This document shows positions 1 to 64,000 of a stretch of DNA of 64,000 bases, in pieces (the stretch's first letter is position 1; each line of letters begins with the position of its first letter). The position numbers were made by a program, and so were the translations under genes. The DNA is from Candidatus Kapaibacterium sp. (GTDB lineage: Bacteria; Patescibacteriota; Patescibacteriia; UBA9934). The notes under the pieces were generated by a model. That model made no database searches, had not been told where the DNA came from, and was given only the letters and a program-made list of their open reading frames with translations. The stretch spans positions 306,295-370,294 of the forward strand of contig JBILHA010000002.1 of the NCBI GenBank assembly GCA_044350705.1, in the 5' to 3' direction.

Positions 1-55
1 CGCGCGTTATCTTTGGGGGAGGGTGCTTGTGCCTCCCCCACTCCTTTCATTTTCT

Positions 56-589
56 ATGGCTATCGAATTTCTTAAAATACCTCCCTATCAGTTTGATCAC
101 GCATCTGCATCTCCTGAAATGATCAATATGCTTCTTTTCCAAACGCTTGATCCTGAAACCCGAGCACCACATTCTCTTGCGAGGTCGCACATCATCTATA
201 CCTCTCCTCTTTTACGTGCTCGTGGTGCACTCGCATCATCCTTTGTAATAATTCCTGAATTGCGCGAAGTTCTTTTTTCACTCTCTCCTTCCGACTTTGA
301 TTCAAATATCTCCCTAAGCACTTCTGTGCGCAGAGCTTTTCTCCGAGAAATCTGTCTTCCCTCTCGAACAGATTATCGTAAACGTCTTGTTGATCTTGTT
401 TTATTCCTTCAGCAGCGACACCCCGAGAAGACTATTACTGCAACTGTTCTCACGCATACCTTTATCCTTACTTGTGTTCGAGAAATTCTTCGCGATCGCG
501 AACTTTTTCTTCATCATCCTCACCTCTCATTTTCTTCGTATGATCCTTCGAAAAAACTTTTTTCATTTTTAGAAAGTTTTATTGTGTAA
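56..589 (+). CDS. hypothetical protein; coding status uncertain (pyrimidine-rich strand, low-complexity S/L/R-rich translation)
   Basis: Open frame from an ATG at 56 (track starts at 23) to the stop at 589. No recognisable motif. Followed by a hairpin terminator. Confidence 0.3.
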
Positions 590-592
590 ATA

Positions 593-623
593 AAAAATCC
601 TCTCTTTCCAGAAAGGATTTTTT
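593..623. terminator. bidirectional rho-independent terminator
   Basis: Stem aaaaatcctctctttc / gaaaggattttt flanked by A and T runs, lying between the convergent ORF and tRNA-Leu. Confidence 0.5.
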
Positions 624-708
624 GGTACCGAGGGCGGGAATTGAACCCGCACGGCATTTCTGCCTGGGGATTTTAAGTCCCCTATGTCTACCATTCCATC
701 ACCCCGGC
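623..708 (-). tRNA. tRNA-Leu(TAA), long variable arm, CCA encoded
   Basis: The reverse complement folds as a cloverleaf. Acceptor GCCGGGG/CCTCGGT has two GU pairs. Anticodon loop is cTTAAaa. T-arm is GCGGGTTCAATTCCCGC. Length 86 nt. Confidence 0.8.
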
Positions 709-722
709 ATACAGATTTCCTA

Positions 723-1225
723 CCCAAGTTTGTCCCTCGCGGTGTCGACTCCTGTGCCCCGGCCTCGTCGTACTTATTAGGTACGTCTTCGGCCGGTGCT
801 CGTCGTCTCCTAGCGGGGAACAAACTTAGTAGGAAATCTTCATTCGACTCGCTTCGTCTCTTTGTTCTCTGCCAGACTCGGCCTCAACGTACTTTATGGG
901 TACGCTTCGGCCTGTGCCGTGCTGTCTCCTTGTATATGGCCAACTTAGTAGCAAATCTTCGCTCGACTCGTCTCGTCTCTTTGTTCTTTACTAGCTCTGT
1001 CTCGTCGTCATTATTGGATACGCCTTCGGCCTGTGCCGTGCCGCCGCCTAGTAGAAACAAACTTAGCGATAAAAATTCACCCGTCACTTCTCTTGCTCGT
1101 TCTGCCACTTTTTTTGTCGACTCCTGTACCCCGGCCTCGTCGTACTTATTAGGTGCGTCTTCGGCCGGTGCTCGTCGTCTCATTGACACTCGGCATCTTA
1201 TATATCACAAACTTCGTGGCAAAAA
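723..1225. repeat. four tandem copies (period about 115-120 bp) of a structured repeat unit with nested palindromic stems; uncharacterised, possibly a structured ncRNA or a REP/MITE-like element
   Basis: Units begin near 723, 850, 965 and 1085. Shared core is cggcctc..cgtac-loop-gtacg.cttcggcc.gtgc...ctag..aacaaacttag..aaatcttc. The outer arms aagtttgt/acaaactt pair. A fifth copy lies at 57551-57670. Confidence 0.6.
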
Positions 1226-1328
1226 TTCAGGGGAAACGAAATAAAACCTGATACATTTTTCCACTTTCCGCTGTTTTCCGCAACCCTCGTGGGCATACCG
1301 AACAAAAACCGATAAGATACCGGGTGAT

Positions 1329-2354
1329 ATGGCTATCGAAGAACATCAGACGACCACTTCCCGAGAGACTGCGCCGGAAGCTCAGGAGCATGAACAGCAA
1401 CAGGAGCTCACCCTGCGTCCGCAGCGACTTTCTGATTTCATCGGTCAACATGATCTTCGGGCGAACTTGGAAATCTTCATTGATGCAGCCAAGTCACGCA
1501 ATGAGCCGCTGGAACACCTTCTTCTTTATGGCAATCCAGGATTAGGCAAAACCACTCTTGCGCATATCATCGGAAGAGAGATGAGTACCAACGTACGCGT
1601 CACGAGCGGTCCTGCGCTTGAACGTGTAGGGGATCTTGCTGCCATTCTTTCGAGCTTGCAACGAGGCGACATTCTCTTTATTGATGAGATTCATCGTATT
1701 AATAAGTCCATTGAGGAAGTTCTCTATCCTGCCATGGAAGATTTTGCGCTTGATGTGGTGGTAGGAAAGGGACCCACTGCTCGTACCCTGCGTCTCAGTT
1801 TAGAGCCTTTCACGATCATCGGTGCCACCACTCGTTTATCTCTTCTTTCCGCACCGTTGCGCGATCGCTTTGGAACGATTTTTCAGCTTGATTTTTATCG
1901 AGATGAGGATATGCGTCGCATCGTTTCTCGCAGCGCATCACTTCTGGGATTTTCTCTCGATGAAGCATCCGCACAAACCATCGCGCAGCGCGCTCGTCGT
2001 ACTCCTCGTATCGCCAATCGGCTTCTCAAGCGTGTACGCGACTTCTCTCAAGTAAAGCATGATGGCGTTATCTCTCCTGAGATCGCGAATGCCGCGCTTG
2101 ATCTGCTTGCTATTGATCCGCTTGGGCTGGATAATGCCGATCGTCGTATTCTTCTCACGCTTATTGAGAAGTTTCAAGGCGGCCCTGTAGGGCTTGGAAC
2201 CCTCGCCGCAGCAACACAAGAAGAACAGGCAACCATTGAGGAAGTTTACGAACCTTACCTTCTCCAGCTGGGCTTTTTAGAGCGTACTACGAGAGGGCGC
2301 ATGGCTACTTCGCGCGCCTACGATCACCTGCGAGTGGAGAAAAAAACTTCCTAG
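1329..2354 (+). CDS. ruvB: Holliday junction branch migration DNA helicase RuvB
   Basis: Walker [18 protein letters not shown] and the RuvB-specific C-terminal winged-helix region, alignable over the full length. Confidence 0.93.
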
Positions 2355-2381
2355 AGCCTTTGCGCAAAGGGGTGATCGTGT

Positions 2382-2681
2382 ATGTCTCTTTGTGCGCTAT
2401 ACTGTGCGCATATGGATGCTATTCCTTTTGCTGTCCTCCTCGCCCCCTACCTTCTCGTCCTTGCGGTTGCAGCGATTTTCTTATTCTTCAATGTATTCCA
2501 TCTCTGGCGATACGGCGTTGACGGTCCCGGTACCTCCCTTCTCATTGCCGTGTATATCGGACTTTTCATCGTCATCGTCGGCGGCACCTGGGTTTCGCTG
2601 AGTGGCTTTGCGTGGACTGGAACGTTCTCTTTAGCTGATTTCTTACCTCGCTCTCCGGGTATTTCTTCTTTTGGACTATGA
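2382..2681 (+). CDS. small integral membrane protein
   Basis: Three predicted TM helices. Its stop overlaps the start of the next gene (atgatg/tga), suggesting translational coupling. Confidence 0.5.
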   Translation: MSLCALYCAHMDAIPFAVLLAPYLLVLAVAAIFLFFNVFHLWRYGVDGPGTSLLIAVYIGLFIVIVGGTWVSLSGFAWTGTFSLADFLPRSPGISSFGL

Positions 2682-3277
2682 TGCATCTCAATCATCTTCC
2701 TAATTCCCGACCTGGGGAACATGTCGTTCTCTTTCTTCGACGTCACTGGATTGATCTTTTCCGCGTTTTCCTTTTTACCGCCTTTCTCATCCTTATTCCT
2801 CTCTTTGTCGGAGGTGCGCTCGTGTTTGTTGATGCGCCCGTTCTTTCTCATCCCGTCTTCTCCCCTCTTCTCCTGTCTCTGCTGGGTGCGTACCTCATCA
2901 TCGTGCTTATCGTTACGATTACTGAGATTACCGACTATTGGCTTGATGTCTGGATTGTCACCACTGAGCGCATCATCAACTCTGAGCAACATGGTCTTTT
3001 TAATCGCGTTGTTTCTGAGGTGTATCTGAATCAAATTCAGGATATTACCAGTGAACAAAAAGGTCTTCTTGGCACTTTCCTTACCTTTGGTAATGTCTAT
3101 GCTCAAACTGCTGCCGAACGAGAGCGTTTCACCTTCAAAAATATCGACAATCCTGATCCGATCAAAATTCGTATTAGCGACCTTATTACGGAATGTAAAA
3201 CAAAACATCACCATACCCCCCAGGAGCTTGGTGAGGCCGAGAAGAAAACACATGAGGCCGTGGAAAAGCACAAATAA
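2678..3277 (+). CDS. membrane-anchored bacterial PH-like (bPH_2/YdbS-YdbT-like, DUF304) domain protein
   Basis: Two N-terminal TM helices followed by a YdbT-like PH fold (..YLNQIQDITSEQKGLLGTFLTFGNV..). Confidence 0.6.
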   Translation: MMHLNHLPNSRPGEHVVLFLRRHWIDLFRVFLFTAFLILIPLFVGGALVFVDAPVLSHPVFSPLLLSLLGAYLIIVLIVTITEITDYWLDVWIVTTERIINSEQHGLFNRVVSEVYLNQIQDITSEQKGLLGTFLTFGNVYAQTAAERERFTFKNIDNPDPIKIRISDLITECKTKHHHTPQELGEAEKKTHEAVEKHK

Positions 3278-3304
3278 AAATCTCCGCTTTTGCGGAGATT
3301 TTTA
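3276..3304. terminator. bidirectional rho-independent terminator
   Basis: aaaaatctccgc-tttt-gcggagatttttat between convergent genes. Confidence 0.7.
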
Positions 3305-5107
3305 TTACTTCCATGTGCGTGATATTTCGACACCCGTATAGAAATATTTCAGAATTTCTTCCCAGGTACTTCCCTCTTTCGCCATACAGATCGCTCCTGA
3401 TGCGGACATTCCTACACCGTGGCCCCATAAACTCTTACCTTGATCACAGGGCACTGCAACGGACTTTGCATAGGGGACTTCTCTTCCCCATACTTCACTC
3501 CAGTTTCTCGTGCGACCATCGGAGCGTGAGAAATAGGAAGTAATTGCCGTTTGTCCTTCGTACGTCACGATCTGTCCGCGCGTCGCCTCGACACCTGCGG
3601 CAATGAGCGGATTGCGCTCTTCTTGACCATAGCCCCAGTACACCTGATCGCGATATGCGTCTACATGATAGCCTTCTGCTGCGTGTTTTGAAGGATTTGT
3701 ATAGTGAAAATATGCATACGTGCGCGCTGCGGTCATGAGTGCTTTTTGGAATTCTTCGGGGGAAGAGTTCGAAGTTTCCGCGAGACCTCGCAAATAATAT
3801 TCCATGGGCAGCTCATTAATGAGCCACGTGCGATCTTTTGTTGCGTTGTAGCGAAGTTCAAGAACGTTTCGGAAGGTGTTATTTGCGTACGACGTTCCTC
3901 GCGTTACTCGGCGATCGAAGTTTGTGACTTCCAGAACTGCATTCGCCGTCACCGGCACAAAGCGAAGCGGGAGCGTTGACGTCTTTTGTGTAGCTCCTGA
4001 TCCGTAGACATAAGTATCACCGCTATATGCTGCGCGTATATCGCTCCCCTTCGGGATGGTGAGGAGATGTTTTCCTGCGGTATCGCGAACTTCTACCTCG
4101 CTTGCGTGCGAACCAATACGCACTTCCCAATCTGTCTCTTCATCGACAATGAGCACTCCCACCCGCATCATGGGCTCTTCGAGCAGATTCTCTTGTACAT
4201 CCTCTTCTTCCTCTGACTCGTTGCTTGGATTTACCCACTCTCCCGTCCCCCCGGTCACTTCGATCGGAAGATTTACCTCTGCGCCTGCAATCTCCTGTTC
4301 ATTTGCTTTGAACGAGAAGACGAGCTTATGCACTCCGTTTACCTGGGGTGTTTGCATGAAAAATTGCACATTTGCCGTTTGGCCGGGAGCGATTGCTTGC
4401 TGCGCAAGTGCTGCTACGGTTTTCCCATTCCAGGAGCTGTGCGCAAATGACGCCTGCTGGTTTCCCGATGCATCATGCAGACTTATTGTATTCCACGTTG
4501 CAGTACCGGTATTTTTCAGGGCAACCATGAACGATATCGGCCTTCCCGCTTTTACTTTGAGGGCATTTGCCGTTTGGGCAACCATCGAGCCTTCATACGT
4601 CAAGGTGTCCGCAGGAGCTTCTTCCGAGGCTTCTTCTGCGCCACCTACGAGAAGATTGAAGGTGAACTGTCCTCCAGGGATCCAGGCAATGTCTTCTGCG
4701 GCAAGCGCAAATGTTTCTTTGTACGTTCCAGGAGTTTGCGGTGCATGCAGCTCAAAGGAAACCGTTCCCGTTCCCCCCGGTGCTACATTCGCTTCATTTA
4801 AGCGTCTCACTTGCGTAGGAGAGAGCCAGTTTCCTGGGTCAAAGCTACTCTTTCGATATTTTGGTTCGTAGGTATATACAGAAATATATCCGGGTCCATC
4901 GTTTTTCCAGGTTGATGCTCCGGTGTTTTGGAACGTCAGCGTCACTTGTCTGCGTTCGCCAGGAGCCATCGCGACCGTTCCACCCCCTGTTGTAGTGACC
5001 CGCAGCGCTGCATACGCCGCGGTTATTGCCTCGGCTGGACGCGGGAGCACGCCCGTAAGCGAGGAGAAAAGAAGACATAACCCTAAAACACATGCACGAA
5101 GACGCAT
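3305..5107 (-). CDS. secreted SpoIID/LytB-domain protein with N-terminal beta-rich repeats
   Basis: Signal peptide. C-terminal SpoIID/LytB amidase-enhancer-like region (..YHVDAYRDQVYWGYGQE..SDGRTRNWSEVWG..). Confidence 0.75.
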   Translation of the reverse strand: MRLRACVLGLCLLFSSLTGVLPRPAEAITAAYAALRVTTTGGGTVAMAPGERRQVTLTFQNTGASTWKNDGPGYISVYTYEPKYRKSSFDPGNWLSPTQVRRLNEANVAPGGTGTVSFELHAPQTPGTYKETFALAAEDIAWIPGGQFTFNLLVGGAEEASEEAPADTLTYEGSMVAQTANALKVKAGRPISFMVALKNTGTATWNTISLHDASGNQQASFAHSSWNGKTVAALAQQAIAPGQTANVQFFMQTPQVNGVHKLVFSFKANEQEIAGAEVNLPIEVTGGTGEWVNPSNESEEEEDVQENLLEEPMMRVGVLIVDEETDWEVRIGSHASEVEVRDTAGKHLLTIPKGSDIRAAYSGDTYVYGSGATQKTSTLPLRFVPVTANAVLEVTNFDRRVTRGTSYANNTFRNVLELRYNATKDRTWLINELPMEYYLRGLAETSNSSPEEFQKALMTAARTYAYFHYTNPSKHAAEGYHVDAYRDQVYWGYGQEERNPLIAAGVEATRGQIVTYEGQTAITSYFSRSDGRTRNWSEVWGREVPYAKSVAVPCDQGKSLWGHGVGMSASGAICMAKEGSTWEEILKYFYTGVEISRTWK

Positions 5108-5123
5108 ACGGTGCTAGTGTACC

Positions 5124-6620
5124 ATGTATACCAGGTCGGTTACACCTCTTTTTCCTCCCTTTTTGGGATTCTCTATGGCCTCTCTTGCCCGTAGTTCTCT
5201 TTTACAAATATCCGGGAAATTACTCGGTATTTTCTTTGGACTTGCCACCTTCTATCTTCTTCTTCACTTTTTTGGTACCGAGGGATACGGCGTTTTTACC
5301 ACTGCGCTTACCTACGTTACTTTCTTTTCTATTGTTGTTGATTTTGGCCTGACGATTACCACCGCTCAGATGATTGCGGAGAAAGGCGCAGATGAGCAAA
5401 AAATTCTTTCCAATCTCTTTGCCTTGCGTATTGTTAGCGCGCTTGCATTCATGATGCTCGCCCCCCTTTCTGCATGGTTTTTGCCCGGCACGGAGAAGGT
5501 ATTTCCCTTAATCTGCATTGGCTCTGCAACGTATTTTTTTGGCGCTATTGCCCAAATGTTCTTAGGGGTTTTCCAGAAGCGTCTTGAGCTTGCTACTCCG
5601 GTTATTGCTGAAATGCTCAGCCGTGCACTCTCTCTGGCGGGCATTCTCTTCGTTGGACTTACCACCCAGTCTCTTCTTCATGCGACGTTCGCCTTTACGC
5701 TTGGCGCTGCCGTTCAATTGGTCATCATGCTCTTTGCCACCCATCGCCGCATTCCCCTTCGGCTTTCCTGGGACTTTTCTGTATGGAAAAATATCCTTTC
5801 TCGCAGCTGGCCTATTGGGCTTTCTATTTTCTTCAACCTCCTTTATCTCAAAGGTGATGTGTTATTTCTTTGGGGGCTTGGAAAAAGTGACTGGGAGATT
5901 GGACAATATGGAGCGGCATACAAAGTCGTTGATATTCTCACCATGGTTCCCGTCACCTTCATGGGACTCGTTCTTCCTCTTCTTACCCTTGCGTGGACTT
6001 CACGGGATCATGGAGGATTTACTCGTCGCATGCAACAGACCATTGATCTTTTTGCCGTCATTTCCATTCCCTGTATTTTCGGAGCATGGGCACTGGGTGT
6101 TCCACTCATGACTGCGGTTAAGCCTGATCTCGCGCTCGCCGGACAGCTTCTTTGGGTTCTCGTTCCTGCCGCGGTTGTCGTTTTCTTTGGCTCGCTCTTT
6201 GGACATGCGGTGGTCGCTCTTCAGGCGCAGCGACCCATGACCTGGAATTATTGCATCGTCGCGGTACTCGGCGTTGCCGGATACCTTCTTCTCGTTCCTC
6301 CGTTTGGCGCCTGGGGCGCTGCTTGGGTAACGCTCTTTTGCGAGGCGGCAATTGCGCTTTTGGCCTACGTTGTTATTCGTAAACGCTGGAAGGCTTCACT
6401 CTCTTTTCTCATCCCACTCAAAGCCTTGGTTGCGAGCGTAGTCATGTTCTTTGCGCTTGAGCTCGTACAATACTTCTTTGCTCCTTTTTCTCCGGTGAGC
6501 TCTCTTCTTCTTTCGTTTGCAATCGGTGTTCTCGTCTATTTCCTCGCACTCTCGGCTGTTCAAGGCCCAACCCTTCGCGATGCAAAAAAATTACTTGCAG
6601 CAGATGCGCGTCAAAGCTAA
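5124..6620 (+). CDS. polysaccharide biosynthesis protein / oligosaccharide flippase (MOP superfamily, Wzx-like)
   Basis: Roughly 12-14 TM helices with Wzx/MurJ-like topology. Start is probably the internal Met near 5175. Confidence 0.7.
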   Translation: MYTRSVTPLFPPFLGFSMASLARSSLLQISGKLLGIFFGLATFYLLLHFFGTEGYGVFTTALTYVTFFSIVVDFGLTITTAQMIAEKGADEQKILSNLFALRIVSALAFMMLAPLSAWFLPGTEKVFPLICIGSATYFFGAIAQMFLGVFQKRLELATPVIAEMLSRALSLAGILFVGLTTQSLLHATFAFTLGAAVQLVIMLFATHRRIPLRLSWDFSVWKNILSRSWPIGLSIFFNLLYLKGDVLFLWGLGKSDWEIGQYGAAYKVVDILTMVPVTFMGLVLPLLTLAWTSRDHGGFTRRMQQTIDLFAVISIPCIFGAWALGVPLMTAVKPDLALAGQLLWVLVPAAVVVFFGSLFGHAVVALQAQRPMTWNYCIVAVLGVAGYLLLVPPFGAWGAAWVTLFCEAAIALLAYVVIRKRWKASLSFLIPLKALVASVVMFFALELVQYFFAPFSPVSSLLLSFAIGVLVYFLALSAVQGPTLRDAKKLLAADARQS

Positions 6621-6626
6621 TTTCGT

Positions 6627-7898
6627 ATGCTCTTCTCTTTTTTTCTCCTTCTTACGCTCGGACTTTTTACCTGGCTGAGCATCCGTCATTTTCATAGTGC
6701 CCTTCTCCTCTTTCTTGCTCTTTTTCCTACCTATCTCATCCGCTTCTCCCTTGGCCCTCTTCCTACCACCCTTCTTGAGCTGTGTTTTTTTGTTCTCTTT
6801 GGTGTTTGGGTTGTTCGTCGTTTGCGCGCGCATACCCTCTTTCTTCCTTCTCGGGGCATTCTTGTTTTCTTTTTTCTTCTCAGCATCCTTCCTTTGGCGG
6901 TGGTTCCCGGTGAACACCTCCTGTCCTCGCTTGGGCTTTGGCGGGCATATTTCCTCGAGCCATTCTTGCTCGGGTGGATCCTTTGGCATGAGTTGCAAGA
7001 TGAAACCATTCGTCTTCGAGCGTTTCTTGGCCTTTCGCTCTCTGGTTTTTTCCTCGCAGCGCTTGGTATTTTTCAATTCAGTACTGGGCTGGGCATTCCT
7101 GCTCCCTGGGATATTGAGCGAAGGATTACGAGTGTCTTTGATTACCCTAATGCCCTTGGACTTTTTCTCGCCCCTCTTTTAAGTGCACTTTTGGTATTCG
7201 GAATTTGCACCTGGAAGAATCGTCTTCCTCATGAAAAAACGTTTCTCGCTGGAGCGTGCACGGTCATGCTTCTTGCCATCATCTTGGCAAAAACTGAAGC
7301 TGCGCTTGTCGCCGTTCCTGCTGCGGTATTCATTTCGCTTTTCATTTCCCCCCTCATCTTACGCAAACATAAAATCATTGCCGGAGTTTTCGCTTCTCTT
7401 GCGCTTGTCGGTGCATTTGCTTTCCCCCACATTCGAGCCAAGCTTCTTCTTCAAGATTTCTCTGGAGGCGTACGACTCTCGCAGTGGAAAGAAACGATCG
7501 AGCTTCTCAAAGATCACCCGATTACTGGCGCAGGCATAGGATATTATCCCGAACTTCTCCGGACTTCTTATCATCACGATTGGCAGTATGAGATTTTCCA
7601 ATATCCCCACAATATTCTTCTCAACATCTGGGTTGAGTTGGGTATTTTAGGCGTGGTTCTTTTTCTTGTGGGCGCGTGCTATCTCGGAAGAAGCGTTTGG
7701 AAACAGCGTTCTTCTCCTCTTCCTCTTGCCGCAGGTGCTGCACTTCTTGCCATGGCTATTCATGGACTTGTTGATGTTCCTTTTTTTAAAAATGATTTAG
7801 CGATGATGACGGTGGTGTTTGTGATTTTTATCATGGGAGCAGCGGGGAGTAAGGATGGGAACATAGGGAGTATGCATGGAAGCACGGGGAGTAAGTAA
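6627..7898 (+). CDS. O-antigen ligase family (Wzy_C-like) membrane protein
   Basis: Polytopic membrane protein with a large periplasmic loop typical of the O-antigen ligase/WaaL family. Confidence 0.65.
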   Translation: MLFSFFLLLTLGLFTWLSIRHFHSALLLFLALFPTYLIRFSLGPLPTTLLELCFFVLFGVWVVRRLRAHTLFLPSRGILVFFFLLSILPLAVVPGEHLLSSLGLWRAYFLEPFLLGWILWHELQDETIRLRAFLGLSLSGFFLAALGIFQFSTGLGIPAPWDIERRITSVFDYPNALGLFLAPLLSALLVFGICTWKNRLPHEKTFLAGACTVMLLAIILAKTEAALVAVPAAVFISLFISPLILRKHKIIAGVFASLALVGAFAFPHIRAKLLLQDFSGGVRLSQWKETIELLKDHPITGAGIGYYPELLRTSYHHDWQYEIFQYPHNILLNIWVELGILGVVLFLVGACYLGRSVWKQRSSPLPLAAGAALLAMAIHGLVDVPFFKNDLAMMTVVFVIFIMGAAGSKDGNIGSMHGSTGSK

Positions 7899-8016
7899 AA
7901 TAGGCGATTTTTGTTTTTTACAGAGTTTTCCTTTCTTTTCTAAACGCAAAACGAGCGTCCGGGACGTGTCACACGCGATTGCGTGACACGCCCGAACGCT
8001 CGAGACGAAGGGGAGG

Positions 8017-8580
8017 CTAGCGGCACATCCCCACAAAGAGGGTGTTCGCGCCGCGGACCCGGAGGTCCACATCGCAGGTCGACTTTGCGACTTGCGTCGC
8101 CAGCGCTCCCTGCATGATGTGGTACGGGTCCCCCAGCACGATGGCCGGGAGGGTGGTGCCGGGGACGACCCCCGGACTCTCGATATCCAGGCCGGACATC
8201 GAGTACCTGGTCACCGTCACGCTCACGAGCGTTACGGCGCCGAAGTCCACCCATCCGCGCTCGCCGGGAGCGAGCACCGAGGCACACCGCGTGCCGGTCG
8301 GCCCAGCGACGTACACGCACTGCGTGACGCCACCTTCCGTAACGACGGCACGGGGTACGCCGCCGGAGCCGGCAGAGGTTCGATAGGAGAACCCCAGCTC
8401 GATGGCTGCGTCGGTGTTGTTGATGAACTGCACCACCGTGGGACCCGCCTTGGGGACACGCATCACCTGCGCTCCCAGCATCCCCGTGTTCGGGCTCACC
8501 GCCGGGTTGGCGGAAGCAGAGGAGATGGCGAGAACCAGGGCGGCGAGGAAGCTAAACATGGGAGGCTCCATGGGGCACAA
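8017..8580 (-). CDS. secreted hypothetical protein (high-GC island)
   Basis: Sec signal peptide MFSFLAALVLAISSASA, Cys-containing mature part, GC-rich codons. Confidence 0.6.
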   Translation of the reverse strand: MCPMEPPMFSFLAALVLAISSASANPAVSPNTGMLGAQVMRVPKAGPTVVQFINNTDAAIELGFSYRTSAGSGGVPRAVVTEGGVTQCVYVAGPTGTRCASVLAPGERGWVDFGAVTLVSVTVTRYSMSGLDIESPGVVPGTTLPAIVLGDPYHIMQGALATQVAKSTCDVDLRVRGANTLFVGMCR

Positions 8581-8733
8581 GGCCCGGTGAGGAAAGGACG
8601 TGCTCGGGACAGGATGTCATCGAGCGGTGTATGCACTCCTCATCGAGAAGGACATGCACTGCATGATGAGCTGATTCAGGGGAGCCAACAGTGCATTGCT
8701 GCGTGTTGGCTCCCCCACGGGAACGAGGGCCTT

Positions 8734-9333
8734 CTAGCGACCGGCGGCCGCGCGGGCTCGGGCCTCGGCGGCCGCGACCTCGGCGGGGGTGGGCCCGGGG
8801 GGCGGGGGGCGACGGGTCTGCGCGTGCGCGGGCGCGGGGGGCGGCGGGAGGAAACCCCCGCCGTTGACGGCCTGCAGAGCCGCCATGTCGGCGGCCGCCT
8901 GGCTGGGCCAGCCACCGAGCGGCACGCCGAGCGTGCCCTGCATCGCGGCGTAGGACGCCGCTTGGCCGGTCGCCACCTCCCCATCGGTGGATACGTAGGT
9001 GTCGCGGCCCTGGGCCGCGGCGGTGACGGCCACCGTCGCCCCCGCCTGGGCGAGGGTGAGGGCGGCCTGGGCCTGGGCCTGGGCCCGAACGCACTGCGCG
9101 CGGGCATCCGCCGCGGCGGCGAGCATCTCGCTCGCCGCCTCCGCGCTCAGGAACTGCGCACCGTTGGTGCGCAGGTTGGCACAGCCGTCCGGGCCCCAGC
9201 CCACGACGAGCGCGGGGTCCCGGGCGAAGAGCCCGGAACGGTTGCGAACGGGGGCCGGCTCCTCGGCGGAAGCCGGGGAGGAGGTGGCGACGAGGGCGGC
9301 GATCAGGGACAGCGAGAACAGGATGGAACGCAT
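8734..9333 (-). CDS. secreted Ala/Gln/Pro-rich hypothetical protein (high-GC island)
   Basis: Signal peptide MRSILFSLSLIAALVATSSPASA. Low-complexity AQAQAQ and PPPP tracts. Confidence 0.55.
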   Translation of the reverse strand: MRSILFSLSLIAALVATSSPASAEEPAPVRNRSGLFARDPALVVGWGPDGCANLRTNGAQFLSAEAASEMLAAAADARAQCVRAQAQAQAALTLAQAGATVAVTAAAQGRDTYVSTDGEVATGQAASYAAMQGTLGVPLGGWPSQAAADMAALQAVNGGGFLPPPPAPAHAQTRRPPPPGPTPAEVAAAEARARAAAGR

Positions 9334-9433
9334 GAGCGTTTCCCCTTTGCCTTTCGGCGGTGTGGCCCGAAGGCCGTTGTTTCAACGATCATTCGGTACA
9401 ATGCGTGGCTTTCCACGTCATTTCCGAACAGTT

Positions 9434-9463
9434 CAGTATAGCAAAAAAATGCAAAAAAATCAA
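9434..9463 (-). promoter_or_regulatory. sigma70-like promoter (TTGATT-17-TATACT) for the 8734-9333 gene
   Basis: Read on the minus strand; about 100 nt upstream of the start codon. Near-exact mirror image of the promoter at 9619-9646. Confidence 0.5.
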
Positions 9464-9618
9464 GCTAAGAGGCGAATGGGATTTCACATGGAAACTTGGG
9501 ATTTCTTAATAAAACCGCGGGTATTACGTCTCAGAACGGGGGTGGGGATAGGTGTGTGAATATCGGACTTGTCGAAATGACATTCTTAAAATTCTTCCCC
9601 TTCCTTCTCTTTCTCTCC

Positions 9619-9646
9619 ATTGATTTTTTTGCATTTTTTTGCTATG
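9619..9646 (+). promoter_or_regulatory. sigma70-like promoter (TTGATT-16-TATGAT) for the 9754-11844 gene
   Basis: About 100 nt upstream of the start. ttgattttttgcatttttttgct is the reverse complement of 9441-9463. Confidence 0.5.
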
Positions 9647-9753
9647 ATGCGCCGTTCCAGATCCATGCTTCCTGCATGAGAAATGGACGATCTCTCACAA
9701 TCCTCTTCATCACTTCACCCCCTGGTTCGCAGTGAACCAGATAGGAGAACCGT

Positions 9754-11844
9754 ATGGCTTTAGACCTCGCCGCGATCCTGTCTCTCCTCTTGGGGGAGCA
9801 GAAGCGCGAGAAGCGGAAGGCTGAGACGGGCAAGGGGGATGGGCAGGACGCTCTGCACGACGCGTTTATTGACGCGATTTTGCCGGAGTTGTCGAGTTAC
9901 TTCCTGACCCTCTTCGAGGAGAAGGATGCGCCGACGCTCCTGCGCTCGCTCAACGCGTTCATCCTTACGGTGTATCAGGCTTCGCCTGACGCCCTCCAGT
10001 TCCTCATCCGACTTATGGCAAATGTGTCGGTTGAGAAGTGGCAGGACCGCGCGAAGCGCAGGAATATCCCCGCCTGGGCGCTCACTGCTCCCATGGTCTT
10101 CATCAAGGCCTACTTCGGCGCCCTGGAAGACATGGCGTCGAAAAACAAGGCGCAGGGCAAGCAGACCACCCCTGAGGACATCAAGGCCGCTCTCAACAAT
10201 TTCGCCAAGAAGGCGAAGCAGACGGGGAGTGACCTCAACACGAAGCTCGGCGCGGCCCAGAAAGCTGCGCGGGACTTCGCTTCCAGTCACAAGACCACCA
10301 CGGAGGGCCCGGACATGGGCAACCCCCACGCCAACCCCAAGCCGCCGCCCTCCGCGGGCGGCGCCGGTGGGGGTTCGCCCCCGCCGCCCAACAACCCCAA
10401 GCCCGCGCAGAAGGACGGGGACGACAAGAAGGGCTCGATCGGCGAGCTCGTGGACACAGTGAAGGACGTCTTCACCGCCCTCAGCGCCATCGTGGCGTGG
10501 TGGGGCGATAGGGGCGAGGACCACATCCAGGAGGGGGCTCGCGCCCTCTTCTGGGTGCCCGTCGCCCTCCTCGTGACGGCGGCGTTCACCTTCGTCGCGG
10601 CCATCTCTCCCCGAGATGAGCCGATGATGGTGGTGACGGCGGCGGCGGCGATCTTCTGGACCCTGGGCCCCTTCGCGGCATACTGGATCTGGCGGCGCAA
10701 CGCCAGCCTCGAGGCCGAAAAGAACGAGGAAAACCCGGCCGAGCGCCCCGGCAACGGGGTGATCGAGCTCGGCATGCTCGCCGTCACCGGCGGCTTTGTT
10801 GGGAGCATCTCGATGCTCACCATCACCGCCGTCTGCGTGGTCGGCTCCTTCTCGAGCGGGTTCCATCCGCTCTACTACTGGATCAGCATGATCGCCATGG
10901 CAGCGGTTTTTGTCACCTGCATGGCGACCGACATGCTCACGGACTCCCTTAAAAGCATCGGGGGCTTGGCGATCCCTCGCCTGCGCAGCGAAACGCTGCC
11001 CAATCGGGTGACGAGGAGCTTCTCGCTCTTCGGACTGGTTTTTGGCCTGGCTATGGCCGTTCCGGTTCTGGCGTACACCTTCGGTCTCACGGACTATGTG
11101 GGATCGAAGGTCGCTCTTGGACTATTCCTCGGAATCGTCGCAGGCTTTCTCAACACCCGGGTCGCCAACGCTCCCAATCACCCCCCCTTCACTCCTCTCC
11201 TGGAGCAGTTCAACCGGAACGTGCTTCGGGACTACAAAACGTCCCGGAGCATCCTCTTCGCGGGGATCATCCCCATCGTCTTCTTCACGCTCTTCGATCT
11301 CTTCGCGCCGCCGCGGTGCCCCACCGATCCGGAGCTCGCTCCCAGCGAGTGCCCGGTCGAGCTCCCGACCTACGCGGAGCGGTGGCATGACTCGGACATC
11401 CGGGAAATCGGTGGCCGCGCTTACCACGCGGTCGTCGGCCTCTTTCTGGATGACGAGGAGGGAGATGAGGACGACTCCTCGACGGCCCTGATGACGGTGG
11501 TTCCCGCGGACAACGACACCTGCTCCGCGCGGGTGGAAGTGTTCGTCGCGGGCATCGCCACGGATGACTGCAAAGTCATCCTGAAGGCAGGGACGGACGC
11601 CGACCTGATCGCCTTGTGCGACCAGGCTCGGGACTGCGGGGCGCTCGCGCCCAACGGCCGCAAGGTCGTGCAGGTCGTCCGGGAGAAGAAGGAGTGGACG
11701 GTGGCCGATGTGGACGACTGGGGAGTTGGTGAGGTGGTGCTGGCGGGCTTCGCGCTCGTCGGTGTCCTCTTCCTCGTCATCCTCATCCTTGCCGCGCTAG
11801 GAGGCGGTGAGGAGAAGAAGGACGGCCACAGCAAGGGCCACTAG
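9754..11844 (+). CDS. large polytopic membrane protein with an N-terminal cytoplasmic domain, a Pro/Gly-rich linker and a Cys-rich C-terminal region; unknown function (high-GC island)
   Basis: 696 aa, about 10 predicted TM helices, PPPSAGGAGGGSPPPP linker, conserved Cys pairs near the C-terminus, final TM anchor. Confidence 0.6.
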   Translation: MALDLAAILSLLLGEQKREKRKAETGKGDGQDALHDAFIDAILPELSSYFLTLFEEKDAPTLLRSLNAFILTVYQASPDALQFLIRLMANVSVEKWQDRAKRRNIPAWALTAPMVFIKAYFGALEDMASKNKAQGKQTTPEDIKAALNNFAKKAKQTGSDLNTKLGAAQKAARDFASSHKTTTEGPDMGNPHANPKPPPSAGGAGGGSPPPPNNPKPAQKDGDDKKGSIGELVDTVKDVFTALSAIVAWWGDRGEDHIQEGARALFWVPVALLVTAAFTFVAAISPRDEPMMVVTAAAAIFWTLGPFAAYWIWRRNASLEAEKNEENPAERPGNGVIELGMLAVTGGFVGSISMLTITAVCVVGSFSSGFHPLYYWISMIAMAAVFVTCMATDMLTDSLKSIGGLAIPRLRSETLPNRVTRSFSLFGLVFGLAMAVPVLAYTFGLTDYVGSKVALGLFLGIVAGFLNTRVANAPNHPPFTPLLEQFNRNVLRDYKTSRSILFAGIIPIVFFTLFDLFAPPRCPTDPELAPSECPVELPTYAERWHDSDIREIGGRAYHAVVGLFLDDEEGDEDDSSTALMTVVPADNDTCSARVEVFVAGIATDDCKVILKAGTDADLIALCDQARDCGALAPNGRKVVQVVREKKEWTVADVDDWGVGEVVLAGFALVGVLFLVILILAALGGGEEKKDGHSKGH

Positions 11845-11953
11845 GAGGAGAGCAACCGCGTACAGTGGCGCGGGAAGGAACGGAAAAGCACACGGTACGT
11901 CGCAAGACGGACCTCTCGTGCTCGACCGGACCTTCCCGCGCCTTTTCGTTTCA

Positions 11954-11988
11954 ATAAAAAAACGCCCCGTGAGGGGCATTCTTTTTTT
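11954..11988. terminator. bidirectional rho-independent terminator
   Basis: aaaaaaacgccccgtgaggggcattcttttttt between convergent genes. Confidence 0.75.
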
Positions 11989-12370
11989 AGGTTACTGCGG
12001 TTTGTACTTGCGTGATAACGAAGTTGGAAATCGCGTATGCAGAGAGCAAGATCACGAGACCTACGACTGCCGTGATGAGAATATCCTTTGCCTTTCCGGT
12101 CTGCTTGCTGTCTCCCGCTGCGGTCATCCAGAGCCAACCTGCGTAGAGCGTAAGGAACAAGAAGACGATACCGAGCAAACTCAATCCGATGTTAATGAGC
12201 GTACCGATTGTGGTTGTAAGATCGTTATCACTTAAACCCGTTGCGCTTCCTACTTCACCGAGTGAAGCATCCAAATCAAGATCGTTGCCAGTGGCAAGTG
12301 CTGGCACTGCGCTTGCAAAAGGTGCTGCAGCGATTGCTGCTCCTGCCAAAAAGTGTTTCCAGTTTTTCAT
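11987..12370 (-). CDS. VirB2/TrbC-like (T4SS pilin-like) small membrane protein, paralog 1
   Basis: Signal peptide (start taken at MKNWKHF), then TM-loop-TM with the motif LYAGWLWMTAAGDSKQTGKAKD. Confidence 0.7.
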   Translation of the reverse strand: MKNWKHFLAGAAIAAAPFASAVPALATGNDLDLDASLGEVGSATGLSDNDLTTTIGTLINIGLSLLGIVFLFLTLYAGWLWMTAAGDSKQTGKAKDILITAVVGLVILLSAYAISNFVITQVQTAVT

Positions 12371-12434
12371 AGGATATTTTATGGATATATTGTAGCATGT
12401 TTTTTCTCTTTCTCTAGTTACTGTGGATAGGGCT

Positions 12435-13139
12435 TTAGCTTCCCCCGATAATTGAGTCGCTATAATCCCATCCTCCCGCGGCTCGTTCTCCTGAAAGCCG
12501 TCCAATAATGAATGAGGAAATACTGTAGGCGAGGAGCGTAAGAATGAGCCCAATGAGCGCATTCTTCATGATGGACTTTGCTTTGTCTACTTGCTTTCCG
12601 TCTCCTTGTGCGGTCATCCAGAGAATGCCGGCGTAGATAAAGAGTACCAGCAGGACAACACCGAGAAGATTGAGCACGATACTGATCATTGTTCCAATAT
12701 TATCGAGCAAGTCCGTACTTGTTACTCCTGTTGATTCGAATGTCTGTTGCGCATTCTCACTCAATAGGACATCTGCACCGGGAGCTTGTGCGATAAAGAA
12801 GAATACTATTGCATTTGCAGAGAGGGTGATGATGAGACCCACCACGGCATTTGCCATCACATCTTTCGCTTTCTTCACCTGCTTTTCGTCGCCTTGTGCG
12901 GTCATCCAAAGGAATCCTGCGTATACAAAGTAGATGAGGAGAAGAACGCTTAATAAACCTAACGCGAGGTTGATGAACAATCCTATGAGCGTGGGCAAAC
13001 TTCCCTCCGAACCTGTTACATTAATTTCCGCCCCTTGGCCTGCAGTCTGTAGTTCCGTTTGTCCTAGATCTATTGCCAATGCCCCTACAGGAAAGCATAG
13101 AGACATGGCTACGATGGCCATCCATTTTAAAATACGCAT
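12435..13139 (-). CDS. tandem double-domain VirB2/TrbC-like pilin protein, paralogs 2a and 2b fused
   Basis: Two complete TM-loop-TM modules, VYAGFLWMTAQGDEKQVKKAKD and IYAGILWMTAQGDGKQVDKAKS, in a single ORF. Confidence 0.65.
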   Translation of the reverse strand: MRILKWMAIVAMSLCFPVGALAIDLGQTELQTAGQGAEINVTGSEGSLPTLIGLFINLALGLLSVLLLIYFVYAGFLWMTAQGDEKQVKKAKDVMANAVVGLIITLSANAIVFFFIAQAPGADVLLSENAQQTFESTGVTSTDLLDNIGTMISIVLNLLGVVLLVLFIYAGILWMTAQGDGKQVDKAKSIMKNALIGLILTLLAYSISSFIIGRLSGERAAGGWDYSDSIIGGS

Positions 13140-13149
13140 ATCTCTTCTT

Positions 13150-13575
13150 CTAGCCTCCTCCCGCCGTCGTCGTTGAGAGCGAAGTTACAACGAAGTTTGC
13201 TATTGCGTATGCACCCACGAGAATAACCGTTCCCACTACACACTGCGTAAGAATATCTTTTGCTTTCTGCACTTTCTTTGAGTCGCCTTGTGCGGTCACC
13301 CAGAGAAAACCTGCATAGGTCATGAGCGCAAAGAGAAGGGTACCTGTAAGCCCAAGTGCCGGTCGAATGACATAGGTTCCCACAAATTGTGGCAGCGTCA
13401 TGGTTATGGAGGTACTTGCTAATCCATACCCTTCTTTTGCCGTAGTTCCCAATCCAGTATCACTCGAACCTAATTGCGCAAATGCCGCAGTGGGGAGCAA
13501 GAAACTTAGAACAACAAATAATTTCAGAAGAATATTTTTCATACAAAAGGTTCCAAGTTCAAACGCTCCCCGCAC
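13150..13575 (-). CDS. VirB2/TrbC-like pilin-like protein, paralog 3
   Basis: Signal peptide, motif TYAGFLWVTAQGDSKKVQKAKD. Start may be the internal Met at about 13542. Confidence 0.7.
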   Translation of the reverse strand: MRGAFELGTFCMKNILLKLFVVLSFLLPTAAFAQLGSSDTGLGTTAKEGYGLASTSITMTLPQFVGTYVIRPALGLTGTLLFALMTYAGFLWVTAQGDSKKVQKAKDILTQCVVGTVILVGAYAIANFVVTSLSTTTAGGG

Positions 13576-13578
13576 GCA

Positions 13579-13974
13579 TTACGCTGTTGCGTCGAGAATT
13601 GAGGAGATGACGAAGCTTGCAATTGCGTATGCGGACATGATGATCGCCAGACCAATCAGACCAGAAATCATAAGGCGCTTTGCTTCGCCCACCTTTTCGT
13701 CGTTTCCACCTGCGGTCATCCACTTAAATCCACCGTAGAGCACAATACATACGGCGATAACACCCAAGAAACCAAGCGCAACACGAATCAGGTTACCGAT
13801 GGTGGTCTGCAGATCTGCCTGACCAAGTCCTGTTGCATCTGAAAAATCATCTCCCAAGAAATCCTCCGCTTCGAGAGGCTGTGCGTATGCGATCGGAATT
13901 ATTCTCGCGAAAGGAAGTGCAAGAAATACTCCCAGTGCCGCACTCATAAGGAAACGCAATGTTTTGTTCATCAT
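13579..13974 (-). CDS. VirB2/TrbC-like pilin-like protein, paralog 4
   Basis: Signal peptide, motif LYGGFKWMTAGGNDEKVGEAKR. Confidence 0.7.
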   Translation of the reverse strand: MMNKTLRFLMSAALGVFLALPFARIIPIAYAQPLEAEDFLGDDFSDATGLGQADLQTTIGNLIRVALGFLGVIAVCIVLYGGFKWMTAGGNDEKVGEAKRLMISGLIGLAIIMSAYAIASFVISSILDATA

Positions 13975-14009
13975 AGATATTTCTCAATATGGGAAAAGTA
14001 TAACATCTT

Positions 14010-14357
14010 TTATGCACCCGTTGCGCTTCCTGTGGTAAACGCATTTACGATCGCATTTACTATTACGTATGCTCCCGCAATAACTCCCAATCCCAGCACC
14101 GCCCAGACCATGATATCTTTTCCGCGCTGCACTTTTTTCTGTTCACCGTTTGCGGTAATCCAGAGTACACCTGCGTATACAAACATGAGAAGCGTAATCG
14201 TTCCGATAACGGAAAGAAGTCCCGAGATGATACGTCCCGCTAAAATACGAGGATCCGTTTCGCCGAGGGGATTGATGAGATGTACCGTCTGTGCAGAAAC
14301 GAGGTGCGGCGCAAGGATAAGTAGACCGCAGATAAGCGTAAGAACATGCCGTTTCAT
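14010..14357 (-). CDS. VirB2/TrbC-like pilin-like protein, paralog 5
   Basis: Start taken at MKRHVLTLICGLLILAPHLVSA. Motif VYAGVLWITANGEQKKVQRGKD. Confidence 0.65.
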   Translation of the reverse strand: MKRHVLTLICGLLILAPHLVSAQTVHLINPLGETDPRILAGRIISGLLSVIGTITLLMFVYAGVLWITANGEQKKVQRGKDIMVWAVLGLGVIAGAYVIVNAIVNAFTTGSATGA

Positions 14358-14358
14358 A

Positions 14359-14916
14359 CTATTGGTTATTTGTGTCAATGACCTGTCCTGTGGGGATTTC
14401 GTATCTTCTTCCGTCTTCAGTCGCAGGGAGGTCTTGGATGGTTTCTTCAACCGTTGCTTGAGGATCAATTCCTCCGAGGATTGAAATGAGGAAATTGATC
14501 ATCGCGTATGCACCAAATATAATCGCCAGACCGATAATTGCGTGCTTCATGGTGTCTTTTCCGATTTGAATGTACTCAGGACGACCTTGCGCAAACACCC
14601 AATTCCACCCTCCGTAGATAAACATGAGCAGCGCTACCGTTCCAGAGATTCCGAGAATAAGAATGATGATGTTTACCGCGATTTGTACCAGTTCAGCGAG
14701 ACTACAAATTCCTTGTGCTCGACACTGACACGTGTCTCCTTCGCCACTTTCAGGAGCTGGATCTTCACAAATATTTGCGAAGATAATTCCCTGTTGCATG
14801 ATGTTCGTGTACCCCTGTGCAGCCGTTACATCTTGTGGCGCTGCGAATGCGAAGCTTGGCGCAATACACATGAATGCTCCAATACATGCTGCGAGGATAC
14901 GAGCGAAGAAACGCAT
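14359..14916 (-). CDS. VirB2/TrbC-like pilin-like protein, paralog 6, with a Cys-rich N-terminal insert
   Basis: Signal peptide, CEDPAPESGEGDTCQCRAQGIC insert, motif IYGGWNWVFAQGRPEYIQIGKD. Confidence 0.65.
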   Translation of the reverse strand: MRFFARILAACIGAFMCIAPSFAFAAPQDVTAAQGYTNIMQQGIIFANICEDPAPESGEGDTCQCRAQGICSLAELVQIAVNIIILILGISGTVALLMFIYGGWNWVFAQGRPEYIQIGKDTMKHAIIGLAIIFGAYAMINFLISILGGIDPQATVEETIQDLPATEDGRRYEIPTGQVIDTNNQ

Positions 14917-14941
14917 ATCGATGCGTATATTCTATCACGCA

Positions 14942-16345
14942 TTATTTATAGGTTTGAGAAACTACTTTTGCTGCGTCATTGATAGAGTCTTCCGCCTTTC
15001 TGTTTGCTGCCAGTACTTCGGTTGCCAGCTCTTCAAATGCCGCTTCCATCGCTTTCGCGTCAAGGCCCTTGTACCAGCTTTCCGCCGTCAGGATCTGCTC
15101 TACAAATGCACTCAGATTTTCTCTTTCAATCTGCTCGTCAATTAGTTCACGTAATGCGGTTGGTCTTCCTGTTTCGTCGAGGTATTTTATCGCCTGCTCT
15201 GCACTCGTCGCAAATGCCACAAAGTCCCATGCTTCATCAGGAAATTCCGTATCTTTTGATACGGTTTCTATCCAATAATTTGCAAAATTCACCTTCTTTG
15301 CCCCTCCGCCGATCTGCGGGAGTGGCGAGACACCAATATCGATCGTGGGAGCTGCTGCCTGAATGATCGGCAAATGATAGCTGTACCCCAACATCATTGC
15401 CGTTTGTCCTGACGCAAATGCATCGACATTCGCTGGGAATTCCTCGGTCCAGGTGTACGTTTCCTTTACGGGATTTGCGAAGTCCGTAAAGAAACGTACC
15501 GCATCCAATCCAGGAAATACTCCGCTTCCTGCGTCGTCGGGGATGGTATTAAAGGCAATACGTCCGCGATCATCTACCATCGGCGTTCCGTTCTGGAGCA
15601 TAAGCGCCTGCACAATATCTGCCGCGCGATCAATATTTTCTACGGTTCCCAAAGAGGCTCCTGACTGGCGAATCGATCCGTCGTCCGCATACTGCGTGAG
15701 CGCCACGACGGCATCTTGAAATTCCACCCATGTCTCTGGAGCTTTTGCGAGTCCTGCCGCATCAAACAAATCTTTGTTGTAGAATAACGCCAATGTATCC
15801 ACTGAGAGCGGCAGACCAAATACCCGATCTTCCTCTGGAGCATCTTCGTCGGGTTGATACGGCAAAATAGCATCGTGGGCAACGACGTCTACGAAATCCT
15901 CTTTGATTGATCGCTGCGAAGGGAGTGCCACCTGTTTTGAGGTGAGAACCGTTTCTTTTCTCACCGTTCCTACGGTTTCAAGGTATTTCACCGTTACCGA
16001 TGTCGGCATGGGCAAAAGAAGATCTTTATACTCATTCATTTGGGTATTGTGTACCGTAAAAATGTCCGGACCTTCGCCTTTTGCAAGCGCAGTGATGAGT
16101 TCTTTTTCGTATTCATCAAATCGCAACACGCGGTAATCGATGACTACGTAGGGATGCTGCGCTTGATATGCGCTAATAATGTCGTCAAAGGCATCATCTC
16201 CATCAAATACGCGCCAATACGTGAGTCGTACTTTTTCTGCGGCTTGCTTTGTTTCACCGCCGCCTCCACACCCTGCTCCAAGCGTAAATAATAACGATGC
16301 GGTCAGCATCGCAGGAAGAAATCTACGGAGTTTCGGGAATTTCAT
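14942..16345 (-). CDS. ABC transporter substrate-binding lipoprotein (family 1, sugar-type); orphan, no cognate permease in the window
   Basis: Lipobox LGAGCGG. Extracellular solute-binding protein fold along the full length. Confidence 0.75.
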   Translation of the reverse strand: MKFPKLRRFLPAMLTASLLFTLGAGCGGGGETKQAAEKVRLTYWRVFDGDDAFDDIISAYQAQHPYVVIDYRVLRFDEYEKELITALAKGEGPDIFTVHNTQMNEYKDLLLPMPTSVTVKYLETVGTVRKETVLTSKQVALPSQRSIKEDFVDVVAHDAILPYQPDEDAPEEDRVFGLPLSVDTLALFYNKDLFDAAGLAKAPETWVEFQDAVVALTQYADDGSIRQSGASLGTVENIDRAADIVQALMLQNGTPMVDDRGRIAFNTIPDDAGSGVFPGLDAVRFFTDFANPVKETYTWTEEFPANVDAFASGQTAMMLGYSYHLPIIQAAAPTIDIGVSPLPQIGGGAKKVNFANYWIETVSKDTEFPDEAWDFVAFATSAEQAIKYLDETGRPTALRELIDEQIERENLSAFVEQILTAESWYKGLDAKAMEAAFEELATEVLAANRKAEDSINDAAKVVSQTYK

Positions 16346-16886
16346 AGATGTACATCATGCGGCCACGGAGATTTTTCGGCAGATGTGTTTGCTCGATAAC
16401 CTCCTTTGGCTTCCAAAAAGTGATGGGAAAATCGACGGCAACGATGCGGGTACCCGGCTTACATTCTTGCTCGAGCTTTTTCGCGACTTTGTCTACGAAT
16501 CCGGGCAAAAGATAGAGTACTATCCGATCTGCGTCCTGATATTTTTGTTTCAACGCGTCCGCATGGACATAGGAAATATGCTTTTCCTTGCCACAGAGGC
16601 GTGCGAGGATGATGGGATACCATGCTCGATCAATCCCCTTGTAGTGAGCTCGTGGCTCTTGTGCTGCACACGCGCGCAAAATACGGCCATCTCCGCACCC
16701 AATATCATACACTACAAGATCTGCCTTTATAGCGAGTGCCTTTACTACTCCCGAAAGCACTTCATGCGGGAGTGGTACATACGGCGCGCGCCATGAGCCA
16801 AGTACGCTCATAGCCCACAGGAATACCCCTCCGTTTATGAGTACGAAAAACAAGAGTGCAGTTCCTAAAATAAGGTATTCGAGCAT
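16323..16886 (-). CDS. class I SAM-dependent methyltransferase with an N-terminal TM helix
   Basis: Motif I VYDIGCGDGRIL and an acidic motif II. Confidence 0.7.
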   Translation of the reverse strand: MLEYLILGTALLFFVLINGGVFLWAMSVLGSWRAPYVPLPHEVLSGVVKALAIKADLVVYDIGCGDGRILRACAAQEPRAHYKGIDRAWYPIILARLCGKEKHISYVHADALKQKYQDADRIVLYLLPGFVDKVAKKLEQECKPGTRIVAVDFPITFWKPKEVIEQTHLPKNLRGRMMYIYEIPETP

Positions 16887-16929
16887 AGGAGGACTCAGAG
16901 AAACTGGACGTCATCTCGACGACACTCGT

Positions 16930-17799
16930 TCACTTCAAACTCTCTAAATAGCCCTTTAATCCTTCTTTTACTTCTGGGTGCTGCAAGCCAAGTTCAATTT
17001 GTGCGAGAATGAACTGGAGCTTGTTTCCACAGTCATAGCGCTTTCCGCTGAACTTTCTTCCAAAAAGCTTTCCCCCTTCACTCAAATGCGTCGCGAACGC
17101 ATCGGCAAGCCGGATTTCTCCATCCTTTCCCGGTTCCTGTGTTTCAAGGAGACGGAGGATTCGAGGAGTAATAACGTACCGCCCTACTGCGGCGTAGTTT
17201 GAAGGTGCTTCTTCTACTTTTGGCTTTTCTACAAATTGTGAAATCGCCCAAACGTCATGAGAAAGCGCCTCTCCATCAATAACGCCATAGCTTGAAACAT
17301 GTGCACGCGGAACTTCTTGCACGGCTACTACGGACTCTCCTCCCTGTGCATGGAATGTTTCAATGAGTTCTCCAATTGCCGGCTTTTCTCCCGAAATGAT
17401 GTCATCTCCAAAAAGCACCGCTACAGACTCGTCATCGCCAATAAAAGGCGCTGCCGCAAGAAGCGCATGTCCATCTCCCAACGGCTTCTGTTGGCGCACA
17501 AAGGCAAATTTTGCCAACTTCCCCACCTCTTCAATTACCGCTAACTCCTTCAGCTTTTTCTTTTGCTCAAGGCGATATTCAAGCTCGAAGTTCCGATCAA
17601 AGTGATCCTCAATGGCTCGCTTCCCAATCGCCGTCACGAAAATCACCTCCTCAATTCCCGCAGCAACCGCCTCTTCGACGATGTATTGAATCACCGGCTT
17701 ATCAACGACCGGGAGCATTTCTTTTGGCTGTGCTTTTGTTGCCGGGAGGAATCGCGTTCCCATGCCTGCAACAGGAATGATTGCTTTGCGAATTTGCAT
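16930..17799 (-). CDS. galU: UTP--glucose-1-phosphate uridylyltransferase
   Basis: AIIPVAGMGTRFLPATKAQPKEMLPVVDKP signature, alignable over the full length. Confidence 0.9.
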   Translation of the reverse strand: MQIRKAIIPVAGMGTRFLPATKAQPKEMLPVVDKPVIQYIVEEAVAAGIEEVIFVTAIGKRAIEDHFDRNFELEYRLEQKKKLKELAVIEEVGKLAKFAFVRQQKPLGDGHALLAAAPFIGDDESVAVLFGDDIISGEKPAIGELIETFHAQGGESVVAVQEVPRAHVSSYGVIDGEALSHDVWAISQFVEKPKVEEAPSNYAAVGRYVITPRILRLLETQEPGKDGEIRLADAFATHLSEGGKLFGRKFSGKRYDCGNKLQFILAQIELGLQHPEVKEGLKGYLESLK

Positions 17800-17841
17800 A
17801 CTTTTCTTTCAGTATATCTTGCGTGTGTTTTTTCGTGAACA

Positions 17842-18381
17842 TCACCTCATCTCCGAGCTGCATGCATCGCCCCAAAGCCCACGCTCTTGCGTTCTCGCCT
17901 CTTCTTCTGCGGCCGCATACTCACCCTGCTTCTCATATGGAACCTTGTAGGTGTACTCTTGCGCGTATCCGCTTTCGATGAGCCATGTTCCGATGTCTTC
18001 ATTGTTTTTTTCTACGTATCGCAACCATCTTCCATAACGATCCTCCTCTGTTTGTGACGGATCCGCGATGAGCGTTACTTCATCTCCCACAAGAAGCTTT
18101 TCTTTTAACGCCTGTGACGCCTCTTTCCCAAAGCACTCCACAGATTTTCTTGGATCGACGGTTTCTGGAGTATTCACTCCTATCATTCTCACCGTGCGAT
18201 CTTCGCCTTCCGCATGCACAATGATGGTATCTCCGTCGACTACACGCACTACGGTCGTACCCGTTTTTTCTTCTGCCGCGATCTCTCCGATGAGCTCCTC
18301 TGGAATTGTTCCAAATTCATACAGTAGAGCGATTGCAATTGTTGCGAGTATTGCAAGAAGTGATGCTTGTTTTTTTCTCAT
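17842..18381 (-). CDS. secreted thermonuclease (staphylococcal nuclease, SNase-like)
   Basis: N-terminal TM/signal segment. SNase motifs VVDGDTI..R(M/L)IG(V/I)(N/D)TPE..G.EA and the YGR..Y motif. Confidence 0.8.
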   Translation of the reverse strand: MRKKQASLLAILATIAIALLYEFGTIPEELIGEIAAEEKTGTTVVRVVDGDTIIVHAEGEDRTVRMIGVNTPETVDPRKSVECFGKEASQALKEKLLVGDEVTLIADPSQTEEDRYGRWLRYVEKNNEDIGTWLIESGYAQEYTYKVPYEKQGEYAAAEEEARTQERGLWGDACSSEMR

Positions 18382-18400
18382 AGCGAACCCGGCATAAGTA

Positions 18401-19087
18401 TTAAGAATTAGGATTTTTTTTCATCTGCTCGTAGAGTTCGGGGCCTTCTTTATACCAACGTGTCACCGCATCAACATGTGACATACCTTCTGATTCCCAT
18501 TTGCGAAGAAGTTTAAATTTTTCTTCAAATAATTCATGGTGCTTTCGCATGTTCTCTGCGCTCTTCAGTGCCCATTGCGCATGCTCACGCTCTGCTTGCT
18601 CCTTTTTTTCTACAATGTCGTCAGACAAGTAACGATTCTTCGAAATGTCGAAGTCGATTCCCTCAACTGCTACTTTCTTTTCTTTGAAAAGATGTTGTAC
18701 GGTTTCTTTATTTCTTTCCACGCGCGTTGCTTCGCAGAATATCATCACCTCTTCTCCTTCGTATTCATTGATGATTCTCTCTGCAAAGATCAAATTTTCA
18801 AGCGAAGAAAGTGACTGATCTTCGAGAACAATGCTCCATGCAGACGCTGCCCTGCCGACACTTTCTCGTTCCATGAGATATTTGAGATACTCAGCGATCT
18901 TTTCCGCCTCAGTTCCTTTGTACGGTGGCGTGCAAGAAGTAGGCCCGCCACAAGGAATCACGAGCGCCTTTTCATTTTTTGCTTCCGCATACATGCGATT
19001 AAAAGCAACGTGCAGATACGTGAGGTAATTCTGATCTTTTCGAATGTCTTCCGGAATTCCGTAACCGCAGATGATGAATGCTTTCAT
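18401..19087 (-). CDS. YdcF/ElyC/SanA (DUF218) family protein with a C-terminal coiled-coil extension
   Basis: ALVIPCGGPTS...GTEAEKIAEYL...SLENLIFAERI pattern. Start taken at MKAFIICGYG, which avoids overlap with msrB. Confidence 0.55.
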   Translation of the reverse strand: MKAFIICGYGIPEDIRKDQNYLTYLHVAFNRMYAEAKNEKALVIPCGGPTSCTPPYKGTEAEKIAEYLKYLMERESVGRAASAWSIVLEDQSLSSLENLIFAERIINEYEGEEVMIFCEATRVERNKETVQHLFKEKKVAVEGIDFDISKNRYLSDDIVEKKEQAEREHAQWALKSAENMRKHHELFEEKFKLLRKWESEGMSHVDAVTRWYKEGPELYEQMKKNPNS

Positions 19088-19089
19088 AC

Positions 19090-19482
19090 TTATTTCTCCT
19101 TCGGAATAAACTTCAGCGATACGGAGTTCACGCAATGGCGGGTATCTTTTGGCGTCATTTTTTCACCGGTAAAAACATGACCCAGATGTGCTTTACATTT
19201 TCCACAAATAATTTCGGTTCTTTCGCCATCTGCATCACGTATTCTTTCCACCGCTCCTGGTACTTCGTCGTCAAAACTTGGCCATCCGCATCCAGAAGAA
19301 AATTTATCTTGTGACTCGTAGAGCTTGGCACCACAGCGGCGACAGACGTAAATTCCTTCTTTGTAAAAATCATTGTACTCACCGGAAAAAGGCATTTCTG
19401 TTCCTTTATGGATCATGACCCGCTCTTCTTCAGGTGTCAGTGGCGGCATTGCATGATTGGTCATATGTCTCGACTTTAGCAT
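19090..19482 (-). CDS. msrB: peptide-methionine (R)-S-oxide reductase MsrB
   Basis: Zn-binding CxxC pairs (CRRCGAKLY.., [12 protein letters not shown]) and the catalytic RHCVNS motif. Confidence 0.9.
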
Positions 19483-19490
19483 AAAAAAGC

Positions 19491-20363
19491 TTATCTCTTG
19501 AAAAGTGCGCTGTAGTTTTCGTTACGTCCATCAATGCGGAGCATATCTTCCGATGACAGATCGAAATCAAAAACATTCGCGTTCTCCGCTATGCGTATGG
19601 GATTGCTCGACTTGGGAATCACCGCATTGCCGTGCTCGAGGGACCACCGAATCATGATTTGCGCGGGAGTCTTTTTATATTTGTTCGCAATTTCTTGGAT
19701 GATGTTGTCATTGAGTTTTTTTCCTCGTGTGAGCGGACTGTATGCCTCGAGCTGAATTCCTTTCTCTTTGCAGTACACGAGGAGTTCTTTTTGGTAGAGG
19801 AACGGACTGAACTCGACTTGATTCACTGCAGGAAGTATTTCACTTTTCTTTTGAAGCTCTTCAAGTTGTTTGATGGAGTAATTACTCACGCCAATGGCTT
19901 TTACTCTTTCTGAGGCGTACATCCTTTCAAGTGATTTCCAGGCGCGATTCTTTCCTGGCGTTGGCCAATGGAGGAGATAGAGATCGATGTAGTCAATATC
20001 AAGATTCTTTAAACTTCTCTCAAAAGCCTTTTCTGCAAATAAGTAATCCGTTGGCCAAAGTTTTGTCGTGACAAATATTTCTTCGCGAGGAATTCCGCTT
20101 TCGCGAATCACCTTTCCTACTGCTTGTTCATTTTTATAAAAGGCGGCGGTATCGAAATGACGATAGCCGATATCGAGCGCTGTCTTTATTGCCTGCTCCA
20201 CCTCTTGATCGGTCATTTGGTAAACGCCGAGACCAAGCGCGGGCATGCGTATGCCGTTGTTGAGTTTATACTTTGCAGAAAGGGAAAGTTCAGTCATATT
20301 TTTTTGTACTCCTCTCTTTTTAGCATCTTCAATCAAAAGATGGTAGACTCCTCTCTTATGCAA
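19491..20363 (-). CDS. aldo/keto reductase (2,5-diketo-D-gluconate reductase-like)
   Basis: GLGVYQ...DTAAFYKNE...FVTTKLW, the AKR catalytic tetrad context. Confidence 0.85.
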
Positions 20364-20927
20364 TCCGAATACGTCATGAGTGCTGTCTCTTTAGATGAGC
20401 TCCCCAAAAACGATAAGCCCCATATTGCCATGGTGGGGCGATCAAATGTAGGAAAATCATCGCTCATTAATTCGCTTACCCAGCGAAAAGATTTGGCGCG
20501 CGTAAGTACCGACCCAGGGCGCACGCAAACCATGAACTTGTATGCGATTGATCGGAAATTCTATTTGATGGATTTGCCGGGCTACGGATTCGCCAGAAAA
20601 TCCAAAGACCAACGAGAGGTTTTTGCTGAGATGATCGAAACGTACCTTCTCGAGACCCCTCAGCTGAAGCTCGTTCTTCTCATTATCGATGCGCGCACCG
20701 GACCTACTGAATTTGATCAGAACATGCTCGCCTTTCTTCAACTTCATCGTCTTCCTTTTGTGATGATCGTGAATAAAATGGACAAGTTAAAGAAAAATGC
20801 CGCAACCGCGCTTTTACACGACATTGCGACACATTTTTCTGATCTCCCCATTATTCCGCATTCGAATGTTGCGCAAGGAAACCGAGCAAAGATCTTGCAG
20901 GTCATTGATGAAGCGATACGGAGCTAG
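20358..20927 (+). CDS. engB: ribosome biogenesis GTP-binding protein YsxC/EngB
   Basis: G1 motif GRSNVGKSS, G3 DLPGYG, G4 NKMDK. The start (20358 or 20376) diverges from the AKR gene start with a 6-nt overlap. Confidence 0.85.
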   Translation: MQSEYVMSAVSLDELPKNDKPHIAMVGRSNVGKSSLINSLTQRKDLARVSTDPGRTQTMNLYAIDRKFYLMDLPGYGFARKSKDQREVFAEMIETYLLETPQLKLVLLIIDARTGPTEFDQNMLAFLQLHRLPFVMIVNKMDKLKKNAATALLHDIATHFSDLPIIPHSNVAQGNRAKILQVIDEAIRS

Positions 20928-21922
20928 CCGCGGAAGATGAGATAGAGAACGTAACCAATGTAGAGCGCTACAAAAATCACCCCCTGCCAGCGATCAAGCG
21001 TGTGACGCTTGCCCAGGAACATGCTCACGAAGAGTACTATCGTTGCTGCAATGCCCACTGCAACGTCCACGAGACCACCCGGCGGCAGTGGGAGGGGGCG
21101 AATCAATGCGGTAACGCCAAGAATCCAGAAGATGTTGAAGATATTCGAACCAACAACGTTCCCAATGGCGATATCCGAATTTCCGCGGTAGGCGGCGACT
21201 GCGGACGTTGCGAGTTCTGGGAGCGAGGTTCCCACCGCTACGATCGTGAGACCGATGAGCGTAGAACTTACGCCGAGAGCGGTAGCAAGAGATACCGCAC
21301 CATCAACAACGAGCTTTCCTCCAATCACGAGTCCCACCAAACCTCCAATGATACTCAGCCCCATTACCAGGCCGCTCATTTGTTTTTCTTTTGGTTCTTT
21401 TCCTCTTTTCTTTTGCGCTGCCTTGTTGGCTTCTTTTTCTGGAACGCTCTTTGTCAGTCCAAAGGTGTAGTAGAAAAATACTGCGAATAACCCCAGGAGC
21501 ACGAGCCCATCGGCACGCATGATCGCAGAAAAACTTGCGCCATCAATAAGCCCATCAGCGACGAGTACCCCCGCCATCAGCATCGCGAGCAGACTAAAAG
21601 GAATCTCCTTCCATGTTGTGCCCTTTTGTACAGTCAACGGTCGAATAATCGCGCAAATACCGAGAATGAACAGAATGTTTGCGATATTACTTCCTACGAC
21701 ATTTCCGAGCGCAATCTCCGTATTTCCCTGGAGAGCAGACGTAATACTTACCACTAGCTCGGGAGCTGATGTTCCGAATGCTACAATCGTCAGGCCAATC
21801 ACCAGCTGCGGAACACCAAAGCGCTTCGCAAGTGCGCTTGCACCTCCCACTAACCAATCTGCACCTTTAATCAAGAGGGGAAATCCTGCCAAGAGATAGA
21901 GAAGGCTCGTCATATGTGGCAA
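20924..21922 (-). CDS. Na+/Ca2+ exchanger (CaCA family, YrbG-like) membrane protein
   Basis: Two alpha-repeat motifs, GTSAPELVVSI and GTSLPELATS, each followed by GNVVGSNIxNI. Confidence 0.85.
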   Translation of the reverse strand: MPHMTSLLYLLAGFPLLIKGADWLVGGASALAKRFGVPQLVIGLTIVAFGTSAPELVVSITSALQGNTEIALGNVVGSNIANILFILGICAIIRPLTVQKGTTWKEIPFSLLAMLMAGVLVADGLIDGASFSAIMRADGLVLLGLFAVFFYYTFGLTKSVPEKEANKAAQKKRGKEPKEKQMSGLVMGLSIIGGLVGLVIGGKLVVDGAVSLATALGVSSTLIGLTIVAVGTSLPELATSAVAAYRGNSDIAIGNVVGSNIFNIFWILGVTALIRPLPLPPGGLVDVAVGIAATIVLFVSMFLGKRHTLDRWQGVIFVALYIGYVLYLIFRG

Positions 21923-22049
21923 AAGTATAGCGCCCTCTTTTTTTCATGATCATGATCTCGGCAACTCTTGTTTGCGCGTATTTTCTCCATTGCATAATAC
22001 TTCATCTGCTGCCTTTTTTTCGCAAGATATCACTCTATTTGTCATGCGG

Positions 22050-22087
22050 ATGAAAACAAAAACACCCCGTAACGGGGTGTTTTTTTA
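22050..22087 (-). terminator. rho-independent terminator downstream of the protease gene
   Basis: aaaaacaccccgtaacggggtgtttttttag. Confidence 0.7.
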
Positions 22088-23455
22088 GTAGCTCATCGTT
22101 CCACTTGGAAGCTTTTCAAGATCTGCATTCGCAATACCGAGACTCAAGAATCGCATAATGTCATATGCCTCATCACCGTCTTTCATGTAAATGCGTCGGC
22201 AAGTATCTGGATGGATGTACCATGCTTCGCCATGCTCTTCGACCTGGAGAAGAATATATCCCTTTAATCGGTTTGCGAGCGCGTTTGAGGAACAGATGCT
22301 TGTGGACGTAAGCATTTCTGCAGATGATGCTACGGAAGGTATCTTGGCGAGATCGGCATTGGTTATTCCGAGACTGAATGAACGCATCATTTCGTAGGCA
22401 ATATCACCATTGGCCATGTAGTAACGCAAGCTATTGTTTGGATTGATATACCATGCTTCGCCATGCTCTTCGACCTGGAGAAGGATGCGGCCCTTGAGAC
22501 GCGCAACCATCGCTGCATCATGTTTTTCAGGAACATATTTTCCTGCTTCAGGCTCAGCTCCTATCGATTCACCCCCATCATCAGTTTCTAAGACCTCTTC
22601 TCGGTTATGGTCTTCGTCATCTTCGTCCGATTCACTTTCTGTTTGCTCCACCTCATCTGAAGATCCGAACACGTCTTCTCGTGCTGCTTCGTCAGAAGCA
22701 AAGTTATAGCAATTTCCGTCAAAGCAGAAGGTATTTTCAGTTGAGTAAAGCGTATCGTAATCGCGTACTGCAATATCAGCGCCAAATGCATCTTCTAAGA
22801 TCGCATTGATACTTTGAAGATAACTGATGCTATTGATTTCTCCCGTCACTGCCGCGGTAGGAATGGCAAAGAAATTTCCTAAAGTATCAAATGCTCCTCC
22901 TCCGGAATTTCCCTGATCGATGTCTACGTCAGATTTGAACCAGTTGGTTCCTGTAAATCCCGAGATGCTTCCTATACTTGCAGTAATGGTTGCACCGCCT
23001 GTAGACGGATATCCGAGAACATAGATGCTCTCGTTGAGTACCATAGCGTCAGAATTGGCAAATTCTACGTAGCTATCCAGCTCATGGGGACTCCCATCAT
23101 CGTTTTCTACGGCCATGATGGCGTAGTCAAAGTAGTCATCATATCTTCCGACTACTGGCTCGAGCCAAAAGCTAAATTCCGGCTCTACGTATGATGAGGT
23201 ACTGATTCCTCCAATACAGTCCTCGTAGTAGTATCCGTCTTCGTCGGCAACCACGTGAGCATTGGTAATGACATGAGATTCTCCGATCGCCACTCCAGAA
23301 CCTGAAACTACGGGAATAAATTCGTCATTCTCCCAATTTCCACATTCGATGTAAACGATGTTACGGATATTGCTTTCGATATCCGTTGTTGCCCCCACGG
23401 GAAGTGGGCTCGCTAAAATACTTAGCGCAGCAATGGGAGCAATGAATTTCTTCAT
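22085..23455 (-). CDS. secreted trypsin-like serine protease (S1 family) with two C-terminal tandem 55-aa repeats of unknown function
   Basis: Signal peptide. Catalytic His (ITNAHVV), Asp (DYAIMAV), Ser (GNSGGG). DNA repeats at about 22140-22300 and 22370-22520 encode LKG.ILLQVEEHGEAWYI.P...R.YM.DGD.AY..MR..SLGI.NADL.K.P twice. Confidence 0.75.
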   Translation of the reverse strand: MKKFIAPIAALSILASPLPVGATTDIESNIRNIVYIECGNWENDEFIPVVSGSGVAIGESHVITNAHVVADEDGYYYEDCIGGISTSSYVEPEFSFWLEPVVGRYDDYFDYAIMAVENDDGSPHELDSYVEFANSDAMVLNESIYVLGYPSTGGATITASIGSISGFTGTNWFKSDVDIDQGNSGGGAFDTLGNFFAIPTAAVTGEINSISYLQSINAILEDAFGADIAVRDYDTLYSTENTFCFDGNCYNFASDEAAREDVFGSSDEVEQTESESDEDDEDHNREEVLETDDGGESIGAEPEAGKYVPEKHDAAMVARLKGRILLQVEEHGEAWYINPNNSLRYYMANGDIAYEMMRSFSLGITNADLAKIPSVASSAEMLTSTSICSSNALANRLKGYILLQVEEHGEAWYIHPDTCRRIYMKDGDEAYDIMRFLSLGIANADLEKLPSGTMSY

Positions 23456-23778
23456 AGGTTTTCAGTTATGAGATTTTGGTTGAGTATGCATGAATGACTT
23501 TGTAGCAGCAATAAAGACGGTGGATGTCTTGCTCCTTGTAAAAATCTTTTCCTTGAAAATGCGTGGCCAGAGGGTGTCTTGAGATATTTTTCAAAATCTC
23601 GTGCCTGTTCTTTTATTGAAAGGCATGCGTACCAAACCAATTTCCACGGACGATATTTTCTTGTGTATGAGGATTTTCCTTCATGATGTTCTCTTAACCT
23701 TGTTTTTACTTCTCTTGAAGTTAGTCCGTAGTAATATTTTCCACTACTTAAGCTTCGAATAATGTATGTCGTAAACAT
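23452..23778 (-). CDS. stand-alone GIY-YIG nuclease family protein
   Basis: YIIRS..GKYYYGLT..R...H motif in a 108-aa protein. Confidence 0.75.
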   Translation of the reverse strand: MFTTYIIRSLSSGKYYYGLTSREVKTRLREHHEGKSSYTRKYRPWKLVWYACLSIKEQARDFEKYLKTPSGHAFSRKRFLQGARHPPSLLLLQSHSCILNQNLITENL

Positions 23779-23799
23779 AACTCTCTTAGCTTAACAAAT

Positions 23800-23838
23800 A
23801 AAAAGAACAACGCACTTTTGCTCGTTGTTCTTTTACTT
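23800..23838 (-). terminator. rho-independent terminator of the tRNA-Ser transcript
   Basis: Stem agaacaacg/cgttgttct with a T-run on the minus strand. Confidence 0.55.
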
Positions 23839-23849
23839 CTTTTATGACA

Positions 23850-23945
23850 TTGCCCCACTCCGCTCCAGCGGAGCTTCGTTGGGGGCAATCCCACTTCGTC
23901 TTTTGGTTCGACATCCCTAACGGAGCCCGAAGGGCGAAGTGGGAT
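23850..23945 (-). other. two stable hairpins immediately 3' of tRNA-Ser (possible processed trailer or small structured RNA)
   Basis: ttgcccc..ctccgc-tcca-gcggag..ggggcaa and atcccacttcg...cccttcggg...cgaagtgggat. Neither is a tRNA. Confidence 0.35.
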
Positions 23946-24035
23946 GGCGGAGAAGGAGGGATTCGAACCCTCGATACCCTTTCGGGTATACCGGATTTCG
24001 AGTCCGGCGCATTCGACCAACTCTGCCACCTCTCC
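23945..24035 (-). tRNA. tRNA-Ser(CGA), long variable arm, CCA encoded
   Basis: The reverse complement gives GGAGAGG..D-arm..ccggaCTCGAAatccgg, a 17-nt variable arm, T-arm GAGGGTTCGAATCCCTC and acceptor CTTCTCC-G-CCA. Confidence 0.85.
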
Positions 24036-24087
24036 AAGGTCTTTGCGGGCATCAGTGTATCCAATTCGCGTTTTTTCTACAAGAAAG

Positions 24088-24423
24088 CTATCTCACTTTT
24101 ACCAGACAGCTCACATCTCGCATTTCCTGGATAAATCCCTCAATGGGACTTTCTTTTTTCCCCATCAAGATACGGAGTTGTCGCAGGACTTCTTCTTTTA
24201 CAATCCCGCTTCCGTGGCCATAGATAATGCGCACGATTTTTCCTAAGTTTCGATATATGAGATGTTCGAGCTCAAAAGCGACCGCATCGCGTGGAAGGCC
24301 GTGGAGATCAGCAAAGGGCAAAGTAGGATCTAGTGACGCGATCGTCAGTTCTCCTTCTAACGTAAGAGGAGCACTTGCGCGCTCCTCTTGGGAATCTCTT
24401 TTCTTATTCCACTTTCGTTTCAT
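24088..24423 (-). CDS. Smr (small MutS-related) domain protein
   Basis: DLHGL...IVRIIYGHGSGIVKEEV matches the Smr LDLHG/HGxG signature. Confidence 0.7.
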   Translation of the reverse strand: MKRKWNKKRDSQEERASAPLTLEGELTIASLDPTLPFADLHGLPRDAVAFELEHLIYRNLGKIVRIIYGHGSGIVKEEVLRQLRILMGKKESPIEGFIQEMRDVSCLVKVR

Positions 24424-24427
24424 AGGC

Positions 24428-25498
24428 CTATGCCTTTCCCATCATCTCCTTGAATGCGTCAACGTACGGAATGGCGGTTGTTTGTTCTTTATTCATCATG
24501 GCGAGATACCAGGAAACGTAGCTTGAGAACTGGAGCACCTCACACGCTTCTTCAAGGAGATCTTTTCCGCGTGCAACGTAATCAACGACATGAATGCCAA
24601 TCTCCTCCCCCATGTCCGCGGTCACCGTAAAACGCTTCCGCGTACGAGGATGGTAAAGGGAAGAGTGCAAGAAAAGCATTGCGGTGTTTTTCGAAAAATC
24701 CTTCGGATGAGAGAAGCTTTCGAGGAGGTGATGGTTGAGCTCGGGAAGTACGAAATAGGTTGCGAATTGTTTTCCGGTCTCATTGATTTGATTCGCAAAA
24801 ATATGTGCGTTACCCCCGAGATGCTCTGCGCCCACCACAAGCACATGCTTTTCCGCGATTGCTGCAGCGACTTGTTTTGCAGGATTTTCATCAAAGGCAA
24901 CATCGTTTGCGCACAGATCTGTCACTTCTGCCATCGCAGAAATTGCACGACGAATATCCTCTTCTTTTGCTAAGGAGATTCCTGCGCGGGCAAGAAGTCC
25001 GAGGATTCCCGCAAAAGAAAAACCGATTCCCAAACGAGGCTGCTTGGCAAGATCACCGGGAGTAAAAATGTACGCAGGCACCTCATGCTTTTTTGCCCAT
25101 GCCGCAAGCGTTCCCCCTGCAGCAATAACGAGAAGCTTCGCTTTCTTTTTACGTGCATCATCTGCCGCTGCGAGTACCTCTTCAGTGGTTCCAGAATAGC
25201 TTGAAAGAATCACCAGGGCGTCGGTTCCCACCCATGCAGGAATGGAATAATCGCGCACAATAGAAAATGGCATTTTTCCTTTCTTTTGAAAAAGATCTTG
25301 GAGAACATGCGCGCCAAGTGCTGACCCCCCCATCCCCACCACGACAATGTGCTTTACTTTTGCATAGGTCTTTGGAATCGCAACCTCCTGCGCATCATGC
25401 CAAGCCATGTGCACCTGCTCTGCAAGACGATCAATGCCAAAACCTATGTCGTCCGGGTCGTGCTTGGCGTAAATACGGATATCATCGAGTACATGCAT
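24428..25498 (-). CDS. bifunctional phosphoglucose/phosphomannose isomerase (SIS domain, archaeal-type PGI/PMI)
   Basis: SIS motifs VVVGMGGSALGAHV and LVILSSYSGTTEE, plus a C-terminal PGI/PMI region. Confidence 0.8.
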   Translation of the reverse strand: MHVLDDIRIYAKHDPDDIGFGIDRLAEQVHMAWHDAQEVAIPKTYAKVKHIVVVGMGGSALGAHVLQDLFQKKGKMPFSIVRDYSIPAWVGTDALVILSSYSGTTEEVLAAADDARKKKAKLLVIAAGGTLAAWAKKHEVPAYIFTPGDLAKQPRLGIGFSFAGILGLLARAGISLAKEEDIRRAISAMAEVTDLCANDVAFDENPAKQVAAAIAEKHVLVVGAEHLGGNAHIFANQINETGKQFATYFVLPELNHHLLESFSHPKDFSKNTAMLFLHSSLYHPRTRKRFTVTADMGEEIGIHVVDYVARGKDLLEEACEVLQFSSYVSWYLAMMNKEQTTAIPYVDAFKEMMGKA

Positions 25499-25501
25499 AG
25501 T

Positions 25502-26665
25502 TTATTCCCACACTTTCCCAATCATTCCTGCAAGGCGCATGCGATCAGCCATGTTTCCCAGAAGAATGACCCCCACTAAAATATTCTTTCTGATAAAAAT
25601 TTGTACGTATCCGGTATCAGCAGGCATCACTTTTACTTCGTCTGCTGTATCTTTTTGTACATCGCCTAGGAAAGCGATTTTACAGCCCAGAAGCTCAGTC
25701 GTGTATTGCGAGAGGGGGAGCTCAGCAGGCGCTTCTCCTCGACACATTTTCCCTACTTTTCTTCCCTCCTGTTGCGCATGGGCCCAATTGCCGTGAATTC
25801 GGGAACGCCTCGTGAAGGCATCTGTTGTTTGCGCAACATCTCCTGCAGTATACACATCCGCTGCAGAAGTGAGGAGATTTTCTTGCGCGAGTATTCCTTC
25901 TTGTACTTCTACGCCAGCCCCTCCAGCCAGCTCAGTTTCTGGCTCTGCACCAATTCCTACCCCAAGAAAATGTGCCGGGTATTCTTTTCCGTGGATATCT
26001 TTTATCCCGATCAGCGCATCACCTTCGGTGCAGATTTCAATATCTCCCACATCTTCATACACCCCCACCCCCTCAGAGGTAAGCACGTCGCGCAGGACTT
26101 GCTGCCCTTCTGAAAGAAGGGTTTTGGACCAAAATCCTTTTCCTCGCAAAAGTACCCGCGGTTTCTTTCCTGCTTTCACGAGCGCATTGATGAATTCACA
26201 CGAAATGAATCCTCCTCCATATACCACCGCCTCATCCTCCAACGTTAGCCTCCCTATATGCTCCCTTATGCCATCAGCATCACTGAGCGTATAGAGATAA
26301 TGAACCCCCTTTGCATGTTCTCCGAGCAAGCGCGGGCGCGTCCCAGTTGCGATAATGAGTACATCGTAGGAGAGCTCCCGATCGTCGGAGATGCGGACAA
26401 ATTTGTTTCGCGTATCAATCTCCCATGCTTCGGTTCCGGAAAGGTAGGAAATATTTTTTTCCGCGTACCACGCTTCTGACTTTAAAAATACCTTTTCTCG
26501 AGGAATGACTCCTTTTACATAATGCGGCAAAAGTACGCGAGAATAGAGCGGATTATTTTCTCGCTCAATGATAAAAATGTCACACGCGGCGTCTTTTGCA
26601 CGTATTTCTTCTGCGGCACTTACGCCGGCAATTCCCCCGCCAATAATGACAACGGTTTTTGACAT
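25502..26665 (-). CDS. FAD/NAD(P)-dependent pyridine nucleotide-disulfide family oxidoreductase (ferredoxin/rubredoxin reductase-like)
   Basis: GGGIAG FAD dinucleotide motif and a second Rossmann GGG motif. Start taken at MSKTVVIIGGG so it does not overlap the ferredoxin gene. Confidence 0.75.
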   Translation of the reverse strand: MSKTVVIIGGGIAGVSAAEEIRAKDAACDIFIIERENNPLYSRVLLPHYVKGVIPREKVFLKSEAWYAEKNISYLSGTEAWEIDTRNKFVRISDDRELSYDVLIIATGTRPRLLGEHAKGVHYLYTLSDADGIREHIGRLTLEDEAVVYGGGFISCEFINALVKAGKKPRVLLRGKGFWSKTLLSEGQQVLRDVLTSEGVGVYEDVGDIEICTEGDALIGIKDIHGKEYPAHFLGVGIGAEPETELAGGAGVEVQEGILAQENLLTSAADVYTAGDVAQTTDAFTRRSRIHGNWAHAQQEGRKVGKMCRGEAPAELPLSQYTTELLGCKIAFLGDVQKDTADEVKVMPADTGYVQIFIRKNILVGVILLGNMADRMRLAGMIGKVWE

Positions 26666-26666
26666 G

Positions 26667-26927
26667 CTACGGATAGAGCTTGTTTCCTGTTTCATCGAAT
26701 ACTTCAATGGCGAGGGTTGGGCATGATTGCGCGCCCATGATCACGGTTTCAAGTTGCTCAGGCGTGAGCTCAACCTCGCGTGCATAGCTTGGACCATCAG
26801 GAGCTTGGCCGTGCTCCAGCACTTCTGCTTTATTCTCGGTATTCAGCGTAAACGCTTCAGGAGCAATCGTGACGCAGCTTGCGGCGCCAATACACAGGTC
26901 TGGGTCTACAACAATGCGGTACTTCAT
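26667..26927 (-). CDS. 4Fe-4S single-cluster ferredoxin
   Basis: CIGAASC...C and C-terminal CP motifs in an 86-aa protein. Immediately upstream of, and apparently co-transcribed with, the oxidoreductase gene. Confidence 0.7.
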   Translation of the reverse strand: MKYRIVVDPDLCIGAASCVTIAPEAFTLNTENKAEVLEHGQAPDGPSYAREVELTPEQLETVIMGAQSCPTLAIEVFDETGNKLYP

Positions 26928-26932
26928 AAAAT

Positions 26933-28033
26933 CTATAAAAGCATACGTTTCAGCACCTCTGCCGTCAACGCCCCCGCACGGGATGCCTCTCCTAAGGTGA
27001 GGGGATGTCCAAAGGAAAATCGTACGGTTGAGCGTATTTCTTCTTCAGACATTCCTAGTGCCCTGAGCACATGACTCCGCTCCCCTTCACGTTTACATGC
27101 TGATGCCGCTGAACACGCTATCCCTGCCGCATCTAACCGAAGAACCAGCTCTTCGGCATCTTTTCCGAAGAAGGTAATGCTGACAATATGCGAAGCGGTA
27201 TTTTTCCCATCATTTATTCTCATCTCTCCGCTTCCTTTTTGCATCTCTTTCAGAAAGGCTTCCTTGCACGCACGTACGTGTACCACCCGCTGCGTTCGCT
27301 CTTTTTTCAAGAGCGCACATGCTTCTCCGAAACCTACGATACCAGGAACATTTTCTGTTCCCGGACGGAGTCTCTGCTCCTGAGTTCCTCCATTCCATAC
27401 CTTTGCGATAGGTGTTCCTTTTCTTACAAAAAGTGCCCCCATCCCTTTTGGCCCATACATTTTTGCCGCACCAAAGCTCGCTAAATCTAACGGAGTACGT
27501 TCACAAGAAATCTCTTCTGTCACTATTGCCTGCGCAATGTCTGAGTGTAGAAGAGGACGACGACCGTGCGTCTTTTCTATTTTTTGCAGTCGGATTGCAA
27601 GATCGTGAATATCTGCAATATGTCCGGTTTCATTATTTACCCACATCGAAGAGATGAGCGTCACTCCCTCGGATAGCAGCTCTTCAATAGACGTTTCCTG
27701 TTTCCACTCGTACGCCCCGTTCTCTTCAGGCAATCCCGCCTGATGCTCCGTCTTTGCAATTGCCTGTTTTCCCCCTAATTTTCTTTGTACTCCTTGGAGC
27801 GCGAGGTTGAGTGATTCTGTTGTTCCACTGGTAAAAACAATCTCTTCCGGCTGTGCATGGAGCAGTTCTGCTACTTGCTGCCGAGCATACTGTATCGCTT
27901 TCAGTGCATCCTGACCTTCTTTATGGACACTTGAGGGGTTTCCGAATACCTCCGAAAAAAATGGCTCCATTTTTTCCTTTACCCGTGGGTCAAGGGGTGT
28001 TGCAGCTGCGTAATCAAGATATATTCGCTTCAT
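26933..28033 (-). CDS. cysteine desulfurase (class V aminotransferase, IscS/NifS-like)
   Basis: YLDYAAATP...FTSGTTES...PLP-Lys region...active-site SACK-like motif. Confidence 0.85.
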   Translation of the reverse strand: MKRIYLDYAAATPLDPRVKEKMEPFFSEVFGNPSSVHKEGQDALKAIQYARQQVAELLHAQPEEIVFTSGTTESLNLALQGVQRKLGGKQAIAKTEHQAGLPEENGAYEWKQETSIEELLSEGVTLISSMWVNNETGHIADIHDLAIRLQKIEKTHGRRPLLHSDIAQAIVTEEISCERTPLDLASFGAAKMYGPKGMGALFVRKGTPIAKVWNGGTQEQRLRPGTENVPGIVGFGEACALLKKERTQRVVHVRACKEAFLKEMQKGSGEMRINDGKNTASHIVSITFFGKDAEELVLRLDAAGIACSAASACKREGERSHVLRALGMSEEEIRSTVRFSFGHPLTLGEASRAGALTAEVLKRMLL

Positions 28034-29031
28034 ACCGTATCTTCGCAATTTCCGTACGTTGCCGCATAACAACGCACACCTTCGTGCGACACGCCAATAC
28101 GTAAGCTTCCCTTATGGTATACCTTCGCTTTTACGAGACTGTACATTCTTGGTTCGCGCACCTGTACATACGTCTTTCCTCGCTCTTCTTCTATATCTTC
28201 TCCTCGCATCTCAGGAGCAAGAGGCGCTCCGTTTAGCGATACCTCTAACCTCGCGCTTTTTCCTTCGGGGGCTTCAAGAACAAGATTTACCGAATACGCG
28301 CGATACTGAAAGCGGAGATATTCATACATCCCCGACACCGCGCGTGCGTGTTCGATGTATTCTCCGTGCACTTTCCAGTGTCCGTGCAGTGTTGCTACTC
28401 CTTCTTCCTGAATCGCTTCATCATCCGTACATGCAAGTTCCTCACCCGGCAATGCATCGCATGTATTCTCAATCTTTCCCCGAAGGAATCCAAAATATGT
28501 TTCCTGTGTGGTTCGATAACAGACCTTCCCCCCCACGGAGGCATCAGGGCCAATTGCCGGCAGATCTTTTGCACCGATTTTTCTTAATTCCTCTTGAATC
28601 GCAAGTTCAGTTGTCGCATAGGCACCTTCTCCCGCATGGTCGTACACCACCACTCCTTCTGCGTTCACTAAAAATTTTCTTGGCCAGACCCGATTTGCAT
28701 ACAGCTTCCATAGTGCATATTCATCATCAAGCAATACCGGGTACGTGATGCCAAGGCGCTCGAGAGCATCTTTAACATGATCTGGATTTTTCTCAAAAGC
28801 AAATTCTGGAGTATGCACTCCAATGACCACCAACCCCTCTTTTTCATAGGTTTTGTGCCAGCGCTTGAGATGGGGAAGGGTGCGAATACAATTTACGCAT
28901 GAGTAGGTCCAGAAATCTACAAGTACGACCTTGCCGCGCAGTTCGCGCATCGTGAGGGGACCCCCTTGAAGCCATGGTGTTTCTGGAGGAAATTCCGGCG
29001 CGCGCACGCGCCCATAATGATGTACGAACAT
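28030..29031 (-). CDS. thioredoxin-fold (redoxin/AhpC-TSA-like) protein fused to a C-terminal domain of unknown function
   Basis: VLVDFWTYSCVNCIRTLP thioredoxin-like CxxC, plus a roughly 170-aa C-terminal extension. Confidence 0.7.
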   Translation of the reverse strand: MFVHHYGRVRAPEFPPETPWLQGGPLTMRELRGKVVLVDFWTYSCVNCIRTLPHLKRWHKTYEKEGLVVIGVHTPEFAFEKNPDHVKDALERLGITYPVLLDDEYALWKLYANRVWPRKFLVNAEGVVVYDHAGEGAYATTELAIQEELRKIGAKDLPAIGPDASVGGKVCYRTTQETYFGFLRGKIENTCDALPGEELACTDDEAIQEEGVATLHGHWKVHGEYIEHARAVSGMYEYLRFQYRAYSVNLVLEAPEGKSARLEVSLNGAPLAPEMRGEDIEEERGKTYVQVREPRMYSLVKAKVYHKGSLRIGVSHEGVRCYAATYGNCEDTV

Positions 29032-29034
29032 ACC

Positions 29035-29721
29035 TTAAGAGAAATACACCGTATAAAATCGTCCGATCACCATCCCCAGAAGTGCCGCTCCTAAAGAAAC
29101 CGCGACCATTTCTAATCCGCTCTGGACTCGGTTTACTCCTGCAAGTGACGCTTTCCACACTCCCAAAAAGAAAAGCATCGTTACCGTAAGCAGTAATGCT
29201 GCAGGAAGTGCAAGCGCAAGAGGGAGCATGAGATAAGGGAGAAGCACGATCGCCCCTCCTATTATATAGAATATTCCCATGATACCCGCAGAAATAAGCG
29301 GGGCATCTCCCACCGCGGGGGACATTTTATATTCACATCGATGGACTTCTTTCAGCCACACTTTGCGCTCTTTCATGATGACATCGGTGACAATTGTCAC
29401 TTCTTTTGGATTGAGTCCCTTTCTTTTAAAGAATTGTTTCATGGTTTCTGCATCACTTACGCGTTCTGCGAGTACTCGTGACGCGTCTTGCCGCATGCGC
29501 TCTTCGTAGAGTTCTGTTGCCGCTTTAGACGACAGGTAGCTCCCCGCAGCCATTGAGAGCGCCTCAACGGTCACGAGCACCACTCCGGCAAGGAGTACGA
29601 TTTTTACCTCTCCACTCCCAACCGCCATTCCCGATACCGCTCCCAAGGTTGAAACAAAGCTATCTTCCAGCCCAAATACTACCTCTCGAATATTTGCCGA
29701 AATGCGCTTTCCTAGGGTCAT
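29035..29721 (-). CDS. VIT1/CCC1 family putative iron/manganese transporter
   Basis: GLEDSFVSTLGAVSGMA...EALSMAAGSYLS and C-terminal TM helices. Confidence 0.75.
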   Translation of the reverse strand: MTLGKRISANIREVVFGLEDSFVSTLGAVSGMAVGSGEVKIVLLAGVVLVTVEALSMAAGSYLSSKAATELYEERMRQDASRVLAERVSDAETMKQFFKRKGLNPKEVTIVTDVIMKERKVWLKEVHRCEYKMSPAVGDAPLISAGIMGIFYIIGGAIVLLPYLMLPLALALPAALLLTVTMLFFLGVWKASLAGVNRVQSGLEMVAVSLGAALLGMVIGRFYTVYFS

Positions 29722-29796
29722 ATGCCATCCGTAGTATACCCCTTTTTGTTTTTCTGCTTGGGATAGAGTTCTTCACAAATTTTCAGGGGTGCTGGT

Positions 29797-30186
29797 ATGA
29801 TGAAAAAAACGCCTATGCAGATTTCAGGGCATTACGCAGGTTTTCCGGAAAAGACCCTTGTGATCATCATGAATCACGAACGCGCACGTATTTTCCATGC
29901 GCATGGCCATGATTTTACCGAGCAGCAGACCCTTCAGTCCCCCTCCTGCGGTTCGCTTGATGAAGCATGTATTAAGGAGTTTTTCTGCCTCGTTCATAAG
30001 CGCATGGAGCAAGCGCTTAAAAAAGAGGATGTGGTTGAATTTCTTGTCTGCGTTCCTGAGATCCACCGTCCTCTTTTTCAAGACCATACCCCTCAGCCGC
30101 TTCTGAAGAAGATTCAACGGCTTGTCCCGAAGAATCTCTCTGCCATGGAAGAGGGTCCCATTGTGAGAATCTTGTTTGAGGGATGA
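29797..30186 (+). CDS. hypothetical cytoplasmic protein
   Basis: 129-aa ORF in an otherwise gene-free gap, with reasonable codon usage. No motif recognised. Confidence 0.4.
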   Translation: MMKKTPMQISGHYAGFPEKTLVIIMNHERARIFHAHGHDFTEQQTLQSPSCGSLDEACIKEFFCLVHKRMEQALKKEDVVEFLVCVPEIHRPLFQDHTPQPLLKKIQRLVPKNLSAMEEGPIVRILFEG

Positions 30187-30275
30187 CGGCAGGGGCTTGA
30201 AAAATTCACTGTAGATCAGAAGAGAGCGCTGTTCGGCGCTCTCTTTTTATTCCTCATAACGCCCTTCTTCTCCAC

Positions 30276-32066
30276 CTACTCATCAAAATATCCTCCTGAC
30301 TGCATCTTCCACAAACGTTCGTACAAGCCTCCTTCATTGAGGAGCTCTTGGTGGGTACCGATTTCCTTTATTTTTCCTCGCTCCATTACCGCAATTGCAT
30401 CCGCCATGTAAATGGTAGAAAGGCGGTGTGCGATAATGATGGTCGTTCTTCCTTCCATCGCTTTGCGGAGTGCCGCCTGGAGCTTCATCTCCGTCTCAGA
30501 GTCTAAGGCGCTTGTCGATTCATCCAATACAAGAATCGGTTGATTTGCAAGAAATACCCGCGCAATCGCAAGACGTTGGCGCTCTCCTCCTGAAAGTCTT
30601 ACGCCTCGCTCTCCTACGACGGTTTCATATCCCTCTGAAAGGCGTTCAATAAATTCGTGCGCCTGTGCCTGCTTACACGCTTCAATAATCTCTGCACGCG
30701 TTGCGTTTGGCTTTACAAAACGCATGTTATCGAGCACGGACATGTTAAATAGCACGGATTCTTGATGCACAAATCCGATCGCTCTCCGCAGGTCCCCAAT
30801 ACGAACGTCACGAATATTTTTTCCATCGATGTAAATCGCTCCCGAGGTAGGGTCCAAGAAGCGGTTTAAGAATCTCACGAGGGTCGACTTTCCACTCCCT
30901 GATGGACCAACCAGCGCCAAGCTACTCCCGCCAGGAATGGTAAGCGAAATTTCCTTAAGCGATTCCTCTTTTTTTCCAGGGTATCGGAAAGATAACTTTT
31001 CAATGACGATTTCTCCTTTTACTTTTTTCAGTGCCTTTGCCCCTTCTTTCTCGAGGATCGCGTTTTCTTTTGTGAGCTCTGGGTATACGCGTGCGAATGC
31101 CGACCGCGTTTCACTGAGCTTTCGCATGAGCTCCGCAAGCATGTGCTCAAATGGCGCAAGGACGATATCAAGCATGCCCATGAACGTCACGAGCATACCG
31201 AGCGTGAGCGTTCCTTCGGAAATAAAGTAGAGGCCCGTTCCTAGAAGCACAAAGCGTCCAAAAAAGCGCGCAAATGATGTTCCAAATGCAAGCGTTGCCC
31301 ACAGCATATTCACTTTCCCCTGTCGGCGCATTGCTTCAAGACCAAGCCCCATGTGCAACGATGCCATGCGCTCTTCCGCGGCAAATGATTTTATAGGAAC
31401 AATGTTTGAAAGTATTTCTACAAATTTCTGCAAGAATTCTTCCCATGCTTCATTCATGGCATCCTGTTTTTTTTCAACGGAACGCTGAGCGACAAATGAC
31501 ATGAAAAAGAGGAGCGGAATGCCTGCAAGAGACGCAATGGTCATGCGCCAATCCAGAAATACTCCCACGATGAAAAAGGAGATTGCACCAAAGAAAATGG
31601 GAAAGATTTGCTGAAATGATAGTCCTGCAAGACGCCAGGTAGCATTTCCTGCATTATCAAGCTGTTTTGCAAGTCCTCCCATGGGAAGGACGGTGAAACG
31701 CTGAGGATCCCACCATAAGACTTTCTCGAGCGTTGTTTTCCAAAAACGTGACCACACGCCGTCCGCCGTTTTCCAGGCAATAACATTTGCTATTTCACGA
31801 GACGCGCTTCCGACCACATCAATGCATACCCACAGCAGCAACAGCGGCACCAACGCCGCCCAGAGGAGATTGAGCGTATTCTCATTCACCGCTCCGACCA
31901 CCGTATCAATCACTCGACCGTAAATCAGTGGTTCAGCAATAGATCCCAGGGAGGCAATCGCAAGGAATATGGTTATTCCCACATACCGAAAACCCGTTCC
32001 CGAGAATGCGGGACGAACTACTGCCCAAATACGTTTCAACGACAAACGCTCCTCCTTGTTTTGCAT
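30276..32066 (-). CDS. ABC transporter, fused permease/ATP-binding exporter (MsbA/multidrug type)
   Basis: Six-TM domain plus NBD with Walker A GPSGSGKST, signature LSGGERQRLAIAR and Walker B ILVLDEST. Confidence 0.9.
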   Translation of the reverse strand: MQNKEERLSLKRIWAVVRPAFSGTGFRYVGITIFLAIASLGSIAEPLIYGRVIDTVVGAVNENTLNLLWAALVPLLLLWVCIDVVGSASREIANVIAWKTADGVWSRFWKTTLEKVLWWDPQRFTVLPMGGLAKQLDNAGNATWRLAGLSFQQIFPIFFGAISFFIVGVFLDWRMTIASLAGIPLLFFMSFVAQRSVEKKQDAMNEAWEEFLQKFVEILSNIVPIKSFAAEERMASLHMGLGLEAMRRQGKVNMLWATLAFGTSFARFFGRFVLLGTGLYFISEGTLTLGMLVTFMGMLDIVLAPFEHMLAELMRKLSETRSAFARVYPELTKENAILEKEGAKALKKVKGEIVIEKLSFRYPGKKEESLKEISLTIPGGSSLALVGPSGSGKSTLVRFLNRFLDPTSGAIYIDGKNIRDVRIGDLRRAIGFVHQESVLFNMSVLDNMRFVKPNATRAEIIEACKQAQAHEFIERLSEGYETVVGERGVRLSGGERQRLAIARVFLANQPILVLDESTSALDSETEMKLQAALRKAMEGRTTIIIAHRLSTIYMADAIAVMERGKIKEIGTHQELLNEGGLYERLWKMQSGGYFDE

Positions 32067-32145
32067 GAAAATAGTATACCTCAGAAGGTTTTGGGGTTAT
32101 TGTAAGCTTACGCATGATCTGCTATTGTCTGTGGCGTTCCTGCAG

Positions 32146-32221
32146 GGCCACATGGCGAAGTGGTTAACGCGGCGGTCTGCAAAACCGCTATTCGTGGGTT
32201 CGATCCTCACTGTGGCCTCCA
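32146..32221 (+). tRNA. tRNA-Cys(GCA), CCA encoded
   Basis: Acceptor GGCCACA/TGTGGCC, anticodon loop cTGCAaa, T-arm GTGGGTTCGATCCTCAC. Confidence 0.85.
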
Positions 32222-32235
32222 TGTGACGATAAAAC

Positions 32236-32268
32236 TAAAAACACCGGTCGAACGCGCCGGTGTTTTTA
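32236..32268 (+). terminator. rho-independent terminator after tRNA-Cys
   Basis: aaaaacaccggtcgaacgcgccggtgttttt. Confidence 0.7.
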
Positions 32269-32281
32269 GTTCTTTTGAGCA

Positions 32282-32318
32282 TAAAAAAACCCCGCATTTC
32301 TGCGGGATGTTTTTTTTA
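32282..32318 (-). terminator. rho-independent terminator of the 3D-domain gene
   Basis: aaaaaaaccccgcatttctgcgggatgtttttttt. Confidence 0.7.
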
Positions 32319-32870
32319 TTTCTCGTAATATACCTCAATGGTTACATTGTTCTTCACGCCGAACTTGCGAGCATCGGAATATTCTTCCATCCAGATATCG
32401 ACGCGGTTCGTATAACGCGCGTTCATGCGATCTTCTACAATGAAGATTTCATCGCCGTAAAGTTCAGGAATCTTAATGTAGGTACCAAGAGGCACGAAGT
32501 TTGCAGCTACAATGCCGTGACGCGTCGTCGTACCCATTGCGGTTTCAAAAGGATTGCTGTCCGTTTGCTCGGGAAGAGAGTTATACGCAGTCATAGAAAC
32601 CCGCACAATGCGGTCTGGTGTTTCTACGAGATCTGCCTTTTCCAAGGTTCCCTCTTCCGCCATTTCATTCTGCCTTGCTTCTACTTCAAGCGCGATTGCA
32701 CGCTCCTTAGCAGAGGGAATACCCCCTGCAAGCGTTGCGGTAGCAGCATTCGCAGGAAAGGTCATTCCTCCTACGGCAAGGGTTATCACCGCAATGAGCG
32801 CCATATCGGTAGGAGACTTCTTGATGATCGTTGCGAGTCGCGTAATCGAGAAACGAAGAGAATTCATCAT
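32316..32870 (-). CDS. 3D-domain (MltA/RlpA-like double-psi beta-barrel) cell-wall protein
   Basis: N-terminal TM/signal segment. C-terminal 3D-domain pattern ..MTAYNS..TASG...GIVAANFVPLGTYIKIPELYGDEIFIVEDRM. Confidence 0.7.
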   Translation of the reverse strand: MMNSLRFSITRLATIIKKSPTDMALIAVITLAVGGMTFPANAATATLAGGIPSAKERAIALEVEARQNEMAEEGTLEKADLVETPDRIVRVSMTAYNSLPEQTDSNPFETAMGTTTRHGIVAANFVPLGTYIKIPELYGDEIFIVEDRMNARYTNRVDIWMEEYSDARKFGVKNNVTIEVYYEK

Positions 32871-33146
32871 AACCGAACATTGTAGCAGTTTTTGCGTATT
32901 TTGTCAATGAAAAATGCCTATTATTTAGCTTAGATTAGCCAAATTATGAGGATTTCCTTCCTATCCTTTTCCCCTGCTCTTTCTTTCCCTCTTTCCCTCT
33001 TCGGTTTTCTTTGATTTTTCCCTATCTTTTCTCTTTTTTTCGAGGTATGATGCAGGAAATTGTTTTTTTCTATGTTTCGCTACGCGCAAAACCATAAATC
33101 TACTAAAAATCTCTCTTTTCAGGGCATTTCACGGTGGTTCAGTCGT

Positions 33147-35960
33147 ATGGATAAAAAAACTCTTTTCAAAAATATTGCCCTTCTCGGCGCTGCGGTGGGA
33201 CTTCTTGGCTGTCTTATTCTCCTCGGGGTTTTCGCGTGGTATTCTCGTGGACTTCCTGATCCAGATGCACTTCTTGATCGCACCATCGCTCAAGCAACAA
33301 AAATCTATGATCGGAGTGGAGAGCACCTTCTTTACGAAATTTACGGCGAGGAAAATCGTACGATCGTAAAGATGCAGGAAGGCTTTTGCAAAGATGATGA
33401 TCAATTTGAAACTGATCCTCAGGGCATTCCTCTTTTTGTCGCTCAAGCCGTACTTGCAGCAGAGGACCGCGCCTTTTGTTCACATAATGGTTTCACCTTT
33501 AAGGGTGTTTTCCGTGCGGTCATTTTCATGGGAAAGCGCGGCGGCGGATCAACGCTTACCCAGCAGCTCGTCAAAAACGCTATTCTTACCAATGAGCAGC
33601 ATATTTCTCGTAAGATTAAAGAGCTCATGCTCTCCGTTGTTCTTGAACAAAAGTATTCTAAGGACGATATTCTCCAGATTTACTTCAATGAAATTCCGTA
33701 CGGATCTACGTATTACGGCATTCAGACTGCTGCGCAAAATTTCTACGGAAAAAATGTTCATGAGCTCACGCTCGCTGAGGGCGCTACGCTCGCCGGCCTT
33801 CCTCAGCTGCCTACGTATTACATCAATAATCCAGATGCTCTCAAGGAGCGTCGTGACTGGATTCTGACGAGCATGGCCGAGCTTGGTTATATCACCGAAG
33901 AAGCTGCAAACGCCGCAAAGGCCGAGGAAACCCCTTTGCAGATTAGCAGCGAAGGAGCATTCCTTGCCCCTCACTTTGTCATGTGGATTAAGGGGATGCT
34001 TGAGGAGCAATATGGAACGAGCGCCGTGGAGACGGGAGGACTTCGCGTTATCACAACGCTTGATTACGATAAACAGGTTATTGCTGAAGAGGCCGTAAAA
34101 AACGGCGTTGCAACCTATGGCCCTTCTTATGACTTTCAAAATGCCGGCCTTCTCGCACAAAATCCTCGCACGGGAGAAATCCTCGCCATGGTCGGTTCTC
34201 CTGATTTTTCAAATAACGAGATCGATGGACAGGTCAACGTCACCTTGCGCAATCTTCAGCCCGGATCGAGCATCAAGCCTATCGTCTATGCCGCAGCATT
34301 TGAACGAGGGTTCACGCCCAACACCGTTGTATGGGATGTAAATACCACCTTCCCTACCGAGACTTCTCCGTACACTCCCTACAATTATGACCTGAGCCAA
34401 CGAGGCCTCATCTCTCTTCGTTCTGCACTTCAAGGATCTTTAAATATTCCCGCAGTAAAAGTACTTTATTTGGTTGGTATTGATCATGCCATCGCCTTTG
34501 CTCAACGCCTTGGATATTCTACCTTTACCGATCGATCGCGCATTGGCCTTTCTATGGTCCTCGGGGGAGCAGAGGTCACCATGCTTGATCATGTAGGTGC
34601 GTATAGCATCCTCGCAAACAACGGTTACCGCCATACTCCGCAAGCGCTTTTGCGCGTTGAAGACTCCTCTGGAAAAGAGCTTTTCTCGTTTGACGCTGAC
34701 CAAGCAAAAGGAGAGCAGGTGCTTGATGCCAATATTTCCGCCATGATGTCGAACGTCCTCTCTGATAACAGTGCGCGCGCCTATGTTTTCGGTCCTTCAA
34801 ACTATCTCACACTCTCGGATCGTCCTGTTGCTGCAAAAACCGGAACCACAAATAACTTCAAGGATGCATGGACCGTGGGATACACCCCTTCCCTTACTGC
34901 GGGTGTCTGGGTAGGGAACGCATCAGGAACCGTCATGAAAAGTGGAGCTGATGGATCAAAAATCGCTGCGCCTATTTGGAACGAATTCATGAAACGCTCT
35001 CTTCAGGGAACTCCTGCTGAAAGCTTCCCTACTCCGAGCATTCCTCTTACCGGCAAGGCAATGATTGACGGCAAAGTTGAAGCAACTACCGTCACCATCG
35101 ATCGCGCTTCCGGCAAACTTGCCACCGATCGAACCCCGGAGTCTTTTAAGGAGACGCTGAGCTGTGGTGAATTCCATACCATTTTACGATATGTAGATCC
35201 TCGAGATCCTCTCGGCCCCGCACCTCGAGAGCCTCAAAGCGACCCCCAGTACACCGCCTGGGAAACCGCCGTTCAGAACTTTATTACTGGGTACAACGAA
35301 AGATTACAGCCCGATCAAGCTCCCATGGAAAATTGCACCGTCCCCACCGAGGAAGACGATGTGCATATTAAACGCAACGAACCCTCTATCCGCATTACAT
35401 CCCCAGATAATAACGACGACGTAGAGCGGACTATCAACGTTCGCTATGAAAGTGAGGTCAAGCGATCTTTTGGCCGCGTAGAATTCTTTATTGATGGCAC
35501 GCTTATCGATACGAGCTCATCTATGGATGGCGCTCTGCTTAGTCTTCCTTCCTGGGTCACCAAAGGTCGTCATACGCTCACCGTCACTATTTATGACGAC
35601 GTTGATAATAGCGCCTCTGACGAAATCAGTATCCGCGTAGAGGACGAGGGAATTGAAGGTTCGGTTACCATCACCAATCCCTTTGAAGGGCAGACCATTA
35701 CGAGGTCTTCTGAATTAAGTACGTATACGGTTGTTGTGGAGATTCCTAGCAACACCGTTCTGACCACGCTCACTCTTTACGCAACTGAAAACGCGACCCG
35801 CACCACAACCCCCATTGCCTCGTATGTGGCCCCTAGCGCTATTGTGAGCTCCTCATGGATACTTCCTCCCAATTCTGGCTCTTACACCCTCTCTGCTCGC
35901 GGAACGCTTGCTGATGGCTCGAGTATCGATGCACGTTCAGTGATGGTCTATGTTAATTAG
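33147..35960 (+). CDS. penicillin-binding protein 1A (bifunctional glycosyltransferase/transpeptidase) with a long C-terminal Ig-like extension
   Basis: GT51 motifs (EDRAFCSHNGF, GGSTLTQQL), TP motifs (SGSSIKP, SLN, KTGT), and a roughly 300-aa beta-rich C-terminal region. Start at MDKKTLFK. Confidence 0.9.
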   Translation: MDKKTLFKNIALLGAAVGLLGCLILLGVFAWYSRGLPDPDALLDRTIAQATKIYDRSGEHLLYEIYGEENRTIVKMQEGFCKDDDQFETDPQGIPLFVAQAVLAAEDRAFCSHNGFTFKGVFRAVIFMGKRGGGSTLTQQLVKNAILTNEQHISRKIKELMLSVVLEQKYSKDDILQIYFNEIPYGSTYYGIQTAAQNFYGKNVHELTLAEGATLAGLPQLPTYYINNPDALKERRDWILTSMAELGYITEEAANAAKAEETPLQISSEGAFLAPHFVMWIKGMLEEQYGTSAVETGGLRVITTLDYDKQVIAEEAVKNGVATYGPSYDFQNAGLLAQNPRTGEILAMVGSPDFSNNEIDGQVNVTLRNLQPGSSIKPIVYAAAFERGFTPNTVVWDVNTTFPTETSPYTPYNYDLSQRGLISLRSALQGSLNIPAVKVLYLVGIDHAIAFAQRLGYSTFTDRSRIGLSMVLGGAEVTMLDHVGAYSILANNGYRHTPQALLRVEDSSGKELFSFDADQAKGEQVLDANISAMMSNVLSDNSARAYVFGPSNYLTLSDRPVAAKTGTTNNFKDAWTVGYTPSLTAGVWVGNASGTVMKSGADGSKIAAPIWNEFMKRSLQGTPAESFPTPSIPLTGKAMIDGKVEATTVTIDRASGKLATDRTPESFKETLSCGEFHTILRYVDPRDPLGPAPREPQSDPQYTAWETAVQNFITGYNERLQPDQAPMENCTVPTEEDDVHIKRNEPSIRITSPDNNDDVERTINVRYESEVKRSFGRVEFFIDGTLIDTSSSMDGALLSLPSWVTKGRHTLTVTIYDDVDNSASDEISIRVEDEGIEGSVTITNPFEGQTITRSSELSTYTVVVEIPSNTVLTTLTLYATENATRTTTPIASYVAPSAIVSSSWILPPNSGSYTLSARGTLADGSSIDARSVMVYVN

Positions 35961-35965
35961 TCCCA

Positions 35966-35999
35966 TCAAAAAAACCCTTCCATGTGGAAGGGTTTTTTC
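35966..35999. terminator. bidirectional terminator between PBP1A and dnaN
   Basis: aaaaaaacccttccatgtggaagggtttttt. Confidence 0.75.
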
Positions 36000-37133
36000 T
36001 TATTGCCTGATCGGCATGACGATATAGAGATAATCTGTTTTTTCCTGCCCATGCGGAAGAATAATGCATGGATTCATCGCATCAATCATCTTCATGTGCA
36101 CCTTTTCCGTTTGGAGAGCCTGCGCTCCATCGAGTAAGTAGCGGAAGTTGAGCGTGATACTGTTTGCGTTTCCCATCACTTCTGCCTCGATCGTTACTTC
36201 ATTCTCTCCTCTTCCAATGTCATTTGCAAAGAGTCTGAGCAACTTTTCTTCTGGCCTCACCTCAAAACGCACATCAAAGAGACCATTTTTTGAGAAAAGT
36301 GCGGTTCGCTTTACTGCCTGGATGAGCGCATTTCTCTCCAAAATAAGTTCTGTTGTGAATGTTTTGGGGATAATTTGCCGGTAATCAGGATACACGCCAT
36401 CAATGGTACGCGAAGAAAGTTCTACCGATCCGCAACGGAATGCGATCTGATTATCGGTAAGCTCGATATCGATATTTTCTGCGGCTTCAACGCTTGAACG
36501 AAGCACGCTCAAAATGCGCCGAAGTTCTGCGAGCGTTCGCGCGGGGATCACCACCTTCCGCTCACCCAGAGTTTCACTTACGAGTGGTACGCTCTTTTCT
36601 CCCAAGCGGTAACTATCCGTTGCGGCAACCGTCACGGTTTTTGTATCGCCGTTGAAGTACAAGAACGCTCCAGTGAGAATTTGTCGCGCTTCGCTTGTTG
36701 AGACGGCAAAGAGCGTTTGCCCAAGAGCCGCATCAAATGATTGTGCTTGCACGGTATAAGTTATTCCTCCGCTTACTTTTGGAATTGCAGGGAATTCTGA
36801 GGCCGCAAGACCGTGCATTTTTGTTTTAGAACTTCCGCAATGTACCGCTACAGAGGTATCCAAGAGATCTAGATCAATACGCTCATCAGGAAGAAGACCT
36901 ACATAATCCGCGAGGAGCTTTGCAGGAAGCGTGTATCCACCAGGTTGATCTACCTTTGCACGAATCATGCAGGATACGGTGAGATCTAGGTTTGTAGATG
37001 TTAAACGCACACCTCCCACATCTGCTTGTAAGAGGATGTTGTTAAGAATGGGAAGATTAGCACTCTTTCCACTTATATGGCTTGCTATGGAGAGTCCTTG
37101 ATGAAGGTTGTCTTTGGTACAAGAGAATTTCAC
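36000..37133 (-). CDS. dnaN: DNA polymerase III beta sliding clamp
   Basis: Three-domain clamp, N-terminal MKFSCTKDNL...LQA, immediately downstream of dnaA. Confidence 0.9.
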   Translation of the reverse strand: MKFSCTKDNLHQGLSIASHISGKSANLPILNNILLQADVGGVRLTSTNLDLTVSCMIRAKVDQPGGYTLPAKLLADYVGLLPDERIDLDLLDTSVAVHCGSSKTKMHGLAASEFPAIPKVSGGITYTVQAQSFDAALGQTLFAVSTSEARQILTGAFLYFNGDTKTVTVAATDSYRLGEKSVPLVSETLGERKVVIPARTLAELRRILSVLRSSVEAAENIDIELTDNQIAFRCGSVELSSRTIDGVYPDYRQIIPKTFTTELILERNALIQAVKRTALFSKNGLFDVRFEVRPEEKLLRLFANDIGRGENEVTIEAEVMGNANSITLNFRYLLDGAQALQTEKVHMKMIDAMNPCIILPHGQEKTDYLYIVMPIRQ

Positions 37134-37462
37134 AGGAGAGAAGACAAGGATGATGGCTACAGGTTACTGATTTTTTAATAAAGTACAAAGGTGATAATCG
37201 TAAGCCTGTGGATGGCGGGGATAACTGTGGATGAACCGGCAAATATTGGGGATTTCTTTTGGGGGTATGTGGATGAATTGGTGAGGAGTTGTGAGATGAA
37301 CTGGGGATAGAATATGTTCCCTCCTTCGGTTTTCTTTCTATCCTCATTCTATCCGCCTTTCATACACAGAGCTGTTCCCATGTTATCCCTAGGTTTATCC
37401 TCACTTTGTGCACACGAACAATCGCCGAACGTTTTCCACACAGGTGGATAATATGTGGATAA
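37134..37462. promoter_or_regulatory. dnaA-dnaN intergenic region with clustered DnaA boxes and an AT-rich stretch (candidate oriC / DUE)
   Basis: Perfect TGTGGATAA at 37454-37462, GGTGGATAA at 37444-37452, and TGTGGATGA-type boxes near 37210, 37225 and 37265. AT-rich tract at 37170-37200. Confidence 0.6.
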
Positions 37463-38917
37463 CTATGCGCCGATGTAGAGGCGCTGACGGATTAGTTCAA
37501 GGTCTTTTTGGAGCTTTTCATCCCCATTTTCTAGTAATTCCCTAATTTTTCCATGTGCATGCATGGCCGTTGTGTGATCGCGTCCCCCTAGTTCTGTTCC
37601 GATGGTGGGATAGGAGGAATTCATTTCTTCGCGAAGAAGATACATGATGATCTGTCTTGGAAAAGCGAGGCGCTTTTCGCGGCTTTTTCCCAGAACGTCG
37701 TCGGTGGTGATGTCGAAATACTCCGCGACAATGGAGATGACCTGTTTTGGAGTGACGGTTTTTTTAATGTTTTCGGATTCGAAGCTGGCAACAATTGGTT
37801 TTACGCTTTCAAGCGTTGGTTCCATATTGCGGAATTCGTGTACCGCAATGATTTTATTGAGTGCTCCTTCAAGTTCGCGGATGTTTGAAGAGATGTTTGC
37901 CGCGATGTAATGAAGAATTTCTGAAGAGAGATGTGTTTGCTTTTCCGCACACTTGCGCTCCAAAATCGCGATACGTGTTTCGAGATCAGGAGTGCCTACG
38001 TCTACAAGCATTCCCCATTCAAGTCGGGATTGGAGGCGCTTTTCAAGTCCTGCGATAGATTTTGGAGGGCGATCTGAAGAAATGACAATTTGACGGTTGT
38101 CTTGGTGAAGTGCGTTAAACGTATGGAAAAACTCCTCCTGCGTTCCTTCTTTTCCCGTAATAAACTGGATGTCATCGATGAGGAGAAGATCGACGTTTCG
38201 ATACCGATCTTTAAATTCCTTTCCTTTTCCTGAGCGCACGGAGTGAATGAAGTCGTTTGTAAAGTGTTCACACGTCACATACATGATGCGTGCGTTTTGC
38301 CATTTGCGACGGATTTCATTCGCGATTGCATGGAGTAGGTGTGTTTTTCCGAGCCCCACGCCTCCGTAGATGAAAAGGGGGTTATAGGTCCCTCCTGGAT
38401 GTGCGGCCACTGCTTGTGCGGCTGCATGCGCGAGTTCGTTTTGTTTTCCGACAACAAATGTTGAGAATGTTTGTTGAGGATTTATTGCAATGTTTCCTGT
38501 AGGTGGTGGGATTTCCGCGCCTCCTGTGGTGAATCCTAAATCGGTGGGAGTATTTTTTTGTTGCTCAAGGACGAGTGGTTGGGGGCCGGTATTTTTTGTT
38601 TCTACGCGGTATGTCAGGCTTCGAACAGGCTGATTTGTAACGTTTTCAATGGCGTTGATGATATCTTTGTGGTGACGCTTTTCCAGCCATGAAGCGTTGA
38701 TAGTATTGGGAGAGCCAATGACGACATCGCCTATGTTGTATTCGGCGATAAAAGTGTTGGTAAACCATGTCGTAAAGTTTGCTCGGCTGAGTTTTAGTTC
38801 CAGCTCTGCCAATACTGCCTGCCAAAGTTCGTGCGTATTCATAGGCGCAAAATTAGTCACCCCACCGGGTGCGTGAACGACTGGGACGATAATACCTATT
38901 TTATCCACAGGGCACAA
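37463..38917 (-). CDS. dnaA: chromosomal replication initiator protein DnaA
   Basis: AAA+ Walker A GGVGLGKTHL, DnaA signature and C-terminal DNA-binding helix. The track start at 38917 is a TTG; the biological start is more likely the Met at 38842 (MNTHELWQAV..). Confidence 0.93.
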   Translation of the reverse strand: MCPVDKIGIIVPVVHAPGGVTNFAPMNTHELWQAVLAELELKLSRANFTTWFTNTFIAEYNIGDVVIGSPNTINASWLEKRHHKDIINAIENVTNQPVRSLTYRVETKNTGPQPLVLEQQKNTPTDLGFTTGGAEIPPPTGNIAINPQQTFSTFVVGKQNELAHAAAQAVAAHPGGTYNPLFIYGGVGLGKTHLLHAIANEIRRKWQNARIMYVTCEHFTNDFIHSVRSGKGKEFKDRYRNVDLLLIDDIQFITGKEGTQEEFFHTFNALHQDNRQIVISSDRPPKSIAGLEKRLQSRLEWGMLVDVGTPDLETRIAILERKCAEKQTHLSSEILHYIAANISSNIRELEGALNKIIAVHEFRNMEPTLESVKPIVASFESENIKKTVTPKQVISIVAEYFDITTDDVLGKSREKRLAFPRQIIMYLLREEMNSSYPTIGTELGGRDHTTAMHAHGKIRELLENGDEKLQKDLELIRQRLYIGA

Positions 38918-39037
38918 TTCTGCGAGAGTTCGCCAAAAAATGGGGAAATCTGGATAAGGTGTGGATAACTTAGTCTTTTCCCTTGTTCGGATCTTTTTTG
39001 TGTTCAGAAGGAGGATCTTGAGAGAGATTCGCTAAAA
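38843..39037. promoter_or_regulatory. region upstream of dnaA with DnaA boxes (autoregulatory promoter / second half of a bipartite oriC)
   Basis: TTATCCACA at 38901-38909, TGTGGATAA at 38960-38968, CTGGATAAG at 38950-38958. The region runs up to the divergent rpmH. Confidence 0.55.
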
Positions 39038-39091
39038 TTGGCTAAGAAGTTTGACATTCATGGGTCTGAGGCGTATGCTTTGCGTACTTTT

Positions 39092-39244
39092 ATGCCAAAG
39101 CGTACATACCAACCCAAGAAGCGCCGACGCGCGAAGGTTCATGGGTTCCGGGCACGCATGAAAACCAAGGACGGCCGCAACGTACTTAAACGCCGCCGCC
39201 TCAAGGGCCGCAAGCGCCTGACGGTTACTGCGCGACCTCGTTAG
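39092..39244 (+). CDS. rpmH: 50S ribosomal protein L34
   Basis: [45 protein letters not shown]. Start reassigned to the internal Met of the longer track ORF. Confidence 0.9.
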
Positions 39245-39296
39245 AAACAAAATGCTCCGCTTCGTGCGGAGTATTTTGATACTATTTTCTTGAGCT

Positions 39297-39641
39297 ATGT
39301 TTTCTCAGCAGCATCGACTCCGTTCAGAAAAAGAAGTTCTTCGCGCTATCCGCTCGAAGCGTGGAGCTTTTGACATTGTCTGCGGGGTGAAGTTTGCAGA
39401 GAATACGGTTGGTCGTCCTCGGTTTGTCATTGTGGTGAGCACGAAGGTGAGTAAGCATGCTGTTGATCGTAATCGCGTTCGTCGGCAGTATCGGGAAATT
39501 TGTAAGGAGTTTATTCCGCTTCTTCCTTCGTGCGATATTGCACTTTTAGTTTCCAAGCCCGCACTTGAGCTCACTTTTCAAGCAAAGCGCGAGCGTTTGA
39601 AACATGTATTTCAAAAAGCAAAGATTCTTTCGTACATATGA
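39297..39641 (+). CDS. rnpA: ribonuclease P protein component
   Basis: Position immediately after rpmH. Basic RNR motif VDRNRVRRQYRE. Confidence 0.85.
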   Translation: MFSQQHRLRSEKEVLRAIRSKRGAFDIVCGVKFAENTVGRPRFVIVVSTKVSKHAVDRNRVRRQYREICKEFIPLLPSCDIALLVSKPALELTFQAKRERLKHVFQKAKILSYI

Positions 39642-39886
39642 ATCTGCGCTTTATCATGAGATCTCTGGCCGTTTTTCCTATACGAATATATCAAAAAACA
39701 CTTTCAGGAGATCATGGATTTATGAAAGTTTTTTATCCGCACGGATATTGTTGTTTTTACCCTAGTTGTTCTGAGTATACTGCGCAGGCGATTTATAAAT
39801 ATGGCGTTATACGGGGTATTTTTAAAGGGGCGTGGCGCATTCTTCATTGTCATCCGTGGTCAGCAGGAGGCATTGATGAGGTTTAG
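39638..39886 (+). CDS. yidD: membrane protein insertion efficiency factor YidD
   Basis: IRIYQKTLS...CCFYPSCSEY...HPWSAGGID signature. Start overlaps the rnpA stop. Confidence 0.9.
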   Translation: MNLRFIMRSLAVFPIRIYQKTLSGDHGFMKVFYPHGYCCFYPSCSEYTAQAIYKYGVIRGIFKGAWRILHCHPWSAGGIDEV

Positions 39887-40144
39887 CTCTTTTCAAATGT
39901 GACTATCCGGTGCTCATGGTTTTCGATGCGGTCCATGACAATACTTACGACATCTACGATTTCGCCGACAATTTCTTTTTTCATACGGTTATTTTCTTGG
40001 CGAACGTAATCGCGCATATCACGCATTTCATCTTTCAGTTCTTGTTTTGTGACAAAGGTATCTAAAAGTTCTTTTTTTATAAACTTTACATCTTTTTAAG
40101 TTAGAGACATGTTTTTTTACCGTTTATCTGAAGAAATATATCGG

Positions 40145-40873
40145 TTATGAATGAAGCTTATCATGCCCTCTCTTTCGTTTCATCCACGTTTGTTTTTCTT
40201 GAGTATCGAGACGTTCGATGGAGTAGCGAAGCATGGTGCGTGGCATGCGGTCGATGTGTTTTTTGAGAAAACTCCGGAGGATATCTTCGTCTTTTTTTCC
40301 TACTTCGCGAAGCATCCAGCCGCATGCTTTGTGCATGAGGTCGTGGGTCTCGGTGAGGAAGATTTCGCAGATTTGAAGCGTATCTTTGCAGTCATTTTGG
40401 CGAATGAAATAAAAGGTTGCAATGATCGCAACACGCTTCTTCCAGAGATTTTTTGATGCCGCCAAGGAATAGAGATCTTTACGATCTCTTTTTTCAAGAT
40501 GCATTCCCACGATGTAAGCTGCGCTTGTATCCACGAGATCCCAGTTATTGATGCCTTTTCCACTTTGTTTTAGATAAAGCGTGTAGATTTTTTCTCGTTC
40601 TTTTTCATCTCGTTTTTTGTAGCGATTTACAAGAAGAATGACTGCAAGGAGTCGTTCTTCATGCCAGGGAGACGCAAGAAGTATTTCTATTTCATTCAAA
40701 GAGAGCTTTTCGCATTGTTTTGTAAAGAGACGAGTAGCTGGGACGGTAATACCAAGGAATTTATCCCCTTCCCCGTATTCTCCTTTTTTTGTTTTAAAAA
40801 AACGTGCATTTGTGTTTGCACGATCTTCATTTCCTAATTTTCGAAATTCGTTTTGTATTTCCTGAAGAGTCAT
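40145..40873 (-). CDS. DNA alkylation repair protein (AlkD/AlkC-like HEAT-repeat glycosylase family)
   Basis: DNA_alkylation family pattern, alignable over the full length (..NARFFKT..GVKVPATR.. WDLVDTSA..). Confidence 0.75.
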   Translation of the reverse strand: MTLQEIQNEFRKLGNEDRANTNARFFKTKKGEYGEGDKFLGITVPATRLFTKQCEKLSLNEIEILLASPWHEERLLAVILLVNRYKKRDEKEREKIYTLYLKQSGKGINNWDLVDTSAAYIVGMHLEKRDRKDLYSLAASKNLWKKRVAIIATFYFIRQNDCKDTLQICEIFLTETHDLMHKACGWMLREVGKKDEDILRSFLKKHIDRMPRTMLRYSIERLDTQEKQTWMKRKRGHDKLHS

Positions 40874-41127
40874 ATTTCTTGAATTTCGATGAGTTTTTTC
40901 TTTCCTGTAATTCCCTGTTTTATTTTAATATGCGATTGGGGAACTTTGAAAAATTGAGCAAGCGCCTGTACTACGGCTTCATTTGCCTTGCCGTCTTGAG
41001 GTGGTGATTTTACCTGTACGAGTAGCTTTCCTGATAAAGGCATGATAACCATTGTTTTCTTTGCATTAGGTTTTACCGTTACCATGTATTTCATATGTGA
41101 TGTAAAATGGACGGATTTTCTTTCCAT
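40870..41127 (-). CDS. YggU/DUF167 family protein
   Basis: VKPNAKK...L.V.V...P.DGKAN.A....A..F.V....I.I..G..G..K pattern. Confidence 0.7.
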   Translation of the reverse strand: MERKSVHFTSHMKYMVTVKPNAKKTMVIMPLSGKLLVQVKSPPQDGKANEAVVQALAQFFKVPQSHIKIKQGITGKKKLIEIQEI

Positions 41128-41183
41128 GCGCCTTTTTGATCATGTTCCAAGATGATTTCATGATGGCAACGTGATTCAAAGTT

Positions 41184-42032
41184 TTATCCACGATATTTCT
41201 TAAGAAGTGCTATGTCTTCCTCGCGACTCCCCTTTTCTTCTTCACCGGTAAAGGGGGTTTCGAGAATAAGGTCGATGTGTTGGAGTTTTGGGTGTTCGAC
41301 GATGTATTTAAAGGCATCGACGCCAATGAATCCATGACCGAGATGTTGATGGCGGTCTTTGTGAGCTTCGAACTCTACTTTGGAATCGTTACAGTGACTT
41401 GCGACGAGTTTTTTTAGGCCTACCGTATCGTCAAAAGCTTTAAAGGTTGCGTCGACGGCTTCTTTGGTTCGCAGATCGTAGCCTGAAGCAAAGGCATGTT
41501 GCGTATCAAAACAAACGCCAATTTCTTTTCCTCGCTCGGCTTTATTTAGGAATTCAGCAATTTCTTCAAATTGGTCTCCCATCACCTCTCCTGCTCCCGC
41601 TGAGATCTCAATGAGTAATTGACAGGTACCTTCGTAGCCGTCCATGATGCGGTCGAGGCCTTTGACAACCATGCTTATTCCTTCTTCGCGTCCCACCTCT
41701 TTTGCTGATCCCGGATGGAACATGATGGCTTTGGCGCCGAGTTGTGTTCCGCGTTCAAGTTCTTCGCGAAGGATTTTTACTGACCCGAAGCGGGTGGTAT
41801 TTTTTGCTGAGGCGAGATTGATGATATAGGGGGCGTGAATATAGACATCGTGAATGTCGTTCTCCTTCATGGATACTTTGAATTTCTCTGCATCCTCGTC
41901 GGTGATGGGTTTTGCGGCAAATGTTTGCGGGGAGCGTGAAAAGATTTGGATGACTTCACATCCGAGTTCTTTTCCTGCCTTTCCTGCTTTCCACAGGCCT
42001 CCTGCTGCTGAAACGTGGGCGCCAAATCGCAT
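41184..42032 (-). CDS. nfo: deoxyribonuclease IV (endonuclease IV, AP endonuclease family 2)
   Basis: MRFGAHVSAAGG...HAPYIINLAS...FHPGS...the metal-binding His/Glu pattern. Confidence 0.9.
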   Translation of the reverse strand: MRFGAHVSAAGGLWKAGKAGKELGCEVIQIFSRSPQTFAAKPITDEDAEKFKVSMKENDIHDVYIHAPYIINLASAKNTTRFGSVKILREELERGTQLGAKAIMFHPGSAKEVGREEGISMVVKGLDRIMDGYEGTCQLLIEISAGAGEVMGDQFEEIAEFLNKAERGKEIGVCFDTQHAFASGYDLRTKEAVDATFKAFDDTVGLKKLVASHCNDSKVEFEAHKDRHQHLGHGFIGVDAFKYIVEHPKLQHIDLILETPFTGEEEKGSREEDIALLKKYRG

Positions 42033-42034
42033 AA

Positions 42035-42604
42035 TTACGTGATATGAAGGTGTTTTTTTATTTCTGTGAGCATTTTTTCTCCTTTGAATTTATTGACGGT
42101 GCTCATGAGTATTTCTTCTCCTTTGGGATGCTTGAGTACGATGAATGTTGTTGTATTGTCCGCTCCTCCGTAGGTCATCTCCAGTCTCATCTCATCAAAG
42201 GTTGTTAGTTTTTCTTCTTGGAGTCCTTGTTGTTTTATAACGGTTTTTTGTGCGGCATCGAGGATGATCAGGGTGTCGTTGGGATGAATACCTCCTTGCT
42301 CTTTGCGGATATCTTGAGCTACCTTCCCTTTATAGAGCATGATTGCTCCTATCACTGCGAGAAGAAGTGGAAGGATATTTCCGGGGGATAGTGCTAGTCC
42401 TTCCTCGGCATACTTGCTTATGGTGTATATGCCGATGAGTTGATATGCTCCTAGCCCGAACATGACCGCTCCAAAAATAAGTGCAAAGACTGAATCAGCG
42501 GGACGTACTCGATGAGCAATGAGAGAATTGCCGTTTTTATAAAGTCCTGGGCGGATTTTTTCCCAGCCGATCATGCTTTGGATCATATGGGCGCATTGTA
42601 ACAA
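42035..42604 (-). CDS. hypothetical membrane protein (two TM helices plus a cytoplasmic domain)
   Basis: Hydrophobic segments FALIFGAVMFGLGAYQLIGIY and ILPLLLAVIGAIMLY. No motif recognised. Confidence 0.45.
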   Translation of the reverse strand: MLQCAHMIQSMIGWEKIRPGLYKNGNSLIAHRVRPADSVFALIFGAVMFGLGAYQLIGIYTISKYAEEGLALSPGNILPLLLAVIGAIMLYKGKVAQDIRKEQGGIHPNDTLIILDAAQKTVIKQQGLQEEKLTTFDEMRLEMTYGGADNTTTFIVLKHPKGEEILMSTVNKFKGEKMLTEIKKHLHIT

Positions 42605-42635
42605 ACCCCTCGGAAGGGATGCCGAGGGGTTTGCA

Positions 42636-43925
42636 TTATTTCACCATGGTTTTCTTGAGGAAGTCGATTATCTTGCGGTTTACCAACTGGTTTTCGATAC
42701 GATCGCGGTATTGGGGGGAGTATACGCGTTCTTTTGCTTCCGGATCTTTTGCGACCATTTCTGCAATACGATCGAGTTCTGCATCTACTTCTTTTTCATC
42801 GACTCCAATCTTTTCCTTTTTTGCGATTTCTTTAATGACCAACGCAACTTTGATGCGAGTAATAGCTTGTGGGGTGAAATCAAGCTTCATGTCCGTAATG
42901 GATTTTCCAATGGATTTGAGATATTCATTAAATTCCATGCCATTGTCCGTTACCCATACACGAAGTTCTTGGATCATTTTATCTATTTCTTGATTTACCA
43001 AAATTTCGTTGATTTCTTCGAAAGATGACTTTTCTGCAATAAGCTCAAGAACTGCTTTTTCCTGGCGACGATCTTCTTCGTTTTTTCGTTCTTGGCTCAG
43101 GTTTTCCTTCAATTTTCCTTCCAGTTTTGTCGCACTTTCCATGCCAAGTGCTTTTGCAAAAGCGTCATCGAGTTCTGGGGTTTCAACTGCGAAGATCTCG
43201 TTGAGTTTTACTGAAAACTCTACGTCGCTTCCTGCGAGGTGTTTTTGGTAGTGATCCTCAGGGAATTTAAGGGTGAATGTGCGTTCGTCCCCTTCTGCGG
43301 CACCGAGCATTGCTTCAACGAAGCCGGGAATGTAATGGGGCTCATTGGTGTAGATGCCGTGATTTTTTGCATCTCCCCCCTCGATCGTCACGCCATCTTT
43401 TTTCATGGAGAGATCTACGACTGCCTTGTGTCCTTTTTCTAGTTTTGTTCCGTTTTCTGCACGCACTTCGGTTTGGCGCATGCGCTGCAAGTCGCGTTTT
43501 GCCTGCGCAAAGAGTTCCTCAGAAGGTTCGGTACTTTCTGCATTTACGGTAAGTGCGTTGTAATCGGCGAGTTTGGTTACTGCTGGCATGAGTGCGATTT
43601 CTGCGGTGAAGACGAGATCGTTGTCAGGTGCCATTTTTTCTACCGTAAAATAGGGAGATCCTACGATATCGAGATCTTCCGCGATGAGTGCTTCGGTTAG
43701 TGCGGCACGAATAAGTTCTTCGGCGGCATGTTCAAGGAGCGCCATTTCGCCCAGTTTTGCTTTTACCGCTGCATAAGGCGCGTGTCCCTTGCGGAATCCC
43801 GGGATTGTCACGTTTTCTCCCATGTGTTCTGCGGCGTGCTGCATTCCTGCTTCAACTTGTTCCTTGGGAATGGTGATGTGAATTTTTACGGACTGCTTCT
43901 CTGTTTTTTCAATAGTGTATGACAT
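42636..43925 (-). CDS. tig: trigger factor (ribosome-associated chaperone/PPIase)
   Basis: N-terminal ribosome-binding GFRKGHAP motif, central FKBP-like domain, C-terminal arm domain. Confidence 0.9.
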   Translation of the reverse strand: MSYTIEKTEKQSVKIHITIPKEQVEAGMQHAAEHMGENVTIPGFRKGHAPYAAVKAKLGEMALLEHAAEELIRAALTEALIAEDLDIVGSPYFTVEKMAPDNDLVFTAEIALMPAVTKLADYNALTVNAESTEPSEELFAQAKRDLQRMRQTEVRAENGTKLEKGHKAVVDLSMKKDGVTIEGGDAKNHGIYTNEPHYIPGFVEAMLGAAEGDERTFTLKFPEDHYQKHLAGSDVEFSVKLNEIFAVETPELDDAFAKALGMESATKLEGKLKENLSQERKNEEDRRQEKAVLELIAEKSSFEEINEILVNQEIDKMIQELRVWVTDNGMEFNEYLKSIGKSITDMKLDFTPQAITRIKVALVIKEIAKKEKIGVDEKEVDAELDRIAEMVAKDPEAKERVYSPQYRDRIENQLVNRKIIDFLKKTMVK

Positions 43926-44019
43926 AGTGAGGTCAAAAGAGGGTGAAGAAGAGAACGGATAACATGTTTTTTATGAGACTGCGGGAGTATACGGGAGCTT
44001 TTCCGGGCAGTCAAAGTCT

Positions 44020-45504
44020 TTGGCTAAGGTTTGCTCTTTTTTCCTCTTTTTTCTTGTGAGTTGCGCGAAAACGGGGTATACTCTTTCCCGTATGCCCTCT
44101 CGTCCGTCACTTGCGGTACGTCTAGGACTTTTCTTGGTGCGCACACTTCTTTTCTTTAAAGCAGCGCTTCTTCGCTTTTTCCAGGCGCTTATTCCTTTTT
44201 TTCGACGAGTAGGAAAGCTTTTTTTTAAGCTTCTTGTTCCGGGTTATCGCGTGTTCTTTTTTGCAAGACGCAACATGAGCGCCGTATATCGGCCGGTCAA
44301 GAATAGGCTCATGTATATTGTCAGCAACCGGTATTCTTTTTATGTGCTTGTTGTCCTTATTGCAGTTATTGGGGGTGTGACGAATATTCAGGTGAACGCC
44401 GTACGTGCTGAAGTAGATGAGATTGGCCAGCGGAGTATTTTATACGCCCTTGCGACGAATGAGCGCATGGAGTTTGTAGAAGAATACAGCGATCCTAAAG
44501 ATGCTCGTTCCTATGTTGTCTCCTCTCCTTCTCAGGAAGGGGGTGTTCTTGCGGGATCATTTGTACAGAGTACTCATGACACGCTTGCGCTTGAAAGTTC
44601 TCCTGGTCTGTTTAGGGCTGATGGGGCGTTTGCACTGAGTGATCCTGGCGCTCCAGGTGAAGACCCATCATCGCCTGCCTCTTCTCTTGTTGCTGCATCT
44701 CCTGCTCGTACTGAGATTACTACGTATGCTGTAGAAAGTGGAGATACGCTCTCTACTATCGCAGAGAAGTTTGATATTAATTTGAATACGCTTCTTTGGG
44801 CGAATAATCTTACCGTTCGTTCAGTGTTGAAGCCGGGTCAAGAGCTCACGATTTTACCGGTTTCAGGGGTGGTACACACGGTGAAGAGCGGAGATACGCT
44901 TTTGGCTATTGCGAAGAAGTACAATGTTGATTCCTCAACGATTGCTTCTTATAACAATTTTGACGATGGTGGGTCGCTCCAAATTGGACAGCGATTTATT
45001 ATTCCTGGAGGTGTCATTACGGCAACCACTCCCCGTACTACTACTGCTACCGTTGCTGTAAAAGATATCTTTACGTCAGCTCCTTCGGGAAGTCAGGGGA
45101 GCACGACGCCTTCCGCAGGTGCGTCCATGGTATGGCCTACAGATTTGCCTACTTTAGTGCGCGGAATGAGTTGGTTCCATACTGGATATGATATTGACTG
45201 TAATGGTCGCGCGAATGGAACTTCTACCAATGACAACTATGCTGCTGATGGAGGGGTGGTACTTTTCGCGGGTTCAAAGCGAGGATATGGGAATACGGTG
45301 GAGATTGATCACGGAAATGGACTCATCACTCGGTATGGACATTTCTACTCTCTCTATGTGGAGTCTGGCCAGACAGTAAGTGCCGGTGACCCGCTTGGAA
45401 GATGTGGATCGACGGGAAATTCTACCGGTACTCACCTTCACTTTGAGGTCATCGATTCTTCTACAAAGAAATTCCTCAACCCTGCAAATTATATTCGTTA
45501 CTAA
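44020..45504 (+). CDS. membrane-anchored peptidoglycan hydrolase with two LysM domains and a C-terminal M23 peptidase domain
   Basis: LysM repeats (YAVESGDTLSTIAEKF..., HTVKSGDTLLAIAKKY...). M23 HxxxD/HxH motifs (VEIDHGNGLITRYGH, THLHFEV). Start uncertain; alternative Mets at 44089 (MPSRPSL) and 44284 (MSAVYRPV). Confidence 0.8.
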   Translation: MAKVCSFFLFFLVSCAKTGYTLSRMPSRPSLAVRLGLFLVRTLLFFKAALLRFFQALIPFFRRVGKLFFKLLVPGYRVFFFARRNMSAVYRPVKNRLMYIVSNRYSFYVLVVLIAVIGGVTNIQVNAVRAEVDEIGQRSILYALATNERMEFVEEYSDPKDARSYVVSSPSQEGGVLAGSFVQSTHDTLALESSPGLFRADGAFALSDPGAPGEDPSSPASSLVAASPARTEITTYAVESGDTLSTIAEKFDINLNTLLWANNLTVRSVLKPGQELTILPVSGVVHTVKSGDTLLAIAKKYNVDSSTIASYNNFDDGGSLQIGQRFIIPGGVITATTPRTTTATVAVKDIFTSAPSGSQGSTTPSAGASMVWPTDLPTLVRGMSWFHTGYDIDCNGRANGTSTNDNYAADGGVVLFAGSKRGYGNTVEIDHGNGLITRYGHFYSLYVESGQTVSAGDPLGRCGSTGNSTGTHLHFEVIDSSTKKFLNPANYIRY

Positions 45505-47003
45505 GTACGTATAAGAAGCCTTGAGCGATAGCTCAGGGCTTCGCTTATATGTTCTGCGGTTACGTTTTCTTTATTCTCCAAGTCGGCGATGGTTCTGCTT
45601 ACCCGCAAGAGTCGTGCATATCCTCTTCCTGAGAGTTGAAAGCGATCTATGGCTTTTGCAGCAAGTTCTTTTGCGCTTGCGTCGAGGTTTGCGAGCTTTT
45701 CATAGAGTACTAAGTTATTTTGTGTTGTTTGGAATCGATGGTGTTGTTTTTCCCGTATGCAGGAAAGGTGTTCCTTGGTTGGCCAAGGTGTTAGGGGTTC
45801 GTTTTGCACAAGTTCATCTGCAGGGATACGGGGAAGATCAATGAAGATATCTATTCGGTCGAGAAGTGGCCCTGAAATACGTTCTTGATAGCGTTTCATT
45901 TTTCTTTGATCGCAGATACATGCTTTTGCGGGATCATTGAAATATCCGCAAGGACAAGGATTCATAGCGCAGATAAGGTGTACATTTGCGGGAAAGCAAG
46001 CGTGCCCGGATGCTCGGGCGATGTGAACCTCCTTCGCCTCTAATGGCTCACGTAAAGCTTCAAGCGATTTTTGGGGAAACTCTGGAAGTTCATCGAGGAA
46101 GAGGATGCCGTAGTGCGCGAGGCTTATTTCACCTGGAGTAATGGAGGCTCCCCCTCCAATGAGTGCAGCGGCGCTGGTGTGGTGATGTGGAGCGCGAAAG
46201 GGACGTGCGTAAGAGAGTCCGTATACCTTTTCTTTGTGAAGCGATCTTATTGAAGCTAGTTCGATCGCTTCTTCGAAAGAGAGCGGAGGAAGGAGGTGTT
46301 GGGCGGTTTTTGCAAGGAGTGTTTTTCCGCTGCCGGGAGGTCCGATGAAAAGGGTTGGATGCATTCCGGCGCATGCGATCAGCAGCGCGCGCTTGGCCAG
46401 ATGATGCCCGCGAATTGCGTGAAGAGGGTGAGAAGATGATTCGTTTTCTTGCGAAATGATGGGTTGTGAGGATTTTTTGAAAGGAAGTGTTTTTTGAGAA
46501 ATGAGGGCAATGAGTTCTTTGAGATTGCTGCATGCATGTACGGAGATGTTTGGAATGACTTCGAGGATACGTGCATCATCTGGAGCAACGATGATATGTT
46601 GAATGCCTTTCTTTTTTGCGTAAAGCGCAAGAGGAATGCTTCCTCGTACTGGCCGAAGTTCTCCAGATAAGCCTAGTTCTGCACAGATTAATATCTTATC
46701 GAGGTGGGCTGTGATGATTTGTTCTTCTGCGGCAAGAAGCGCTAATGCAATCGCCGCATCATGATGTGACCCCTGCTTTCTTTCATGTGCTGGTGCGAGA
46801 TTTACGGTAATGACGGTTTTTGGAAGAGCGTAGCCGCTGTTTTGGAGTGCGGATCGTATTCGTTCTTTTGATTCTTGTACGGCAGCGTCGGGTAATCCGA
46901 CAATTGAGAAACGGGGAAGGCCGAAAGAAATATCCACTTCGATTTGTACTGGTTGTCCTTCTATTCCTTGAATTGTTGCGCTTGATAAAGAAAAAAATCC
47001 CAT
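45501..47003 (-). CDS. YifB/ComM family Mg-chelatase-like AAA+ ATPase
   Basis: N-terminal Lon-like domain, Walker A GPPGSGKT, ChlI-type C-terminal domain. Start taken at the internal Met to avoid overlap with lspA. Confidence 0.85.
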   Translation of the reverse strand: MGFFSLSSATIQGIEGQPVQIEVDISFGLPRFSIVGLPDAAVQESKERIRSALQNSGYALPKTVITVNLAPAHERKQGSHHDAAIALALLAAEEQIITAHLDKILICAELGLSGELRPVRGSIPLALYAKKKGIQHIIVAPDDARILEVIPNISVHACSNLKELIALISQKTLPFKKSSQPIISQENESSSHPLHAIRGHHLAKRALLIACAGMHPTLFIGPPGSGKTLLAKTAQHLLPPLSFEEAIELASIRSLHKEKVYGLSYARPFRAPHHHTSAAALIGGGASITPGEISLAHYGILFLDELPEFPQKSLEALREPLEAKEVHIARASGHACFPANVHLICAMNPCPCGYFNDPAKACICDQRKMKRYQERISGPLLDRIDIFIDLPRIPADELVQNEPLTPWPTKEHLSCIREKQHHRFQTTQNNLVLYEKLANLDASAKELAAKAIDRFQLSGRGYARLLRVSRTIADLENKENVTAEHISEALSYRSRLLIRT

Positions 47004-47047
47004 ACATGATGGGGAGTATAGGAGGGCGAATGAGGCGAGGAAGGGTT

Positions 47048-47548
47048 TTATGTGTTTTGGTTTGCTGAAACCTCCTCTTGTCTGTCTGCTTGTTGATAGT
47101 ACCACGCGCAATATCCGATGCCGGTGATAATCAGGAGATCGGCAATATTTATTGCAGATCGTGAAAAGAGAATGAAGTAATCGGTTGTGTATCCTGTGAG
47201 GAGGCGATCAAAGAAATTACTTCCTGCTCCAACGATTGCTGCCGTGAGTGCTATTTTTAGCGTTTGATTTTTTACTGTTATCCAGGAGTATATAAATGCA
47301 ATGATGAGTCCCCCGGTAATGATTAGTGTAAGGGTTTGTGGGAGGGGGATGCTAAATGCAATACCTGGATTTGCAAAGTATGCGAGCGTGAGAAATGAAG
47401 TATTTACCGATGGAAGATTTCCTTGCAGCGCAAAAAGCTTCATGAGGATATCTGCACAGGCAAAAAAAAGGACGCATCCATAAAGAATGCGTTCATTTTT
47501 TTTTGAGAGGTTAGACCTCTTGTGTGAGGGTTCGTTTGCAGGCAACAC
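47048..47548 (-). CDS. lspA: lipoprotein signal peptidase II
   Basis: Four TM helices, NPGIAFS and FDRL...D motifs. Confidence 0.85.
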   Translation of the reverse strand: MLPANEPSHKRSNLSKKNERILYGCVLFFACADILMKLFALQGNLPSVNTSFLTLAYFANPGIAFSIPLPQTLTLIITGGLIIAFIYSWITVKNQTLKIALTAAIVGAGSNFFDRLLTGYTTDYFILFSRSAINIADLLIITGIGYCAWYYQQADRQEEVSANQNT

Positions 47549-47909
47549 ACGATGTTGAGGTTGGTCGAATGCGAAGACGTGCTTCGTCGATAGACTGCTT
47601 ACAGTATTTGCACATTCCGTATTCGCCTTTTTCGAGCGCTTTGAGCGCTCCTTCTACGTCTTTTAATGCGCGGTTAATTTCCTCTTCCAGGGAAAGATCG
47701 TCTCCAAGCTGGGCGATGCGTTCTGCGCTTTCTCCTTCATCTGCGCCGACGTCGCTCATTGCTTCCTCGGCTTTTGCGGGGTCGCGGTGCGAAAAGCTGG
47801 CGAGCTCTTTTTCGAGGCGTTCACGTTCCTCGATGAGGAGTGTTTTCATTTCTTCTATAAATGCTGCTGAAAGAGCTTGTTTTACCATAGAGAGGGAGAT
47901 ATTTCTCAT
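47511..47909 (-). CDS. DksA/TraR family C4-type zinc-finger protein
   Basis: Coiled-coil N-terminus, C-terminal CKYC...CVAC zinc finger. Confidence 0.8.
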   Translation of the reverse strand: MRNISLSMVKQALSAAFIEEMKTLLIEERERLEKELASFSHRDPAKAEEAMSDVGADEGESAERIAQLGDDLSLEEEINRALKDVEGALKALEKGEYGMCKYCKQSIDEARLRIRPTSTSCVACKRTLTQEV

Positions 47910-48276
47910 ACAATACGTAAGAATGAAAAAAAAGAAAAGAGCATATCCTCCAAGAGAGATTGCCTATGCGGCGCGAGTCTCTTTGGGGAATGATCTTTCT
48001 TTCTGATGCGCGACAAGGGAGGAGAGATGTTGGGAGGAAAACACGAATATATCCTGTTTTTTTCACAACATATCTTCATCCTTTGTGGGCCATCGTGCGG
48101 TATCGCAAAGCCTTATGATGGGAACGTGCATTTCTTTCTTGCCGCTTTTTTCATGCAAACAATCCTCATGATCTCGCTCTGCGTGCGTAGCGTGCTCGAC
48201 TTTTCATTGTCCAACACGTGTTGCCACACCAAACGGAGTTTTCGAAAGAACGATTACATCAAAATTGTAACATACT

Positions 48277-49359
48277 TTATTTATTGAAAATGGTGAGGGT
48301 GTTTTCCTTTGCGAATATTTTTTTTCCAAAGTGGGCAAGAGTTTTTGGAGCGTGTTTTTTTTCGGCTGGCACTCTTTGCAATTCTGCGCTCCAGTATGGA
48401 GTCATGGATGCCCATTCCGTTGGCGCGGTGCTGATCAGCGTGTAGCCTTGTTCTGTTTTGATATACCCCACTTCTTCTCCTTTGTTTATATGGGCTGTTC
48501 TTTCTTCTTCTGGTGGGGTGAGGCTAATTACTGCGTGTGTCTGTGCAGTATATGAAATGTCATCCTCTCTCATTTTTTTTTCTTCTCCGAGAGGTACATT
48601 TCCGATGTCATAGAGTAGTGCGGTAATGAACTCGTCTGTTGTTTCTCCTTCAATAACTGTCGCAAATGCTGATTCTCCATTTTCTTGCCAGGAGAAAAAG
48701 GCCACTCCTTTTTGACGGCTGAGTAGATCGTGTGCGCCTTGCCATTGTGCAGAGAATGGTAGCGGTGTTTCTTGTGGGGTAATTGGGAGCGCACTTATCC
48801 CTTCTTTTTGGGGCCAAGGAATTTGTTCTGCGGGAGTAAGATCTTTTGGAAAGGTGATGCTTAATCCATTTTCTTGGAGCGCTACAGGAAATGTTGCTTC
48901 GTGTGCCCAGGCCCATACGGTTGGGAGCGTGAGTGGGAAGAATGCATTTTTTTGCTGCTCTTGGGTTGTTTCACAAGAAAATGCAGCATTCACGTTGTTT
49001 GCTTCCCTCCCATTTTTGCCTATCAAGGAAATGTGCATCTCCCCACTTTTATCGGTTATGACTAGCCAGGTTGGTTGTTTTTTTGTAATTAGCGTTGCGA
49101 GATTCAAGGGACATTCTTCAGAGAGCATGAGATTTTGGGTGTGGGTTGCGATCCAGAGGGTATTTTCTGGCGTCAGACGAATGGCGATTCCTGAATCTGT
49201 TGCAAAACGAGGCACGGTTATTCCTACAAAGAGTCGTTTTGCAGTGCTCCATCCTATGCATATTCCGAGAAGCAGGATCCCCAAAAACACACCGACCCGC
49301 CAGGTGAGCCGGCGGGTTGGGTGAGCGGTGTTCAGTGGGATATTTGCATTGAGGATCAC
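48277..49359 (-). CDS. hypothetical membrane-anchored/secreted protein
   Basis: N-terminal TM/signal segment (VGVFLGILLLGICIGW), 360 aa, no motif recognised. Confidence 0.45.
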   Translation of the reverse strand: MILNANIPLNTAHPTRRLTWRVGVFLGILLLGICIGWSTAKRLFVGITVPRFATDSGIAIRLTPENTLWIATHTQNLMLSEECPLNLATLITKKQPTWLVITDKSGEMHISLIGKNGREANNVNAAFSCETTQEQQKNAFFPLTLPTVWAWAHEATFPVALQENGLSITFPKDLTPAEQIPWPQKEGISALPITPQETPLPFSAQWQGAHDLLSRQKGVAFFSWQENGESAFATVIEGETTDEFITALLYDIGNVPLGEEKKMREDDISYTAQTHAVISLTPPEEERTAHINKGEEVGYIKTEQGYTLISTAPTEWASMTPYWSAELQRVPAEKKHAPKTLAHFGKKIFAKENTLTIFNK

Positions 49360-49362
49360 AGG

Positions 49363-51600
49363 CTAGGATGATTTCCGGAGAGGAGGAGCTTTTATTCCTT
49401 CGGGCTTTTTCGGAGCTTGTGGACGAGCGGGAGCTTTTTGTGCCTTTGCTTTCATCTCTTCAGTATATACATTACCTTCTGCTTGTTTCATGGACAAGTT
49501 GAGCCGTCCTTTTTCATCTATTTCTAGAACTTTTACGTGTACCGTAGCGCCTTCTTGTACGATGTCGGTTACTTTTTCTACGCGCCAGGGAGCGAGTTCT
49601 GAAACATGCACGAGCCCATCTTTTCCCGGGAGTACTTCTACGAAAGCTCCAAAATCCATGAGACGTACTACTTTTCCGGTGAAGATTTCTCCTGGAGTTA
49701 CTTCGCGGGTGAGATTGAAGACCCAGTCATACGCGGCTTGGCCAGAGGCGCCATTTACGGCGGTGATCATGACCAGACCATCTTGTTCAATGTCGATTGC
49801 GGTAACGCCTGTCTTTGCAATGATGTCGTTGATGGTTTTTCCTCCCGATCCGATGACGTCTCGAATTTTATCAGGGTTAATGCGCAGCTTCAGAATGCGA
49901 GGAGCGCTTGGCGCGAGTTCGGCGCGTGGTGCAGGGATTGCTGCTTGCATGACATCGAGTACCTTGAGACGTGCGGTTTTTGCGCGGGTAATGGTTTCGC
50001 GTACGACATCGCGGGGAAGGCCGTCGGTTTTGGTATCGAGCTGAATAGCGGTAATACCGTTTGCGGTTCCGGTAATTTTGAAGTCCATTCCCCCTTCTCC
50101 GTCTTCAAGGTCTTGCAGGTCGGTGATGACCTGGTAGCGACCGTCTTTGCTTGCGAGTCCCATGGCAATGCCTGCAACGGGAGCTTTGATCGGTACGCCG
50201 GCATCCATGAGCGCGAGGGTTGCGCCGCAGGTTGACGCCATGGAGCTTGATCCGTTGGATCCGAGGGTTTCAGATACTACCCGAATTGCGTATGGGAAAA
50301 GTTCCTGATCAGGAATCATGTACTGAAGGGCTTTTTCTGCGAGCGCACCGTGGCCGATTTCGCGGCGGCCTGTTGAGCGCACGGGCTTTGCTTCGCCTAC
50401 CGCAAATGGGGGGAAGTTGTAATGATGCATGAAGCGCTTTTCTCCTACGAGTTCCATTCCATCAAGAGTTTGCTTGTCTCCGGGGGCACCGAGGGTACAT
50501 ACAGAGAGTACTTGAGTTTCTCCGCGTTCAAAGAGGCCTGAGCCATGTACGCAAGGAAGAACGCCTGCTTCTGCGGTGAGCATGCGAATATCTTCTACCC
50601 CACGGCCGTCTACGCGGCGTTTATTCTCGAGAATGTGCTTGGTGATTTCTCCTTCGAGAATAGCGGTCACCATACTTACGCCCATTTTTACTCCTTCTTC
50701 ATCGAGGCCTTGCTCCGTGAGGAATTGGGCGGTGTTTTTCTTGATGAGATCCTTTGCTGCAGCGCGTTCTGATTTCGTTGCGTACGGTGCGCCAAAGAAG
50801 TGCTTTTCGATTTCTTCGCAAATGAAAGGTTTTGCGATTTTTTCTACTCCCATTTTCTTTTCGAAGCGCGCACGATCTTCGTCGGTTTTCATGGCAAAAA
50901 TATCCGCCTTTTCTTTTCCGAGATCAGCACGTACTTTTTCGATAAGCTCAATGACTGGTCCAAGATGTTCTTGTCCAAAGAAAATTGCTTCAAGAACATC
51001 CTGTTCTGGAGCTTCGTCACATCCTGCTTCGAGCATGAGCACTTTTTCTGGGGTTCCTGCAACGTCAACATCAAAACGAGAAGCAAGACGTTCTTCGTAG
51101 CTTCCATTGAGAAGGAATGATCCATCAGGATTTTTGTTTACGCGTGCCACGGCAATCGGTCCATTCCAAGGAATGTCGGAAATATGGAGTGCACATGATG
51201 CTGCGATCAGTCCTGGAACGTCTGCATCATTTTTCCCGTCGAATGCAAGTGCGGTAACCATGACTTGTACATCGTTTTCCATGCGGTCATCGAAGAGCGG
51301 CCGGATTGCACGATCGATGAAGCGCGCAGTCAGCACTGCCTCGTCGGTTGGGCGACCCTCGCGTTTAATGAATCGAGAGCCTTTGATGCGTCCTGCGGCA
51401 TAGAGTTTTTCTTCAAATTCCACCATGAGCGGGAAGAATCCCAAGCCCGGACGAGCATCTTTGGACATTACTGCGGTTGCGAGCACCACGGTGTCTCCGT
51501 AGCGAACGGTACAGCTTCCATTTGCTGCGCGAGCAAACTTCCCTATTTCGATGGTGAGCGGTTTTCCGCCCCAGGTAATGCTATATGTTTTTGTTTCCAT
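49363..51600 (-). CDS. pnp: polyribonucleotide nucleotidyltransferase (PNPase)
   Basis: Two RNase PH domains, KH (GSGGKTINDI) and S1 domains, basic C-terminal tail. Confidence 0.95.
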   Translation of the reverse strand: METKTYSITWGGKPLTIEIGKFARAANGSCTVRYGDTVVLATAVMSKDARPGLGFFPLMVEFEEKLYAAGRIKGSRFIKREGRPTDEAVLTARFIDRAIRPLFDDRMENDVQVMVTALAFDGKNDADVPGLIAASCALHISDIPWNGPIAVARVNKNPDGSFLLNGSYEERLASRFDVDVAGTPEKVLMLEAGCDEAPEQDVLEAIFFGQEHLGPVIELIEKVRADLGKEKADIFAMKTDEDRARFEKKMGVEKIAKPFICEEIEKHFFGAPYATKSERAAAKDLIKKNTAQFLTEQGLDEEGVKMGVSMVTAILEGEITKHILENKRRVDGRGVEDIRMLTAEAGVLPCVHGSGLFERGETQVLSVCTLGAPGDKQTLDGMELVGEKRFMHHYNFPPFAVGEAKPVRSTGRREIGHGALAEKALQYMIPDQELFPYAIRVVSETLGSNGSSSMASTCGATLALMDAGVPIKAPVAGIAMGLASKDGRYQVITDLQDLEDGEGGMDFKITGTANGITAIQLDTKTDGLPRDVVRETITRAKTARLKVLDVMQAAIPAPRAELAPSAPRILKLRINPDKIRDVIGSGGKTINDIIAKTGVTAIDIEQDGLVMITAVNGASGQAAYDWVFNLTREVTPGEIFTGKVVRLMDFGAFVEVLPGKDGLVHVSELAPWRVEKVTDIVQEGATVHVKVLEIDEKGRLNLSMKQAEGNVYTEEMKAKAQKAPARPQAPKKPEGIKAPPLRKSS

Positions 51601-51603
51601 AAA

Positions 51604-52440
51604 TTAGGATTGTTTTGTTGATTCAGATGTGTTTTTCTTTGGACGACCTCGGCGCTTTTTTGCGGGAGTTTCGGAAGATTTTTTTTGCGAATTTTGAGAT
51701 TTTATTACCGATTCTGCGTGAGTTATTTTTTGCGGCGGTTTTACTTCAGGTGGACGCATTGCCGCTCCTGCCGCAGGGGCTTGGGGAGGTTTTGGCGCAG
51801 TGTTTTTTTGTTGAAGAAATACCATCGCAGGTTTTTCTGGGAAGGTGAGTACCCGATTTTCTCCCTGCTCCGCAATGACGTCGCTGAAGGTGTCGGTTAC
51901 TGATGCTACCCGATGTGTTTGTGGGCGATAGTGTGGATCCCGGATGAGATATTGCCCGAGGTTGTCAGAAAGGTTCGTATAGACATCTGCACAATCGACT
52001 AACTTACTTGAGGTTGATTCGCGGAAAGAGACCACGTGGAATACTCGACCTCTATTTTTAATGTACTCACCCAACGGAATATAGTCACCATCTCCCGAAA
52101 CAAGGACAACAACGTCGACCATATCAAGCATGCGAATGATATCGACGGTAATACCTACGTCCCAATCACCCTTTTTTTGTCCCCCCTCGTATTCGAGGAG
52201 TTCTTTCATGTTTACTTCGATGCCCATTTTATGGAGTGCTTCGAAAAATGGAAGCTCGTCACCGGTTTTGGTAGAAATGGTATAGGCAATGGCGCGTACA
52301 AGCTGTTGGTTGCCAATGCTCGTTTTTACGATGTTTCCGAAATTTACTTTACTTCCGTACATGTTGCGTGCGCTGTAGTACATGTTTTGTACATCGATAA
52401 AAACGCCCACGCGTCGGTTTTGATGTGAAAATTGTTGCAT
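51604..52440 (-). CDS. NYN-domain (LabA/YacP-like PIN-fold nuclease) protein with a basic AT-hook-like C-terminal tail
   Basis: VGVFIDVQNMYY...VLVSGDGDYIPL NYN pattern. Tail contains KKRRGRPKKN. Confidence 0.7.
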   Translation of the reverse strand: MQQFSHQNRRVGVFIDVQNMYYSARNMYGSKVNFGNIVKTSIGNQQLVRAIAYTISTKTGDELPFFEALHKMGIEVNMKELLEYEGGQKKGDWDVGITVDIIRMLDMVDVVVLVSGDGDYIPLGEYIKNRGRVFHVVSFRESTSSKLVDCADVYTNLSDNLGQYLIRDPHYRPQTHRVASVTDTFSDVIAEQGENRVLTFPEKPAMVFLQQKNTAPKPPQAPAAGAAMRPPEVKPPQKITHAESVIKSQNSQKKSSETPAKKRRGRPKKNTSESTKQS

Positions 52441-52737
52441 AGTGATGTGAAAAAGGGAGTAAGGGGAGTAGAGGGAGTGAAGGGAGTGGTGAGGTGAAAG
52501 ACTCCGGCGATAGGAGGAGTCTCGAGAATCCTTTTGGGTTTTCGAAAAAACTATTGAAGATGAAAAAGAATTTTTAAAAAAGATTTTGTATCAGTGTACT
52601 GCATTTTACAAAATATCATGGTTTGAAGATCCGTTCTGCCAAAGGCAGGCGGGTGCCCGACCTAGCGTCTTCCTCAGGACCGGCTCCTTGTCAGGCTATT
52701 TGCCTGACTTGTCGGTTAGGATGACGCGAATTTTTTT

Positions 52738-52776
52738 TGTGAAAAACCCCACTCGACATTGCGAGCGGGGTTTTTC
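52738..52776. terminator. rho-independent terminator downstream of rpsO
   Basis: gaaaaaccccactcgacattgcgagcggggtttttcac. Confidence 0.65.
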
Positions 52777-52784
52777 ACTTCTGG

Positions 52785-53051
52785 TTACTTTTTGAGTCCC
52801 AGAGCTTCAATGAGCTCAGCGTATGCCTTTGCGTCTTCGCGCTCCAAATATTTGAGGAGACGGCGGCGCTCAGCGACCTTCTTGAGAAGTCCACGGCGGG
52901 AGCTGAAATCTTTGCGGTGAGTTTTGAGGTGGCCGGTAAGCTCCTTTACCTCTTCCGTAAGAATTGCGATCTGCACCTGAGGAGATCCGGTGTCGGATTC
53001 ATGGGTGCGGAACTTCTTGATGATCTTTGCTTTTTTGTCTTTGTTGAGCAT
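52785..53051 (-). CDS. rpsO: 30S ribosomal protein S15
   Basis: ..[17 protein letters not shown]...HKKD..SRRGLL..V..RR.LL.YL S15 signature. Start taken at MLNKDKK. Confidence 0.9.
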
Positions 53052-53257
53052 AGATTTTTCTACAAATCGCATCATCTGAGTAGTGGGATGCTCAAACCCC
53101 AGACCAAGATGAAGGATATTTAAGGATTAACGGCTAAAGTTTATATTTTTTTGAGGGTTTTGTCAAAGAAATGATTGATTTTTTATTTTTCAGGCAAGGA
53201 ATACCTTCTTTATCCGTTCGTGTAACTATTTTACGACTCGTGATAACATTGAGATAT

Positions 53258-54199
53258 ATGGCAAAGCGATTGGAGGCGCATATCAAGGAATTTCTTGAGT
53301 ATTTGGAAATTGAGCGTGGGCGATCGGATAAAACCGTTCGTAATTATGGATTTTATTTGCATCGTTTTAGTGAATGGGCCAAGTCCCCTGCCCCGGCGGA
53401 AATTGATGCAGAGATGGTGCGACAGTTTCGTTTGCATTTGAATCGTGATGTTGCGGGACGTGATGAGCCTGCGCTTGCAAAGGCAACGCAGAATTATCAC
53501 TTAATCGCGCTTCGTGCATTTTTGAAATATCTCGCAAAGCGTGACGTGAAGACTCTTGCCGCAGAAAAGATTGAACTTGCAAAACAAGGATCTCGTCATG
53601 TGGAGTTTTTAGAAAAAGAAGAGCTTCTGCGCATTCTTGCGGAGCCAGGAAAGGATCCGACGATTCTTGGGTATCGGGATCGCGCAATTCTCGAGTTACT
53701 TTTCTCGACTGGACTTCGCGTATCGGAACTTGCGGGACTCAAAATTGAACAAGTGAACTTGAAGAACGATGAATTTACCGTGCTTGGAAAAGGAAGAAAG
53801 CATCGCATTGTCTTTCTTTCTCCCGAGTCAAAAGATGCGATTAAAGTGTATTTAGGCAAGCGCGAAGATGTTTCTCCGTACATGTTTGTACGTCATGATA
53901 AGGCGCGGCGAGCGAAGGGAGTGGGAGAAGAGTCAAAGCCCCTTACCCCTCGTTCTATTCAGCGTTTGGTTGATCGGTATGCGCGTATGGCGGGCATTAC
54001 GAAGTCGGTCACACCTCATACGCTTCGACATACATTTGCAACTGACCTTTTACGCAACGGAGCTGATATTCGTGCGGTGCAAACGATGCTTGGTCACGAA
54101 TCTATTACTACGACGCAGGTCTACACGCACGTTACGGATAAAGAACTCAAGCGCATTCATCAATCGTTTCACAATGCAGATAAAAAGAAAAAGGACTAG
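53258..54199 (+). CDS. tyrosine recombinase XerC/XerD family
   Basis: N-terminal SAM-like core-binding domain. Catalytic R..HxxR..Y motifs (LRHTFATDLL..., HESITTTQVYTHV). No flanking phage genes. Confidence 0.85.
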   Translation: MAKRLEAHIKEFLEYLEIERGRSDKTVRNYGFYLHRFSEWAKSPAPAEIDAEMVRQFRLHLNRDVAGRDEPALAKATQNYHLIALRAFLKYLAKRDVKTLAAEKIELAKQGSRHVEFLEKEELLRILAEPGKDPTILGYRDRAILELLFSTGLRVSELAGLKIEQVNLKNDEFTVLGKGRKHRIVFLSPESKDAIKVYLGKREDVSPYMFVRHDKARRAKGVGEESKPLTPRSIQRLVDRYARMAGITKSVTPHTLRHTFATDLLRNGADIRAVQTMLGHESITTTQVYTHVTDKELKRIHQSFHNADKKKKD

Positions 54200-54999
54200 A
54201 TGTCCTTTTTCTGTTTGCTTGTTTTCCAGAGATGCTCGAATAACATGGTAAACATTGCGGCGAGCTCTTTGCTTTCGATGAGCATGCCGTGGAAGTCGAT
54301 GTCATCACGATACGTCACTAGTGCAATTTTATTTCCGACGATTTCTAGGTTTGCGAAAAAGTCCCAGCCAGGATTAGGAAGGAGACGGATGTTTTTCTGC
54401 ATGGCGCTTCCCTTCCCCTCCTGTATCCATGAGCGAGTAAGCTCGTCATCAATGAGTAATGACCGTGTATTTACCTTGTTGCGTTTGAGAATGGTGAACA
54501 TTTCGTCTCGAAGAGACTGAGGGAACTGGGTGTATCGTCCTCCCCAGTTGGTGAGCTCGAGCCCTTTGGTTGGTCCACGGGCATCATCGTAGAGCGCGTG
54601 ATAGATTTCAGAGACGCTTTCGAGACCTTCGTACATTTTTACGGTTGCACCACGGGGTTGCGTATGAAAGAGTCCCATGAGCATGGGAAGCGCTTGTGAA
54701 AGTTCGTTTTTTATCTGTTCTCGTTCCTGTTCTTGTTTTTCGAGGAGCTCTTTGAGTTTTTGAGGAGATGCGGCGCTGAAGTGGAGAATGTTTTGCTTTG
54801 TATAGCTGGAAACCAGTCCTTTTTTTCTTAATTCTCCCAAGACAAGATGCGTGGTTGTTCGATTTACTCGTGCGTGTTTTGCGACCTCCCCTACTTTGGC
54901 ATTCCCGAGTTTTAAGAGGCTTTCGTATATTTCTGCAGAATATTTAGGGAAATTTAATGCTGAAATAAGATTGGTAATGACGGAGGATTCTTCAGGCAT
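54196..54999 (-). CDS. TrmB-family winged-helix transcriptional regulator
   Basis: N-terminal HTH (YESLLKLGNAKVGEVAKHARVNRTTTHLVLGELRKKGLV) and a C-terminal effector domain. Confidence 0.65.
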   Translation of the reverse strand: MPEESSVITNLISALNFPKYSAEIYESLLKLGNAKVGEVAKHARVNRTTTHLVLGELRKKGLVSSYTKQNILHFSAASPQKLKELLEKQEQEREQIKNELSQALPMLMGLFHTQPRGATVKMYEGLESVSEIYHALYDDARGPTKGLELTNWGGRYTQFPQSLRDEMFTILKRNKVNTRSLLIDDELTRSWIQEGKGSAMQKNIRLLPNPGWDFFANLEIVGNKIALVTYRDDIDFHGMLIESKELAAMFTMLFEHLWKTSKQKKDI

Positions 55000-55005
55000 A
55001 TCGTG

Positions 55006-55025
55006 TTGTTATAGATATATAACAA
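55006..55025. promoter_or_regulatory. candidate operator: perfect 8-bp inverted repeat TTGTTATA-gata-TATAACAA in the divergent promoter region
   Basis: Lies between the TrmB-like regulator start (54999) and the divergent radical-SAM-like gene (55142). Confidence 0.4.
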
Positions 55026-55141
55026 ATAATTTATCTAAAATTAGCCTAATTACTATAGTATGTAAAGTATTCTGTTATATTATTTTCCTTTTTTCGGAAT
55101 AGTAGGCAGTCCAGAATGAACCCTCATTTTGGAAAGAGGAG

Positions 55142-56668
55142 ATGATCATGAAGTACGCTCTCATTAATCCTGAAGGTGTCTTTACTGATCGTTCTGACGC
55201 TTCGCGGGTCTATCGGATGTGGCCGCATCTTGGGCTTCTTTCGGTTGGAACTGCCGTCGAGCAGACGGGTATTGAGGTGGTGCTCTGGGATGAGCTTGTG
55301 CAGGGACCCGCAGATCTTGAATCTCTTGTGGAACCGGGCGACATTGTGGGACTTTCGCTCGTGGTTTCGGGGATTGAGCGTGGAGCGCTTCTTGCTCGTG
55401 AAGCGAAGAGGCTTGGTGCGAGTGCGGTGATTGCGGGGAATGACTCTGCGATTTTCCGTACGCGGCAGCTTCTTGCGCCTGATTCGCCGTTTGACGCGGT
55501 GAGTACGAGTAACGATCTCACGTGCGTACGGGATTACTGTGAGCGGGTTGCCCACGGCGCTCCGGTGCACGACATTCCGGGCATTGCTACACGAGCATCA
55601 ATTCCGGCGAGTAATCGCACGAACTGGAGCGAGGTGCTTCGTGCGGAGGCTCATGAGCGGAGGCGACATCCTTCGAAGAATTCTGACGTGTTCATCGTTC
55701 CACGATTCGGGCTCTACAGTGACGAGTACTGGCGAGCGGTGCATGAAAATCATCGCTATGTCCTTGGGCATAAATACCAGGAGCCTGAGCAGGTGAGGAA
55801 TGCGCTTGCGCTCTTTGCACAGGGATGCACCAGGACAGGAGCTGTGGAAGCATGTTCGTACTGCACAATCGCGGACGTGGCGGATCTGCTGATGCCGGAA
55901 AAGCGGTATCTCGCGGACCTTCTGCAGGCGCTGTCGGACTTCGGTATTACGCATGTTTTCAACACCACCGATTCGGCGCTTGAGATGAAAAATGTCGCAC
56001 GAGCTCTTCGCGAGCTGGGTGCACGCTTCGCTCATGGACTCACCATCTACGGTCGTGCGTGGGGCATGGCCAACCGGCCGGACTGCATTGCGGTATGGCA
56101 GGAGATCGCCGGAGAGCGACTGGTGATCAACTCAGGATTCGATTCAGGTGACGAAAACCTTTTACAAACGGGGGTGATCAAAGCTTCGCTGCGGGGAGAT
56201 CGGCTCAATGAGAATCGACTCGCGGTGAAGCATCTCAAAGAAAGTGGTGCACATCTTCACGTGAGTTTCATCTTCGGAAGTCCTGGAGAAACACGAGAGA
56301 GCTGTGAGCGAACGCTCGAGTTCTTTCGCTGGATGCGGGGGGAGCTTGGAAGTCAGTTGCAGGTATGCGAAAGCGATATCTACTGGCTTAACCATGGTGC
56401 TCCTGCGTCACGCGTGTTCCATTCCTATGAGTATGCTCGTTCGCTTGCCGCGTTGGCGGGCAAAGACATCTCTCGTGCGGAATGGGAGCAGTGCTTCTTC
56501 CGGCATAAAGATACGTTAACGGTTCCTGATGAAGCAGAAGCGGCGTGGTATCGGTTCTTCACCTGTATCGATCTGGACTATGCGCGTGCATGCGTGCAGC
56601 AGGTTGCGGATGAAATGCGGGAGCATGAAGGAGCGATCGCGAGTCGCCGGTATGCGTTTCAGGGGTAA
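55142..56668 (+). CDS. B12-binding-domain / radical-SAM-like protein with an atypical Cys motif (C-x8-C-x2-C); elevated GC
   Basis: N-terminal cobalamin-binding Rossmann-like domain (KYALINPEG...IVGLSLVVSG...AVIAGND), then GCTRTGAVEACSYCT in place of the canonical CxxxCxxC. GC visibly higher than in neighbouring genes. Confidence 0.55.
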   Translation: MIMKYALINPEGVFTDRSDASRVYRMWPHLGLLSVGTAVEQTGIEVVLWDELVQGPADLESLVEPGDIVGLSLVVSGIERGALLAREAKRLGASAVIAGNDSAIFRTRQLLAPDSPFDAVSTSNDLTCVRDYCERVAHGAPVHDIPGIATRASIPASNRTNWSEVLRAEAHERRRHPSKNSDVFIVPRFGLYSDEYWRAVHENHRYVLGHKYQEPEQVRNALALFAQGCTRTGAVEACSYCTIADVADLLMPEKRYLADLLQALSDFGITHVFNTTDSALEMKNVARALRELGARFAHGLTIYGRAWGMANRPDCIAVWQEIAGERLVINSGFDSGDENLLQTGVIKASLRGDRLNENRLAVKHLKESGAHLHVSFIFGSPGETRESCERTLEFFRWMRGELGSQLQVCESDIYWLNHGAPASRVFHSYEYARSLAALAGKDISRAEWEQCFFRHKDTLTVPDEAEAAWYRFFTCIDLDYARACVQQVADEMREHEGAIASRRYAFQG

Positions 56669-56736
56669 ATCCGTTACAAGAGTGAGCTGTCGATCGGACG
56701 GGCTCACTCTTTGCGCGTCAAAAAGAAAAAGGGCAC

Positions 56737-57216
56737 TTAGCCCTTTTTCATTTTTTCAATATCGTTTAAGAGTTTTTGTAAATTTGCTGCCATTGCATCG
56801 AGGGTTTGCTGATGTTCACGTTCGCGCTCTTCCTCTTCCGCTTCATCTTCTTTGATTTCGTCTACGTCTTCCTCGATCGCATCAATGTCTTCCTGAATTT
56901 CTCCCACGTCCTCTTGAATCTCTCCGACGTCTTCCTGAATTTCATCCACGTCTTTTTGAATCTCGTCGACATCTTGTTCGACTTCTTTAATTACTTGCGA
57001 CTGTTGGTTTACGCTCATTTGAATGAAGATGGCGAGATAAATTGCTTCTAAAGACACCCCTGTCGTGAGCACGAGAAGCACGGTATCCCAGGAAAGAAGT
57101 TCGAGAATTCCTACGAGAAGAATTGCTCCGAAGAGAAAGGTGTGCACGATAAGTGAGGAAAGAGATCCTACCCAGGTCGTAATTTTTTCGATGAAGTTTG
57201 TCTGTTGCTCGTGCAT
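56737..57216 (-). CDS. DUF1003-family membrane protein with a C-terminal acidic EIQEDV tandem-repeat tail
   Basis: Two TM helices (TFLFGAILLVGILELL; VLLVLTTGVSLEAIYLAIFIQ), then (V/I)DEIQEDV repeats. Start taken at MHEQQTN; the upstream part of the track ORF overlaps tRNA-Arg. Confidence 0.55.
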   Translation of the reverse strand: MHEQQTNFIEKITTWVGSLSSLIVHTFLFGAILLVGILELLSWDTVLLVLTTGVSLEAIYLAIFIQMSVNQQSQVIKEVEQDVDEIQKDVDEIQEDVGEIQEDVGEIQEDIDAIEEDVDEIKEDEAEEEEREREHQQTLDAMAANLQKLLNDIEKMKKG

Positions 57217-57264
57217 AGCCCCCCTATTGTACTCCTTCTTTTTCCCCACTACACTGTATGCCAT

Positions 57265-57341
57265 GCCTCGGTAGCTCAGTTGGATAGAGCAGGAGACTTC
57301 TAAGCTCAAGGTCGGGGGTTCGATTCCCTCCCGAGGCACCA
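57265..57341 (+). tRNA. tRNA-Arg(TCT), CCA encoded; anticodon stem has two mismatches
   Basis: Acceptor GCCTCGG/CCGAGGC is perfect. D-arm is GCTC-AGTTGGATA-GAGC. Anticodon loop is CTTCTAA. T-arm is GGGGGTTCGATTCCCTC. Confidence 0.7.
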
Positions 57342-57426
57342 GTGTAAAGGCAAGGACAGGTTACTTTTGAAAACCCTCCATGTTTTGGATGGGTATTTTA
57401 TATTGTAGAATTTGGTCTTTATCAAA

Positions 57427-57463
57427 TAAAAAATCCTCGTCGTATTATTGAGAGGATTTTTTA
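57427..57463. terminator. bidirectional terminator between convergent tRNA-Arg and tRNA-His
   Basis: aaaaaaatcctc-gtcgtattattga-gaggatttttt. Confidence 0.65.
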
Positions 57464-57538
57464 TGGGGCGACTAACGAGGATCGAACTCGTGTAGCCGGG
57501 ACCACAACCCGGTGCTCTACCATTGAGCTATAGCCGCC
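57464..57538 (-). tRNA. tRNA-His(GTG) with genomically encoded G-1 and CCA
   Basis: Acceptor GCGGCTA/TAGTCGC, G-1 opposite discriminator C73, anticodon loop tTGTGgt, T-arm ACGAGTTCGATCCTCGT. Confidence 0.85.
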
Positions 57539-57550
57539 ATGTCGACAAAA

Positions 57551-57670
57551 TATACCCAAGTTTGTTTATTGCGGTGTTATCGGTACTGGGCTCGGCCTCC
57601 CCGTACGTTGTAGTACGTATCGGCCTGCGCCGTACCGTCGCCTAGCACTAAACAAACTTAGTATATTTTG
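57551..57670. repeat. single copy of the structured repeat family seen at 723-1225, abutting the 5' side of tRNA-His
   Basis: cccaagtttgtttattgcggtgt...cggtac..ggcctc..cgtac-gttgtag-tacg..ggcc..gtaccg..ctagcactaaacaaacttagta. Same nested-stem architecture, with compensatory changes relative to unit 1. Confidence 0.6.
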
Positions 57671-57832
57671 TGTTTCTTTTACAGAACGTTAAATTTGCGG
57701 GAGAAGAATAGCATGGATTTTTATAAAAAAGCAAGATAGGGGGAGGGGGTTATGTTTGCTTCTGATCCCCTTTCCTCAATCCCCTCATTCCCTTTTCTCC
57801 CCCTTCTCCCCTTGCTATGATGCCCCTATTCT

Positions 57833-60460
57833 ATGGAAGCTCAAAAAACCTTTATTGTTCTTGATGGAAATGCCCTTTTGCATCGCGCATGGCATGCTAT
57901 TCCGCCTCTTACCACGCGTGATGGAAGAGTGGTGAATGCGGCCTATGGCTTTACGAACGTTGTCGAGAAGATGCTGAACGTCTACAAGCCTGATTACATG
58001 GCAGTTGCGTGGGATTTGCCTGGCGCGACCTTTCGGCATGAGGCGTATGAAGCGTATAAGGCTCAACGTGAAAAGAAAGCGGATGAGCTCTATGAACAGA
58101 TTCCGATCATTCAAGAAATTCTTGCAGCCTACGGGATTCCTTCCTTGAGTGCTCCAGGATATGAGGCTGATGATGTTATTGGCACTCTTGCAAAGATGAA
58201 CGATGAGGAAGGAGGGATTGATACGCTTATTGTGACGGGAGATCGTGATGCGTTGCAGCTCGTGAATGAAACGACGAAGGTATTGTTTTTTGTAAAAGGA
58301 CTTTCTGAAGTGAAATTGTTTGATGCGGCTGCGGTTGAAGAAAAGTACGGCGTTACTCCGCTTGAGCTTATTGAAGTGAAGGCGCTTATGGGTGACTCTT
58401 CTGATAATTTGCCGGGTGTTCCGGGCATTGGGGAGAAGAGTGCGGTAGAGCTTGTTAAGCAGTTTGGGGGTGTTGCGGGTATTTTACAGGCGCTCAAGAA
58501 GGGTGAGATGCCCGATAAATACGCAAAGAAATTTGTTGGTCATGAAAATACGGCTGAACAGATGCGCATGCTTGTAGAAATTGCTCGGACGATTCCTCTT
58601 CCTGAGTTTCAACGTCAAGCATGTGCAATGCGTGGGCCGGATGAAACGCGCTTGCGCGCGCTTTTTACTGATCTCGAGTTTTCTTCTTTGCTTAAAAAAT
58701 ACGGTGGTGCTTCTTCCTCCTCCTCTGTTCCTCTTGCTGCAACAAAAGAGAAAAAGCGTACGAAGAAGAAGGATTCTCCTCCTGGGGGAACGCATGTTGC
58801 TACACCTGGCGGTGTCATTGGAGAGTGGATTGGTGTGCTTGTGACTACCAAGCAGCCAGACATGTTTGGCGCTTCTGTGGCGTCTGTGGTTCTTTCTGAT
58901 GGCAAGCGTTTGTGGAAAGCGGAACATCCCGACAAGGCTGTCTTAGAAGAGGTTGCACGGGCGCTTTTTAGCGCAAAATGGATTGTGACCCATGGCGCAA
59001 AGAATATTTTGCATGCGTTTGCTGATATGGGAGTCACGCTTTCCGGAGCATTTTCTTCTCGTCAACTTTATGACGCGGAGGTTATTGCCTACATGTTTAA
59101 TTCGAGCGCCCGAGAGTTTCCTTTGGAGAGTGTGGTGCATGACGTGCTTGAGAAAGATGTGAAAGGTGAAGAAGAGCTTGCGCTTGTTTTGCCTGAACTT
59201 GCTGAGGGGCTTCGTAAGAGATTGGAGGAAGTAGGCATGGAAAAGCTTTACCGGGAGGTAGAAATGCCGCTTATTTCCGTATTGTTTTCCATGGAGCATG
59301 AAGGTATTTGTGTCGATAAGAAGATGCTCTCTGGTCTCGCCAAGACGTTTGGTGAAAAAGTACAGTTACTTACAAAAGAAATTTGTTCTCTTGCAGGAGA
59401 AGATTTTAATGTGAACTCCCCTTCCCAATTGGCGACGATTCTTTTTGAGAAACTACAATTGCCGACGAAGGGTATTAAGAAAACGAAATCGGGATATTCT
59501 ACTGCGGCACCGGAACTTGAGAAGCTATGGGACGCCCATAAGATCGTTCCGCTCATTGAAGAGTATCGAGAGGTTGCCAAGCTTAAATCCACGTATGCAG
59601 ATACGCTTCCTGAACTTGTCGGTCCTGATGGACGTATTCATTCACGGTTCAACCAGACGGTTGCGGCAACGGGGAGATTGTCTTCATCAAACCCGAATTT
59701 GCAGAACATTCCTATTCGTACTGATTTGGGAAAGAAGATCCGTTATGCGTTTGTTGCAAAAGAGGATCACGTTCTTCTCTCCGCTGACTATTCGCAGATT
59801 GAGCTTCGTTTAGCTGCGGAACTTGCGCATGACGACTCATTTGTTCGTGCTTTTAAGGATGGAGCTGATATTCATCGAAGAACTGCTGCGGAAGTATGGA
59901 ATATTTCTGAAGAGGAGGTGACAAAGGAGCAGCGTGCCGCAGCAAAGGCGATTAACTTTAGTATTTTGTATGGTGTAGGCCCTCGTGCGCTTGCACGATC
60001 TACGGGCATGCATTTTGAAGAAGCGCGAGAATTCATTGCACGATATTTCGCGGTGCATCCAGGGATCCAAGCGTATATCGATGCCATGAAGTTACAGGCG
60101 CGGTCGCAGGGGTATGTACAAACGCTCTTTGGACGCCGACGTTATCTTCCTGATATTACTTCCGGCGTTCCTCAGCTTGTTGCTGCGGCTGAGCGCATGG
60201 CTATGAATATGCCTATTCAAGGGACGCAGGCGGATATTATTAAAATGGCCATGATTACGCTTTCCTCTTCCCTGGAGAAGTCTGATCTTCGAGCAAAGCT
60301 TTTGCTTCAGGTGCATGACGAACTCATTTTTGAGGTGCATGAAGAAGACGTGCAAGAAGTGGAGAAGCTCGTTCGAGAGAAAATGGTAAGCGTAGCGACT
60401 TTTAAGGTGCCTTTGGTGGTAGATGTGGCGACGGGAAAATCATGGGGAGATATTGTGTAG
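57833..60460 (+). CDS. polA: DNA polymerase I
   Basis: 5'-3' exonuclease domain (LDGNALLHRAWHA...), polymerase motifs A (LLSADYSQIELR), B (RRAAKAINFSILYG) and C (LQVHDELIFEV). Confidence 0.95.
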   Translation: MEAQKTFIVLDGNALLHRAWHAIPPLTTRDGRVVNAAYGFTNVVEKMLNVYKPDYMAVAWDLPGATFRHEAYEAYKAQREKKADELYEQIPIIQEILAAYGIPSLSAPGYEADDVIGTLAKMNDEEGGIDTLIVTGDRDALQLVNETTKVLFFVKGLSEVKLFDAAAVEEKYGVTPLELIEVKALMGDSSDNLPGVPGIGEKSAVELVKQFGGVAGILQALKKGEMPDKYAKKFVGHENTAEQMRMLVEIARTIPLPEFQRQACAMRGPDETRLRALFTDLEFSSLLKKYGGASSSSSVPLAATKEKKRTKKKDSPPGGTHVATPGGVIGEWIGVLVTTKQPDMFGASVASVVLSDGKRLWKAEHPDKAVLEEVARALFSAKWIVTHGAKNILHAFADMGVTLSGAFSSRQLYDAEVIAYMFNSSAREFPLESVVHDVLEKDVKGEEELALVLPELAEGLRKRLEEVGMEKLYREVEMPLISVLFSMEHEGICVDKKMLSGLAKTFGEKVQLLTKEICSLAGEDFNVNSPSQLATILFEKLQLPTKGIKKTKSGYSTAAPELEKLWDAHKIVPLIEEYREVAKLKSTYADTLPELVGPDGRIHSRFNQTVAATGRLSSSNPNLQNIPIRTDLGKKIRYAFVAKEDHVLLSADYSQIELRLAAELAHDDSFVRAFKDGADIHRRTAAEVWNISEEEVTKEQRAAAKAINFSILYGVGPRALARSTGMHFEEAREFIARYFAVHPGIQAYIDAMKLQARSQGYVQTLFGRRRYLPDITSGVPQLVAAAERMAMNMPIQGTQADIIKMAMITLSSSLEKSDLRAKLLLQVHDELIFEVHEEDVQEVEKLVREKMVSVATFKVPLVVDVATGKSWGDIV

Positions 60461-60562
60461 AAAAAAAGCTCCGAAGAAATTCGGAGCTTTTTCGTCTTCT
60501 TTCGTTCACGTCTGGATTCCCGATATTCCTCCTCTGGGAGAAGTTTGATACCCTGAGAGCGT

Positions 60563-61549
60563 ATGTTTTTGGCTGTTTATGGAGAGGATGCATTGCGCGT
60601 TCGTGAACTTTCGGATGATCTTTTGGAGAAGTTTGTTGCAAAATATGATCCTTCACGTTTGAATGTTGAGATTTTTGATTTTTCTACAACTTCTCAGGAA
60701 ACACTGGTTCCTGCGCTTCAGGCAGCGCCTTTTCTTTCGGAAAAGCGATTTCTTTTTCTCAAAAATGTTGCGGATACCCTTAAGAAAGCTGATGCGTCTT
60801 TTTGGCTGGAGCTCTTTGAAGCTCTCGATCCTCATACGTCTTTGTGTTTTGTCGATGTACTTGATGAGAAGGCTTGGAAGAAGAGTTATTTGGGAGTATG
60901 GCTTGCGAAAAAGTCCTCTGAAGAAGTGAAGTACTTTTCTATTACTCCTTTTTCTCGGTCTGAAGCTGTTTCTTGGATTCGTGCACGTGCTCAGCGATTT
61001 ACCGTGTCTCTTTCGGAATCTGCTGCGACGTTTCTTTTTGCTCGCGTGGGCGGAGAAAGTCAGGAGCTTGCCGTGGAGATCCATAAACTCGCTTCTTATG
61101 CTGGAGATCAGCCAATTACGGAAGAAATGATTGAGAAACTTGTTCCTTTGCGTACTTCGTCTGATTTTTTTGGATTTCTTGATCTTCTTCCTACTGCAGA
61201 GCCGGATCGCTTGTTACGCGCCTTGGCTCAAGAGACGCAGGCGGGTACGGATGCGTTTGGTCTCTTTGGTGGTCTTTTACGGCAGCTCCGTATTTTAGCG
61301 GGGGTTTCGTTGCTTCTTGAGCAGGGCATTGCTTCCCAGAAGGAGGTTGCTGATACCCTCGGAGTACACCCTTTTGTTGCACAAAAAGCACTTCAGGGGG
61401 CACGGGCATTTTCTCCCCTTGCCCTTCGAGAGGCTTTGGAAAAGGCGACTTTTTGGGATAAACAGACGAAATTAGGGGTTTCTGCAGAAGTACTTGTTGC
61501 TCGTCTTCTTGAGGAACTTCTTTTTGCTCGTGTGAAGCCGCTTCCTTGA
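60563..61549 (+). CDS. holA: DNA polymerase III delta subunit
   Basis: Delta-subunit fold and length (328 aa), positioned after polA. Low sequence conservation is typical of this family. Confidence 0.65.
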   Translation: MFLAVYGEDALRVRELSDDLLEKFVAKYDPSRLNVEIFDFSTTSQETLVPALQAAPFLSEKRFLFLKNVADTLKKADASFWLELFEALDPHTSLCFVDVLDEKAWKKSYLGVWLAKKSSEEVKYFSITPFSRSEAVSWIRARAQRFTVSLSESAATFLFARVGGESQELAVEIHKLASYAGDQPITEEMIEKLVPLRTSSDFFGFLDLLPTAEPDRLLRALAQETQAGTDAFGLFGGLLRQLRILAGVSLLLEQGIASQKEVADTLGVHPFVAQKALQGARAFSPLALREALEKATFWDKQTKLGVSAEVLVARLLEELLFARVKPLP

Positions 61550-61588
61550 CGGGGTAATTGAATTTGGCTATCCTTTCAGCACTTTTCT

Positions 61589-61855
61589 ATGCCAAACTTG
61601 AAGAACGCCAAAAAGGCACTTCGCCAGAGCGTTGTACGTGCAGAGCGTAATACCGCCATTCGCGAGCACATTGACTATGTGCGTCGTAGTTTCCGCAAGC
61701 TTCTTGAAGCAAAGAAGTTTGATGAAGCACATAAGCTGATGAGTGAGCTTACCCAGTCTCTTGATAAGGCAGTTACGAAGAAGGTGATGAAACTCAACAC
61801 CGTATCTCGCATCAAGAGCCGTGCCATGAGCAAGCTCAATACGCTTTCGAAGTAA
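61589..61855 (+). CDS. rpsT: 30S ribosomal protein S20
   Basis: MPNLKNAKKALRQS...R...K all-alpha basic 88-aa protein matching S20. Confidence 0.85.
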   Translation: MPNLKNAKKALRQSVVRAERNTAIREHIDYVRRSFRKLLEAKKFDEAHKLMSELTQSLDKAVTKKVMKLNTVSRIKSRAMSKLNTLSK

Positions 61856-61890
61856 ATAAAAATCCCCCGCTTTTGCGAGGGTTTTTTATT
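61856..61890. terminator. bidirectional terminator between rpsT and rmuC
   Basis: aaaaatcccccgcttttgcgagggttttttatt. Confidence 0.6.
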
Positions 61891-63029
61891 TACTCGAGAA
61901 CTTCTGGCTTTGTCACCTTTTGCATTTCTATGAGATCCCCTACTTCTCCCGCGGTTATTTTTACAATGTCCTTAGAGAGCTTTCTTAGTTCCTCCGAAGA
62001 TTGATTAAACTGATTTACCGTTGTGCTTAGATTCTTCCCCATCCGATCATGAAAGTCTGCAAATGCGGTAAAGTGACGATGAAGTTCTTTTACTCGTTTT
62101 TTGATTTCTTCTGCGTTTTTTTCTATTTTCATGGCATTTAATGCTTGGAGAATGGTTTGTAAGTATGCCAGGAAATTTGTTGGAGATACGATAATAACTC
62201 GATACTTCCCCGCTGCTCGTTGGAGGATATTTTCGCTTTCCTCTCCTCCTAAAGAGCCAATTTTGTTTGTCAGGAGATCATAATAAAGCGCTTCGTGGGG
62301 AATGAACATGAATGCAAAATCAGTAGTACCTTGGTTGGGTTGAATGTATTTTGCAGTTTCCTGTATTCGTCCCTTGAGGTCGCTAATAAAAAGCTTTTCG
62401 AATTTGCTGCGTTCATCATCCGTACCTGCTTCTACACATCGGTTATAGTTTTCTAAGGTGAATTTGGAGTCAATTGGGATTATTTTTTCGTTTACAAAGA
62501 CCACGGCGTCAGCAATAGTTGTATCGGGGAATGCATACTGCATTTTGAAAGACTCCGGGGGGAGCGTATTTCCAAGGAGGGATTCGAGGTAAAATTCTCC
62601 TAAAATGCCTCTTTGTTTTGGGTTTTTTAGGATATCCTGCATTTTTTGTAGCTGCGAGGAGAAGTCCAGTACTTGTTTGTTTGTGCTATCGAGTGTGGTA
62701 AGGCGTTGGGTGACATCTTCGATAAGTTTGCTTGTTTGAGAAAATTGCGTCTGCATCGATCGATGCGATTCCGATAGCCCTCTTCCTACTTGTTCGTTCA
62801 TTTGATGAAGAGATTGCGCGATTTCTTTTCGTGCTTCTGTTTGCAGTTGGTAGAGTTCTTGTCGTTGTTCTCCTGAAAGGCGCTTTAAATCGCTCATTTC
62901 TTGTTTTAATAGATCCAGTGCGCCTTTGAGTTCATGTGATTGCCCCGTTTCTTTTCGGCTTATGAAGAAGAGTAGTATTCCTATGAGTGAAATTACCACG
63001 ACTACTAATGCGATAATGAGAGGATCCAT
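61890..63029 (-). CDS. rmuC: DNA recombination protein RmuC
   Basis: N-terminal TM helix, long coiled-coil, C-terminal RmuC nuclease-like domain. Confidence 0.8.
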   Translation of the reverse strand: MDPLIIALVVVVISLIGILLFFISRKETGQSHELKGALDLLKQEMSDLKRLSGEQRQELYQLQTEARKEIAQSLHQMNEQVGRGLSESHRSMQTQFSQTSKLIEDVTQRLTTLDSTNKQVLDFSSQLQKMQDILKNPKQRGILGEFYLESLLGNTLPPESFKMQYAFPDTTIADAVVFVNEKIIPIDSKFTLENYNRCVEAGTDDERSKFEKLFISDLKGRIQETAKYIQPNQGTTDFAFMFIPHEALYYDLLTNKIGSLGGEESENILQRAAGKYRVIIVSPTNFLAYLQTILQALNAMKIEKNAEEIKKRVKELHRHFTAFADFHDRMGKNLSTTVNQFNQSSEELRKLSKDIVKITAGEVGDLIEMQKVTKPEVLE

Positions 63030-63151
63030 AAGGTGAGTTGACCGTGATAGTTACGTTATTTATACTTTATCCGTCTTCATTTGGAAGGGCGTTGTAGGCA
63101 GTATAGCATTCTACGCGAACAATTACCGAACATTGTGTATAGTGTATACAA

Positions 63152-63173
63152 ATGTTTCACGTGAAACATTTGT
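63152..63173. promoter_or_regulatory. 22-bp perfect palindrome AAATGTTTCACGTGAAACATTT (candidate operator)
   Basis: Perfectly self-complementary. The 14-bp core recurs at 63578-63591, with half-sites (CATGTGAAAC) at about 63181 and 63279. Confidence 0.4.
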
Positions 63174-63195
63174 ATAGATTCATGTGAAACATTCT

Positions 63196-63271
63196 GTCCC
63201 CATAGTTCAATTGGATAGAACGTGGGCGTCCTAAGCCTGTAATCCTGGTTCAAATCCGGGTGGGGACACCA
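63196..63271 (+). tRNA. tRNA-Arg(CCT), CCA encoded
   Basis: Acceptor GTCCCCA/TGGGGAC, anticodon loop gTCCTaa, T-arm CTGGTTCAAATCCGG. Confidence 0.8.
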
Positions 63272-63379
63272 TTGCTTCATGTGAAACGCCTTTCGGGCCT
63301 TTGGCTCGGTTGGCATCGTGTTGTATTCGCTTGGGGTGGGTTCACGGTTCTCGTCTGTTTGACTCCACTCTGATTCAGA

Positions 63380-63690
63380 TCACCTCCCGATATATGCGGA
63401 GGTGTTTTTAGTATTTGTGGATAATTTTCTCCCTTAAAAAGGCTCATGTTTCATACGGAACATATGAGTGTTTTGTTTTGCAAATTGTGTATAACTTTTG
63501 GATTGTTTTTTTGCATTTTCTTTAGCTTCTTCATTTTTCTGCTAATATTAGGTAATTTTTACTTTCTTTTAAAAGTTTCACGTGAAACATATATGTGGAT
63601 AAGATGTGAATATCTTTGTGCATAATTTGTGTAGAAACAATATGTCAAGATTTGCTTTGACAAACTTATCCTCAGCGTATCCACATCGTG
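63380..63690. promoter_or_regulatory. second cluster of DnaA-box motifs in a 600-bp AT-rich intergenic region
   Basis: Perfect TGTGGATAA at 63416-63424 and 63594-63602, GTATCCACA at 63677-63685, hairpin cacctcc..ggaggtg at 63381-63404. Confidence 0.45.
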
Positions 63691-63716
63691 TTTTTTGCGA
63701 TATATACTGTTGAGAC

Positions 63717-64000
63717 ATGATCTCTGACTTTGCTGAGAGTTTTTTTTCCTTATGTAAAAAGAGCCTTTTGCTCGTTTTTATTGTTTCTTTCTTTTTTTCT
63801 GGACATACGGCTTTTGCAGAAATGTCCTCAACAAATTACTTATTGCAGTGGGATGCGGTATCTGTAGGCGGCCTGGATTCTCAATCATCCTCCGGCTATC
63901 AACTGCGTTCCACCTTTGACATGGGCGTTTCTTCGGATGTTTTAGGTTCCTCCTCGTACCGTCTCGACGGAGGTTATCGGGGTGGTATTTTTGATCCCGT
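63717..64000 (+). CDS. secreted hypothetical protein, 3' end beyond the window
   Basis: ATG at 63717, then a signal-peptide-like KKSLLLVFIVSFFFSGHTAFA, then a Ser/Gly-rich mature region. Open to the window end. Confidence 0.4.
   Translation, partial: MISDFAESFFSLCKKSLLLVFIVSFFFSGHTAFAEMSSTNYLLQWDAVSVGGLDSQSSSGYQLRSTFDMGVSSDVLGSSSYRLDGGYRGGIFDP

Follow-up and report, generated by a model that had tools for sequence, protein, structure and literature searches.

A palindromic repeat at tRNA gene boundaries in Uhrbacteria-like Patescibacteria with a structured core common to several bacterial phyla

ERIC elements are confined to Enterobacteria and Vibrio, whereas the core of the repeat described here spans several phyla, and we know of no ERIC element that is targeted to tRNA ends. 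E. coli genomes contain ERIC, REP and similar elements. REPINs consist of two inverted REPs and are mobilized by RAYT (Y1) transposases; to our knowledge, they are not shared between phyla. Integron attC sites, which range from 57 to 141 bp, are functional when folded on one strand. Individual REP units are 20–40 nt long and carry a GTAG or CGTC tag (PMC3733652). The locus analyzed here lies in a 64-kb stretch of DNA (the window) from a Candidatus Uhrbacteria-like lineage of Patescibacteria, an assignment made from PolA homologues. The window contains two intact hairpins of ~127 nt, which we call rods, and three rearranged copies (840–1225), and its features are collected in Table 1.

Table 1. 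Repeat units, tRNA genes, neighboring genes and candidate promoters in the window.
Feature	Coordinates	Strand	Basis and remarks
tRNA-Leu(UAA)	623..708	-	ARAGORN; Rfam tRNA 55.7 bits; 5′ end 4 nt from rod u1
Array region	709..1229		Flanked by tRNA-Leu(UAA) and ruvB
Rod u1, intact 127-nt hairpin	713..839	-	Covariance model 118.4 bits, E 1e-28; MFE -65.9 kcal/mol, z -9.9
Rod u1 parts	Outer stem 713-722/830-839; core GGCC..CGTAC-loop-GTACG..GGCC 761-794	-	
Unit u2, partial copy	840..958	-	Model match 860-932, 42 bits, model positions 27-98; fold
Unit u3, tandem duplicate of u2, more decayed	959..1079	-	119-nt period; weak model match 952-1079
Unit u4	1101..1225	-	Core 1115-1181, 97% identical to u1; model match 1117-1181, 38.8 bits
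Putative promoter of array and tRNA-Leu	1255..1283	-	TTGCGG, 17 nt, AAAAAT; inferred from sequence
ruvB	1329..2354	+	
tRNA-His(GUG), including encoded G-1 at 57538	57464..57538	-	ARAGORN 57464-57537; Rfam 65.6 bits; G-1 read from sequence
Rod u5, intact 127-nt hairpin	57545..57671; core 57594-57625	-	Model 110.2 bits; fold z -8.0
Putative tRNA-His promoter	57705..57734	-	-35 TTGCTT 57734..57729, 18 nt, -10 TATTCT 57710..57705
polA	57833..60460	+	

A first-pass annotation had proposed a family of five structured repeat units in this DNA. The family is real by covariance model, repeat finders and folding, although only units 1 and 5 are intact and units 2–4 are partial or rearranged. The covariance model was built from 13 Patescibacteria copies and run on all 64 kb with filters off; it recovered both complete copies, the partial cores of u2 and u4 and a weak match at u3, and it detected no further copies in the whole 64 kb. 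At tRNA-Leu, repeat finders placed four cores at spacings of 119, 118 and 135 nt. A tandem period of 119 nt extends over 823–1041 with 82% matches (Tandem Repeats Finder), and units 1 and 4 share, as direct repeats, a 67-nt stretch that is 97% identical. Unit u2 has kept its core and its 3′ arm (as read on the + strand), while the other arm no longer pairs, and u3 likewise has a core with one arm left unpaired; sequence comparison showed that the u2 arm matches the intact tRNA-proximal rod of a relative, L123. Folding of 700–1240 gave u4 an outer stem of its own (CTGCCAC/GTGGCA), an extra insert of ~25 nt and a rearranged arm. The array is situated between tRNA-Leu(UAA) and ruvB, and u5 between tRNA-His and polA. 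Rods had been reported to start about 13 nt from the tRNA 5′ ends; the hairpins in fact begin 4 nt from tRNA-Leu and 6–7 nt from tRNA-His.

Rods u1 and u5 each fold as one long imperfect hairpin on either strand (z -6.7 to -9.9), and 0 of 200 shuffled sequences folded as well. The nested helix described earlier exists, but it does not end at the stem aagtttgt/acaaactt and extends 9–10 bp further out. Its outermost 10 bp, AGATTTCCTA/TAGGAAATCT for unit 1 and ACAAAATATA/TATATTTTGT for unit 5, have unrelated sequences and are perfectly paired in both. The CUUCGG segment that had been read as tetraloop-like spans instead an internal loop and the GGCC stem. The strand on which the repeat had been described was also not the best-folding one. 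If that orientation is designated P and its reverse complement R, then R folds better in 100 of 111 non-coding loci that bear the core, by a mean of -10 kcal/mol, with both strands folding at -57 kcal/mol or better. R corresponds to the minus strand of the window, on which both tRNAs are also encoded. R contains G·U and tandem G·A pairs (CGAG, GAGCGA, GGCC-GA...GA-GGCC) at positions where P has C·A and pyrimidine-pyrimidine mismatches, and this accounts for its better fold. The asymmetry is confined to the conserved inner module: the copy-specific outermost stems, as counted from the sequences, have ~7 wobble pairs on R versus ~5 on P, which is no real bias.

Pairing was evaluated in 20 copies, aligned with the model built from the 13 Patescibacteria copies. 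Standard pairs occupied 93.9% of cells versus 72.1% after shuffling, 26 of 38 pairs had changes on both sides, and none of 500 shuffles reached any of the observed measures. As a control, partners were slid by 1–3 columns, which lowered pairing to 33–43%. The middle helix, which was poorly aligned by MAFFT, covaries among CGAC/GUCG, CGGUAC/GUACCG, GAUGCC/GGCAUC, GAAUGAC/GUCAUUC and CGAUAC/GUAUCG; the exchange between the first two of these, noticed in the first-pass annotation, is thus real in the folds. GGCCG and GAGGCC are invariant, no variation occurs in either the five-pair CGUAC/GUACG stem or the GGCC/GGCC stem, and the apical loop of 6–8 nt is freely variable. The rod consequently joins a long outer stem of free sequence to an inner module conserved across phyla, (A/U)AGG...GAGC..GGCC-GA-nn-CGUAC-loop-GUACG-nn-GA-GGCC...GACA, with a core of 13-nt inverted arms around a variable spacer of 6–8 nt. 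These pairing statistics are good evidence for a selected single-strand fold and do not distinguish RNA from single-stranded DNA. Covariation had been taken as the signature of a selected RNA, and that conclusion does not follow, since palindromic DNA repeats show covariation too: palindromic DNA can keep itself paired through template switching.

The repeat extends well beyond one genome. A 22-base core pattern, for which we estimate ~1 chance match in the bacterial assemblies searched (one genome per species, 596 Gb), was found at 119 or more loci in several phyla. Among the matches listed were Nitrospirota, Betaproteobacteria, Chlamydiota, Planctomycetota, Acidobacteriota, Nitrospinota and Patescibacteria; actinobacterial matches proved to be coding sequence of short-chain dehydrogenases and were excluded as chance. 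These listed matches comprise two families in Nitrospirota (~125 nt and ~250 nt), one in Casimicrobiaceae and other Betaproteobacteria (~166–190 nt, its conserved ends bordered by CTAG), one in Chlamydiota and Planctomycetota, the Patescibacteria family, and isolated examples in Acidobacteriota, Nitrospinota and delta-proteobacterial genomes. Outer parts vary from family to family; the inner module, including the (A/U)AGG and GAGC/GACA internal-loop motifs, is common to all. A covariance-model search, which the first-pass annotation had proposed as a follow-up, found copies in the window, in relatives and in Nitrospira. The model built solely from Patescibacteria copies matched the Nitrospira copies end to end at 55–75 bits and detected at least 8 extra copies that lack the 22-base pattern, and the cross-phylum similarity is therefore not an artefact of the search pattern. 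Related Nitrospira genomes carry copies at orthologous positions. A metagenome scan returned 11 loci, of which 3 were real; there were no matches in viral contigs and none in plasmids.

The element, ~125 nt in length, has no conserved ORF and occurs several times per genome and also within single 8-kb loci. On the folding strand, AAGGAG-n3-ATG followed by 18 codons is present in the betaproteobacterial family; a small ORF was rejected, as the variable loop lies inside this "ORF" and Patescibacteria copies have no start codon at that position. The impression that the repeat belongs to no known non-coding RNA family proved correct. At gathering thresholds, Rfam 15 matches were limited to tRNAs, both in the window and in 18 related loci, and its E-value mode applied to 560–1400 gave only weak chance matches outside the repeat. 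The multi-copy occurrence, the unbranched rod and the variable apical loop rule out 5S, SRP, 6S, Y-RNA and tRNA-like RNAs. Comparison with known repeat families was likewise negative: blastn with 11-base words found no match in 5,426 complete E. coli genomes, ERIC and REP-type elements included, and full-text searches of the literature turned up no description of the element. We conclude that the repeats form a new family of palindromic elements in bacteria and not a new tRNA-specific RNA class, and that the family is apparently undescribed so far while spanning several bacterial phyla.

Linkage to tRNA genes, suggested from two loci, is very tight in Uhrbacteria-like Patescibacteria but does not extend to other phyla, where none of the loci among the matches listed has a tRNA nearby. 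For all 19 primary copies in this lineage, which represent 16 different tRNA sites, the distance to a tRNA gene end is -1 to 7 nt. Eleven, including both intact window copies, precede a tRNA that is encoded on the R strand; the other 8 face the CCA (3′) end of a tRNA on the opposite strand, so that the earlier idea of a miniature repeat at tRNA 5′ flanks is right about the repeat and too narrow about its site. The polarity is fixed. In every copy the R strand has its 3′ end directed towards the tRNA gene, and on the R strand the rod is thus always directly 5′ of a tRNA or of the reverse complement of one. L084 and L117 each contain two rods of opposite polarity, 40–200 bp apart and each facing its own tRNA, which excludes a replication-strand explanation of the polarity. 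Copies situated at the 3′ ends of tRNAs are bordered on both sides by A-runs and T-runs of 4–7. At these sites a tRNA transcript would carry the poorly folding strand, and co-transcription is therefore not the whole story. Taken together, the exact spacing, the use of both ends and the single polarity point to targeted insertion.

Orthologous sites differ in whether a rod is present. At tRNA-His, a rod is found in the same species (L135 and L136) and is absent from five relatives with 64–79% PolA identity; nine related contigs (130 kb) gave no model match except in the same species. When the rod was deleted in silico, the tRNA-His leader of the window aligned with those of relatives, and a TTGnnn-18-TATTCT motif common to the window and four relatives was located about 35 nt upstream of rod u5. 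Since this promoter-like motif is conserved upstream of the rod and the relatives are rod-free, u5 is best described as an insertion into the tRNA-His leader, one that by these alignments is recent and lineage-specific and that lies 6–7 nt from the mature tRNA 5′ end. The empty-versus-filled comparison at tRNA-His revealed no target duplication. At tRNA-Arg(GCG), L102 has a rod, and L054 and L069 have a plain hairpin (A-run, stem, T-run) abutting the CCA end; the pattern at tRNA-Ser(GCU) is the opposite. In L135, tRNA-His is truncated and the rod is altered at conserved motifs (AGG to AAG and GGCCGA to GGCCAA).

At tRNA-Leu, synteny of the tRNA, rods and ruvB is kept in the genus-level relatives L123 and L124, and the arrays themselves are not alike. 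In L123 the rod nearest the tRNA belongs to another type, and in L124 it combines two types as a chimera. A C-G to G-C double change separates the window from L123 in the outer stem of this rod, and the stem is kept. The four-unit array is best read as a local product of tandem duplication and of unequal recombination between rods.

The 4–7 nt between rod and tRNA leave no room for a promoter. At the array, the TTGCGG and AAAAAT hexamers are conserved in the window, L123 and L124 with a variable spacer, upstream of the whole array; a promoter scan lists instead TTGCCA-16-TAAGAT at 1222..1195, which is not above chance. At tRNA-His, leaving the rod out of the alignment shows TG(C/T)TATTCT to be conserved between the window and four relatives. 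Both assignments are based on conservation and a weak sigma-70 likeness, and neither was listed by the scan tool. A promoter inside the rod was rejected: a TGGACA -35-like hexamer is present, but the -10 element would fall within the tRNA. Comparison of the copy flanks revealed no shared motif or promoter upstream of all rods. The suggestion that the repeat might be a leader element is therefore partly right, in that the tRNA-His copy is inserted between a conserved promoter-like motif and the tRNA.

The explanation that we favor, at roughly even odds (a probability of about 0.5), is that of a mobile palindromic repeat aimed at tRNA gene boundaries, which would be transcribed along with the tRNA and then cleaved off by RNase P. 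The rod, a strand-asymmetric palindromic repeat of ~125 nt, would be a DNA element that is or formerly was mobile and that inserts at the boundary of a tRNA gene with its well-folding strand pointing to the tRNA. The window rods would be transcribed on the minus strand as parts of the pre-tRNA-Leu leader (~540 nt with four units) and the pre-tRNA-His leader (~170 nt). Within such a transcript the rod would fold as a long hairpin and be lost with the leader at the RNase P cut that forms the tRNA 5′ end; its outer helices, long and nearly perfect, would suit RNase III too. The element itself is most likely a tolerated passenger. Inserts at tRNA flanks may be tolerated because flanks are trimmed from the precursor, and discarded flanks would explain survival beside tRNAs where the genome is compact, but leave the spacing, the two-ended placement and the polarity unaccounted for. 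In related genomes, copies at tRNA 3′ ends occupy the place of a plain terminator hairpin in others. An all-against-all comparison of 2,293 ORFs near copies identified no partner gene, only ABC ATPases, CBS proteins, response regulators and orthologous synteny, and no transposase gene recurred among them. Neither a conserved terminal repeat nor a direct target duplication was found among Patescibacteria copies. A purely selfish element does not explain why an apical module of ~35 nt is conserved across phyla, non-Watson-Crick pairs included, nor why the outer stem was kept through the C-G to G-C change between the window and L123. Conservation of that module, with its non-canonical pairs, suggests that some factor reads it, which could be a mobilizing enzyme or a host protein.

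Three other readings were weighed, and all rank below the passenger model. If the rod were a functional non-coding RNA, a stable hairpin of ~130 nt would be made on the well-folding strand, released by RNase P where it lies upstream of a tRNA and ended by its own U-run where it faces a tRNA 3′ end; the G·A-rich apical module would bind a conserved partner, and tRNA linkage would serve expression and 3′-end formation. The cross-phylum conservation of inner-module sequence, with its invariant GGCCG/GAGGCC and conserved G·U positions, speaks for such an RNA, as do the strand asymmetry (100 of 111 loci), the polarity towards the tRNA at both ends, the compensatory outer-stem change between orthologous arrays and the coincidence in L135 of a truncated tRNA-His with rod changes at conserved motifs. 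We nonetheless regard it as rather improbable. Copies are gained and lost among close relatives (none in the nine contigs, 130 kb, outside the same species), the extra array copies are visibly decaying, no conserved promoter precedes the copies, and multi-copy dispersed families with family-specific ends resemble repeats and not genes. In other phyla, a crude method based on noisy stop-to-stop ORFs counted 17 copies co-directional with neighboring genes versus 24, which is no strand bias. The proposal of a new tRNA-linked structured RNA holds for the structure and its covariation, but the core also occurs in dispersed repeats without a tRNA. The rods might alternatively be elaborated intrinsic terminators or insulators that end the tRNA transcript on the 3′ side and block read-in from neighbors on either side. 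The plain hairpin of L054 and L069 sits exactly at the position of the L102 rod at tRNA-Arg(GCG), tRNA 3′-end copies have A- and T-runs of 4–7, and the strongly folding strand is the one read by a polymerase heading to the tRNA. Both intact window copies, however, lie between a conserved promoter-like motif and the tRNA and, as terminators, would shut the tRNA off; unit 1 has no T-run, a terminator scan lists none at either rod, and a 125-nt hairpin with a conserved apex far exceeds what termination needs. With both strands folding at -57 kcal/mol or better, the strand difference of 10 kcal/mol is irrelevant to termination. We consider this the least likely of the readings.

Only slightly better placed, and still unlikely, is a rod that serves as a single-stranded-DNA substrate for recombination or transposition, like an attC site or an IS200/IS605 end, one strand folding and being inserted beside the folded acceptor-stem base of the tRNA gene. 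This would be one form of the mobility mechanism that the passenger model leaves open. It would explain the use of both tRNA ends with one polarity, as the rod is directly 5′ of a tRNA or of its reverse complement, both of which are cloverleaf-capable; the 13-nt inverted arms around a 6–8-nt variable spacer in the core and the lack of strand bias relative to genes in other phyla agree with it. On the other hand, the copies have no linked HUH or tyrosine recombinase gene, the ends have no conserved cleavage motif, the opposite-polarity neighbors in L084 and L117 rule out a simple replication-strand rule, and conserved G·U pairs are more typical of RNA. A broader proposal, which we put forward tentatively and judge rather doubtful, is a new mobile element that is active as a folded single strand of DNA or RNA, with the apical module as the handle of its enzyme, and that recognizes the folded end of the tRNA gene in Uhrbacteria. 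Recognition of a folded tRNA end fits the constant placement of the rod, on its structured strand, directly 5′ of a tRNA or its reverse complement.

A well-defined structured element that has a covariance model, occurs in several phyla and is absent from Rfam is an addition to the catalogue of bacterial repeats. In a lineage of the candidate phyla radiation, the borders of tRNA genes serve as its precise and polar landing sites on both sides. Should this rule apply across whole genomes, tRNA gene ends must be recognized, as DNA or as RNA, by some machinery, and we know of no bacterial system of this kind. The single-strand element, if real, would be a bacterial analogue of the insertion targeted to tRNA genes in eukaryotes, operating through recognition of structure. 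Rods drive local tandem rearrangement beside tRNA genes, and in metagenome-assembled genomes they will be taken for novel small RNAs, terminators or assembly artefacts. The tandem G·A stack around the GGCC helix is a compact motif of interest to structural RNA biology.

Among described systems, ERIC/IRU elements resemble the rod in having about the same length (127 bp), in forming an imperfect palindrome over the whole element, in being multi-copy and non-coding with no transposase of their own, and probably in being located in transcribed non-coding DNA; the two differ in having no sequence similarity, as judged by the lack of a match in the 5,426 E. coli genomes. Like MITEs, among them Correia/NEMIS of Neisseria, the rod is short, non-coding and variably present at orthologous sites, may be co-transcribed with neighboring genes and forms a long hairpin. 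It occurs in many dispersed copies and shows presence/absence polymorphism at tRNA-His, tRNA-Arg(GCG) and tRNA-Ser(GCU), and its betaproteobacterial relatives, with conserved ends flanked by CTAG, are reminiscent of IS630-type MITEs. There are, however, no shared terminal inverted repeats (the outermost 9–10 bp are particular to each Patescibacteria copy), neither the surroundings of the copies nor plasmids yielded a parent insertion sequence, and the flanks are inverted complements and not the direct repeats of a target duplication. The conserved part of the rod is its center, whereas that of a MITE is its ends.

REPs and REPINs are also palindromic, strand-specific, intergenic hairpins that are sometimes stable at orthologous sites. 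The rod differs in being a single hairpin of 125 nt whose arms are not palindromes and which has no conserved tag, and no RAYT gene was seen among the ORFs near copies. The likeness to intrinsic terminators is limited to the tRNA 3′-end relatives, which are in terminator position with A- and T-runs; the rod is ~4 times longer and has a conserved apex, and the window copies are upstream of tRNAs, in the predicted leader. With integron attC sites the rod shares an imperfect palindrome in which structure is conserved more than outer sequence. It lacks RYYYAAC/GTTRRRY (R''/R') boxes at the base of the stem, a cassette array and a nearby integrase; its conserved part is the apex and not the base, and its neighbors are tRNAs and housekeeping genes. 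Against this background, two features of the rod are unusual for such repeats: an association with tRNA genes in one lineage that is strict, polar and found at both gene ends, and the conserved G·A-rich core that is common to distant phyla.

Both window tRNA genes that carry an upstream rod, the palindromic hairpin repeat, finish in an ordinary bidirectional terminator hairpin; in other genomes, a hairpin of identical form is what the rod replaces at the 3′ ends of tRNAs. At tRNA-Ser(CGA), two GC-rich hairpins of a kind other than the rod lie in series, the second directly abutting the 3′ CCA end. Structured inserts from more than one family seem to gather at tRNA flanks of the window genome. 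tRNA-Arg(CCU) has a 12-nt direct repeat on both sides and a perfect 32-nt palindrome upstream, and its surroundings (63145-63287) may be the footprint of an insertion or attachment site.

Hairpins and repeats at tRNA genes of the window
Feature	Position	Sequence or form
Bidirectional terminator hairpins, ordinary type	590-622; 57428-57462	A-run, TCCTC-type stem, T-run
First GC-rich hairpin	23846-23944 region	arms TTGCCCCA...TGGGGGCAA
Second GC-rich hairpin	23846-23944 region	arms TCCCACTTCG...CGAAGTGGGA
Palindrome	63145-63176	
Direct repeat	63179-63190; 63276-63287	TTCATGTGAAAC
tRNA-Arg(CCU)	63196-63271	

Adjoining tRNA-Arg(UCU) is a minus-strand ORF (56737-57339) whose product is a small membrane protein, DUF948-like; tandem repeats of 21 and 42 nt within the ORF (56846-56975) code for acidic EIQEDVG-like repeats.

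In L135, a locus from the same species (98% PolA identity), tRNA-His is the integration site of a strain-specific island (4600-9712) with IS1595-type and DDE_Tnp_4 transposase genes. The island brings its own, different tRNA-His and has left the old one truncated, with the rod still attached. This rod differs from the window rod by 5 substitutions, 3 of them within otherwise conserved motifs. Isolated rod-arm fragments, such as CCTACTAAGTTCG...CAAGGAG and GCTAGCCAGCGAAAATCATATGAGG, were observed next to intact rods in two other loci (L054, 250-340; L051, 7400-7450), and these look like leftovers of earlier copies.

On the well-folding strand of the betaproteobacterial family, which shares the rod core, AAAGGAG is followed after 3 nt by ATG and an 18-codon frame (e.g. 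L044 5500-5700, L010 and L002) closed by the UGA within GGUGAGGCC. The frame is kept within the family and is probably non-coding, because the variable loop lies inside it.

Follow-up and report, generated by a model that had tools for sequence, protein, structure and literature searches.

An inverted repeat that probably represents two back-to-back copies of one core promoter at the centre of a hypervariable surface-protein locus

Background

Divergently transcribed pairs, in which two core promoters occupy opposite strands of one intergenic region and each faces outward, account for about a quarter of E. coli genes (PMC4469952). Sequence symmetry within a single -10 region has also been described as a source of bidirectional promoters (PMC12825309, PMC10268837). 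The locus examined here, which lies within a stretch of 64,000 nucleotides (hereafter the window), shares its general layout with the former, and with the latter it shares the principle that symmetry of promoter DNA would yield divergent transcription. Whereas the promoters of ordinary divergent pairs are unrelated in sequence, those of the present locus are copies of one 38-42-bp promoter, 26 bp of which are identical, and the pair has been kept across species and appears to have evolved partly in concert. Whereas the -10-symmetry promoters consist of one pseudo-symmetrical element at which binding events are mutually exclusive, the present locus carries two complete, non-overlapping promoters with -35 elements ~20 to ~190 bp apart. 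A bidirectional promoter acting through a shared -10 was considered as a candidate and ruled out, since two complete promoters with -35 elements at least ~20 bp apart are found in every locus. What is conserved as a pair here is a complete core promoter and its mirrored duplicate, which sets the arrangement apart from unrelated pairs as well as from single symmetrical elements.

The genes served by these promoters invite comparison with several systems of surface variation. Replacement-type hypervariable islands for cell-surface structures include the O-antigen loci and the SAR11 hypervariable regions. As in those islands, one site beside Wzy, polysaccharide and pilin genes carries very different cassettes in otherwise near-identical strains; unlike them, the present locus holds a non-coding promoter module in its middle that is 95-98% identical, its cassettes have a GC content above rather than below that of the genome, and they belong to one lineage-restricted family. 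The pilE locus of Neisseria is an antigenic-variation expression site. The tprK locus of Treponema pallidum is another (PMC8480903). The likeness to both lies in a constant promoter and leader before a highly variable surface-protein coding sequence; the present locus differs in that the window yielded no silent donor cassettes and the variation lies between strains, not within a genome. In fimS-type invertible promoter switches, short inverted repeats enclose ~150-300 bp upstream of surface-protein genes. Here, in contrast, the promoters lie inside the repeats, no invertase is located nearby and the alternative orientation was not seen in four assemblies. In the literature we searched, neither this locus nor mirrored promoter duplicates were described, and to our knowledge the promoters of candidate-phyla bacteria are almost uncharacterised.

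Results and discussion

An inverted repeat with the extent of a core promoter

A repeat search of the window identified an inverted repeat with arms at 9426-9463 and 9620-9657, each 38 nt long, 87% complementary and separated by 156 nt. Its perfect core is the 26-mer TTGATTTTTTTGCATTTTTTTGCTAT, located at 9438-9463 on the minus strand and at 9620-9645 on the plus strand. These two sites are the only matches in the 64-kb window when up to 3 mismatches are allowed, and the chance expectation estimated from 100 dinucleotide shuffles is 0.00. The repeat is statistically secure. A first-pass annotation of this DNA had reported a 23-bp inverted repeat at this position, and the repeat proved to be longer and stronger than described (26 bp perfect, 38 bp at 87%). 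The right copy of the 23-mer occupies 9620-9642 rather than 9619-9641, and the string quoted as 23 bp actually has 24 letters and starts at 9440. Inside each arm the 10-mer GCAAAAAAAT occurs twice in tandem. Similarity between the arms peaks at their inner ends and falls off outward, and the repeat unit extends from the first base of the -35 element to the first predicted transcript bases, an extent which fits a core promoter and not a transposon end.

Both arms were called promoter-like, with a 17-bp spacer and a TG at the extended -10 position, and each consists of a -35 element (TTGATT), a T-tract spacer, an extended -10 element (TGC-TATACT or TGC-TATGAT) and a GTTC start region. The left arm (9426..9463, minus strand) was recognised by the repeat, by the promoter call and by the same arm in related loci. 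It places TTGATT at 9463-9458, a T-tract spacer of 17 bp that ends in the TGC of the extended -10 at 9457-9441, and TATACT at 9440-9435, followed by GAACTGTTC, with transcription predicted to start at ~9427-9429 (about 9428). The right arm (9620..9657, plus strand), recognised by the repeat, the promoter call and orthologous arms in related loci, places TTGATT at 9620-9625, its 17-bp spacer at 9626-9642 and TATGAT at 9643-9648, followed by GCGCCGTTC, with a predicted start at ~9654-9656 (about 9655). The two -10 elements are 195 bp apart. The hexamers are those named in the earlier annotation, which had put the spacers at 16-17 bp; both are 17 bp. Both arms face outward, each toward a gene with a ribosome-binding site: on the minus strand GGGGA precedes the ATG at 9333, and on the plus strand the ATG at 9754 has AGGAG 6 nt upstream. 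These are the gene starts originally assigned, and the leaders measure ~95-100 nt. The inner spacer between the two -35 elements (9464..9619, 156 bp, ~43% GC) is presumably left untranscribed by these promoters.

The sequence TTGATT matches TTGACA at 4/6 positions and is identical across 14 arm sequences. The pattern TTGAnn-N17-TGnTAnnnT occurs at three sites in 64 kb, two of which are the arms. A 42-nt weight matrix built from the arms scored the left arm at 53 bits and the right arm at 48 bits; the next-best site in the 64-kb window reached 12.7 bits and the best site in shuffled sequence 15.3 bits. Because the next-best site scores so low and ~100 kb of related loci held no further sites, the arm motif appears to be specific to this locus and not the generic promoter of the genome.

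Conservation of the arms in related loci

An exhaustive HMMER search with the 696-aa protein encoded to the right of the repeat returned 11 homologues, the seven full-length members of which were traced to contigs (L020-L026). An exact look-up of the flanking pilin sequence yielded further strains (L014-L019), and the lone homologue of the 180-aa protein encoded on the left yielded one more contig (L012). The window and seven related loci together provided 14 distinct arm sequences. All seven full-length homologues have a promoter arm upstream. The left arm was found in L021, L022, L020, L023, L025 and L015/L017, and the right arm in each of these as well as in L024 and L026, two loci truncated by contig ends. 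In every locus that spans both sides, the window included, both arms face outward; with the window included these are six distinct loci, to which two strain contigs can be added.

In an alignment of the intergenic regions, the arms form the best-conserved blocks, and their consensus reads TTGATT-TTTT(C)nnnTTTTTwTGC-TAnnnT-nnnnn-GTTC(C/G)G. No variation occurs in TTGATTTTTT, TTTTT, TGCTA, the final T of the -10 element or GTTC. Positions that never change hence include TTGA of the -35, the TG of the extended -10 (within a TGC that is invariant across arms) and T1, A2 and T6 of the -10. Variation is seen in the middle of the -10 element (positions 3-5), at four positions of the spacer and in the five bases that follow the -10. 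Thirteen arms have a 17-bp spacer, and the left arm of L023 has one of 18 bp. The invariant positions in the 14 distinct arms include those that RNA polymerase reads, which bears out the earlier proposal of outward-facing sigma-70-type promoters and supports the view that both arms act as such, with predicted starts and predicted activity. The resulting 42-nt consensus, TTGATT-TTTTnnnnTTTTTnTGC-TAnnnT-n5-GTTC, is comparatively validated, directly testable and usable as an expression tool.

A run of ten invariant bases (TTGATTTTTT) and a second T-tract that is likewise invariant go beyond the contact needs of sigma-70, so a bound protein or a DNA-shape requirement is probably also involved. Taken further, this observation would make the arms primarily sites (TTGATTTTTT...TTTTT) for a DNA-binding protein, whether repressor, activator or nucleoid protein, that co-regulates both units. 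We consider that reading unlikely, and consider equally doubtful its corollary that the promoter-like hexamers are part of an operator or overlap one. The 10 + 5 invariant T-rich spacer positions go beyond what sigma-70 needs, the motif is confined to the locus in all DNA scanned, and spacers within a genome are more alike than orthologous spacers between genomes, as co-evolution predicts. However, the distance between the arms and their helical phase are unconstrained, which argues against cooperative looping, no regulator gene was found in or beside the locus, and the pattern of invariant and variable positions in the hexamers is exactly that of a promoter. A bound regulator that also reads the T-tract spacer is plausible and compatible with the promoter reading; the two are not exclusive.

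The DNA between the arms behaves quite differently from the arms themselves. Distances from the start of one -35 element to the start of the other are 157, 154, 216, 151, 142 and ~21 bp, with no shared helical phase. The inter-arm DNA varies from ~20 to ~190 bp and cannot be aligned between species; it is shortest in L023, where ~20 bp separate the -35 elements. Within the species it is 95-98% identical between the window and strain L021, so that the inner spacer is kept within species and not between them. Inverted repeats of ~26 bp lying ~150 bp apart before surface-protein genes resemble phase-variation switches, and the 26-38-bp repeats could in principle be recombination sites at which the 156-bp segment flips to change expression. 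This is highly improbable for the present locus. The promoters lie inside the repeats, so that flipping the inner segment changes nothing there; the segment has the same orientation in four assemblies of the species (window, L014, L015/L017 and L021); and the arms of L023 are merely ~20 bp apart. No invertase is encoded within 10 kb on either side, and the sole recombinase in the window is an Xer-like protein (53171-54199) 44 kb away.

The same comparisons bear on the suggestion of the first-pass annotation that the module is a small inserted element, namely a MITE of ~230 bp placed between two genes. Terminal inverted repeats (38 nt, 87%) and a composition unlike that of the immediate neighbours are what such an element would display. 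The sequences flanking the 38-bp arms (cgtcatttcc / cagatccatg) share no direct repeat, however, and neither do those flanking the 26-bp arms (acagttcagt / gatgcgccgt), so a target-site duplication is lacking. The inner length and sequence are unconserved between species though the arms are conserved, and empty sites were not seen. Identity between the arms rises toward their inner ends, whereas transposon ends would show the reverse, and the arms stop at the predicted transcript start, beyond which the flanking leaders are conserved in an arm-specific manner. The annotation had also proposed searching for other copies of the 23-mer. Neither the window nor ~100 kb of related loci yielded another copy, and searches against plasmids, phages and IMG/VR contigs gave no match. 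An exact scan of GTDB genomes and JGI metagenome contigs, collections which do not include the source genome, returned 2 + 8 single low-complexity matches with unrelated flanks. The module is a single copy in everything searched, a scope that for the source genome comprises 64 kb and for its relatives ~100 kb. Taken together, these observations make a MITE extremely improbable.

Transcript leaders and their predicted hairpins

The leaders are conserved outside the arms, and this conservation is arm-specific. The left 5' leader (9334..9425, minus strand, ~95 nt) carries hairpins and, ahead of the ATG at 9333, the ribosome-binding site. Directly after the GTTCGG start region comes a small conserved hairpin, CGTGG-AAAG-CCACG (9417-9404, minus strand), and a second hairpin is formed by GGCC/GGCC. 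Across genomes the left leaders begin with GTTCGGAA(A/G)TG, followed by the small hairpin with compensatory changes; RNAalifold analysis of 6 leaders predicted 11 pairs, 3 of them with such changes. The right 5' leader (9658..9753, plus strand, ~100 nt) was analysed through single-sequence folds of seven leaders. All seven open with a ~33-nt hairpin whose sequence differs between genomes, with z-scores of -2.0 to -3.5 in six and -1.4 in the seventh. In the window this terminal hairpin, based on the conserved GTTCC, spans ~9653-9689 and is followed by the conserved single-stranded motif CACAATCCTCTTC at 9696-9708 (both plus strand). Right leaders across genomes begin with GTTCCG and share a CACAATCTTCTTC motif after the hairpin. 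RNAalifold applied to a MAFFT alignment of the right leaders gave no consensus structure, and the right-leader hairpin is therefore graded as moderately supported. Searches of Rfam (E <= 1 over 7800-12200 and the gathering threshold over the whole window) returned tRNAs and noise only.

Age and partial homogenisation of the promoter pair

Two parts of the repeat unit tell different histories. In the transcribed part after the -10 element, left arms compared with left arms across genomes agree at a mean of 11.0/13 positions, and left compared with right within a genome agree at ~6. Since left arms group with left arms in this part, the duplication predates the divergence of the compared genomes. 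In the spacer, the left and right arms of one genome agree at 17, 16, 15, 15, 13 and 17 of 17 positions, and spacers of different genomes at a mean of 13.6-14.1 of 17, a comparison that covers six genomes and a handful of variable positions. A private variant, (T/C)GCA...T, occurs in both arms of the window species. These patterns suggest that gene conversion has occasionally acted between the arms, or that both arms co-evolve with one binding factor; co-evolution with one DNA-binding protein would give the same pattern as homogenisation. The 26/26 identity of the arms in the window differs from the sister strains (L015/L017 and L021) by one C-to-T change in the right arm.

Based on the extent of the repeat, its promoter-shaped conservation and the orthology of its arms, we consider it probable that the inverted repeat is one core promoter present in two back-to-back copies, and that these copies are ancient, kept by function and partly homogenised. 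The duplicated unit would comprise TTGATT, a 17-bp spacer of two T-tracts, TGn-TAnnnT, five variable bases and GTTC. Transcription by RNA polymerase carrying the housekeeping sigma factor would be expected to begin at ~9428 (minus strand) and ~9655 (plus strand), and both promoters are predicted to be strong. Each transcript would open with a hairpin based on the conserved GTTC(C/G)G, possibly stabilising it, and continue into a leader of ~100 nt. The left transcript would lead to two small secreted proteins and the right transcript to the 696-aa membrane protein. Selection on promoter function would have kept the ancient duplication, and the core would now and then have been homogenised between the arms. 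Such a locus represents a rare case of a core promoter held as a mirrored duplicate over long evolutionary time.

Genes of the locus and their neighbourhood

The first gene of the left unit (8734..9333, minus strand; GC 0.78, GC3 0.92) encodes a 199-aa Ala/Pro-rich protein with a signal peptide, and the second (8017..8559, minus strand; GC3 0.85) encodes a 180-aa secreted protein. The latter is probably co-transcribed with the former across a conserved 153-bp intergenic stretch (8581-8733). The right unit (9754..11844, plus strand; GC3 0.85) encodes an all-helical, multi-pass membrane protein of 696 aa, in which a variable N-terminal domain, a Pro/Gly linker and a Cys-rich C-terminal domain can be distinguished. 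None of the three proteins has a match in Pfam, NCBIfam, PHROGs or the PDB sequences. In a word-indexed search the 199-aa protein matched itself alone and the 696-aa protein also looked like an orphan, an appearance which the exhaustive HMMER search overturned for the latter: its 11 homologues, found among 1.84 billion representatives, have 27-41% identity except for one 97% fragment, and an alignment of the family (A4) contains 31 invariant columns. The 199-aa protein has 36-42% identity to its counterparts in related loci (tblastn). The 180-aa protein has one homologue (P0003) with 55% identity, from a strain whose flanks are 98.6% identical. An AlphaFold2 model of the 696-aa protein built from 8 sequences was of low confidence (pLDDT 56, pTM 0.36). 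A VirB6/TrbL-like role for the cassette proteins, an idea taken from the neighbouring pilin genes, was considered and no support for it was found.

The right border (11867..11977, plus strand) contains a long hairpin (11867-11891 / 11918-11942) followed by TTTTCGTTTC, and then a GC hairpin flanked on either side by T-runs (11964-11977) that is shared with a convergent pilin gene; these hairpins are likely terminators. Neighbouring genes encode RuvB, SpoIID, a polysaccharide flippase, a Wzy-type ligase and six tandem PF18895 pilin paralogues, and housekeeping neighbours include PolA, PNPase, trigger factor and ribosomal proteins. Gene content and the pilin gene array suggest that the source is probably a small-genome bacterium of the Patescibacteria. 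The fetched stretch of a 462-kb metagenome contig (JGI 3300042340, Ga0453917_0000001) is identical to the window. The same locus recurs on a 532-kb contig from another sample and in a Logan assembly, and it is therefore not an assembly chimera.

Base composition and the origin of the locus

In 200-bp windows over 9300-9800 the GC content is 0.42-0.49. The flanking genes have 0.58-0.82, and the remainder of the window has 0.39-0.52, mostly 0.44-0.52. The description of an AT-rich module inside a GC-rich island thus holds as far as the contrast is concerned, but the module itself has genome-average, host-like GC. Since it matches the surrounding genome, it is the genes and not the module that deviate in composition. 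The GC-rich stretch (~7945-11955) holds the genes of the 180-, 199- and 696-aa proteins, whose GC3 is 0.85-0.92 compared with 0.43-0.49 for neighbouring genes; GC3, its periodicity and the ribosome-binding sites confirm these genes and their orientation over the long alternative ORFs that arise from high GC. The contrast extends across the clade, with GC3 of 0.80-0.94 in cassette genes against 0.40-0.56 in their neighbours. All related loci have a GC-rich large gene (GC3 0.80-0.93) with a GC-rich divergent gene upstream, an intergenic region of ~0.43-0.47 GC between them and, wherever the contig extends that far, a downstream pilin gene with a GC3 of 0.40-0.51. The locus occupies the same chromosomal site in every relative recovered, in some of which the flanking proteins are only 27-41% identical. 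Because the same arrangement is found at the same site in every relative, the arrangement of promoters and genes appears to be ancestral to the lineage.

This distribution bears directly on the earlier suggestion that the cassette was re-promoterised after acquisition, in which a silent, GC-rich transferred cassette in a host of 47% GC would recently have gained, and then duplicated, a host-style promoter. The GC contrast is real (module 0.42-0.49, genes 0.58-0.82, GC3 0.85-0.92) and the arms of the window strain are identical at 26/26 positions. Against these points, the architecture, the contrast and the site are common to all relatives, with proteins as divergent as 27-41% identity, no homologue from a high-GC organism was found among the 1.84 billion representatives, and no integrase, tRNA gene or direct repeats were found at the borders. 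The 26/26 identity, moreover, is one C-to-T change in the right arm away from the sister strains. Recent re-promoterisation is very unlikely on this evidence. A recently acquired genomic island was likewise rejected as a candidate: the composition deviates, yet the locus is present in all relatives and lacks mobility genes and donor homologues.

The GC3 excess of the cassettes persists across substitution-saturated alleles. If mutation or conversion were biased regionally, the inner spacer should have become GC-enriched too. As that spacer stays at ~43% GC, the force that raises GC seems to be tied to transcribed or coding DNA, or else the cassettes seem to be imported from an unsampled pool.

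Hypervariable cassettes around a constant module

Comparison of the window with strain L021 revealed a mosaic of conservation. Protein identity is 100% for RuvB, 98.5% for SpoIID, 95.6% for Polysacc_synt and 92% for the pilin, but 34% for the large protein and 42% for the 198-aa counterpart of the 199-aa protein; no counterpart of the 180-aa protein was detected in L021. In a DNA alignment of the two, the bins over 9401-9600 are 95-98% identical and the genes on either side ~35-55%. Divergence begins abruptly at ~9340 and ~9665-9700, positions that mark the limits of the module together with the conserved parts of the leaders. Within the species, therefore, the promoter module is 95-98% identical, the genes it is predicted to drive are 34-42% identical at the protein level, and the housekeeping neighbours are 96-100% identical. 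Neither silent donor cassettes nor a template repeat was found in the window.

From a conserved module flanked by divergent cassettes, we infer that the module serves as the constant expression hub of a hypervariable locus, and probably also as a homology anchor for cassette replacement. In the proposed mechanism it would be a conserved centre and fixed site of expression for cassettes that differ enormously between strains, and it would probably anchor the recombination by which they are replaced. The module is the marker of a hypervariable surface-protein locus whose GC excess is persistent, and the locus bears on surface variation in host-dependent bacteria and on the forces that set local base composition.

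More tentatively, these features may together define an undescribed kind of locus, one that combines a twin-promoter hub, rapidly replaced or diverging cassettes, a clade-wide GC3 of ~0.9 and a module serving as a homogenised recombination anchor. It is conceivable, if short of probable, that this kind of locus carries lineage-restricted secreted and membrane proteins beside a pilin array in small-genome bacteria, probably Patescibacteria. Its strains, on this tentative account, would have housekeeping genes that are ~98-100% identical and cassettes that share ~35-55% protein identity, and GC3 would stand at ~0.9 in a genome of 47% GC with the untranscribed DNA between the promoters at the genome average. 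The GC force could then be selection on transcripts, or biased repair or conversion tied to transcription or recombination, and the anchor might allow the left and right cassettes to be exchanged independently.

A third strain type (L012 with L015/L017) has flanks that are 98.6% identical to those of the window, a 180-aa protein with 55% identity and a module with ~96% identity. Its large protein is weakly similar over the N-terminal 190 residues and nearly identical over the other ~500.

Base composition of the cassette genes

The cassette genes of the window (8017-9333 and 9754-11844) and of the related metagenome loci L020-L026 were compared with their neighbors at third codon positions. 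GC3 lies between 0.80 and 0.94 for the cassette genes in all related loci, while the neighboring genes, in the window and in the related loci, range from 0.40 to 0.56. This high cassette GC3 is maintained despite a protein identity of just 27-41% between loci. The presumably non-transcribed spacer between the promoters has a GC content of approximately 43%. A search of 1.84 billion representatives with the 696-aa membrane protein found no member of the cassette protein family outside the related loci. The GC3 anomaly of the cassette is persistent and is no signature of fresh transfer.

Variation and possible exchange between strains

Comparison of the large membrane protein with its counterpart on L017, a contig from another strain of the same species, demonstrated weak similarity over the first ~190 residues (window 9754-10302; L017 3425-3994) and near identity over the other ~500 residues. 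The switch falls at a Pro/Gly-rich linker, suggesting a recombination breakpoint within the gene at this position. The Wzy-type O-antigen ligase adjoining the locus (6627-7898, plus strand) shares 75% identity with that of strain contig L021 (5117-6358), whereas RuvB and SpoIID of the same strain pair are 98-100% identical, so the strain-variable zone reaches past the GC-rich genes. The sole recombinase detected in the window, an Xer-like tyrosine recombinase (53171-54199, plus strand), is located 44 kb from the inverted repeat. Immediately downstream of the locus and convergent with it is a tandem array of six paralogous genes for PF18895 type IV secretion pilins (11987-14916, minus strand), and next comes a gene for a solute-binding protein.

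The intergenic stretch that separates the 180-aa gene from the 199-aa gene (8581-8733) is near-identical in strain contig L012, in contrast to the 180-aa protein itself, which retains 55% identity. It includes a hairpin whose stem is 12 bp long, GGGGAGCCAACA...TGTTGGCTCCCC (8680-8716). The stretch may represent a further non-coding anchor that is conserved, or a signal for processing or termination.

Many metagenome contigs break off within the locus (L012, L015-L019, L024 and L026), as expected where coexisting strains differ sharply. In the GC-rich part, gene callers choose wrong-strand reading frames; one such call, of 440 aa, lies on the opposite strand, and the start called for protein record P0008 reads through the right promoter arm.

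Additional sequence motifs

Besides both arms, only one sequence in the window fits the strict extended -10 promoter pattern: TTGACAAAATACGCAAAAACTGCTACAAT (32879-32907, minus strand), with GTTCGG immediately after it. This site has TGCTAnnAT and GTTCGG in common with the arms and lies upstream of a 184-aa ORF without Pfam match, divergent from the gene for a class A penicillin-binding protein. The motif TGTGGAT(A/G), absent from the inner spacer of the window, occurs in those of L022 (~440-455), L020 (~545-560) and L025 (~720-735), three loci that are more distantly related; it is DnaA box-like by sequence, and its distance to the left arm is similar in all three.

Follow-up and report, generated by a model that had tools for sequence, protein, structure and literature searches.

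Six co-oriented genes encoding seven pilin-like modules occupy positions 11987-14916 on the minus strand of the window, i.e., of the 64-kb stretch of DNA analyzed here. Our preferred reading, to which we assign a probability of roughly 60%, is that they form a chromosomal operon of an ABY1-class bacterium, and that their products, six Sec-exported two-helix VirB2-like hairpins, would build a filament or conduit associated with a type IV secretion system (T4SS) encoded elsewhere. Judging by sequence, the organism is an Uhrbacteria-like Patescibacterium of class ABY1, in line with the small-genome bacterium supposed in an earlier note on this DNA. The array homologs come from genomes named Patescibacteria or Uhrbacteria, and the latter are placed in class ABY1 in Table S1 of Quinonero-Coronel et al. 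(2025, Microb Genom, PMC12102498).

In the direction of transcription, the array comprises g6 (14359..14916; 185 aa), its first and longest gene, followed by g5 (14010..14357; 115 aa), g4 (13579..13974; 131 aa), g3 (13150..13542; 130 aa), the two-module gene g2 (12435-13139; 234 aa), and the final gene g1 (11987..12370; 127 aa), with coordinates based on the likely true starts. Open reading frames were found wherever the earlier note had placed its six genes and seven modules; the gene calls by JGI agree, and the intergenic gaps are 1–64 nt. A bidirectional intrinsic terminator (11956..11987; an A-tract, the hairpin GCCCCGTGAGGGGC, and a T-tract) lies between the g1 stop codon and a convergent gene for a 696-aa protein, and forms the 3′ end of the array transcription unit. 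Three further minus-strand genes lie upstream: a carbohydrate-type substrate-binding lipoprotein (SBP; 14942..16345; SBP_bac_1, lipobox LGAGC) directly preceding the array, a small gene for a protein-lysine methyltransferase-like product (16323..16886), and galU, encoding UTP-glucose-1-phosphate uridylyltransferase (16930..17799), which is preceded by a weak promoter-like site at 17839-17811. The short gaps, the terminator, and the conserved order of galU, SBP, and array predict an operon structure.

This order, beginning with galU, was observed in about 80 species-level relatives, gathered with g4 as the query, and in two independently retrieved loci. In 74 of 82 loci, the distance between the SBP stop codon and the start of the array is 0–140 bp. 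The SBP, described earlier as an orphan following the array, is in fact situated upstream of it in the direction of transcription and is its conserved partner. The operon encodes neither a permease nor an ATPase of an ABC transporter that would serve the SBP. Synteny around the array is conserved across a whole class; other neighbors of the array change position among relatives, and the methyltransferase gene, present only in the closest ones, is probably outside the core module. Glycosylation of the pilins by the nearby Wzx and Wzy_C genes was considered and dropped, as only about 24 of the 82 arrays have such genes within 10 kb; the NCBIfam similarity of these genes to MurJ/SpoVB and O-antigen-ligase-like proteins, together with an adjoining SpoIID, makes a role in the cell wall more likely.

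All six genes match the Pfam family PF18895 (T4SS_pilin), with E-values from 5e-18 to 2e-5. Five of them exceed its gathering score of 26.6 bits (g1, 33.2; g2, 65.3 over two domains; g4, 38.6; g5, 30.2; g6, 36.7), and g3, just below it with 24.8 bits, was recovered as a family member by a local family HMM and positional orthology. None reaches the gathering score of the TrbC/VirB2 family PF04956 (27.9 bits), the best match being g5 (25.1 bits, E 2.1e-5) and the others scoring 13.6–17.7 bits; in five of the six genes these sub-threshold matches are full-length. An hhalign comparison with five annotated VirB2/TrbC proteins aligned TM1, loop, and TM2 in register (probability 42.8%, E 2.5e-4, 58 columns), although both profiles are hydrophobic hairpins and their composition may inflate the score. 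The nearest NCBIfam model is NF045849, the Mbov_0395 pilin-like conjugal transfer protein of a mycoplasma integrative and conjugative element (ICE). Its cut-off of 40 bits is passed only by g2 (51.0 bits), via two summed domains, compared with 38.5 for g1, 34.9 for g4, 21.1 for g3, 21.2 for g5, and no match for g6. Close homologs carry the NCBI name “pilin.” The assignment to the T4SS_pilin family proposed in the earlier note therefore holds, the similarity to TrbC/VirB2 being weak.

The fold of the array proteins is a generic helical hairpin. A Foldseek search of the PDB with the g4 model yielded nothing at E<=1e-3, generic helical hairpins only, with no VirB2 or TraA, and a search of PDB sequences with the family HMM returned only spurious matches to “Pizza” designer proteins, again with no VirB2 or TraA. 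Two other assignments were rejected. Type IV pilins are recognized by a class III signal peptide, cut by prepilin peptidase at G|F(M)xxxE, and by having only one hydrophobic helix, at the N-terminus; the SPase I-type signals (AxA), two transmembrane helices, and lack of N_methyl matches speak against a PilA-like identity here. A holin, which the earlier note had named as a refuting case, or another phage protein was likewise sought, and no such families were found in the Pfam or PHROGs searches.

Each module follows a common plan, consisting of a signal peptide, a variable N-terminus, TM1, a lysine-rich loop, and TM2. This plan, described in the earlier note, is borne out by the alignment of the seven modules, by hydropathy, and by helices in AF2 models. 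The alignment has invariant Y, G, W, A, G, K, G, and A positions, and the other modules are 29–45% identical to g1; at the DNA level the loop motif forms a 68-nt repeat family present in six modules. Hydropathy profiles show a hydrophobic N-terminal signal and two TM-like segments per gene (four in g2), with which the AF2 secondary structure is consistent; the g4 model (pLDDT 76.8) has its hairpin at H52-86/H92-130. Start codons and signal peptides are present in all six genes of the array. In g1, whose orthologs occupy the last array position, the signal peptide is followed by a Gly/Asp/Thr-rich N-terminus, TM1, the loop YAGWLWMTAAGDSKQTGKAK, and TM2. The four-cysteine insert noticed earlier in g6 is real and kept in its orthologs: a conserved extracytoplasmic motif, GIIFANIC..C.CR..G.C, precedes TM1, and the C-terminal tail is variable.

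The presence of two complete modules in g2 is confirmed by two separate PF18895-matched stretches and by alignments. Module a (12777..13139, minus strand; residues 1–121) consists of the signal peptide and the first hairpin, and module b (12435..12776, minus strand; residues about 122–234) is a complete hairpin without its own signal peptide. As the AF2 model of g2 is of low confidence (pLDDT 55.7), its secondary structure alone was used, placing the helices of module b at residues 141–176 and 181–215. The modules are joined by a linker of ~30 residues, predicted to be extracellular, and the start of module b aligns with the mature N-terminus of other modules. The degenerate signal-like region ascribed to the second module is not present at all, and is topologically unneeded. 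An identical g2 protein was found in three JGI samples, and two-module homologs form 22 clusters (48–100% identity), the two-module gene being fixed in a subclade. The topology permits g2 to act as a covalent dimer of two subunits.

The search for secretion machinery was negative at several scales. No VirB3, VirB4, VirD4, VirB6, or relaxase was detected by Pfam families on the ORFs of about 82 kb of the 462-kb contig, i.e., the window with flanks of 9 and 8.7 kb, and the surroundings of about 82 related arrays, taken to a distance of 10 kb, contained no T4SS genes. A phmmer search with VirB1 and VirB3-11 of the Agrobacterium Ti plasmid against the ORFs of the window and about 90 loci gave nothing; as it was run without a Patescibacteria VirB4 as positive control, all large P-loop ORFs were also listed, and these are only FtsK and ABC exporters. 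An adjacent integrase, relaxase, or coupling protein is likewise absent from the window. The 64-kb claims of the earlier note thus stand, and the case of a T4SS just outside the window, which it had offered as refutation, was not found in the flanks. The 696-aa neighbor was considered as a VirB6/TrbL-like protein, which is unsupported: it has no Pfam or NCBIfam match, nor do 12 positional homologs, and phmmer with Ti VirB6 was negative. A word-indexed search returned only the protein itself and an exhaustive one just 11 relatives; very remote VirB6/TrbL homology may exist.

It is plausible that a T4SS is encoded elsewhere in the genome. Table S1 of PMC12102498 lists VirB4 for six of eight array-bearing relatives and reports it as missing in roughly half of the Uhrbacteria rows consulted, these being draft MAGs with possible gaps. 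None of these array-bearing relatives has VirB4 near its array.

The array consists of ordered old paralogs (g6-g5-g4-g3-...-g1) with positional orthologs in dozens of species, rather than of a free-floating variable repertoire as had been suggested. The most conserved paralog is g4, with a hairpin core that is on average 81% identical across 29 species-level arrays. The N-terminal regions, previously described as diversified, do differ between paralogs (21% identity) but are conserved within ortholog groups (36–63%) and hence are paralog-specific; the short mature N-terminus of g5 is also conserved. The array tail is expanded to 8–12 genes in Magasanikbacteria. The dN/dS ratios, proposed earlier as a check, are 0.03–0.22 for all genes, indicating purifying selection with no sign of positive selection.

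These observations bear on the explanation favored in the earlier note and also raised in PMC12102498, namely that the array is a phase- or antigenic-variation repertoire of a surface filament, with redundant paralogs diversifying fast to evade or match hosts or phages. Strain-level differences do speak for it. Compared with the near-identical strain L094, g3, g2, g5, and the g6 tail have nucleotide identities of 47–88%, against about 100% for the SBP and about 96% for the background; for g3, the most strain-variable position, amino acid identity is 66–69%, the SBP being at 100%. The g3 of the window shares 74% identity with its counterpart in a more distant genome but only 69% with that in the nearest relative, and the changes, including those in the g6 tail, fall mostly in predicted exposed ends; this allele mosaic comes from one pair of metagenome assemblies, which may be strain chimeras. 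The growth of the tail in Magasanikbacteria also fits. On the other hand, gene order and paralog identity are kept across dozens of species, the N-termini are conserved by ortholog group, g4 is nearly invariant, selection is purifying, and each gene is complete with start codon and signal peptide. Tandem and homopolymer repeats are absent from the array, exact repeats shared by paralogs reach at most 16 nt, and no invertible segments, flanking inverted repeats, or silent or promoterless cassettes were found at it. The divergent alleles, occurring beside an SBP of ~100% identity and with dN/dS below 0.25, suggest that strain differences arise by recombination under purifying selection, not by phase variation. 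Thus the earlier proposal is partly right, in that alleles are replaced between strains, but the slippery repeats, invertible segments, and silent cassettes of a switching system are lacking, and a dedicated variation repertoire seems quite improbable.

A T4SS-independent envelope complex with the SBP, serving host-carbohydrate capture or import or acting as an adhesion patch, with the VirB2 likeness reflecting only distant ancestry, also has to be weighed against the T4SS-associated filament. The SBP-array adjacency is the sole strictly conserved feature of the neighborhood (the 74 of 82 loci plus the two independent ones), no VirB4/VirD4-type ATPase lies near any array, VirB4 is reported absent from two of the eight array-bearing MAGs and from many Uhrbacteria, and the structural match to solved pilins is unspecific. 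However, the family has been defined and named via T4SS contexts and in Saccharimonadia lies inside an essential T4SS cluster, the VirB4-negative calls may be assembly gaps of draft MAGs, and the SBP has no permease or ATPase in the operon. Moreover, we know of no precedent for two-TM hairpins with a short loop acting as transporters. We therefore consider such a complex unlikely. Far less probable is that the genes are left over from, or carried by, a conjugative element (ICE or plasmid), or that they encode unrelated small membrane proteins such as holins or bacteriocin-immunity proteins. The mycoplasma ICE protein as nearest NCBIfam model and the generic fold would fit, but the array lies in the core chromosome, ~22 kb from oriC, dnaA, and dnaN, with housekeeping genes in the window; it has no relaxase, coupling protein, or adjacent integrase, its base composition is that of the host genome, its synteny is conserved across a class, and holin or phage families are missing from the Pfam and PHROGs results. 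The locus is a chromosomal housekeeping one and, as the earlier note had held, not an ICE; this explanation is already largely refuted.

Under the preferred reading of a T4SS-associated filament or conduit, Sec would insert each product and its signal peptide would be cut, leaving both termini outside and the lysine-rich loop in the cytoplasm. Using VirB4 and its partners, a monoderm-type T4SS encoded at another site in the genome could then draw the hairpins from the membrane and polymerize them, a step that we infer from the family and from Southlakia genetics. Conservation suggests that the paralogs are not interchangeable: g4 may be the conserved structural subunit, g6, being first, longest, and equipped with the cysteine motif, is a candidate specialized initiator, tip, or adaptor subunit, and g5, with its own conserved N-terminus, would be distinct from the other paralogs. 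The g3/g2/g1-type genes would form an expandable tail, exposed ends being swapped between strains by recombination. The upstream SBP might be co-expressed and probably act at the same cell-surface site, speculatively in ligand capture or in sensing host contact. To our knowledge, no member of this pilin-like family has been observed to form a pilus. A more radical version, which we regard as a long shot, is that the ABY1 array is uncoupled from the T4SS, forming an SBP-linked surface filament or conduit of fixed multi-paralog composition that includes a fused double subunit, is built with no ATPase encoded nearby and perhaps with no VirB4 at all, and serves host contact or the uptake of host carbohydrate, with recombination exchanging the exposed ends of certain subunits among strains.

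Monoderm T4SSs normally lack a pilus, and for this reason the role of an essential T4SS and an unusual pilin series in Patescibacteria is puzzling. The present locus narrows this question without answering it. Across the class ABY1, the order of the pilin genes is stable, and they share an operon with a carbohydrate-type binding lipoprotein that is remote from any secretion ATPase; the paralogs look specialized rather than redundant, a natural covalent subunit dimer appears to be tolerated, and strain differences cluster at those ends of particular subunits that are predicted to be exposed. Such constraints may be used for structural modeling and for genetics in cultivable relatives.

The array is a further example of the known VirB2-like pilin arrays of Patescibacteria, 441 of which, with 2–11 genes each, are reported in PMC12102498 from the same Pfam models. 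An array is defined there as 2–11 PF18895- or PF04956-positive genes in tandem or one gene apart, and six adjacent genes in a Patescibacterium correspond to this definition. In Ca. Southlakia epibionticum, the T4SS cluster contains a predicted pilin series that is essential (Wang et al., 2023, Cell, PMC10633639; PMC12857230). Since these three sources between them already describe the protein family, its arrays, and the hypothesis of variation, the discovery in itself is ordinary, and the variation idea of the earlier note is not novel. The present array shares with these arrays the phylum, PF18895, tandem co-oriented genes, chromosomal location, and the lack of a relaxase. It also resembles them in gene number (six here and six in Southlakia according to PMC12857230), in low paralog identity (29–45% here, compared with a mean of 25% and a maximum of 54% in PMC12102498), and in position, as T4SS genes are often near dnaA according to PMC12102498. 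In contrast, the Southlakia pilins are inside a cluster with VirB4, VirB6, and VirB3, and PMC12102498 stresses Microgenomatia and Saccharimonadia, not ABY1. The conserved galU-SBP pair preceding the array and the two-module fusion also set it apart; neither feature was found in the parts of PMC12102498 and PMC10633639 consulted, and a full-text literature search returned no paper with this combination.

The VirB2/TrbC pilins of diderm T4SSs, such as A. tumefaciens VirB2 and RP4 TrbC, are likewise small, with a cleavable signal peptide, two hydrophobic helices, and a short basic loop. They polymerize into an extracellular pilus with bound lipid, and some members are cyclized. Their profile similarity to the array proteins is in register but weak and below the Pfam cut-off, with no specific match among solved structures; moreover, the host here is monoderm, virB3 and virB4 are not adjacent, and many paralogs replace one major pilin. 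The hairpin of g1–g5 also resembles the Mbov_0395 family, in a context that is not an ICE. Finally, the tandem VirB2 paralogs of Bartonella and Anaplasma, cited in PMC12102498, are similar in being divergent copies with suggested strain variation. Those copies are found in diderm animal pathogens, where a complete virB operon contains or adjoins them, whereas the paralogs described here are old, conserved in order and identity, and maintained under purifying selection.

Six open reading frames, all on the minus strand, occupy positions 11987–14916, and every one of them matches the Pfam family PF18895 (T4SS_pilin), five above the curated cut-off and g3 slightly under it. In the order of transcription these are g6 (14359–14916, 185 aa), g5 (14010–14357, 115 aa), g4 (13579–13974, 131 aa), g3 (13150–13542, 130 aa), g2 (12435–13139, 234 aa), and g1 (11987–12370, 127 aa), with gene starts placed at the first start codon yielding a signal peptide; these coordinates agree with the genes that JGI called on the source contig. 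Spacing between the genes is 1–64 nt, and a bidirectional terminator at 11956–11987 closes this operon-like packed array. PF18895 matches two separate stretches of g2. In the alignment of the seven modules, the Y, G, W, A, G, K, G, and A positions are invariant and identity to g1 is 29–45%; at the DNA level, the loop motif constitutes a 68-nt repeat family present in six modules.

Hydropathy analysis gives a signal segment and two TM segments for each module. The AF2 model of g4 is a confident hairpin (pLDDT 76.8; helices 52–86 and 92–130), and two hairpins are visible in the model of g2, though at low confidence. Family matches, alignment, hydropathy, and AF2 models together confirm the claim of the earlier note that six genes encode seven modules of pilin-like proteins, and these proteins have Sec-type signals and a hairpin topology with a basic loop. 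On the other hand, the degenerate signal-like region proposed for the second module of g2 is absent: module b begins at the position equivalent to the mature N-terminus of the other modules. In a topology that has both termini outside and the K-rich loop inside, two modules can be joined head to tail with no need for a second signal.

The placement in a VirB2/TrbC-like pilin family holds at the level of PF18895, where membership is solid, while the matches to the TrbC/VirB2 model (PF04956) stay sub-threshold. The latter were obtained for five of the six proteins, that of g5 covering the full model length. In profile–profile comparison with five annotated VirB2/TrbC proteins, TM1, loop, and TM2 are in register (E 2.5e-4, probability 43%). 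The fold is a generic hairpin, and hence fold search and PDB sequence search were uninformative. Family searches with the array proteins, which also addressed a holin-type alternative, gave no holin or phage match. We therefore file these genes under PF18895 and the published array class, not under PF04956.

The array is preceded by a gene for a SBP_bac_1 lipoprotein (SBP, 14942–16345, minus strand); the earlier note placed this gene after the array, whereas it lies upstream. Searching species-representative genomes with g4 yielded 80 loci, every one with a co-oriented tandem array of 5–12 pilin-domain ORFs, usually six in Uhrbacteria and 8–12 in Magasanikbacteria; both belong to the class ABY1 according to Table S1 of PMC12102498. 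The order galU, SBP_bac_1 lipoprotein, array, on a single strand, is found in 74 of 82 loci, with 0–140 bp between the SBP stop and the first pilin gene, and the departing loci are incomplete contigs. Two more distant arrays, found independently via g2 homologs, have the same order. The linkage of the SBP, which is of the carbohydrate type with no equivalog, to the array is thus conserved. By contrast, the block of SpoIID, Wzx/MurJ-like, and Wzy_C genes (3305–7898 in the window), probably a cell-envelope module, varies in its distance from the array and switches sides, lying within 0–8 kb of it in about 24 loci.

Several other features of these loci were noted. A small protein-lysine-methyltransferase-like gene (16323–16886, minus strand) lies between galU (16930–17799, minus strand) and the SBP gene in the closest relatives only; in most other loci galU directly abuts the SBP gene. 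Of the distant relatives, one has a gene for a ComEC competence channel (positions 11438–12973 of locus L096) immediately 3′ of the pilin array, and a second has a type IV pilin-like (N_methyl) gene (positions 637–1257 of locus L097) on the upstream side of galU, at a distance of a few genes. Many records of the Patescibacteria-type locus, including L008 and L010–L014, come from species-representative MAGs (TPA_asm) labeled "uncultured Gammaproteobacteria bacterium," and these labels look wrong.

The paralogs are old, ordered positional orthologs. Among six-gene arrays the order g6, g5, g4, g3, a g2- or g1-like gene, and g1 is recurrent, and larger arrays retain the head g6–g5–(g5)–g4, with genes of the g3, g2, and g1 types expanding and contracting. 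Mature N-termini are 36–63% identical inside ortholog groups, compared with 21% between paralogs; the core of g4 has a mean identity of 81% over 29 six-gene arrays. The four-Cys insert reported earlier in g6 is borne out by its orthologs, which keep the motif. The two-module g2 is represented by 22 homolog clusters (48–100% identity), with both modules intact; in more distant relatives, the gene at this position encodes a single module.

Comparison with a contig from another sample (L094) reveals a mosaic at the strain level. The flanking genes are about 96% identical overall (91–97% for those flanking the methyltransferase and SBP genes). Nucleotide identity within the array is 96–99% for g4, 70–96% for g5, 48–70% for g3, and 47–70% for g2, and drops to 58% in the tail of g6. 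The methyltransferase and SBP genes (14942–16886, corresponding to 7087–9031 in L094), in turn, are about 100% identical over 1.9 kb, which could reflect recent recombination or a sweep, or else the joining of different strains in one assembly. Synonymous divergence ranges from 0.006 (SBP) up to 2.8 (g3), and dN/dS of 0.03–0.22 demonstrates purifying selection on the array. The g3 gene of the window is 69% identical to that of L094 and 68–74% identical to those of genomes whose SBP is just 78–80% identical. Most differences affect signal peptides, C-tails, and the N-termini of the mature proteins; g3 differs in the loop as well, g5 differs in TM2 and its signal peptide, and g6 and g3 keep their TM helices. 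These observations fit recombination that exchanged particular genes for divergent alleles, although the mosaic is known from one pair of metagenome assemblies, for which a strain chimera is a possible alternative source. Phase or antigenic variation, proposed in the earlier note, is a weak explanation: the search of the array revealed no tandem, homopolymer, or invertible repeats and no exact repeats longer than 16 nt between paralogs, so that classical phase or cassette variation is not supported.

The window, corresponding to positions 125,331–189,330 of a 462-kb JGI metagenome contig, is ordinary chromosome. The same array is present in two other JGI samples, and homologs of its proteins, some named "pilin" by NCBI, are found in Patescibacteria, chiefly Candidatus Uhrbacteria. 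The window encodes RuvB, SpoIID, a Wzx/MurJ-like protein, a Wzy_C protein, GalU, PGI, a cysteine desulfurase-like protein, an ABC exporter, PBP1, DnaN, DnaA, trigger factor, ComM, PNPase, and PolA, as well as six tRNAs. Clustering of DnaA boxes (37226–37462 and 38901–38968) around dnaA (37463–38917, minus strand) and dnaN (36000–37133, minus strand), together with the GC-skew switch (the cumulative minimum of the window lies within 36000–39000), places oriC about 22 kb from the array. Six further DnaA-box-like sites with 0–1 mismatch are clustered in 270 bp (63416–63685) downstream of tRNA-Arg, close to where the window ends on the right; in all, the window contains 24 such sites versus 10.6 expected by chance. 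Just past this end (positions 1–9300 of L007) there are very large genes (1397, 860, and 785 aa) with no confident family match and faint matches to Peptidase_G2, CarboxypepD_reg, and TPR, possibly encoding surface proteins.

Directly 3′ of the array, and convergent with it, is a 4-kb stretch (8000–11850) with a GC content of 0.64 versus 0.48 for the whole window. It contains a gene for a 696-aa protein (9754–11844, plus strand) that has a soluble N-terminal part (about 260 aa), some eight TM segments, a domain containing Cys, and an anchor at the C-terminus, and two genes for small secreted proteins (8734–9333 and 8017–8580, both minus strand). Among 1.84 billion proteins, only 11 belong to the 696-aa family, which gave no match in a Pfam search and may be linked to the array. 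A similar GC-rich trio occupies the same place in at least 10 related loci at just 20–30% identity. A Gly/Arg-rich ORF of 449 aa (8092–9441, plus strand), in which neither a TM segment nor a family match was found, is antisense to both signal-peptide genes and hence probably spurious; gene calls in this region differ between the JGI annotations of two samples.

As the earlier note had it, VirB4, VirD4, VirB6, and relaxase are missing from the 64 kb; no ORF matches these or VirB11 in the window, in 9 kb to the right, or in 8.7 kb to the left. The locus is no ICE, and the mobile-element explanation is weak. We suggest that the hairpin proteins form a membrane pool from which a putative monoderm-type T4SS encoded elsewhere would assemble a filament or conduit, with g4 as the core subunit, g6 as a specialized subunit, and g2 as a covalent double subunit; the tail genes may provide exchangeable exposed surfaces, and the SBP may be active at the same site. 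In the main rival reading, the hairpin proteins would work together with the SBP in a complex independent of a T4SS. No VirB4/VirD4-type ATPase was found within the 10 kb available around each related array; among eight array-bearing genomes also present in Table S1 of PMC12102498, VirB4 is listed as positive for six and negative for two.

Tandem arrays of this sort have been published, and g1–g6 is a further example of a described phenomenon, real and correctly classified at first reading. A survey built on PF18895 and PF04956 reported 441 tandem VirB2-like arrays of 2–11 genes in 383 assemblies of Patescibacteria, with within-array identity averaging 25% and virB4 close to pilin genes in 1135 of 1948 assemblies, and already suggested antigenic variation or host-range versatility (Quinonero-Coronel et al., 2025, PMC12102498). 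In Southlakia epibionticum, the T4SS cluster includes a row of predicted pilin subunits that is essential (Wang et al., 2023, PMC10633639). According to a review from 2025, these pilins number six in that organism; the review also raises, as speculation, a conduit resembling a pilus (PMC12857230). To these, the present analysis makes four modest additions: the class-wide galU–SBP–array operon, the fixed paralog order, the fused double pilin, and the strain-level mosaic.

Follow-up and report, generated by a model that had tools for sequence, protein, structure and literature searches.

Gene arrangement around tRNA-Arg(CCT)

The stretch of DNA analyzed here (64,000 nt in total, in the following called the window) is identical to contig Ga0453917_0000001 of JGI 3300042340 (462,301 bp) across an 11.1-kb overlap, and a window position x corresponds to position 125,330 + x of that record. 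Near the right end of the window, a tRNA-Arg(CCT) gene lies next to the divergently oriented rmuC and is separated by a spacer of 445 bp from a gene encoding a 317-aa protein with a signal peptide. In gene order, rpsT is located between holA and rmuC. The arrangement is as follows:

57833–60460, plus strand: polA
60563–61549, plus strand: holA
61890–63029, minus strand: rmuC, divergent left neighbor, used as anchor for finding relatives
63196–63271, plus strand: tRNA-Arg(CCT)
63381–63404, plus strand: GC-clamped hairpin CACCTCC-N10-GGAGGTG with a T5 run to 63409
63717–64000, plus strand: 5′ part of the gene for the 317-aa signal-peptide protein, first in a conserved operon of secreted proteins

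The operon starting at 63717 encodes secreted proteins of 317, 294, 860, and 1397 aa and is conserved. The GC-clamped hairpin, already recorded in a first-pass annotation of this DNA, looks together with its T5 run (63381–63409) like the intrinsic terminator of the tRNA transcript. A terminator consensus scan made no call at this hairpin, probably because the loop is above the 3–8 nt limit of the scan. An Rfam search of positions 62900–64000 at a permissive threshold returned the tRNA alone, apart from chance microRNA-like matches to the palindrome described below. We considered a small RNA between the tRNA and the hairpin and rejected it, as the fold z-score was −2.3 and no family matched. 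In two relatives (L005 and L006, see below), a tRNA-Ala follows the tRNA-Arg, and the stretch between tRNA and hairpin in the window may be a decayed tRNA.

The same annotation had described 600 bp of AT-rich, gene-free DNA. This applies to the right-hand 305 bp (63412–63716; 30% GC), within which a 150-bp stretch at 63425–63575 falls to 25–30% GC, but not to the remainder.

Position of the replication origin

The locus had been proposed as an alternative oriC, with an origin to the right of 53 kb, and a GC-skew minimum at dnaA–dnaN had been named as the result that would speak against this. The cumulative G−C curve, computed on the window plus a 9-kb extension, is cleanly V-shaped. Its lowest point, at 36635, lies within dnaN at a distance of 500 bp from the dnaA–dnaN spacer, and the proposal falls on its own terms. 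The features in this region are:

36000–37133, minus strand: dnaN
37134–37462: dnaA–dnaN spacer with six DnaA boxes, probable oriC
37463–38917, minus strand: dnaA
38901–38968: three DnaA boxes, two of them 9/9, at and directly upstream of the dnaA 5′ end, on the side of rpmH–rnpA
39094–39641, plus strand: rpmH–rnpA, faced by dnaA/dnaN in the classical arrangement

Nine DnaA boxes flank dnaA in total, and the order dnaA, boxes, short AT-rich stretch, dnaN resembles that of B. subtilis. We regard the dnaA–dnaN spacer as the probable oriC.

A switch from negative to positive skew is the signature of an origin. Plus-strand skew calculated per gene is negative to the left of 36635 and positive to its right for almost all genes on either strand; examples are a plus-strand PBP gene at 33060 (−0.08) and, on the minus strand, dnaA (+0.14), a gene at 45501–47111 (+0.23), and rmuC (+0.09). 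The two blocks of minus-strand genes at 12–36 kb and 37–53 kb consequently show opposite skew. An origin at 63.4 kb is excluded as the source of this pattern because its fork would cross both blocks in the same direction. Skew is still positive 9 kb past the DnaA-box cluster at 63.4 kb, and no sign change was found at the cluster here or at the orthologous cluster in L003, L005, and L006, where both sides are positive. Because of this, the cluster appears to have had no origin role over the divergence time of the family. It thus contains DnaA boxes without a switch at a skew minimum, and its role as a replication origin is not supported.

The cluster lies 24.5 kb from dnaA, close to the earlier estimate of about 25 kb, and 26.5 kb from the skew minimum. 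It has more consensus boxes and a lower GC content than the dnaA–dnaN spacer (30% versus 43%), and on its motifs alone it would pass for an origin at least as well as that spacer. What speaks against an origin here is strand asymmetry, not motifs. No repeated 13-mers or DnaA-trios were identified in the AT-rich stretch of the cluster (25–30% GC).

Genes are mostly on the minus strand from 12 to 53 kb and mostly on the plus strand from 57.8 kb onward, as had been observed before, but this change of gene orientation at 53–57 kb is independent of the direction of replication. It leaves a 16-kb block of head-on genes beside oriC, which is unusual. We also considered an inversion of 36.7–63.4 kb that would place the cluster beside dnaA, and rejected it: it would break the canonical dnaA–dnaN pair, the head-on block would remain, and the relatives lack a skew switch.

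Palindromes matching the parS consensus

All features listed in the first-pass annotation are present, with deviations in position of no more than 3 nt. Among them is a 22-bp palindrome, given at 63152–63173. The palindrome is real but lies at 63150–63171, where it forms the center of a perfect palindrome of 32 bp, for which the calculated chance expectation is ~1.5e-5 per 64 kb. Its central 16 bp are identical to TGTTTCACGTGAAACA, printed in that form as the consensus parS site of ParB/Spo0J (bioRxiv 10.1101/724823). The following parS-like sites were found:

63145–63176: perfect 32-bp palindrome, core 63153–63168 = TGTTTCACGTGAAACA, 16/16 to consensus parS
63176–63191: decayed parS AGATTCATGTGAAACA, 13/16, 5 nt before the tRNA; L003 and L004 have orthologous sites
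63273–63288: decayed parS TGCTTCATGTGAAACG, 13/16, 2 nt past the tRNA
63447–63462: parS relic TGTTTCATACGGAACA, 12/16; aligned with 14/16 sites in L003, L004, and L005
63574–63589: second parS AGTTTCACGTGAAACA, 15/16

Judged by its sequence, the palindrome core is the canonical parS, the predicted nucleation site of ParB/Spo0J. It had been said to match no operator consensus, because the comparison was made with operators of transcription factors. The suggestion of an uncharacterized regulator or origin-associated factor gives way to a well-known site, although "origin-associated" was loosely right, ParB being such a factor.

All four sites in the window with at most three mismatches to parS fall within 63153–63589 (0.36 expected). 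A search with the 14-bp core alone gave four matches against 0.22 expected, a number reached in none of 100 shuffles. The core recurs at 63575–63588, rather than at 63578 as noted before, and the half-sites previously seen on both sides of the tRNA are 12/14 copies at 63177–63190 and 63274–63287. Chromosomal parS sites are few and origin-proximal. Those found here, counted in the 64-kb window of the 462-kb contig, occupy one 440-bp stretch 26.5 kb from the skew minimum, a distance of at most 6% of a replicon of at least 462 kb. We interpret the sites as a putative centromere in the form of a small parS cluster of one perfect, one 15/16, and three decayed copies.

DnaA boxes and further motifs in the spacer

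DnaA boxes are interleaved with these parS sites, most of them in the same orientation:

63416–63424, minus strand: DnaA box TTATCCACA, 9/9
63486–63494, minus strand: DnaA box TTATACACA, fits TTATNCACA
63541–63551: conserved near-palindrome GCTAATATTAG
63594–63602, minus strand: DnaA box TTATCCACA, 9/9, 4 nt from parS 63574–63589
63605–63613, minus strand: weak DnaA box ATATTCACA
63617–63625, minus strand: DnaA box TTATGCACA, fits TTATNCACA
63643–63662: conserved inverted repeat TGTCAA-N8-TTGACA
63666–63685, plus strand: two 8/9 DnaA boxes TTATCCTCA and GTATCCACA, inverted, 32–51 nt before the operon ATG

The three boxes listed earlier, two perfect TGTGGATAA boxes at 63416 and 63594 and an 8/9 box at 63677 (the second of the inverted pair, GTATCCACA, 63677–63685), are all present, but the cluster had been under-counted, as six boxes with at most one mismatch lie within 63416–63685. 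Four sites fit the relaxed consensus TTATNCACA in 63416–63625, compared to 0.02 expected from local composition. The whole window contains seven such sites, four in the cluster and three flanking dnaA. With three weaker boxes, the cluster amounts to seven boxes in 270 bp. It is intergenic, contains several consensus boxes, and lies outside the origin. Several 8/9 boxes of the form TGTGTATAA can also be read as extended −10 promoter elements.

The sole promoter-like site before the operon (−35 at 63680, −10 TATACT at 63703–63708) overlaps the inverted boxes, and the repeat TGTCAA-N8-TTGACA may serve as a promoter −35 element or as an operator. Motifs of the type GCTAA(T/C)(A/C)TTAGC, similar to GCTAATATTAG, recur in the L006 array described below.

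Conservation in related genomes

Relatives were found by their RmuC in the GTDB genome set, and all are Patescibacteria MAGs (with labels Paceibacteria, Nomurabacteria, and similar). RmuC identity to the window is 82% in L003, 80% in L004, 72% in L005, and 69% in L006; the remainder are at or below 60%. The order rmuC, tRNA-Arg(CCT), intergenic region, 317-aa gene is kept in all four close relatives, and each has parS-like sites in the orthologous spacer, so that the palindrome is indeed conserved in relatives, which the first-pass annotation had made a condition of its proposal. Counting sites with at most two mismatches, there are five in the spacer of L004 and a single one in that of L003 and of L005, the latter two with additional weaker copies. 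L006 carries 14 perfect parS and one 15/16 copy within ~1 kb, which have only the 16-bp core in common and unrelated flanks.

One perfect site of L006 occupies the position orthologous to 63153–63168 and another lies 3 nt past its tRNA-Arg; two L006 sites are 1–3 nt from the ends of tRNA-Arg and tRNA-Ala. Because these positions match, the window copies beside the tRNA are best read as eroded parS and not as attachment repeats. A tRNA-linked integrative element was rejected as well: the repeats TTCATGTGAAAC are not tRNA sequence and bracket the tRNA only, and the nearest integrase-family gene (53171–54199) is 9 kb away. That gene recurs in L002, a second independent contig of the same or a near-identical genome.

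No parS-like site within two mismatches was found in 76 distant rmuC loci (~1.2 Mb), and the motif is therefore not a generic or dispersed repeat of the phylum. Few sites at one locus, with a copy number that drifts among species, are the behavior expected of a centromere.

The boxes are conserved, too. Boxes with at most one mismatch that fall in the spacer number 12 of 13 in L004, 8 of 10 in L003, and 6 of 9 in both L005 and L006. Box 63594 is invariant across an alignment of four species with RmuC identities of 72–82%, while box 63486 differs among the four species solely at its fifth position (T/C/T/G), which is the N of TTATNCACA. This invariance and the enrichment in the spacers of 4/4 relatives suggest purifying selection on the boxes. 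The window, L003, and L004 share the pair of parS and TGTGGATAA at a distance of 4 nt. One or two inverted boxes lie 32–51 nt before the operon ATG in the window, L003, L004, and L005; in L006, the boxes are 300–550 bp from the operon start, within the parS array. Invariant columns of the four-species alignment make up 81 of 128 within annotated motifs versus 23 of 177 elsewhere, a count in which GCTAATATTAG and TGTCAA-N8-TTGACA were defined as motifs after the alignment was seen. The AT-rich stretch is the least conserved part of the spacer. Taken together, a non-random and conserved DnaA-box cluster is supported, and the earlier suggestion of a DnaA-regulated or DnaA-bound locus may hold as a hypothesis.

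Search for ParB and ParA

We searched for the cognate proteins by regular expressions, by tblastn with Spo0J/Soj, with a small ParB/ParA HMM, and with Pfam. In the HMM, three of four ParB and three of three ParA sequences were real ones, taken from the metagenomic loci L087, L093, and L096 (see below). No ParB or ParA gene was detected in the window, in 10 kb on either side of it (together ~84 kb of the 462-kb contig), or in 85 related loci. The literature searched yielded no usable paper on ParB/parS in CPR/Patescibacteria.

A putative centromere with embedded DnaA boxes

From motif identity, statistical excess, conservation, and the position of the skew switch, we infer ParB and DnaA binding and the functional effects outlined here. 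We consider it probable that the locus is an origin-proximal centromere of a Patescibacteria (Paceibacteria-type) chromosome with an embedded, conserved, non-origin cluster of DnaA boxes, which most likely bind DnaA. ParB dimers would nucleate at the two strong parS sites and spread over neighboring DNA as a CTP-dependent clamp, and the origin region marked in this way would be organized and segregated with the help of ParA and/or SMC loading. DnaA would occupy the box array outside oriC, which could act as a DnaA sink or regulator of initiator availability, comparable to the B. subtilis DBCs and E. coli datA. Being duplicated seconds after initiation, the locus would double the local DnaA-binding capacity early in the cycle, a logic that has been proposed for the B. 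subtilis DBCs. Alternatively or additionally, DnaA at the centromere might license segregation and in this way link it to initiation, as in Caulobacter, and the promoter-proximal inverted boxes may control the adjacent secreted-protein operon.

A further step would be that, in this family of Patescibacteria, parS and the DnaA array are fused into one conserved composite cis-element, including the invariant pair of parS and box at 4 nt, which couples initiation to segregation. We put this forward tentatively, as a possibility on the doubtful side. If true, initiator and ParB would share a target of a few hundred base pairs, in organisms whose cell-cycle machinery is minimal.

The boxes might instead be plain transcriptional operators for the secreted-protein (pilus-like) operon, and perhaps for the tRNA, with an incidental adjacency to parS as both motifs are enriched near origins. 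DnaA is a known transcription factor, the two inverted boxes 32–51 nt before the conserved ATG overlap the single promoter-like site, and in B. subtilis some DBCs control neighboring genes (PMC3245932). Moreover, parS with adjacent boxes occurs in unrelated lineages at a rate not demonstrably above expectation. Yet the boxes extend over 270–650 bp to the left and right of the tRNA, most of them in the same orientation, and in L006 they are far from the operon start and inside the parS array. Such a layout suits an oligomer-forming cluster better than an operator of one or two boxes, and an operon for surface or pilus proteins is not obviously connected with the cell cycle. We therefore judge it unlikely that the boxes are nothing but operators. 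Weaker still is the case for a second, alternative, or dormant replication origin, which we consider highly improbable. The window's densest set of consensus DnaA boxes next to 150 bp at 25% GC, the conservation of the cluster in relatives, and the fact that parS commonly adjoins oriC would fit, but four genomes show no skew switch at the cluster, and the switch at 36.6 kb parts same-strand gene blocks of opposite skew. In addition, the AT-rich spacer is what relatives conserve least, and dnaA–dnaN shows the classical layout of boxes and spacer.

The palindromes, finally, could have nothing to do with ParB and be the operator through which an unknown dimeric regulator controls the tRNA or rmuC, an RNA hairpin for processing of the tRNA precursor, or att repeats of an element inserted at the tRNA. 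Copies indeed abut the tRNA ends (at 2–5 nt here and 1–3 nt in L006), the strongest copy falls between a promoter-like site at 63038–63066 and the tRNA, and a ParB candidate is absent from the ~84 kb searched of the 462-kb contig. Against this stand a 16/16 identity to a universal, well-characterized site and the 14 perfect L006 copies with unrelated flanks, mostly far from any tRNA. The flanking repeats do not derive from the tRNA 3′ end and have perfect parS as counterparts at the same positions in L006, and Rfam finds no structured RNA but the tRNA. We give these readings hardly any credence.

The centromere reading, if right, has several implications. Patescibacteria chromosome biology is essentially undescribed, and this would be the first placement of an origin (dnaA–dnaN) and a centromere (26.5 kb away) on the chromosome of an uncultivated member. 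It would also correct a tempting mis-annotation, as parS palindromes near DnaA boxes have already been mistaken for parts of an origin in Bradyrhizobiaceae, where Ori-Finder put forward TGTTTCACG as a "DnaA box". Beyond this, the locus is of modest remaining interest for the placement of origin and centromere, the conserved box cluster within the centromere, and the dense parS array of L006. Were the interleaving functional, the locus would be a compact substrate of 300 bp on which recombinant DnaA and ParB could be tested in vitro.

Comparison with known systems

The chromosomal parS/ParB systems of Bacillus subtilis, Caulobacter, Thermus, and most bacteria use the same 16-bp inverted repeat, TGTTTCACGTGAAACA. 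They are alike in having few copies near oriC at an orthologous position conserved in relatives; a location of parS sites near origins was reported by Livny 2007, as cited in PMC6399470. They differ in that the sites here are crowded into a single intergenic region surrounding a tRNA gene, with DnaA boxes among them, and that cognate ParB/ParA genes were not seen in the ~84 kb searched.

The relative L006, with 15 ParB-type inverted repeats in ~1 kb, approaches F sopC. Such array density is typical of plasmid centromeres, but the L006 array is chromosomal and has unrelated flanks instead of a regular tandem repeat, and the window itself has only two strong sites.

Compared to oriC, the cluster likewise has several consensus boxes in the same orientation beside an AT-rich stretch. 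It differs in having no strand-asymmetry switch, in not being adjacent to dnaA/dnaN, and in the poor conservation of its AT-rich part, and a better-placed candidate exists at dnaA–dnaN.

Evidently, parS and DnaA boxes also occur together outside the Patescibacteria family of the window. A scan for CACGTGAAACW-N4-TGTGGATAA yielded 34 loci in a metagenome collection that excludes the contig of the window and includes the source contig of L004 as one of the 34. The low-GC, Firmicutes-like L087, L093, and L096 carry three parS and four or five boxes after rsmG, directly upstream of parA–parB (confirmed by Pfam in L096, with ORFs similar by sequence in L087 and L093). L104 and L116 have 4–6 parS and 4–5 boxes beside gyrA, and ~17 high-GC soil contigs share a common copy with the conserved spacer ATCGG. 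These occurrences in other lineages would be compatible with a widespread, so far undescribed ParB–DnaA composite site. The scan covers the 4-nt spacing only, and by a rough estimate, two motifs enriched near origins would meet by chance about as often; for this reason, we make no claim for a special 4-nt register of parS and box.

The B. subtilis DBCs and E. coli datA resemble the cluster as intergenic groups of at least four consensus boxes near, but outside, oriC. None of the six DBCs of B. subtilis is known to overlap a parS site. In contrast to the DBC/datA type, no IHF-type accessory site was identified in the cluster. The extra-origin DBCs restrain initiation together with Spo0J/Soj (PMC3245932).

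The centromere of Caulobacter crescentus differs in that its host is unrelated and that the system here, whose host has no known polar anchoring system, is predicted from sequence, with boxes that are numerous and match the consensus. The parS region of C. crescentus contains boxes that are bound by DnaA (Mera et al. 2014, as cited in PMC6399470), and this review describes DnaA as acting at the centromere as well as at the origin. In both systems, DnaA boxes are found in the region of the parS sites, at a distance from the origin of a few to tens of kb, and if the interleaving is functional here, it would be the second independent example, after Caulobacter, of an initiator acting at a centromere.

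Gene neighbourhoods on either side of the origin

Two segments of the window stand out in composition or gene orientation. Between 7000 and 12300, the GC content rises to 58–65% against a background of 47%. The long ORFs of this island (449 and 696 amino acids) have no recorded Pfam match, and a gene encoding a T4SS-pilin-like protein adjoins it. In L084, a Logan contig of different sample origin, this place is occupied by different genes; the segment is therefore strain-variable and was probably acquired. In the region 37463–53000, the leading strand according to the skew is the plus strand, and about 80% of the coding bases lie on the minus strand, which yields a head-on block of ~16 kb directly adjoining the origin. 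Its genes include dnaA and those for trigger factor, a ComM-like Mg-chelatase, Lsp, PNPase and a NYN protein.

Further elements around the parS–DnaA box cluster

Besides parS sites and DnaA boxes, the intergenic region contains the following elements:
63288–63380, GC-richer stretch between the tRNA gene and the terminator hairpin
63541–63551, conserved motif GCTAATATTAG, neither parS nor DnaA box
63643–63662, conserved inverted repeat TGTCAA-N8-TTGACA, likewise neither of the two

Part of the GC-richer stretch resembles the 3′ end of tRNA-Arg (GGGTGGGTTCAC compared with GGGTGGGGACAC). The stretch may be a decayed tRNA gene, because two of the close Patescibacteria relatives (L005 and L006) carry a tRNA-Ala(CGC) gene downstream of tRNA-Arg.

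To the right of the cluster, from 63717 onward (L001, 801–9313), follows an operon for secreted proteins of 317, 294, 860 and 1397 amino acids, with CarboxypepD_reg, PEGA and SpaA-like domains. Its first gene matches the NCBIfam model CPR_pilus_PamT far below threshold (E = 0.0017); this family represents the CPR-pilus tip pilin (preprint 10.64898/2026.03.03.709456). The operon may thus serve to build a pilus or surface fibre.

An independent assembly of the same organism (L002, Logan SRR27421204_42133; positions 1–22) ends 6 nt short of the parS core, within the 32-bp perfect palindrome. Such a break probably reflects an artefact of the assembler at a hairpin k-mer.

Recurrence of the parS–DnaA box pair and the array of a relative

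The pair of parS and TGTGGATAA, separated by 4 nt, is also present in unrelated lineages:
L087, L093 and L096, upstream of parA-parB
L104 and L116, beside gyrA
~17 high-GC contigs, for example L092, L099 and L100

The spacers with this pair often contain several further parS sites and DnaA boxes.

In the relative L006 (CAZORP010000002.1, 8883–9873), ~1 kb holds 14 perfect parS 16-mers and one 15/16 copy. The flanks of these copies are largely unrelated, except for a duplicated module of ~362 bp. Three to four DnaA boxes are embedded within the array, variants of GCTAATATTAG occur three or four times, and the ends of tRNA-Arg and tRNA-Ala lie 1–3 nt from two of the parS sites. Although chromosomal, this array has a parS density like that of plasmid centromeres.
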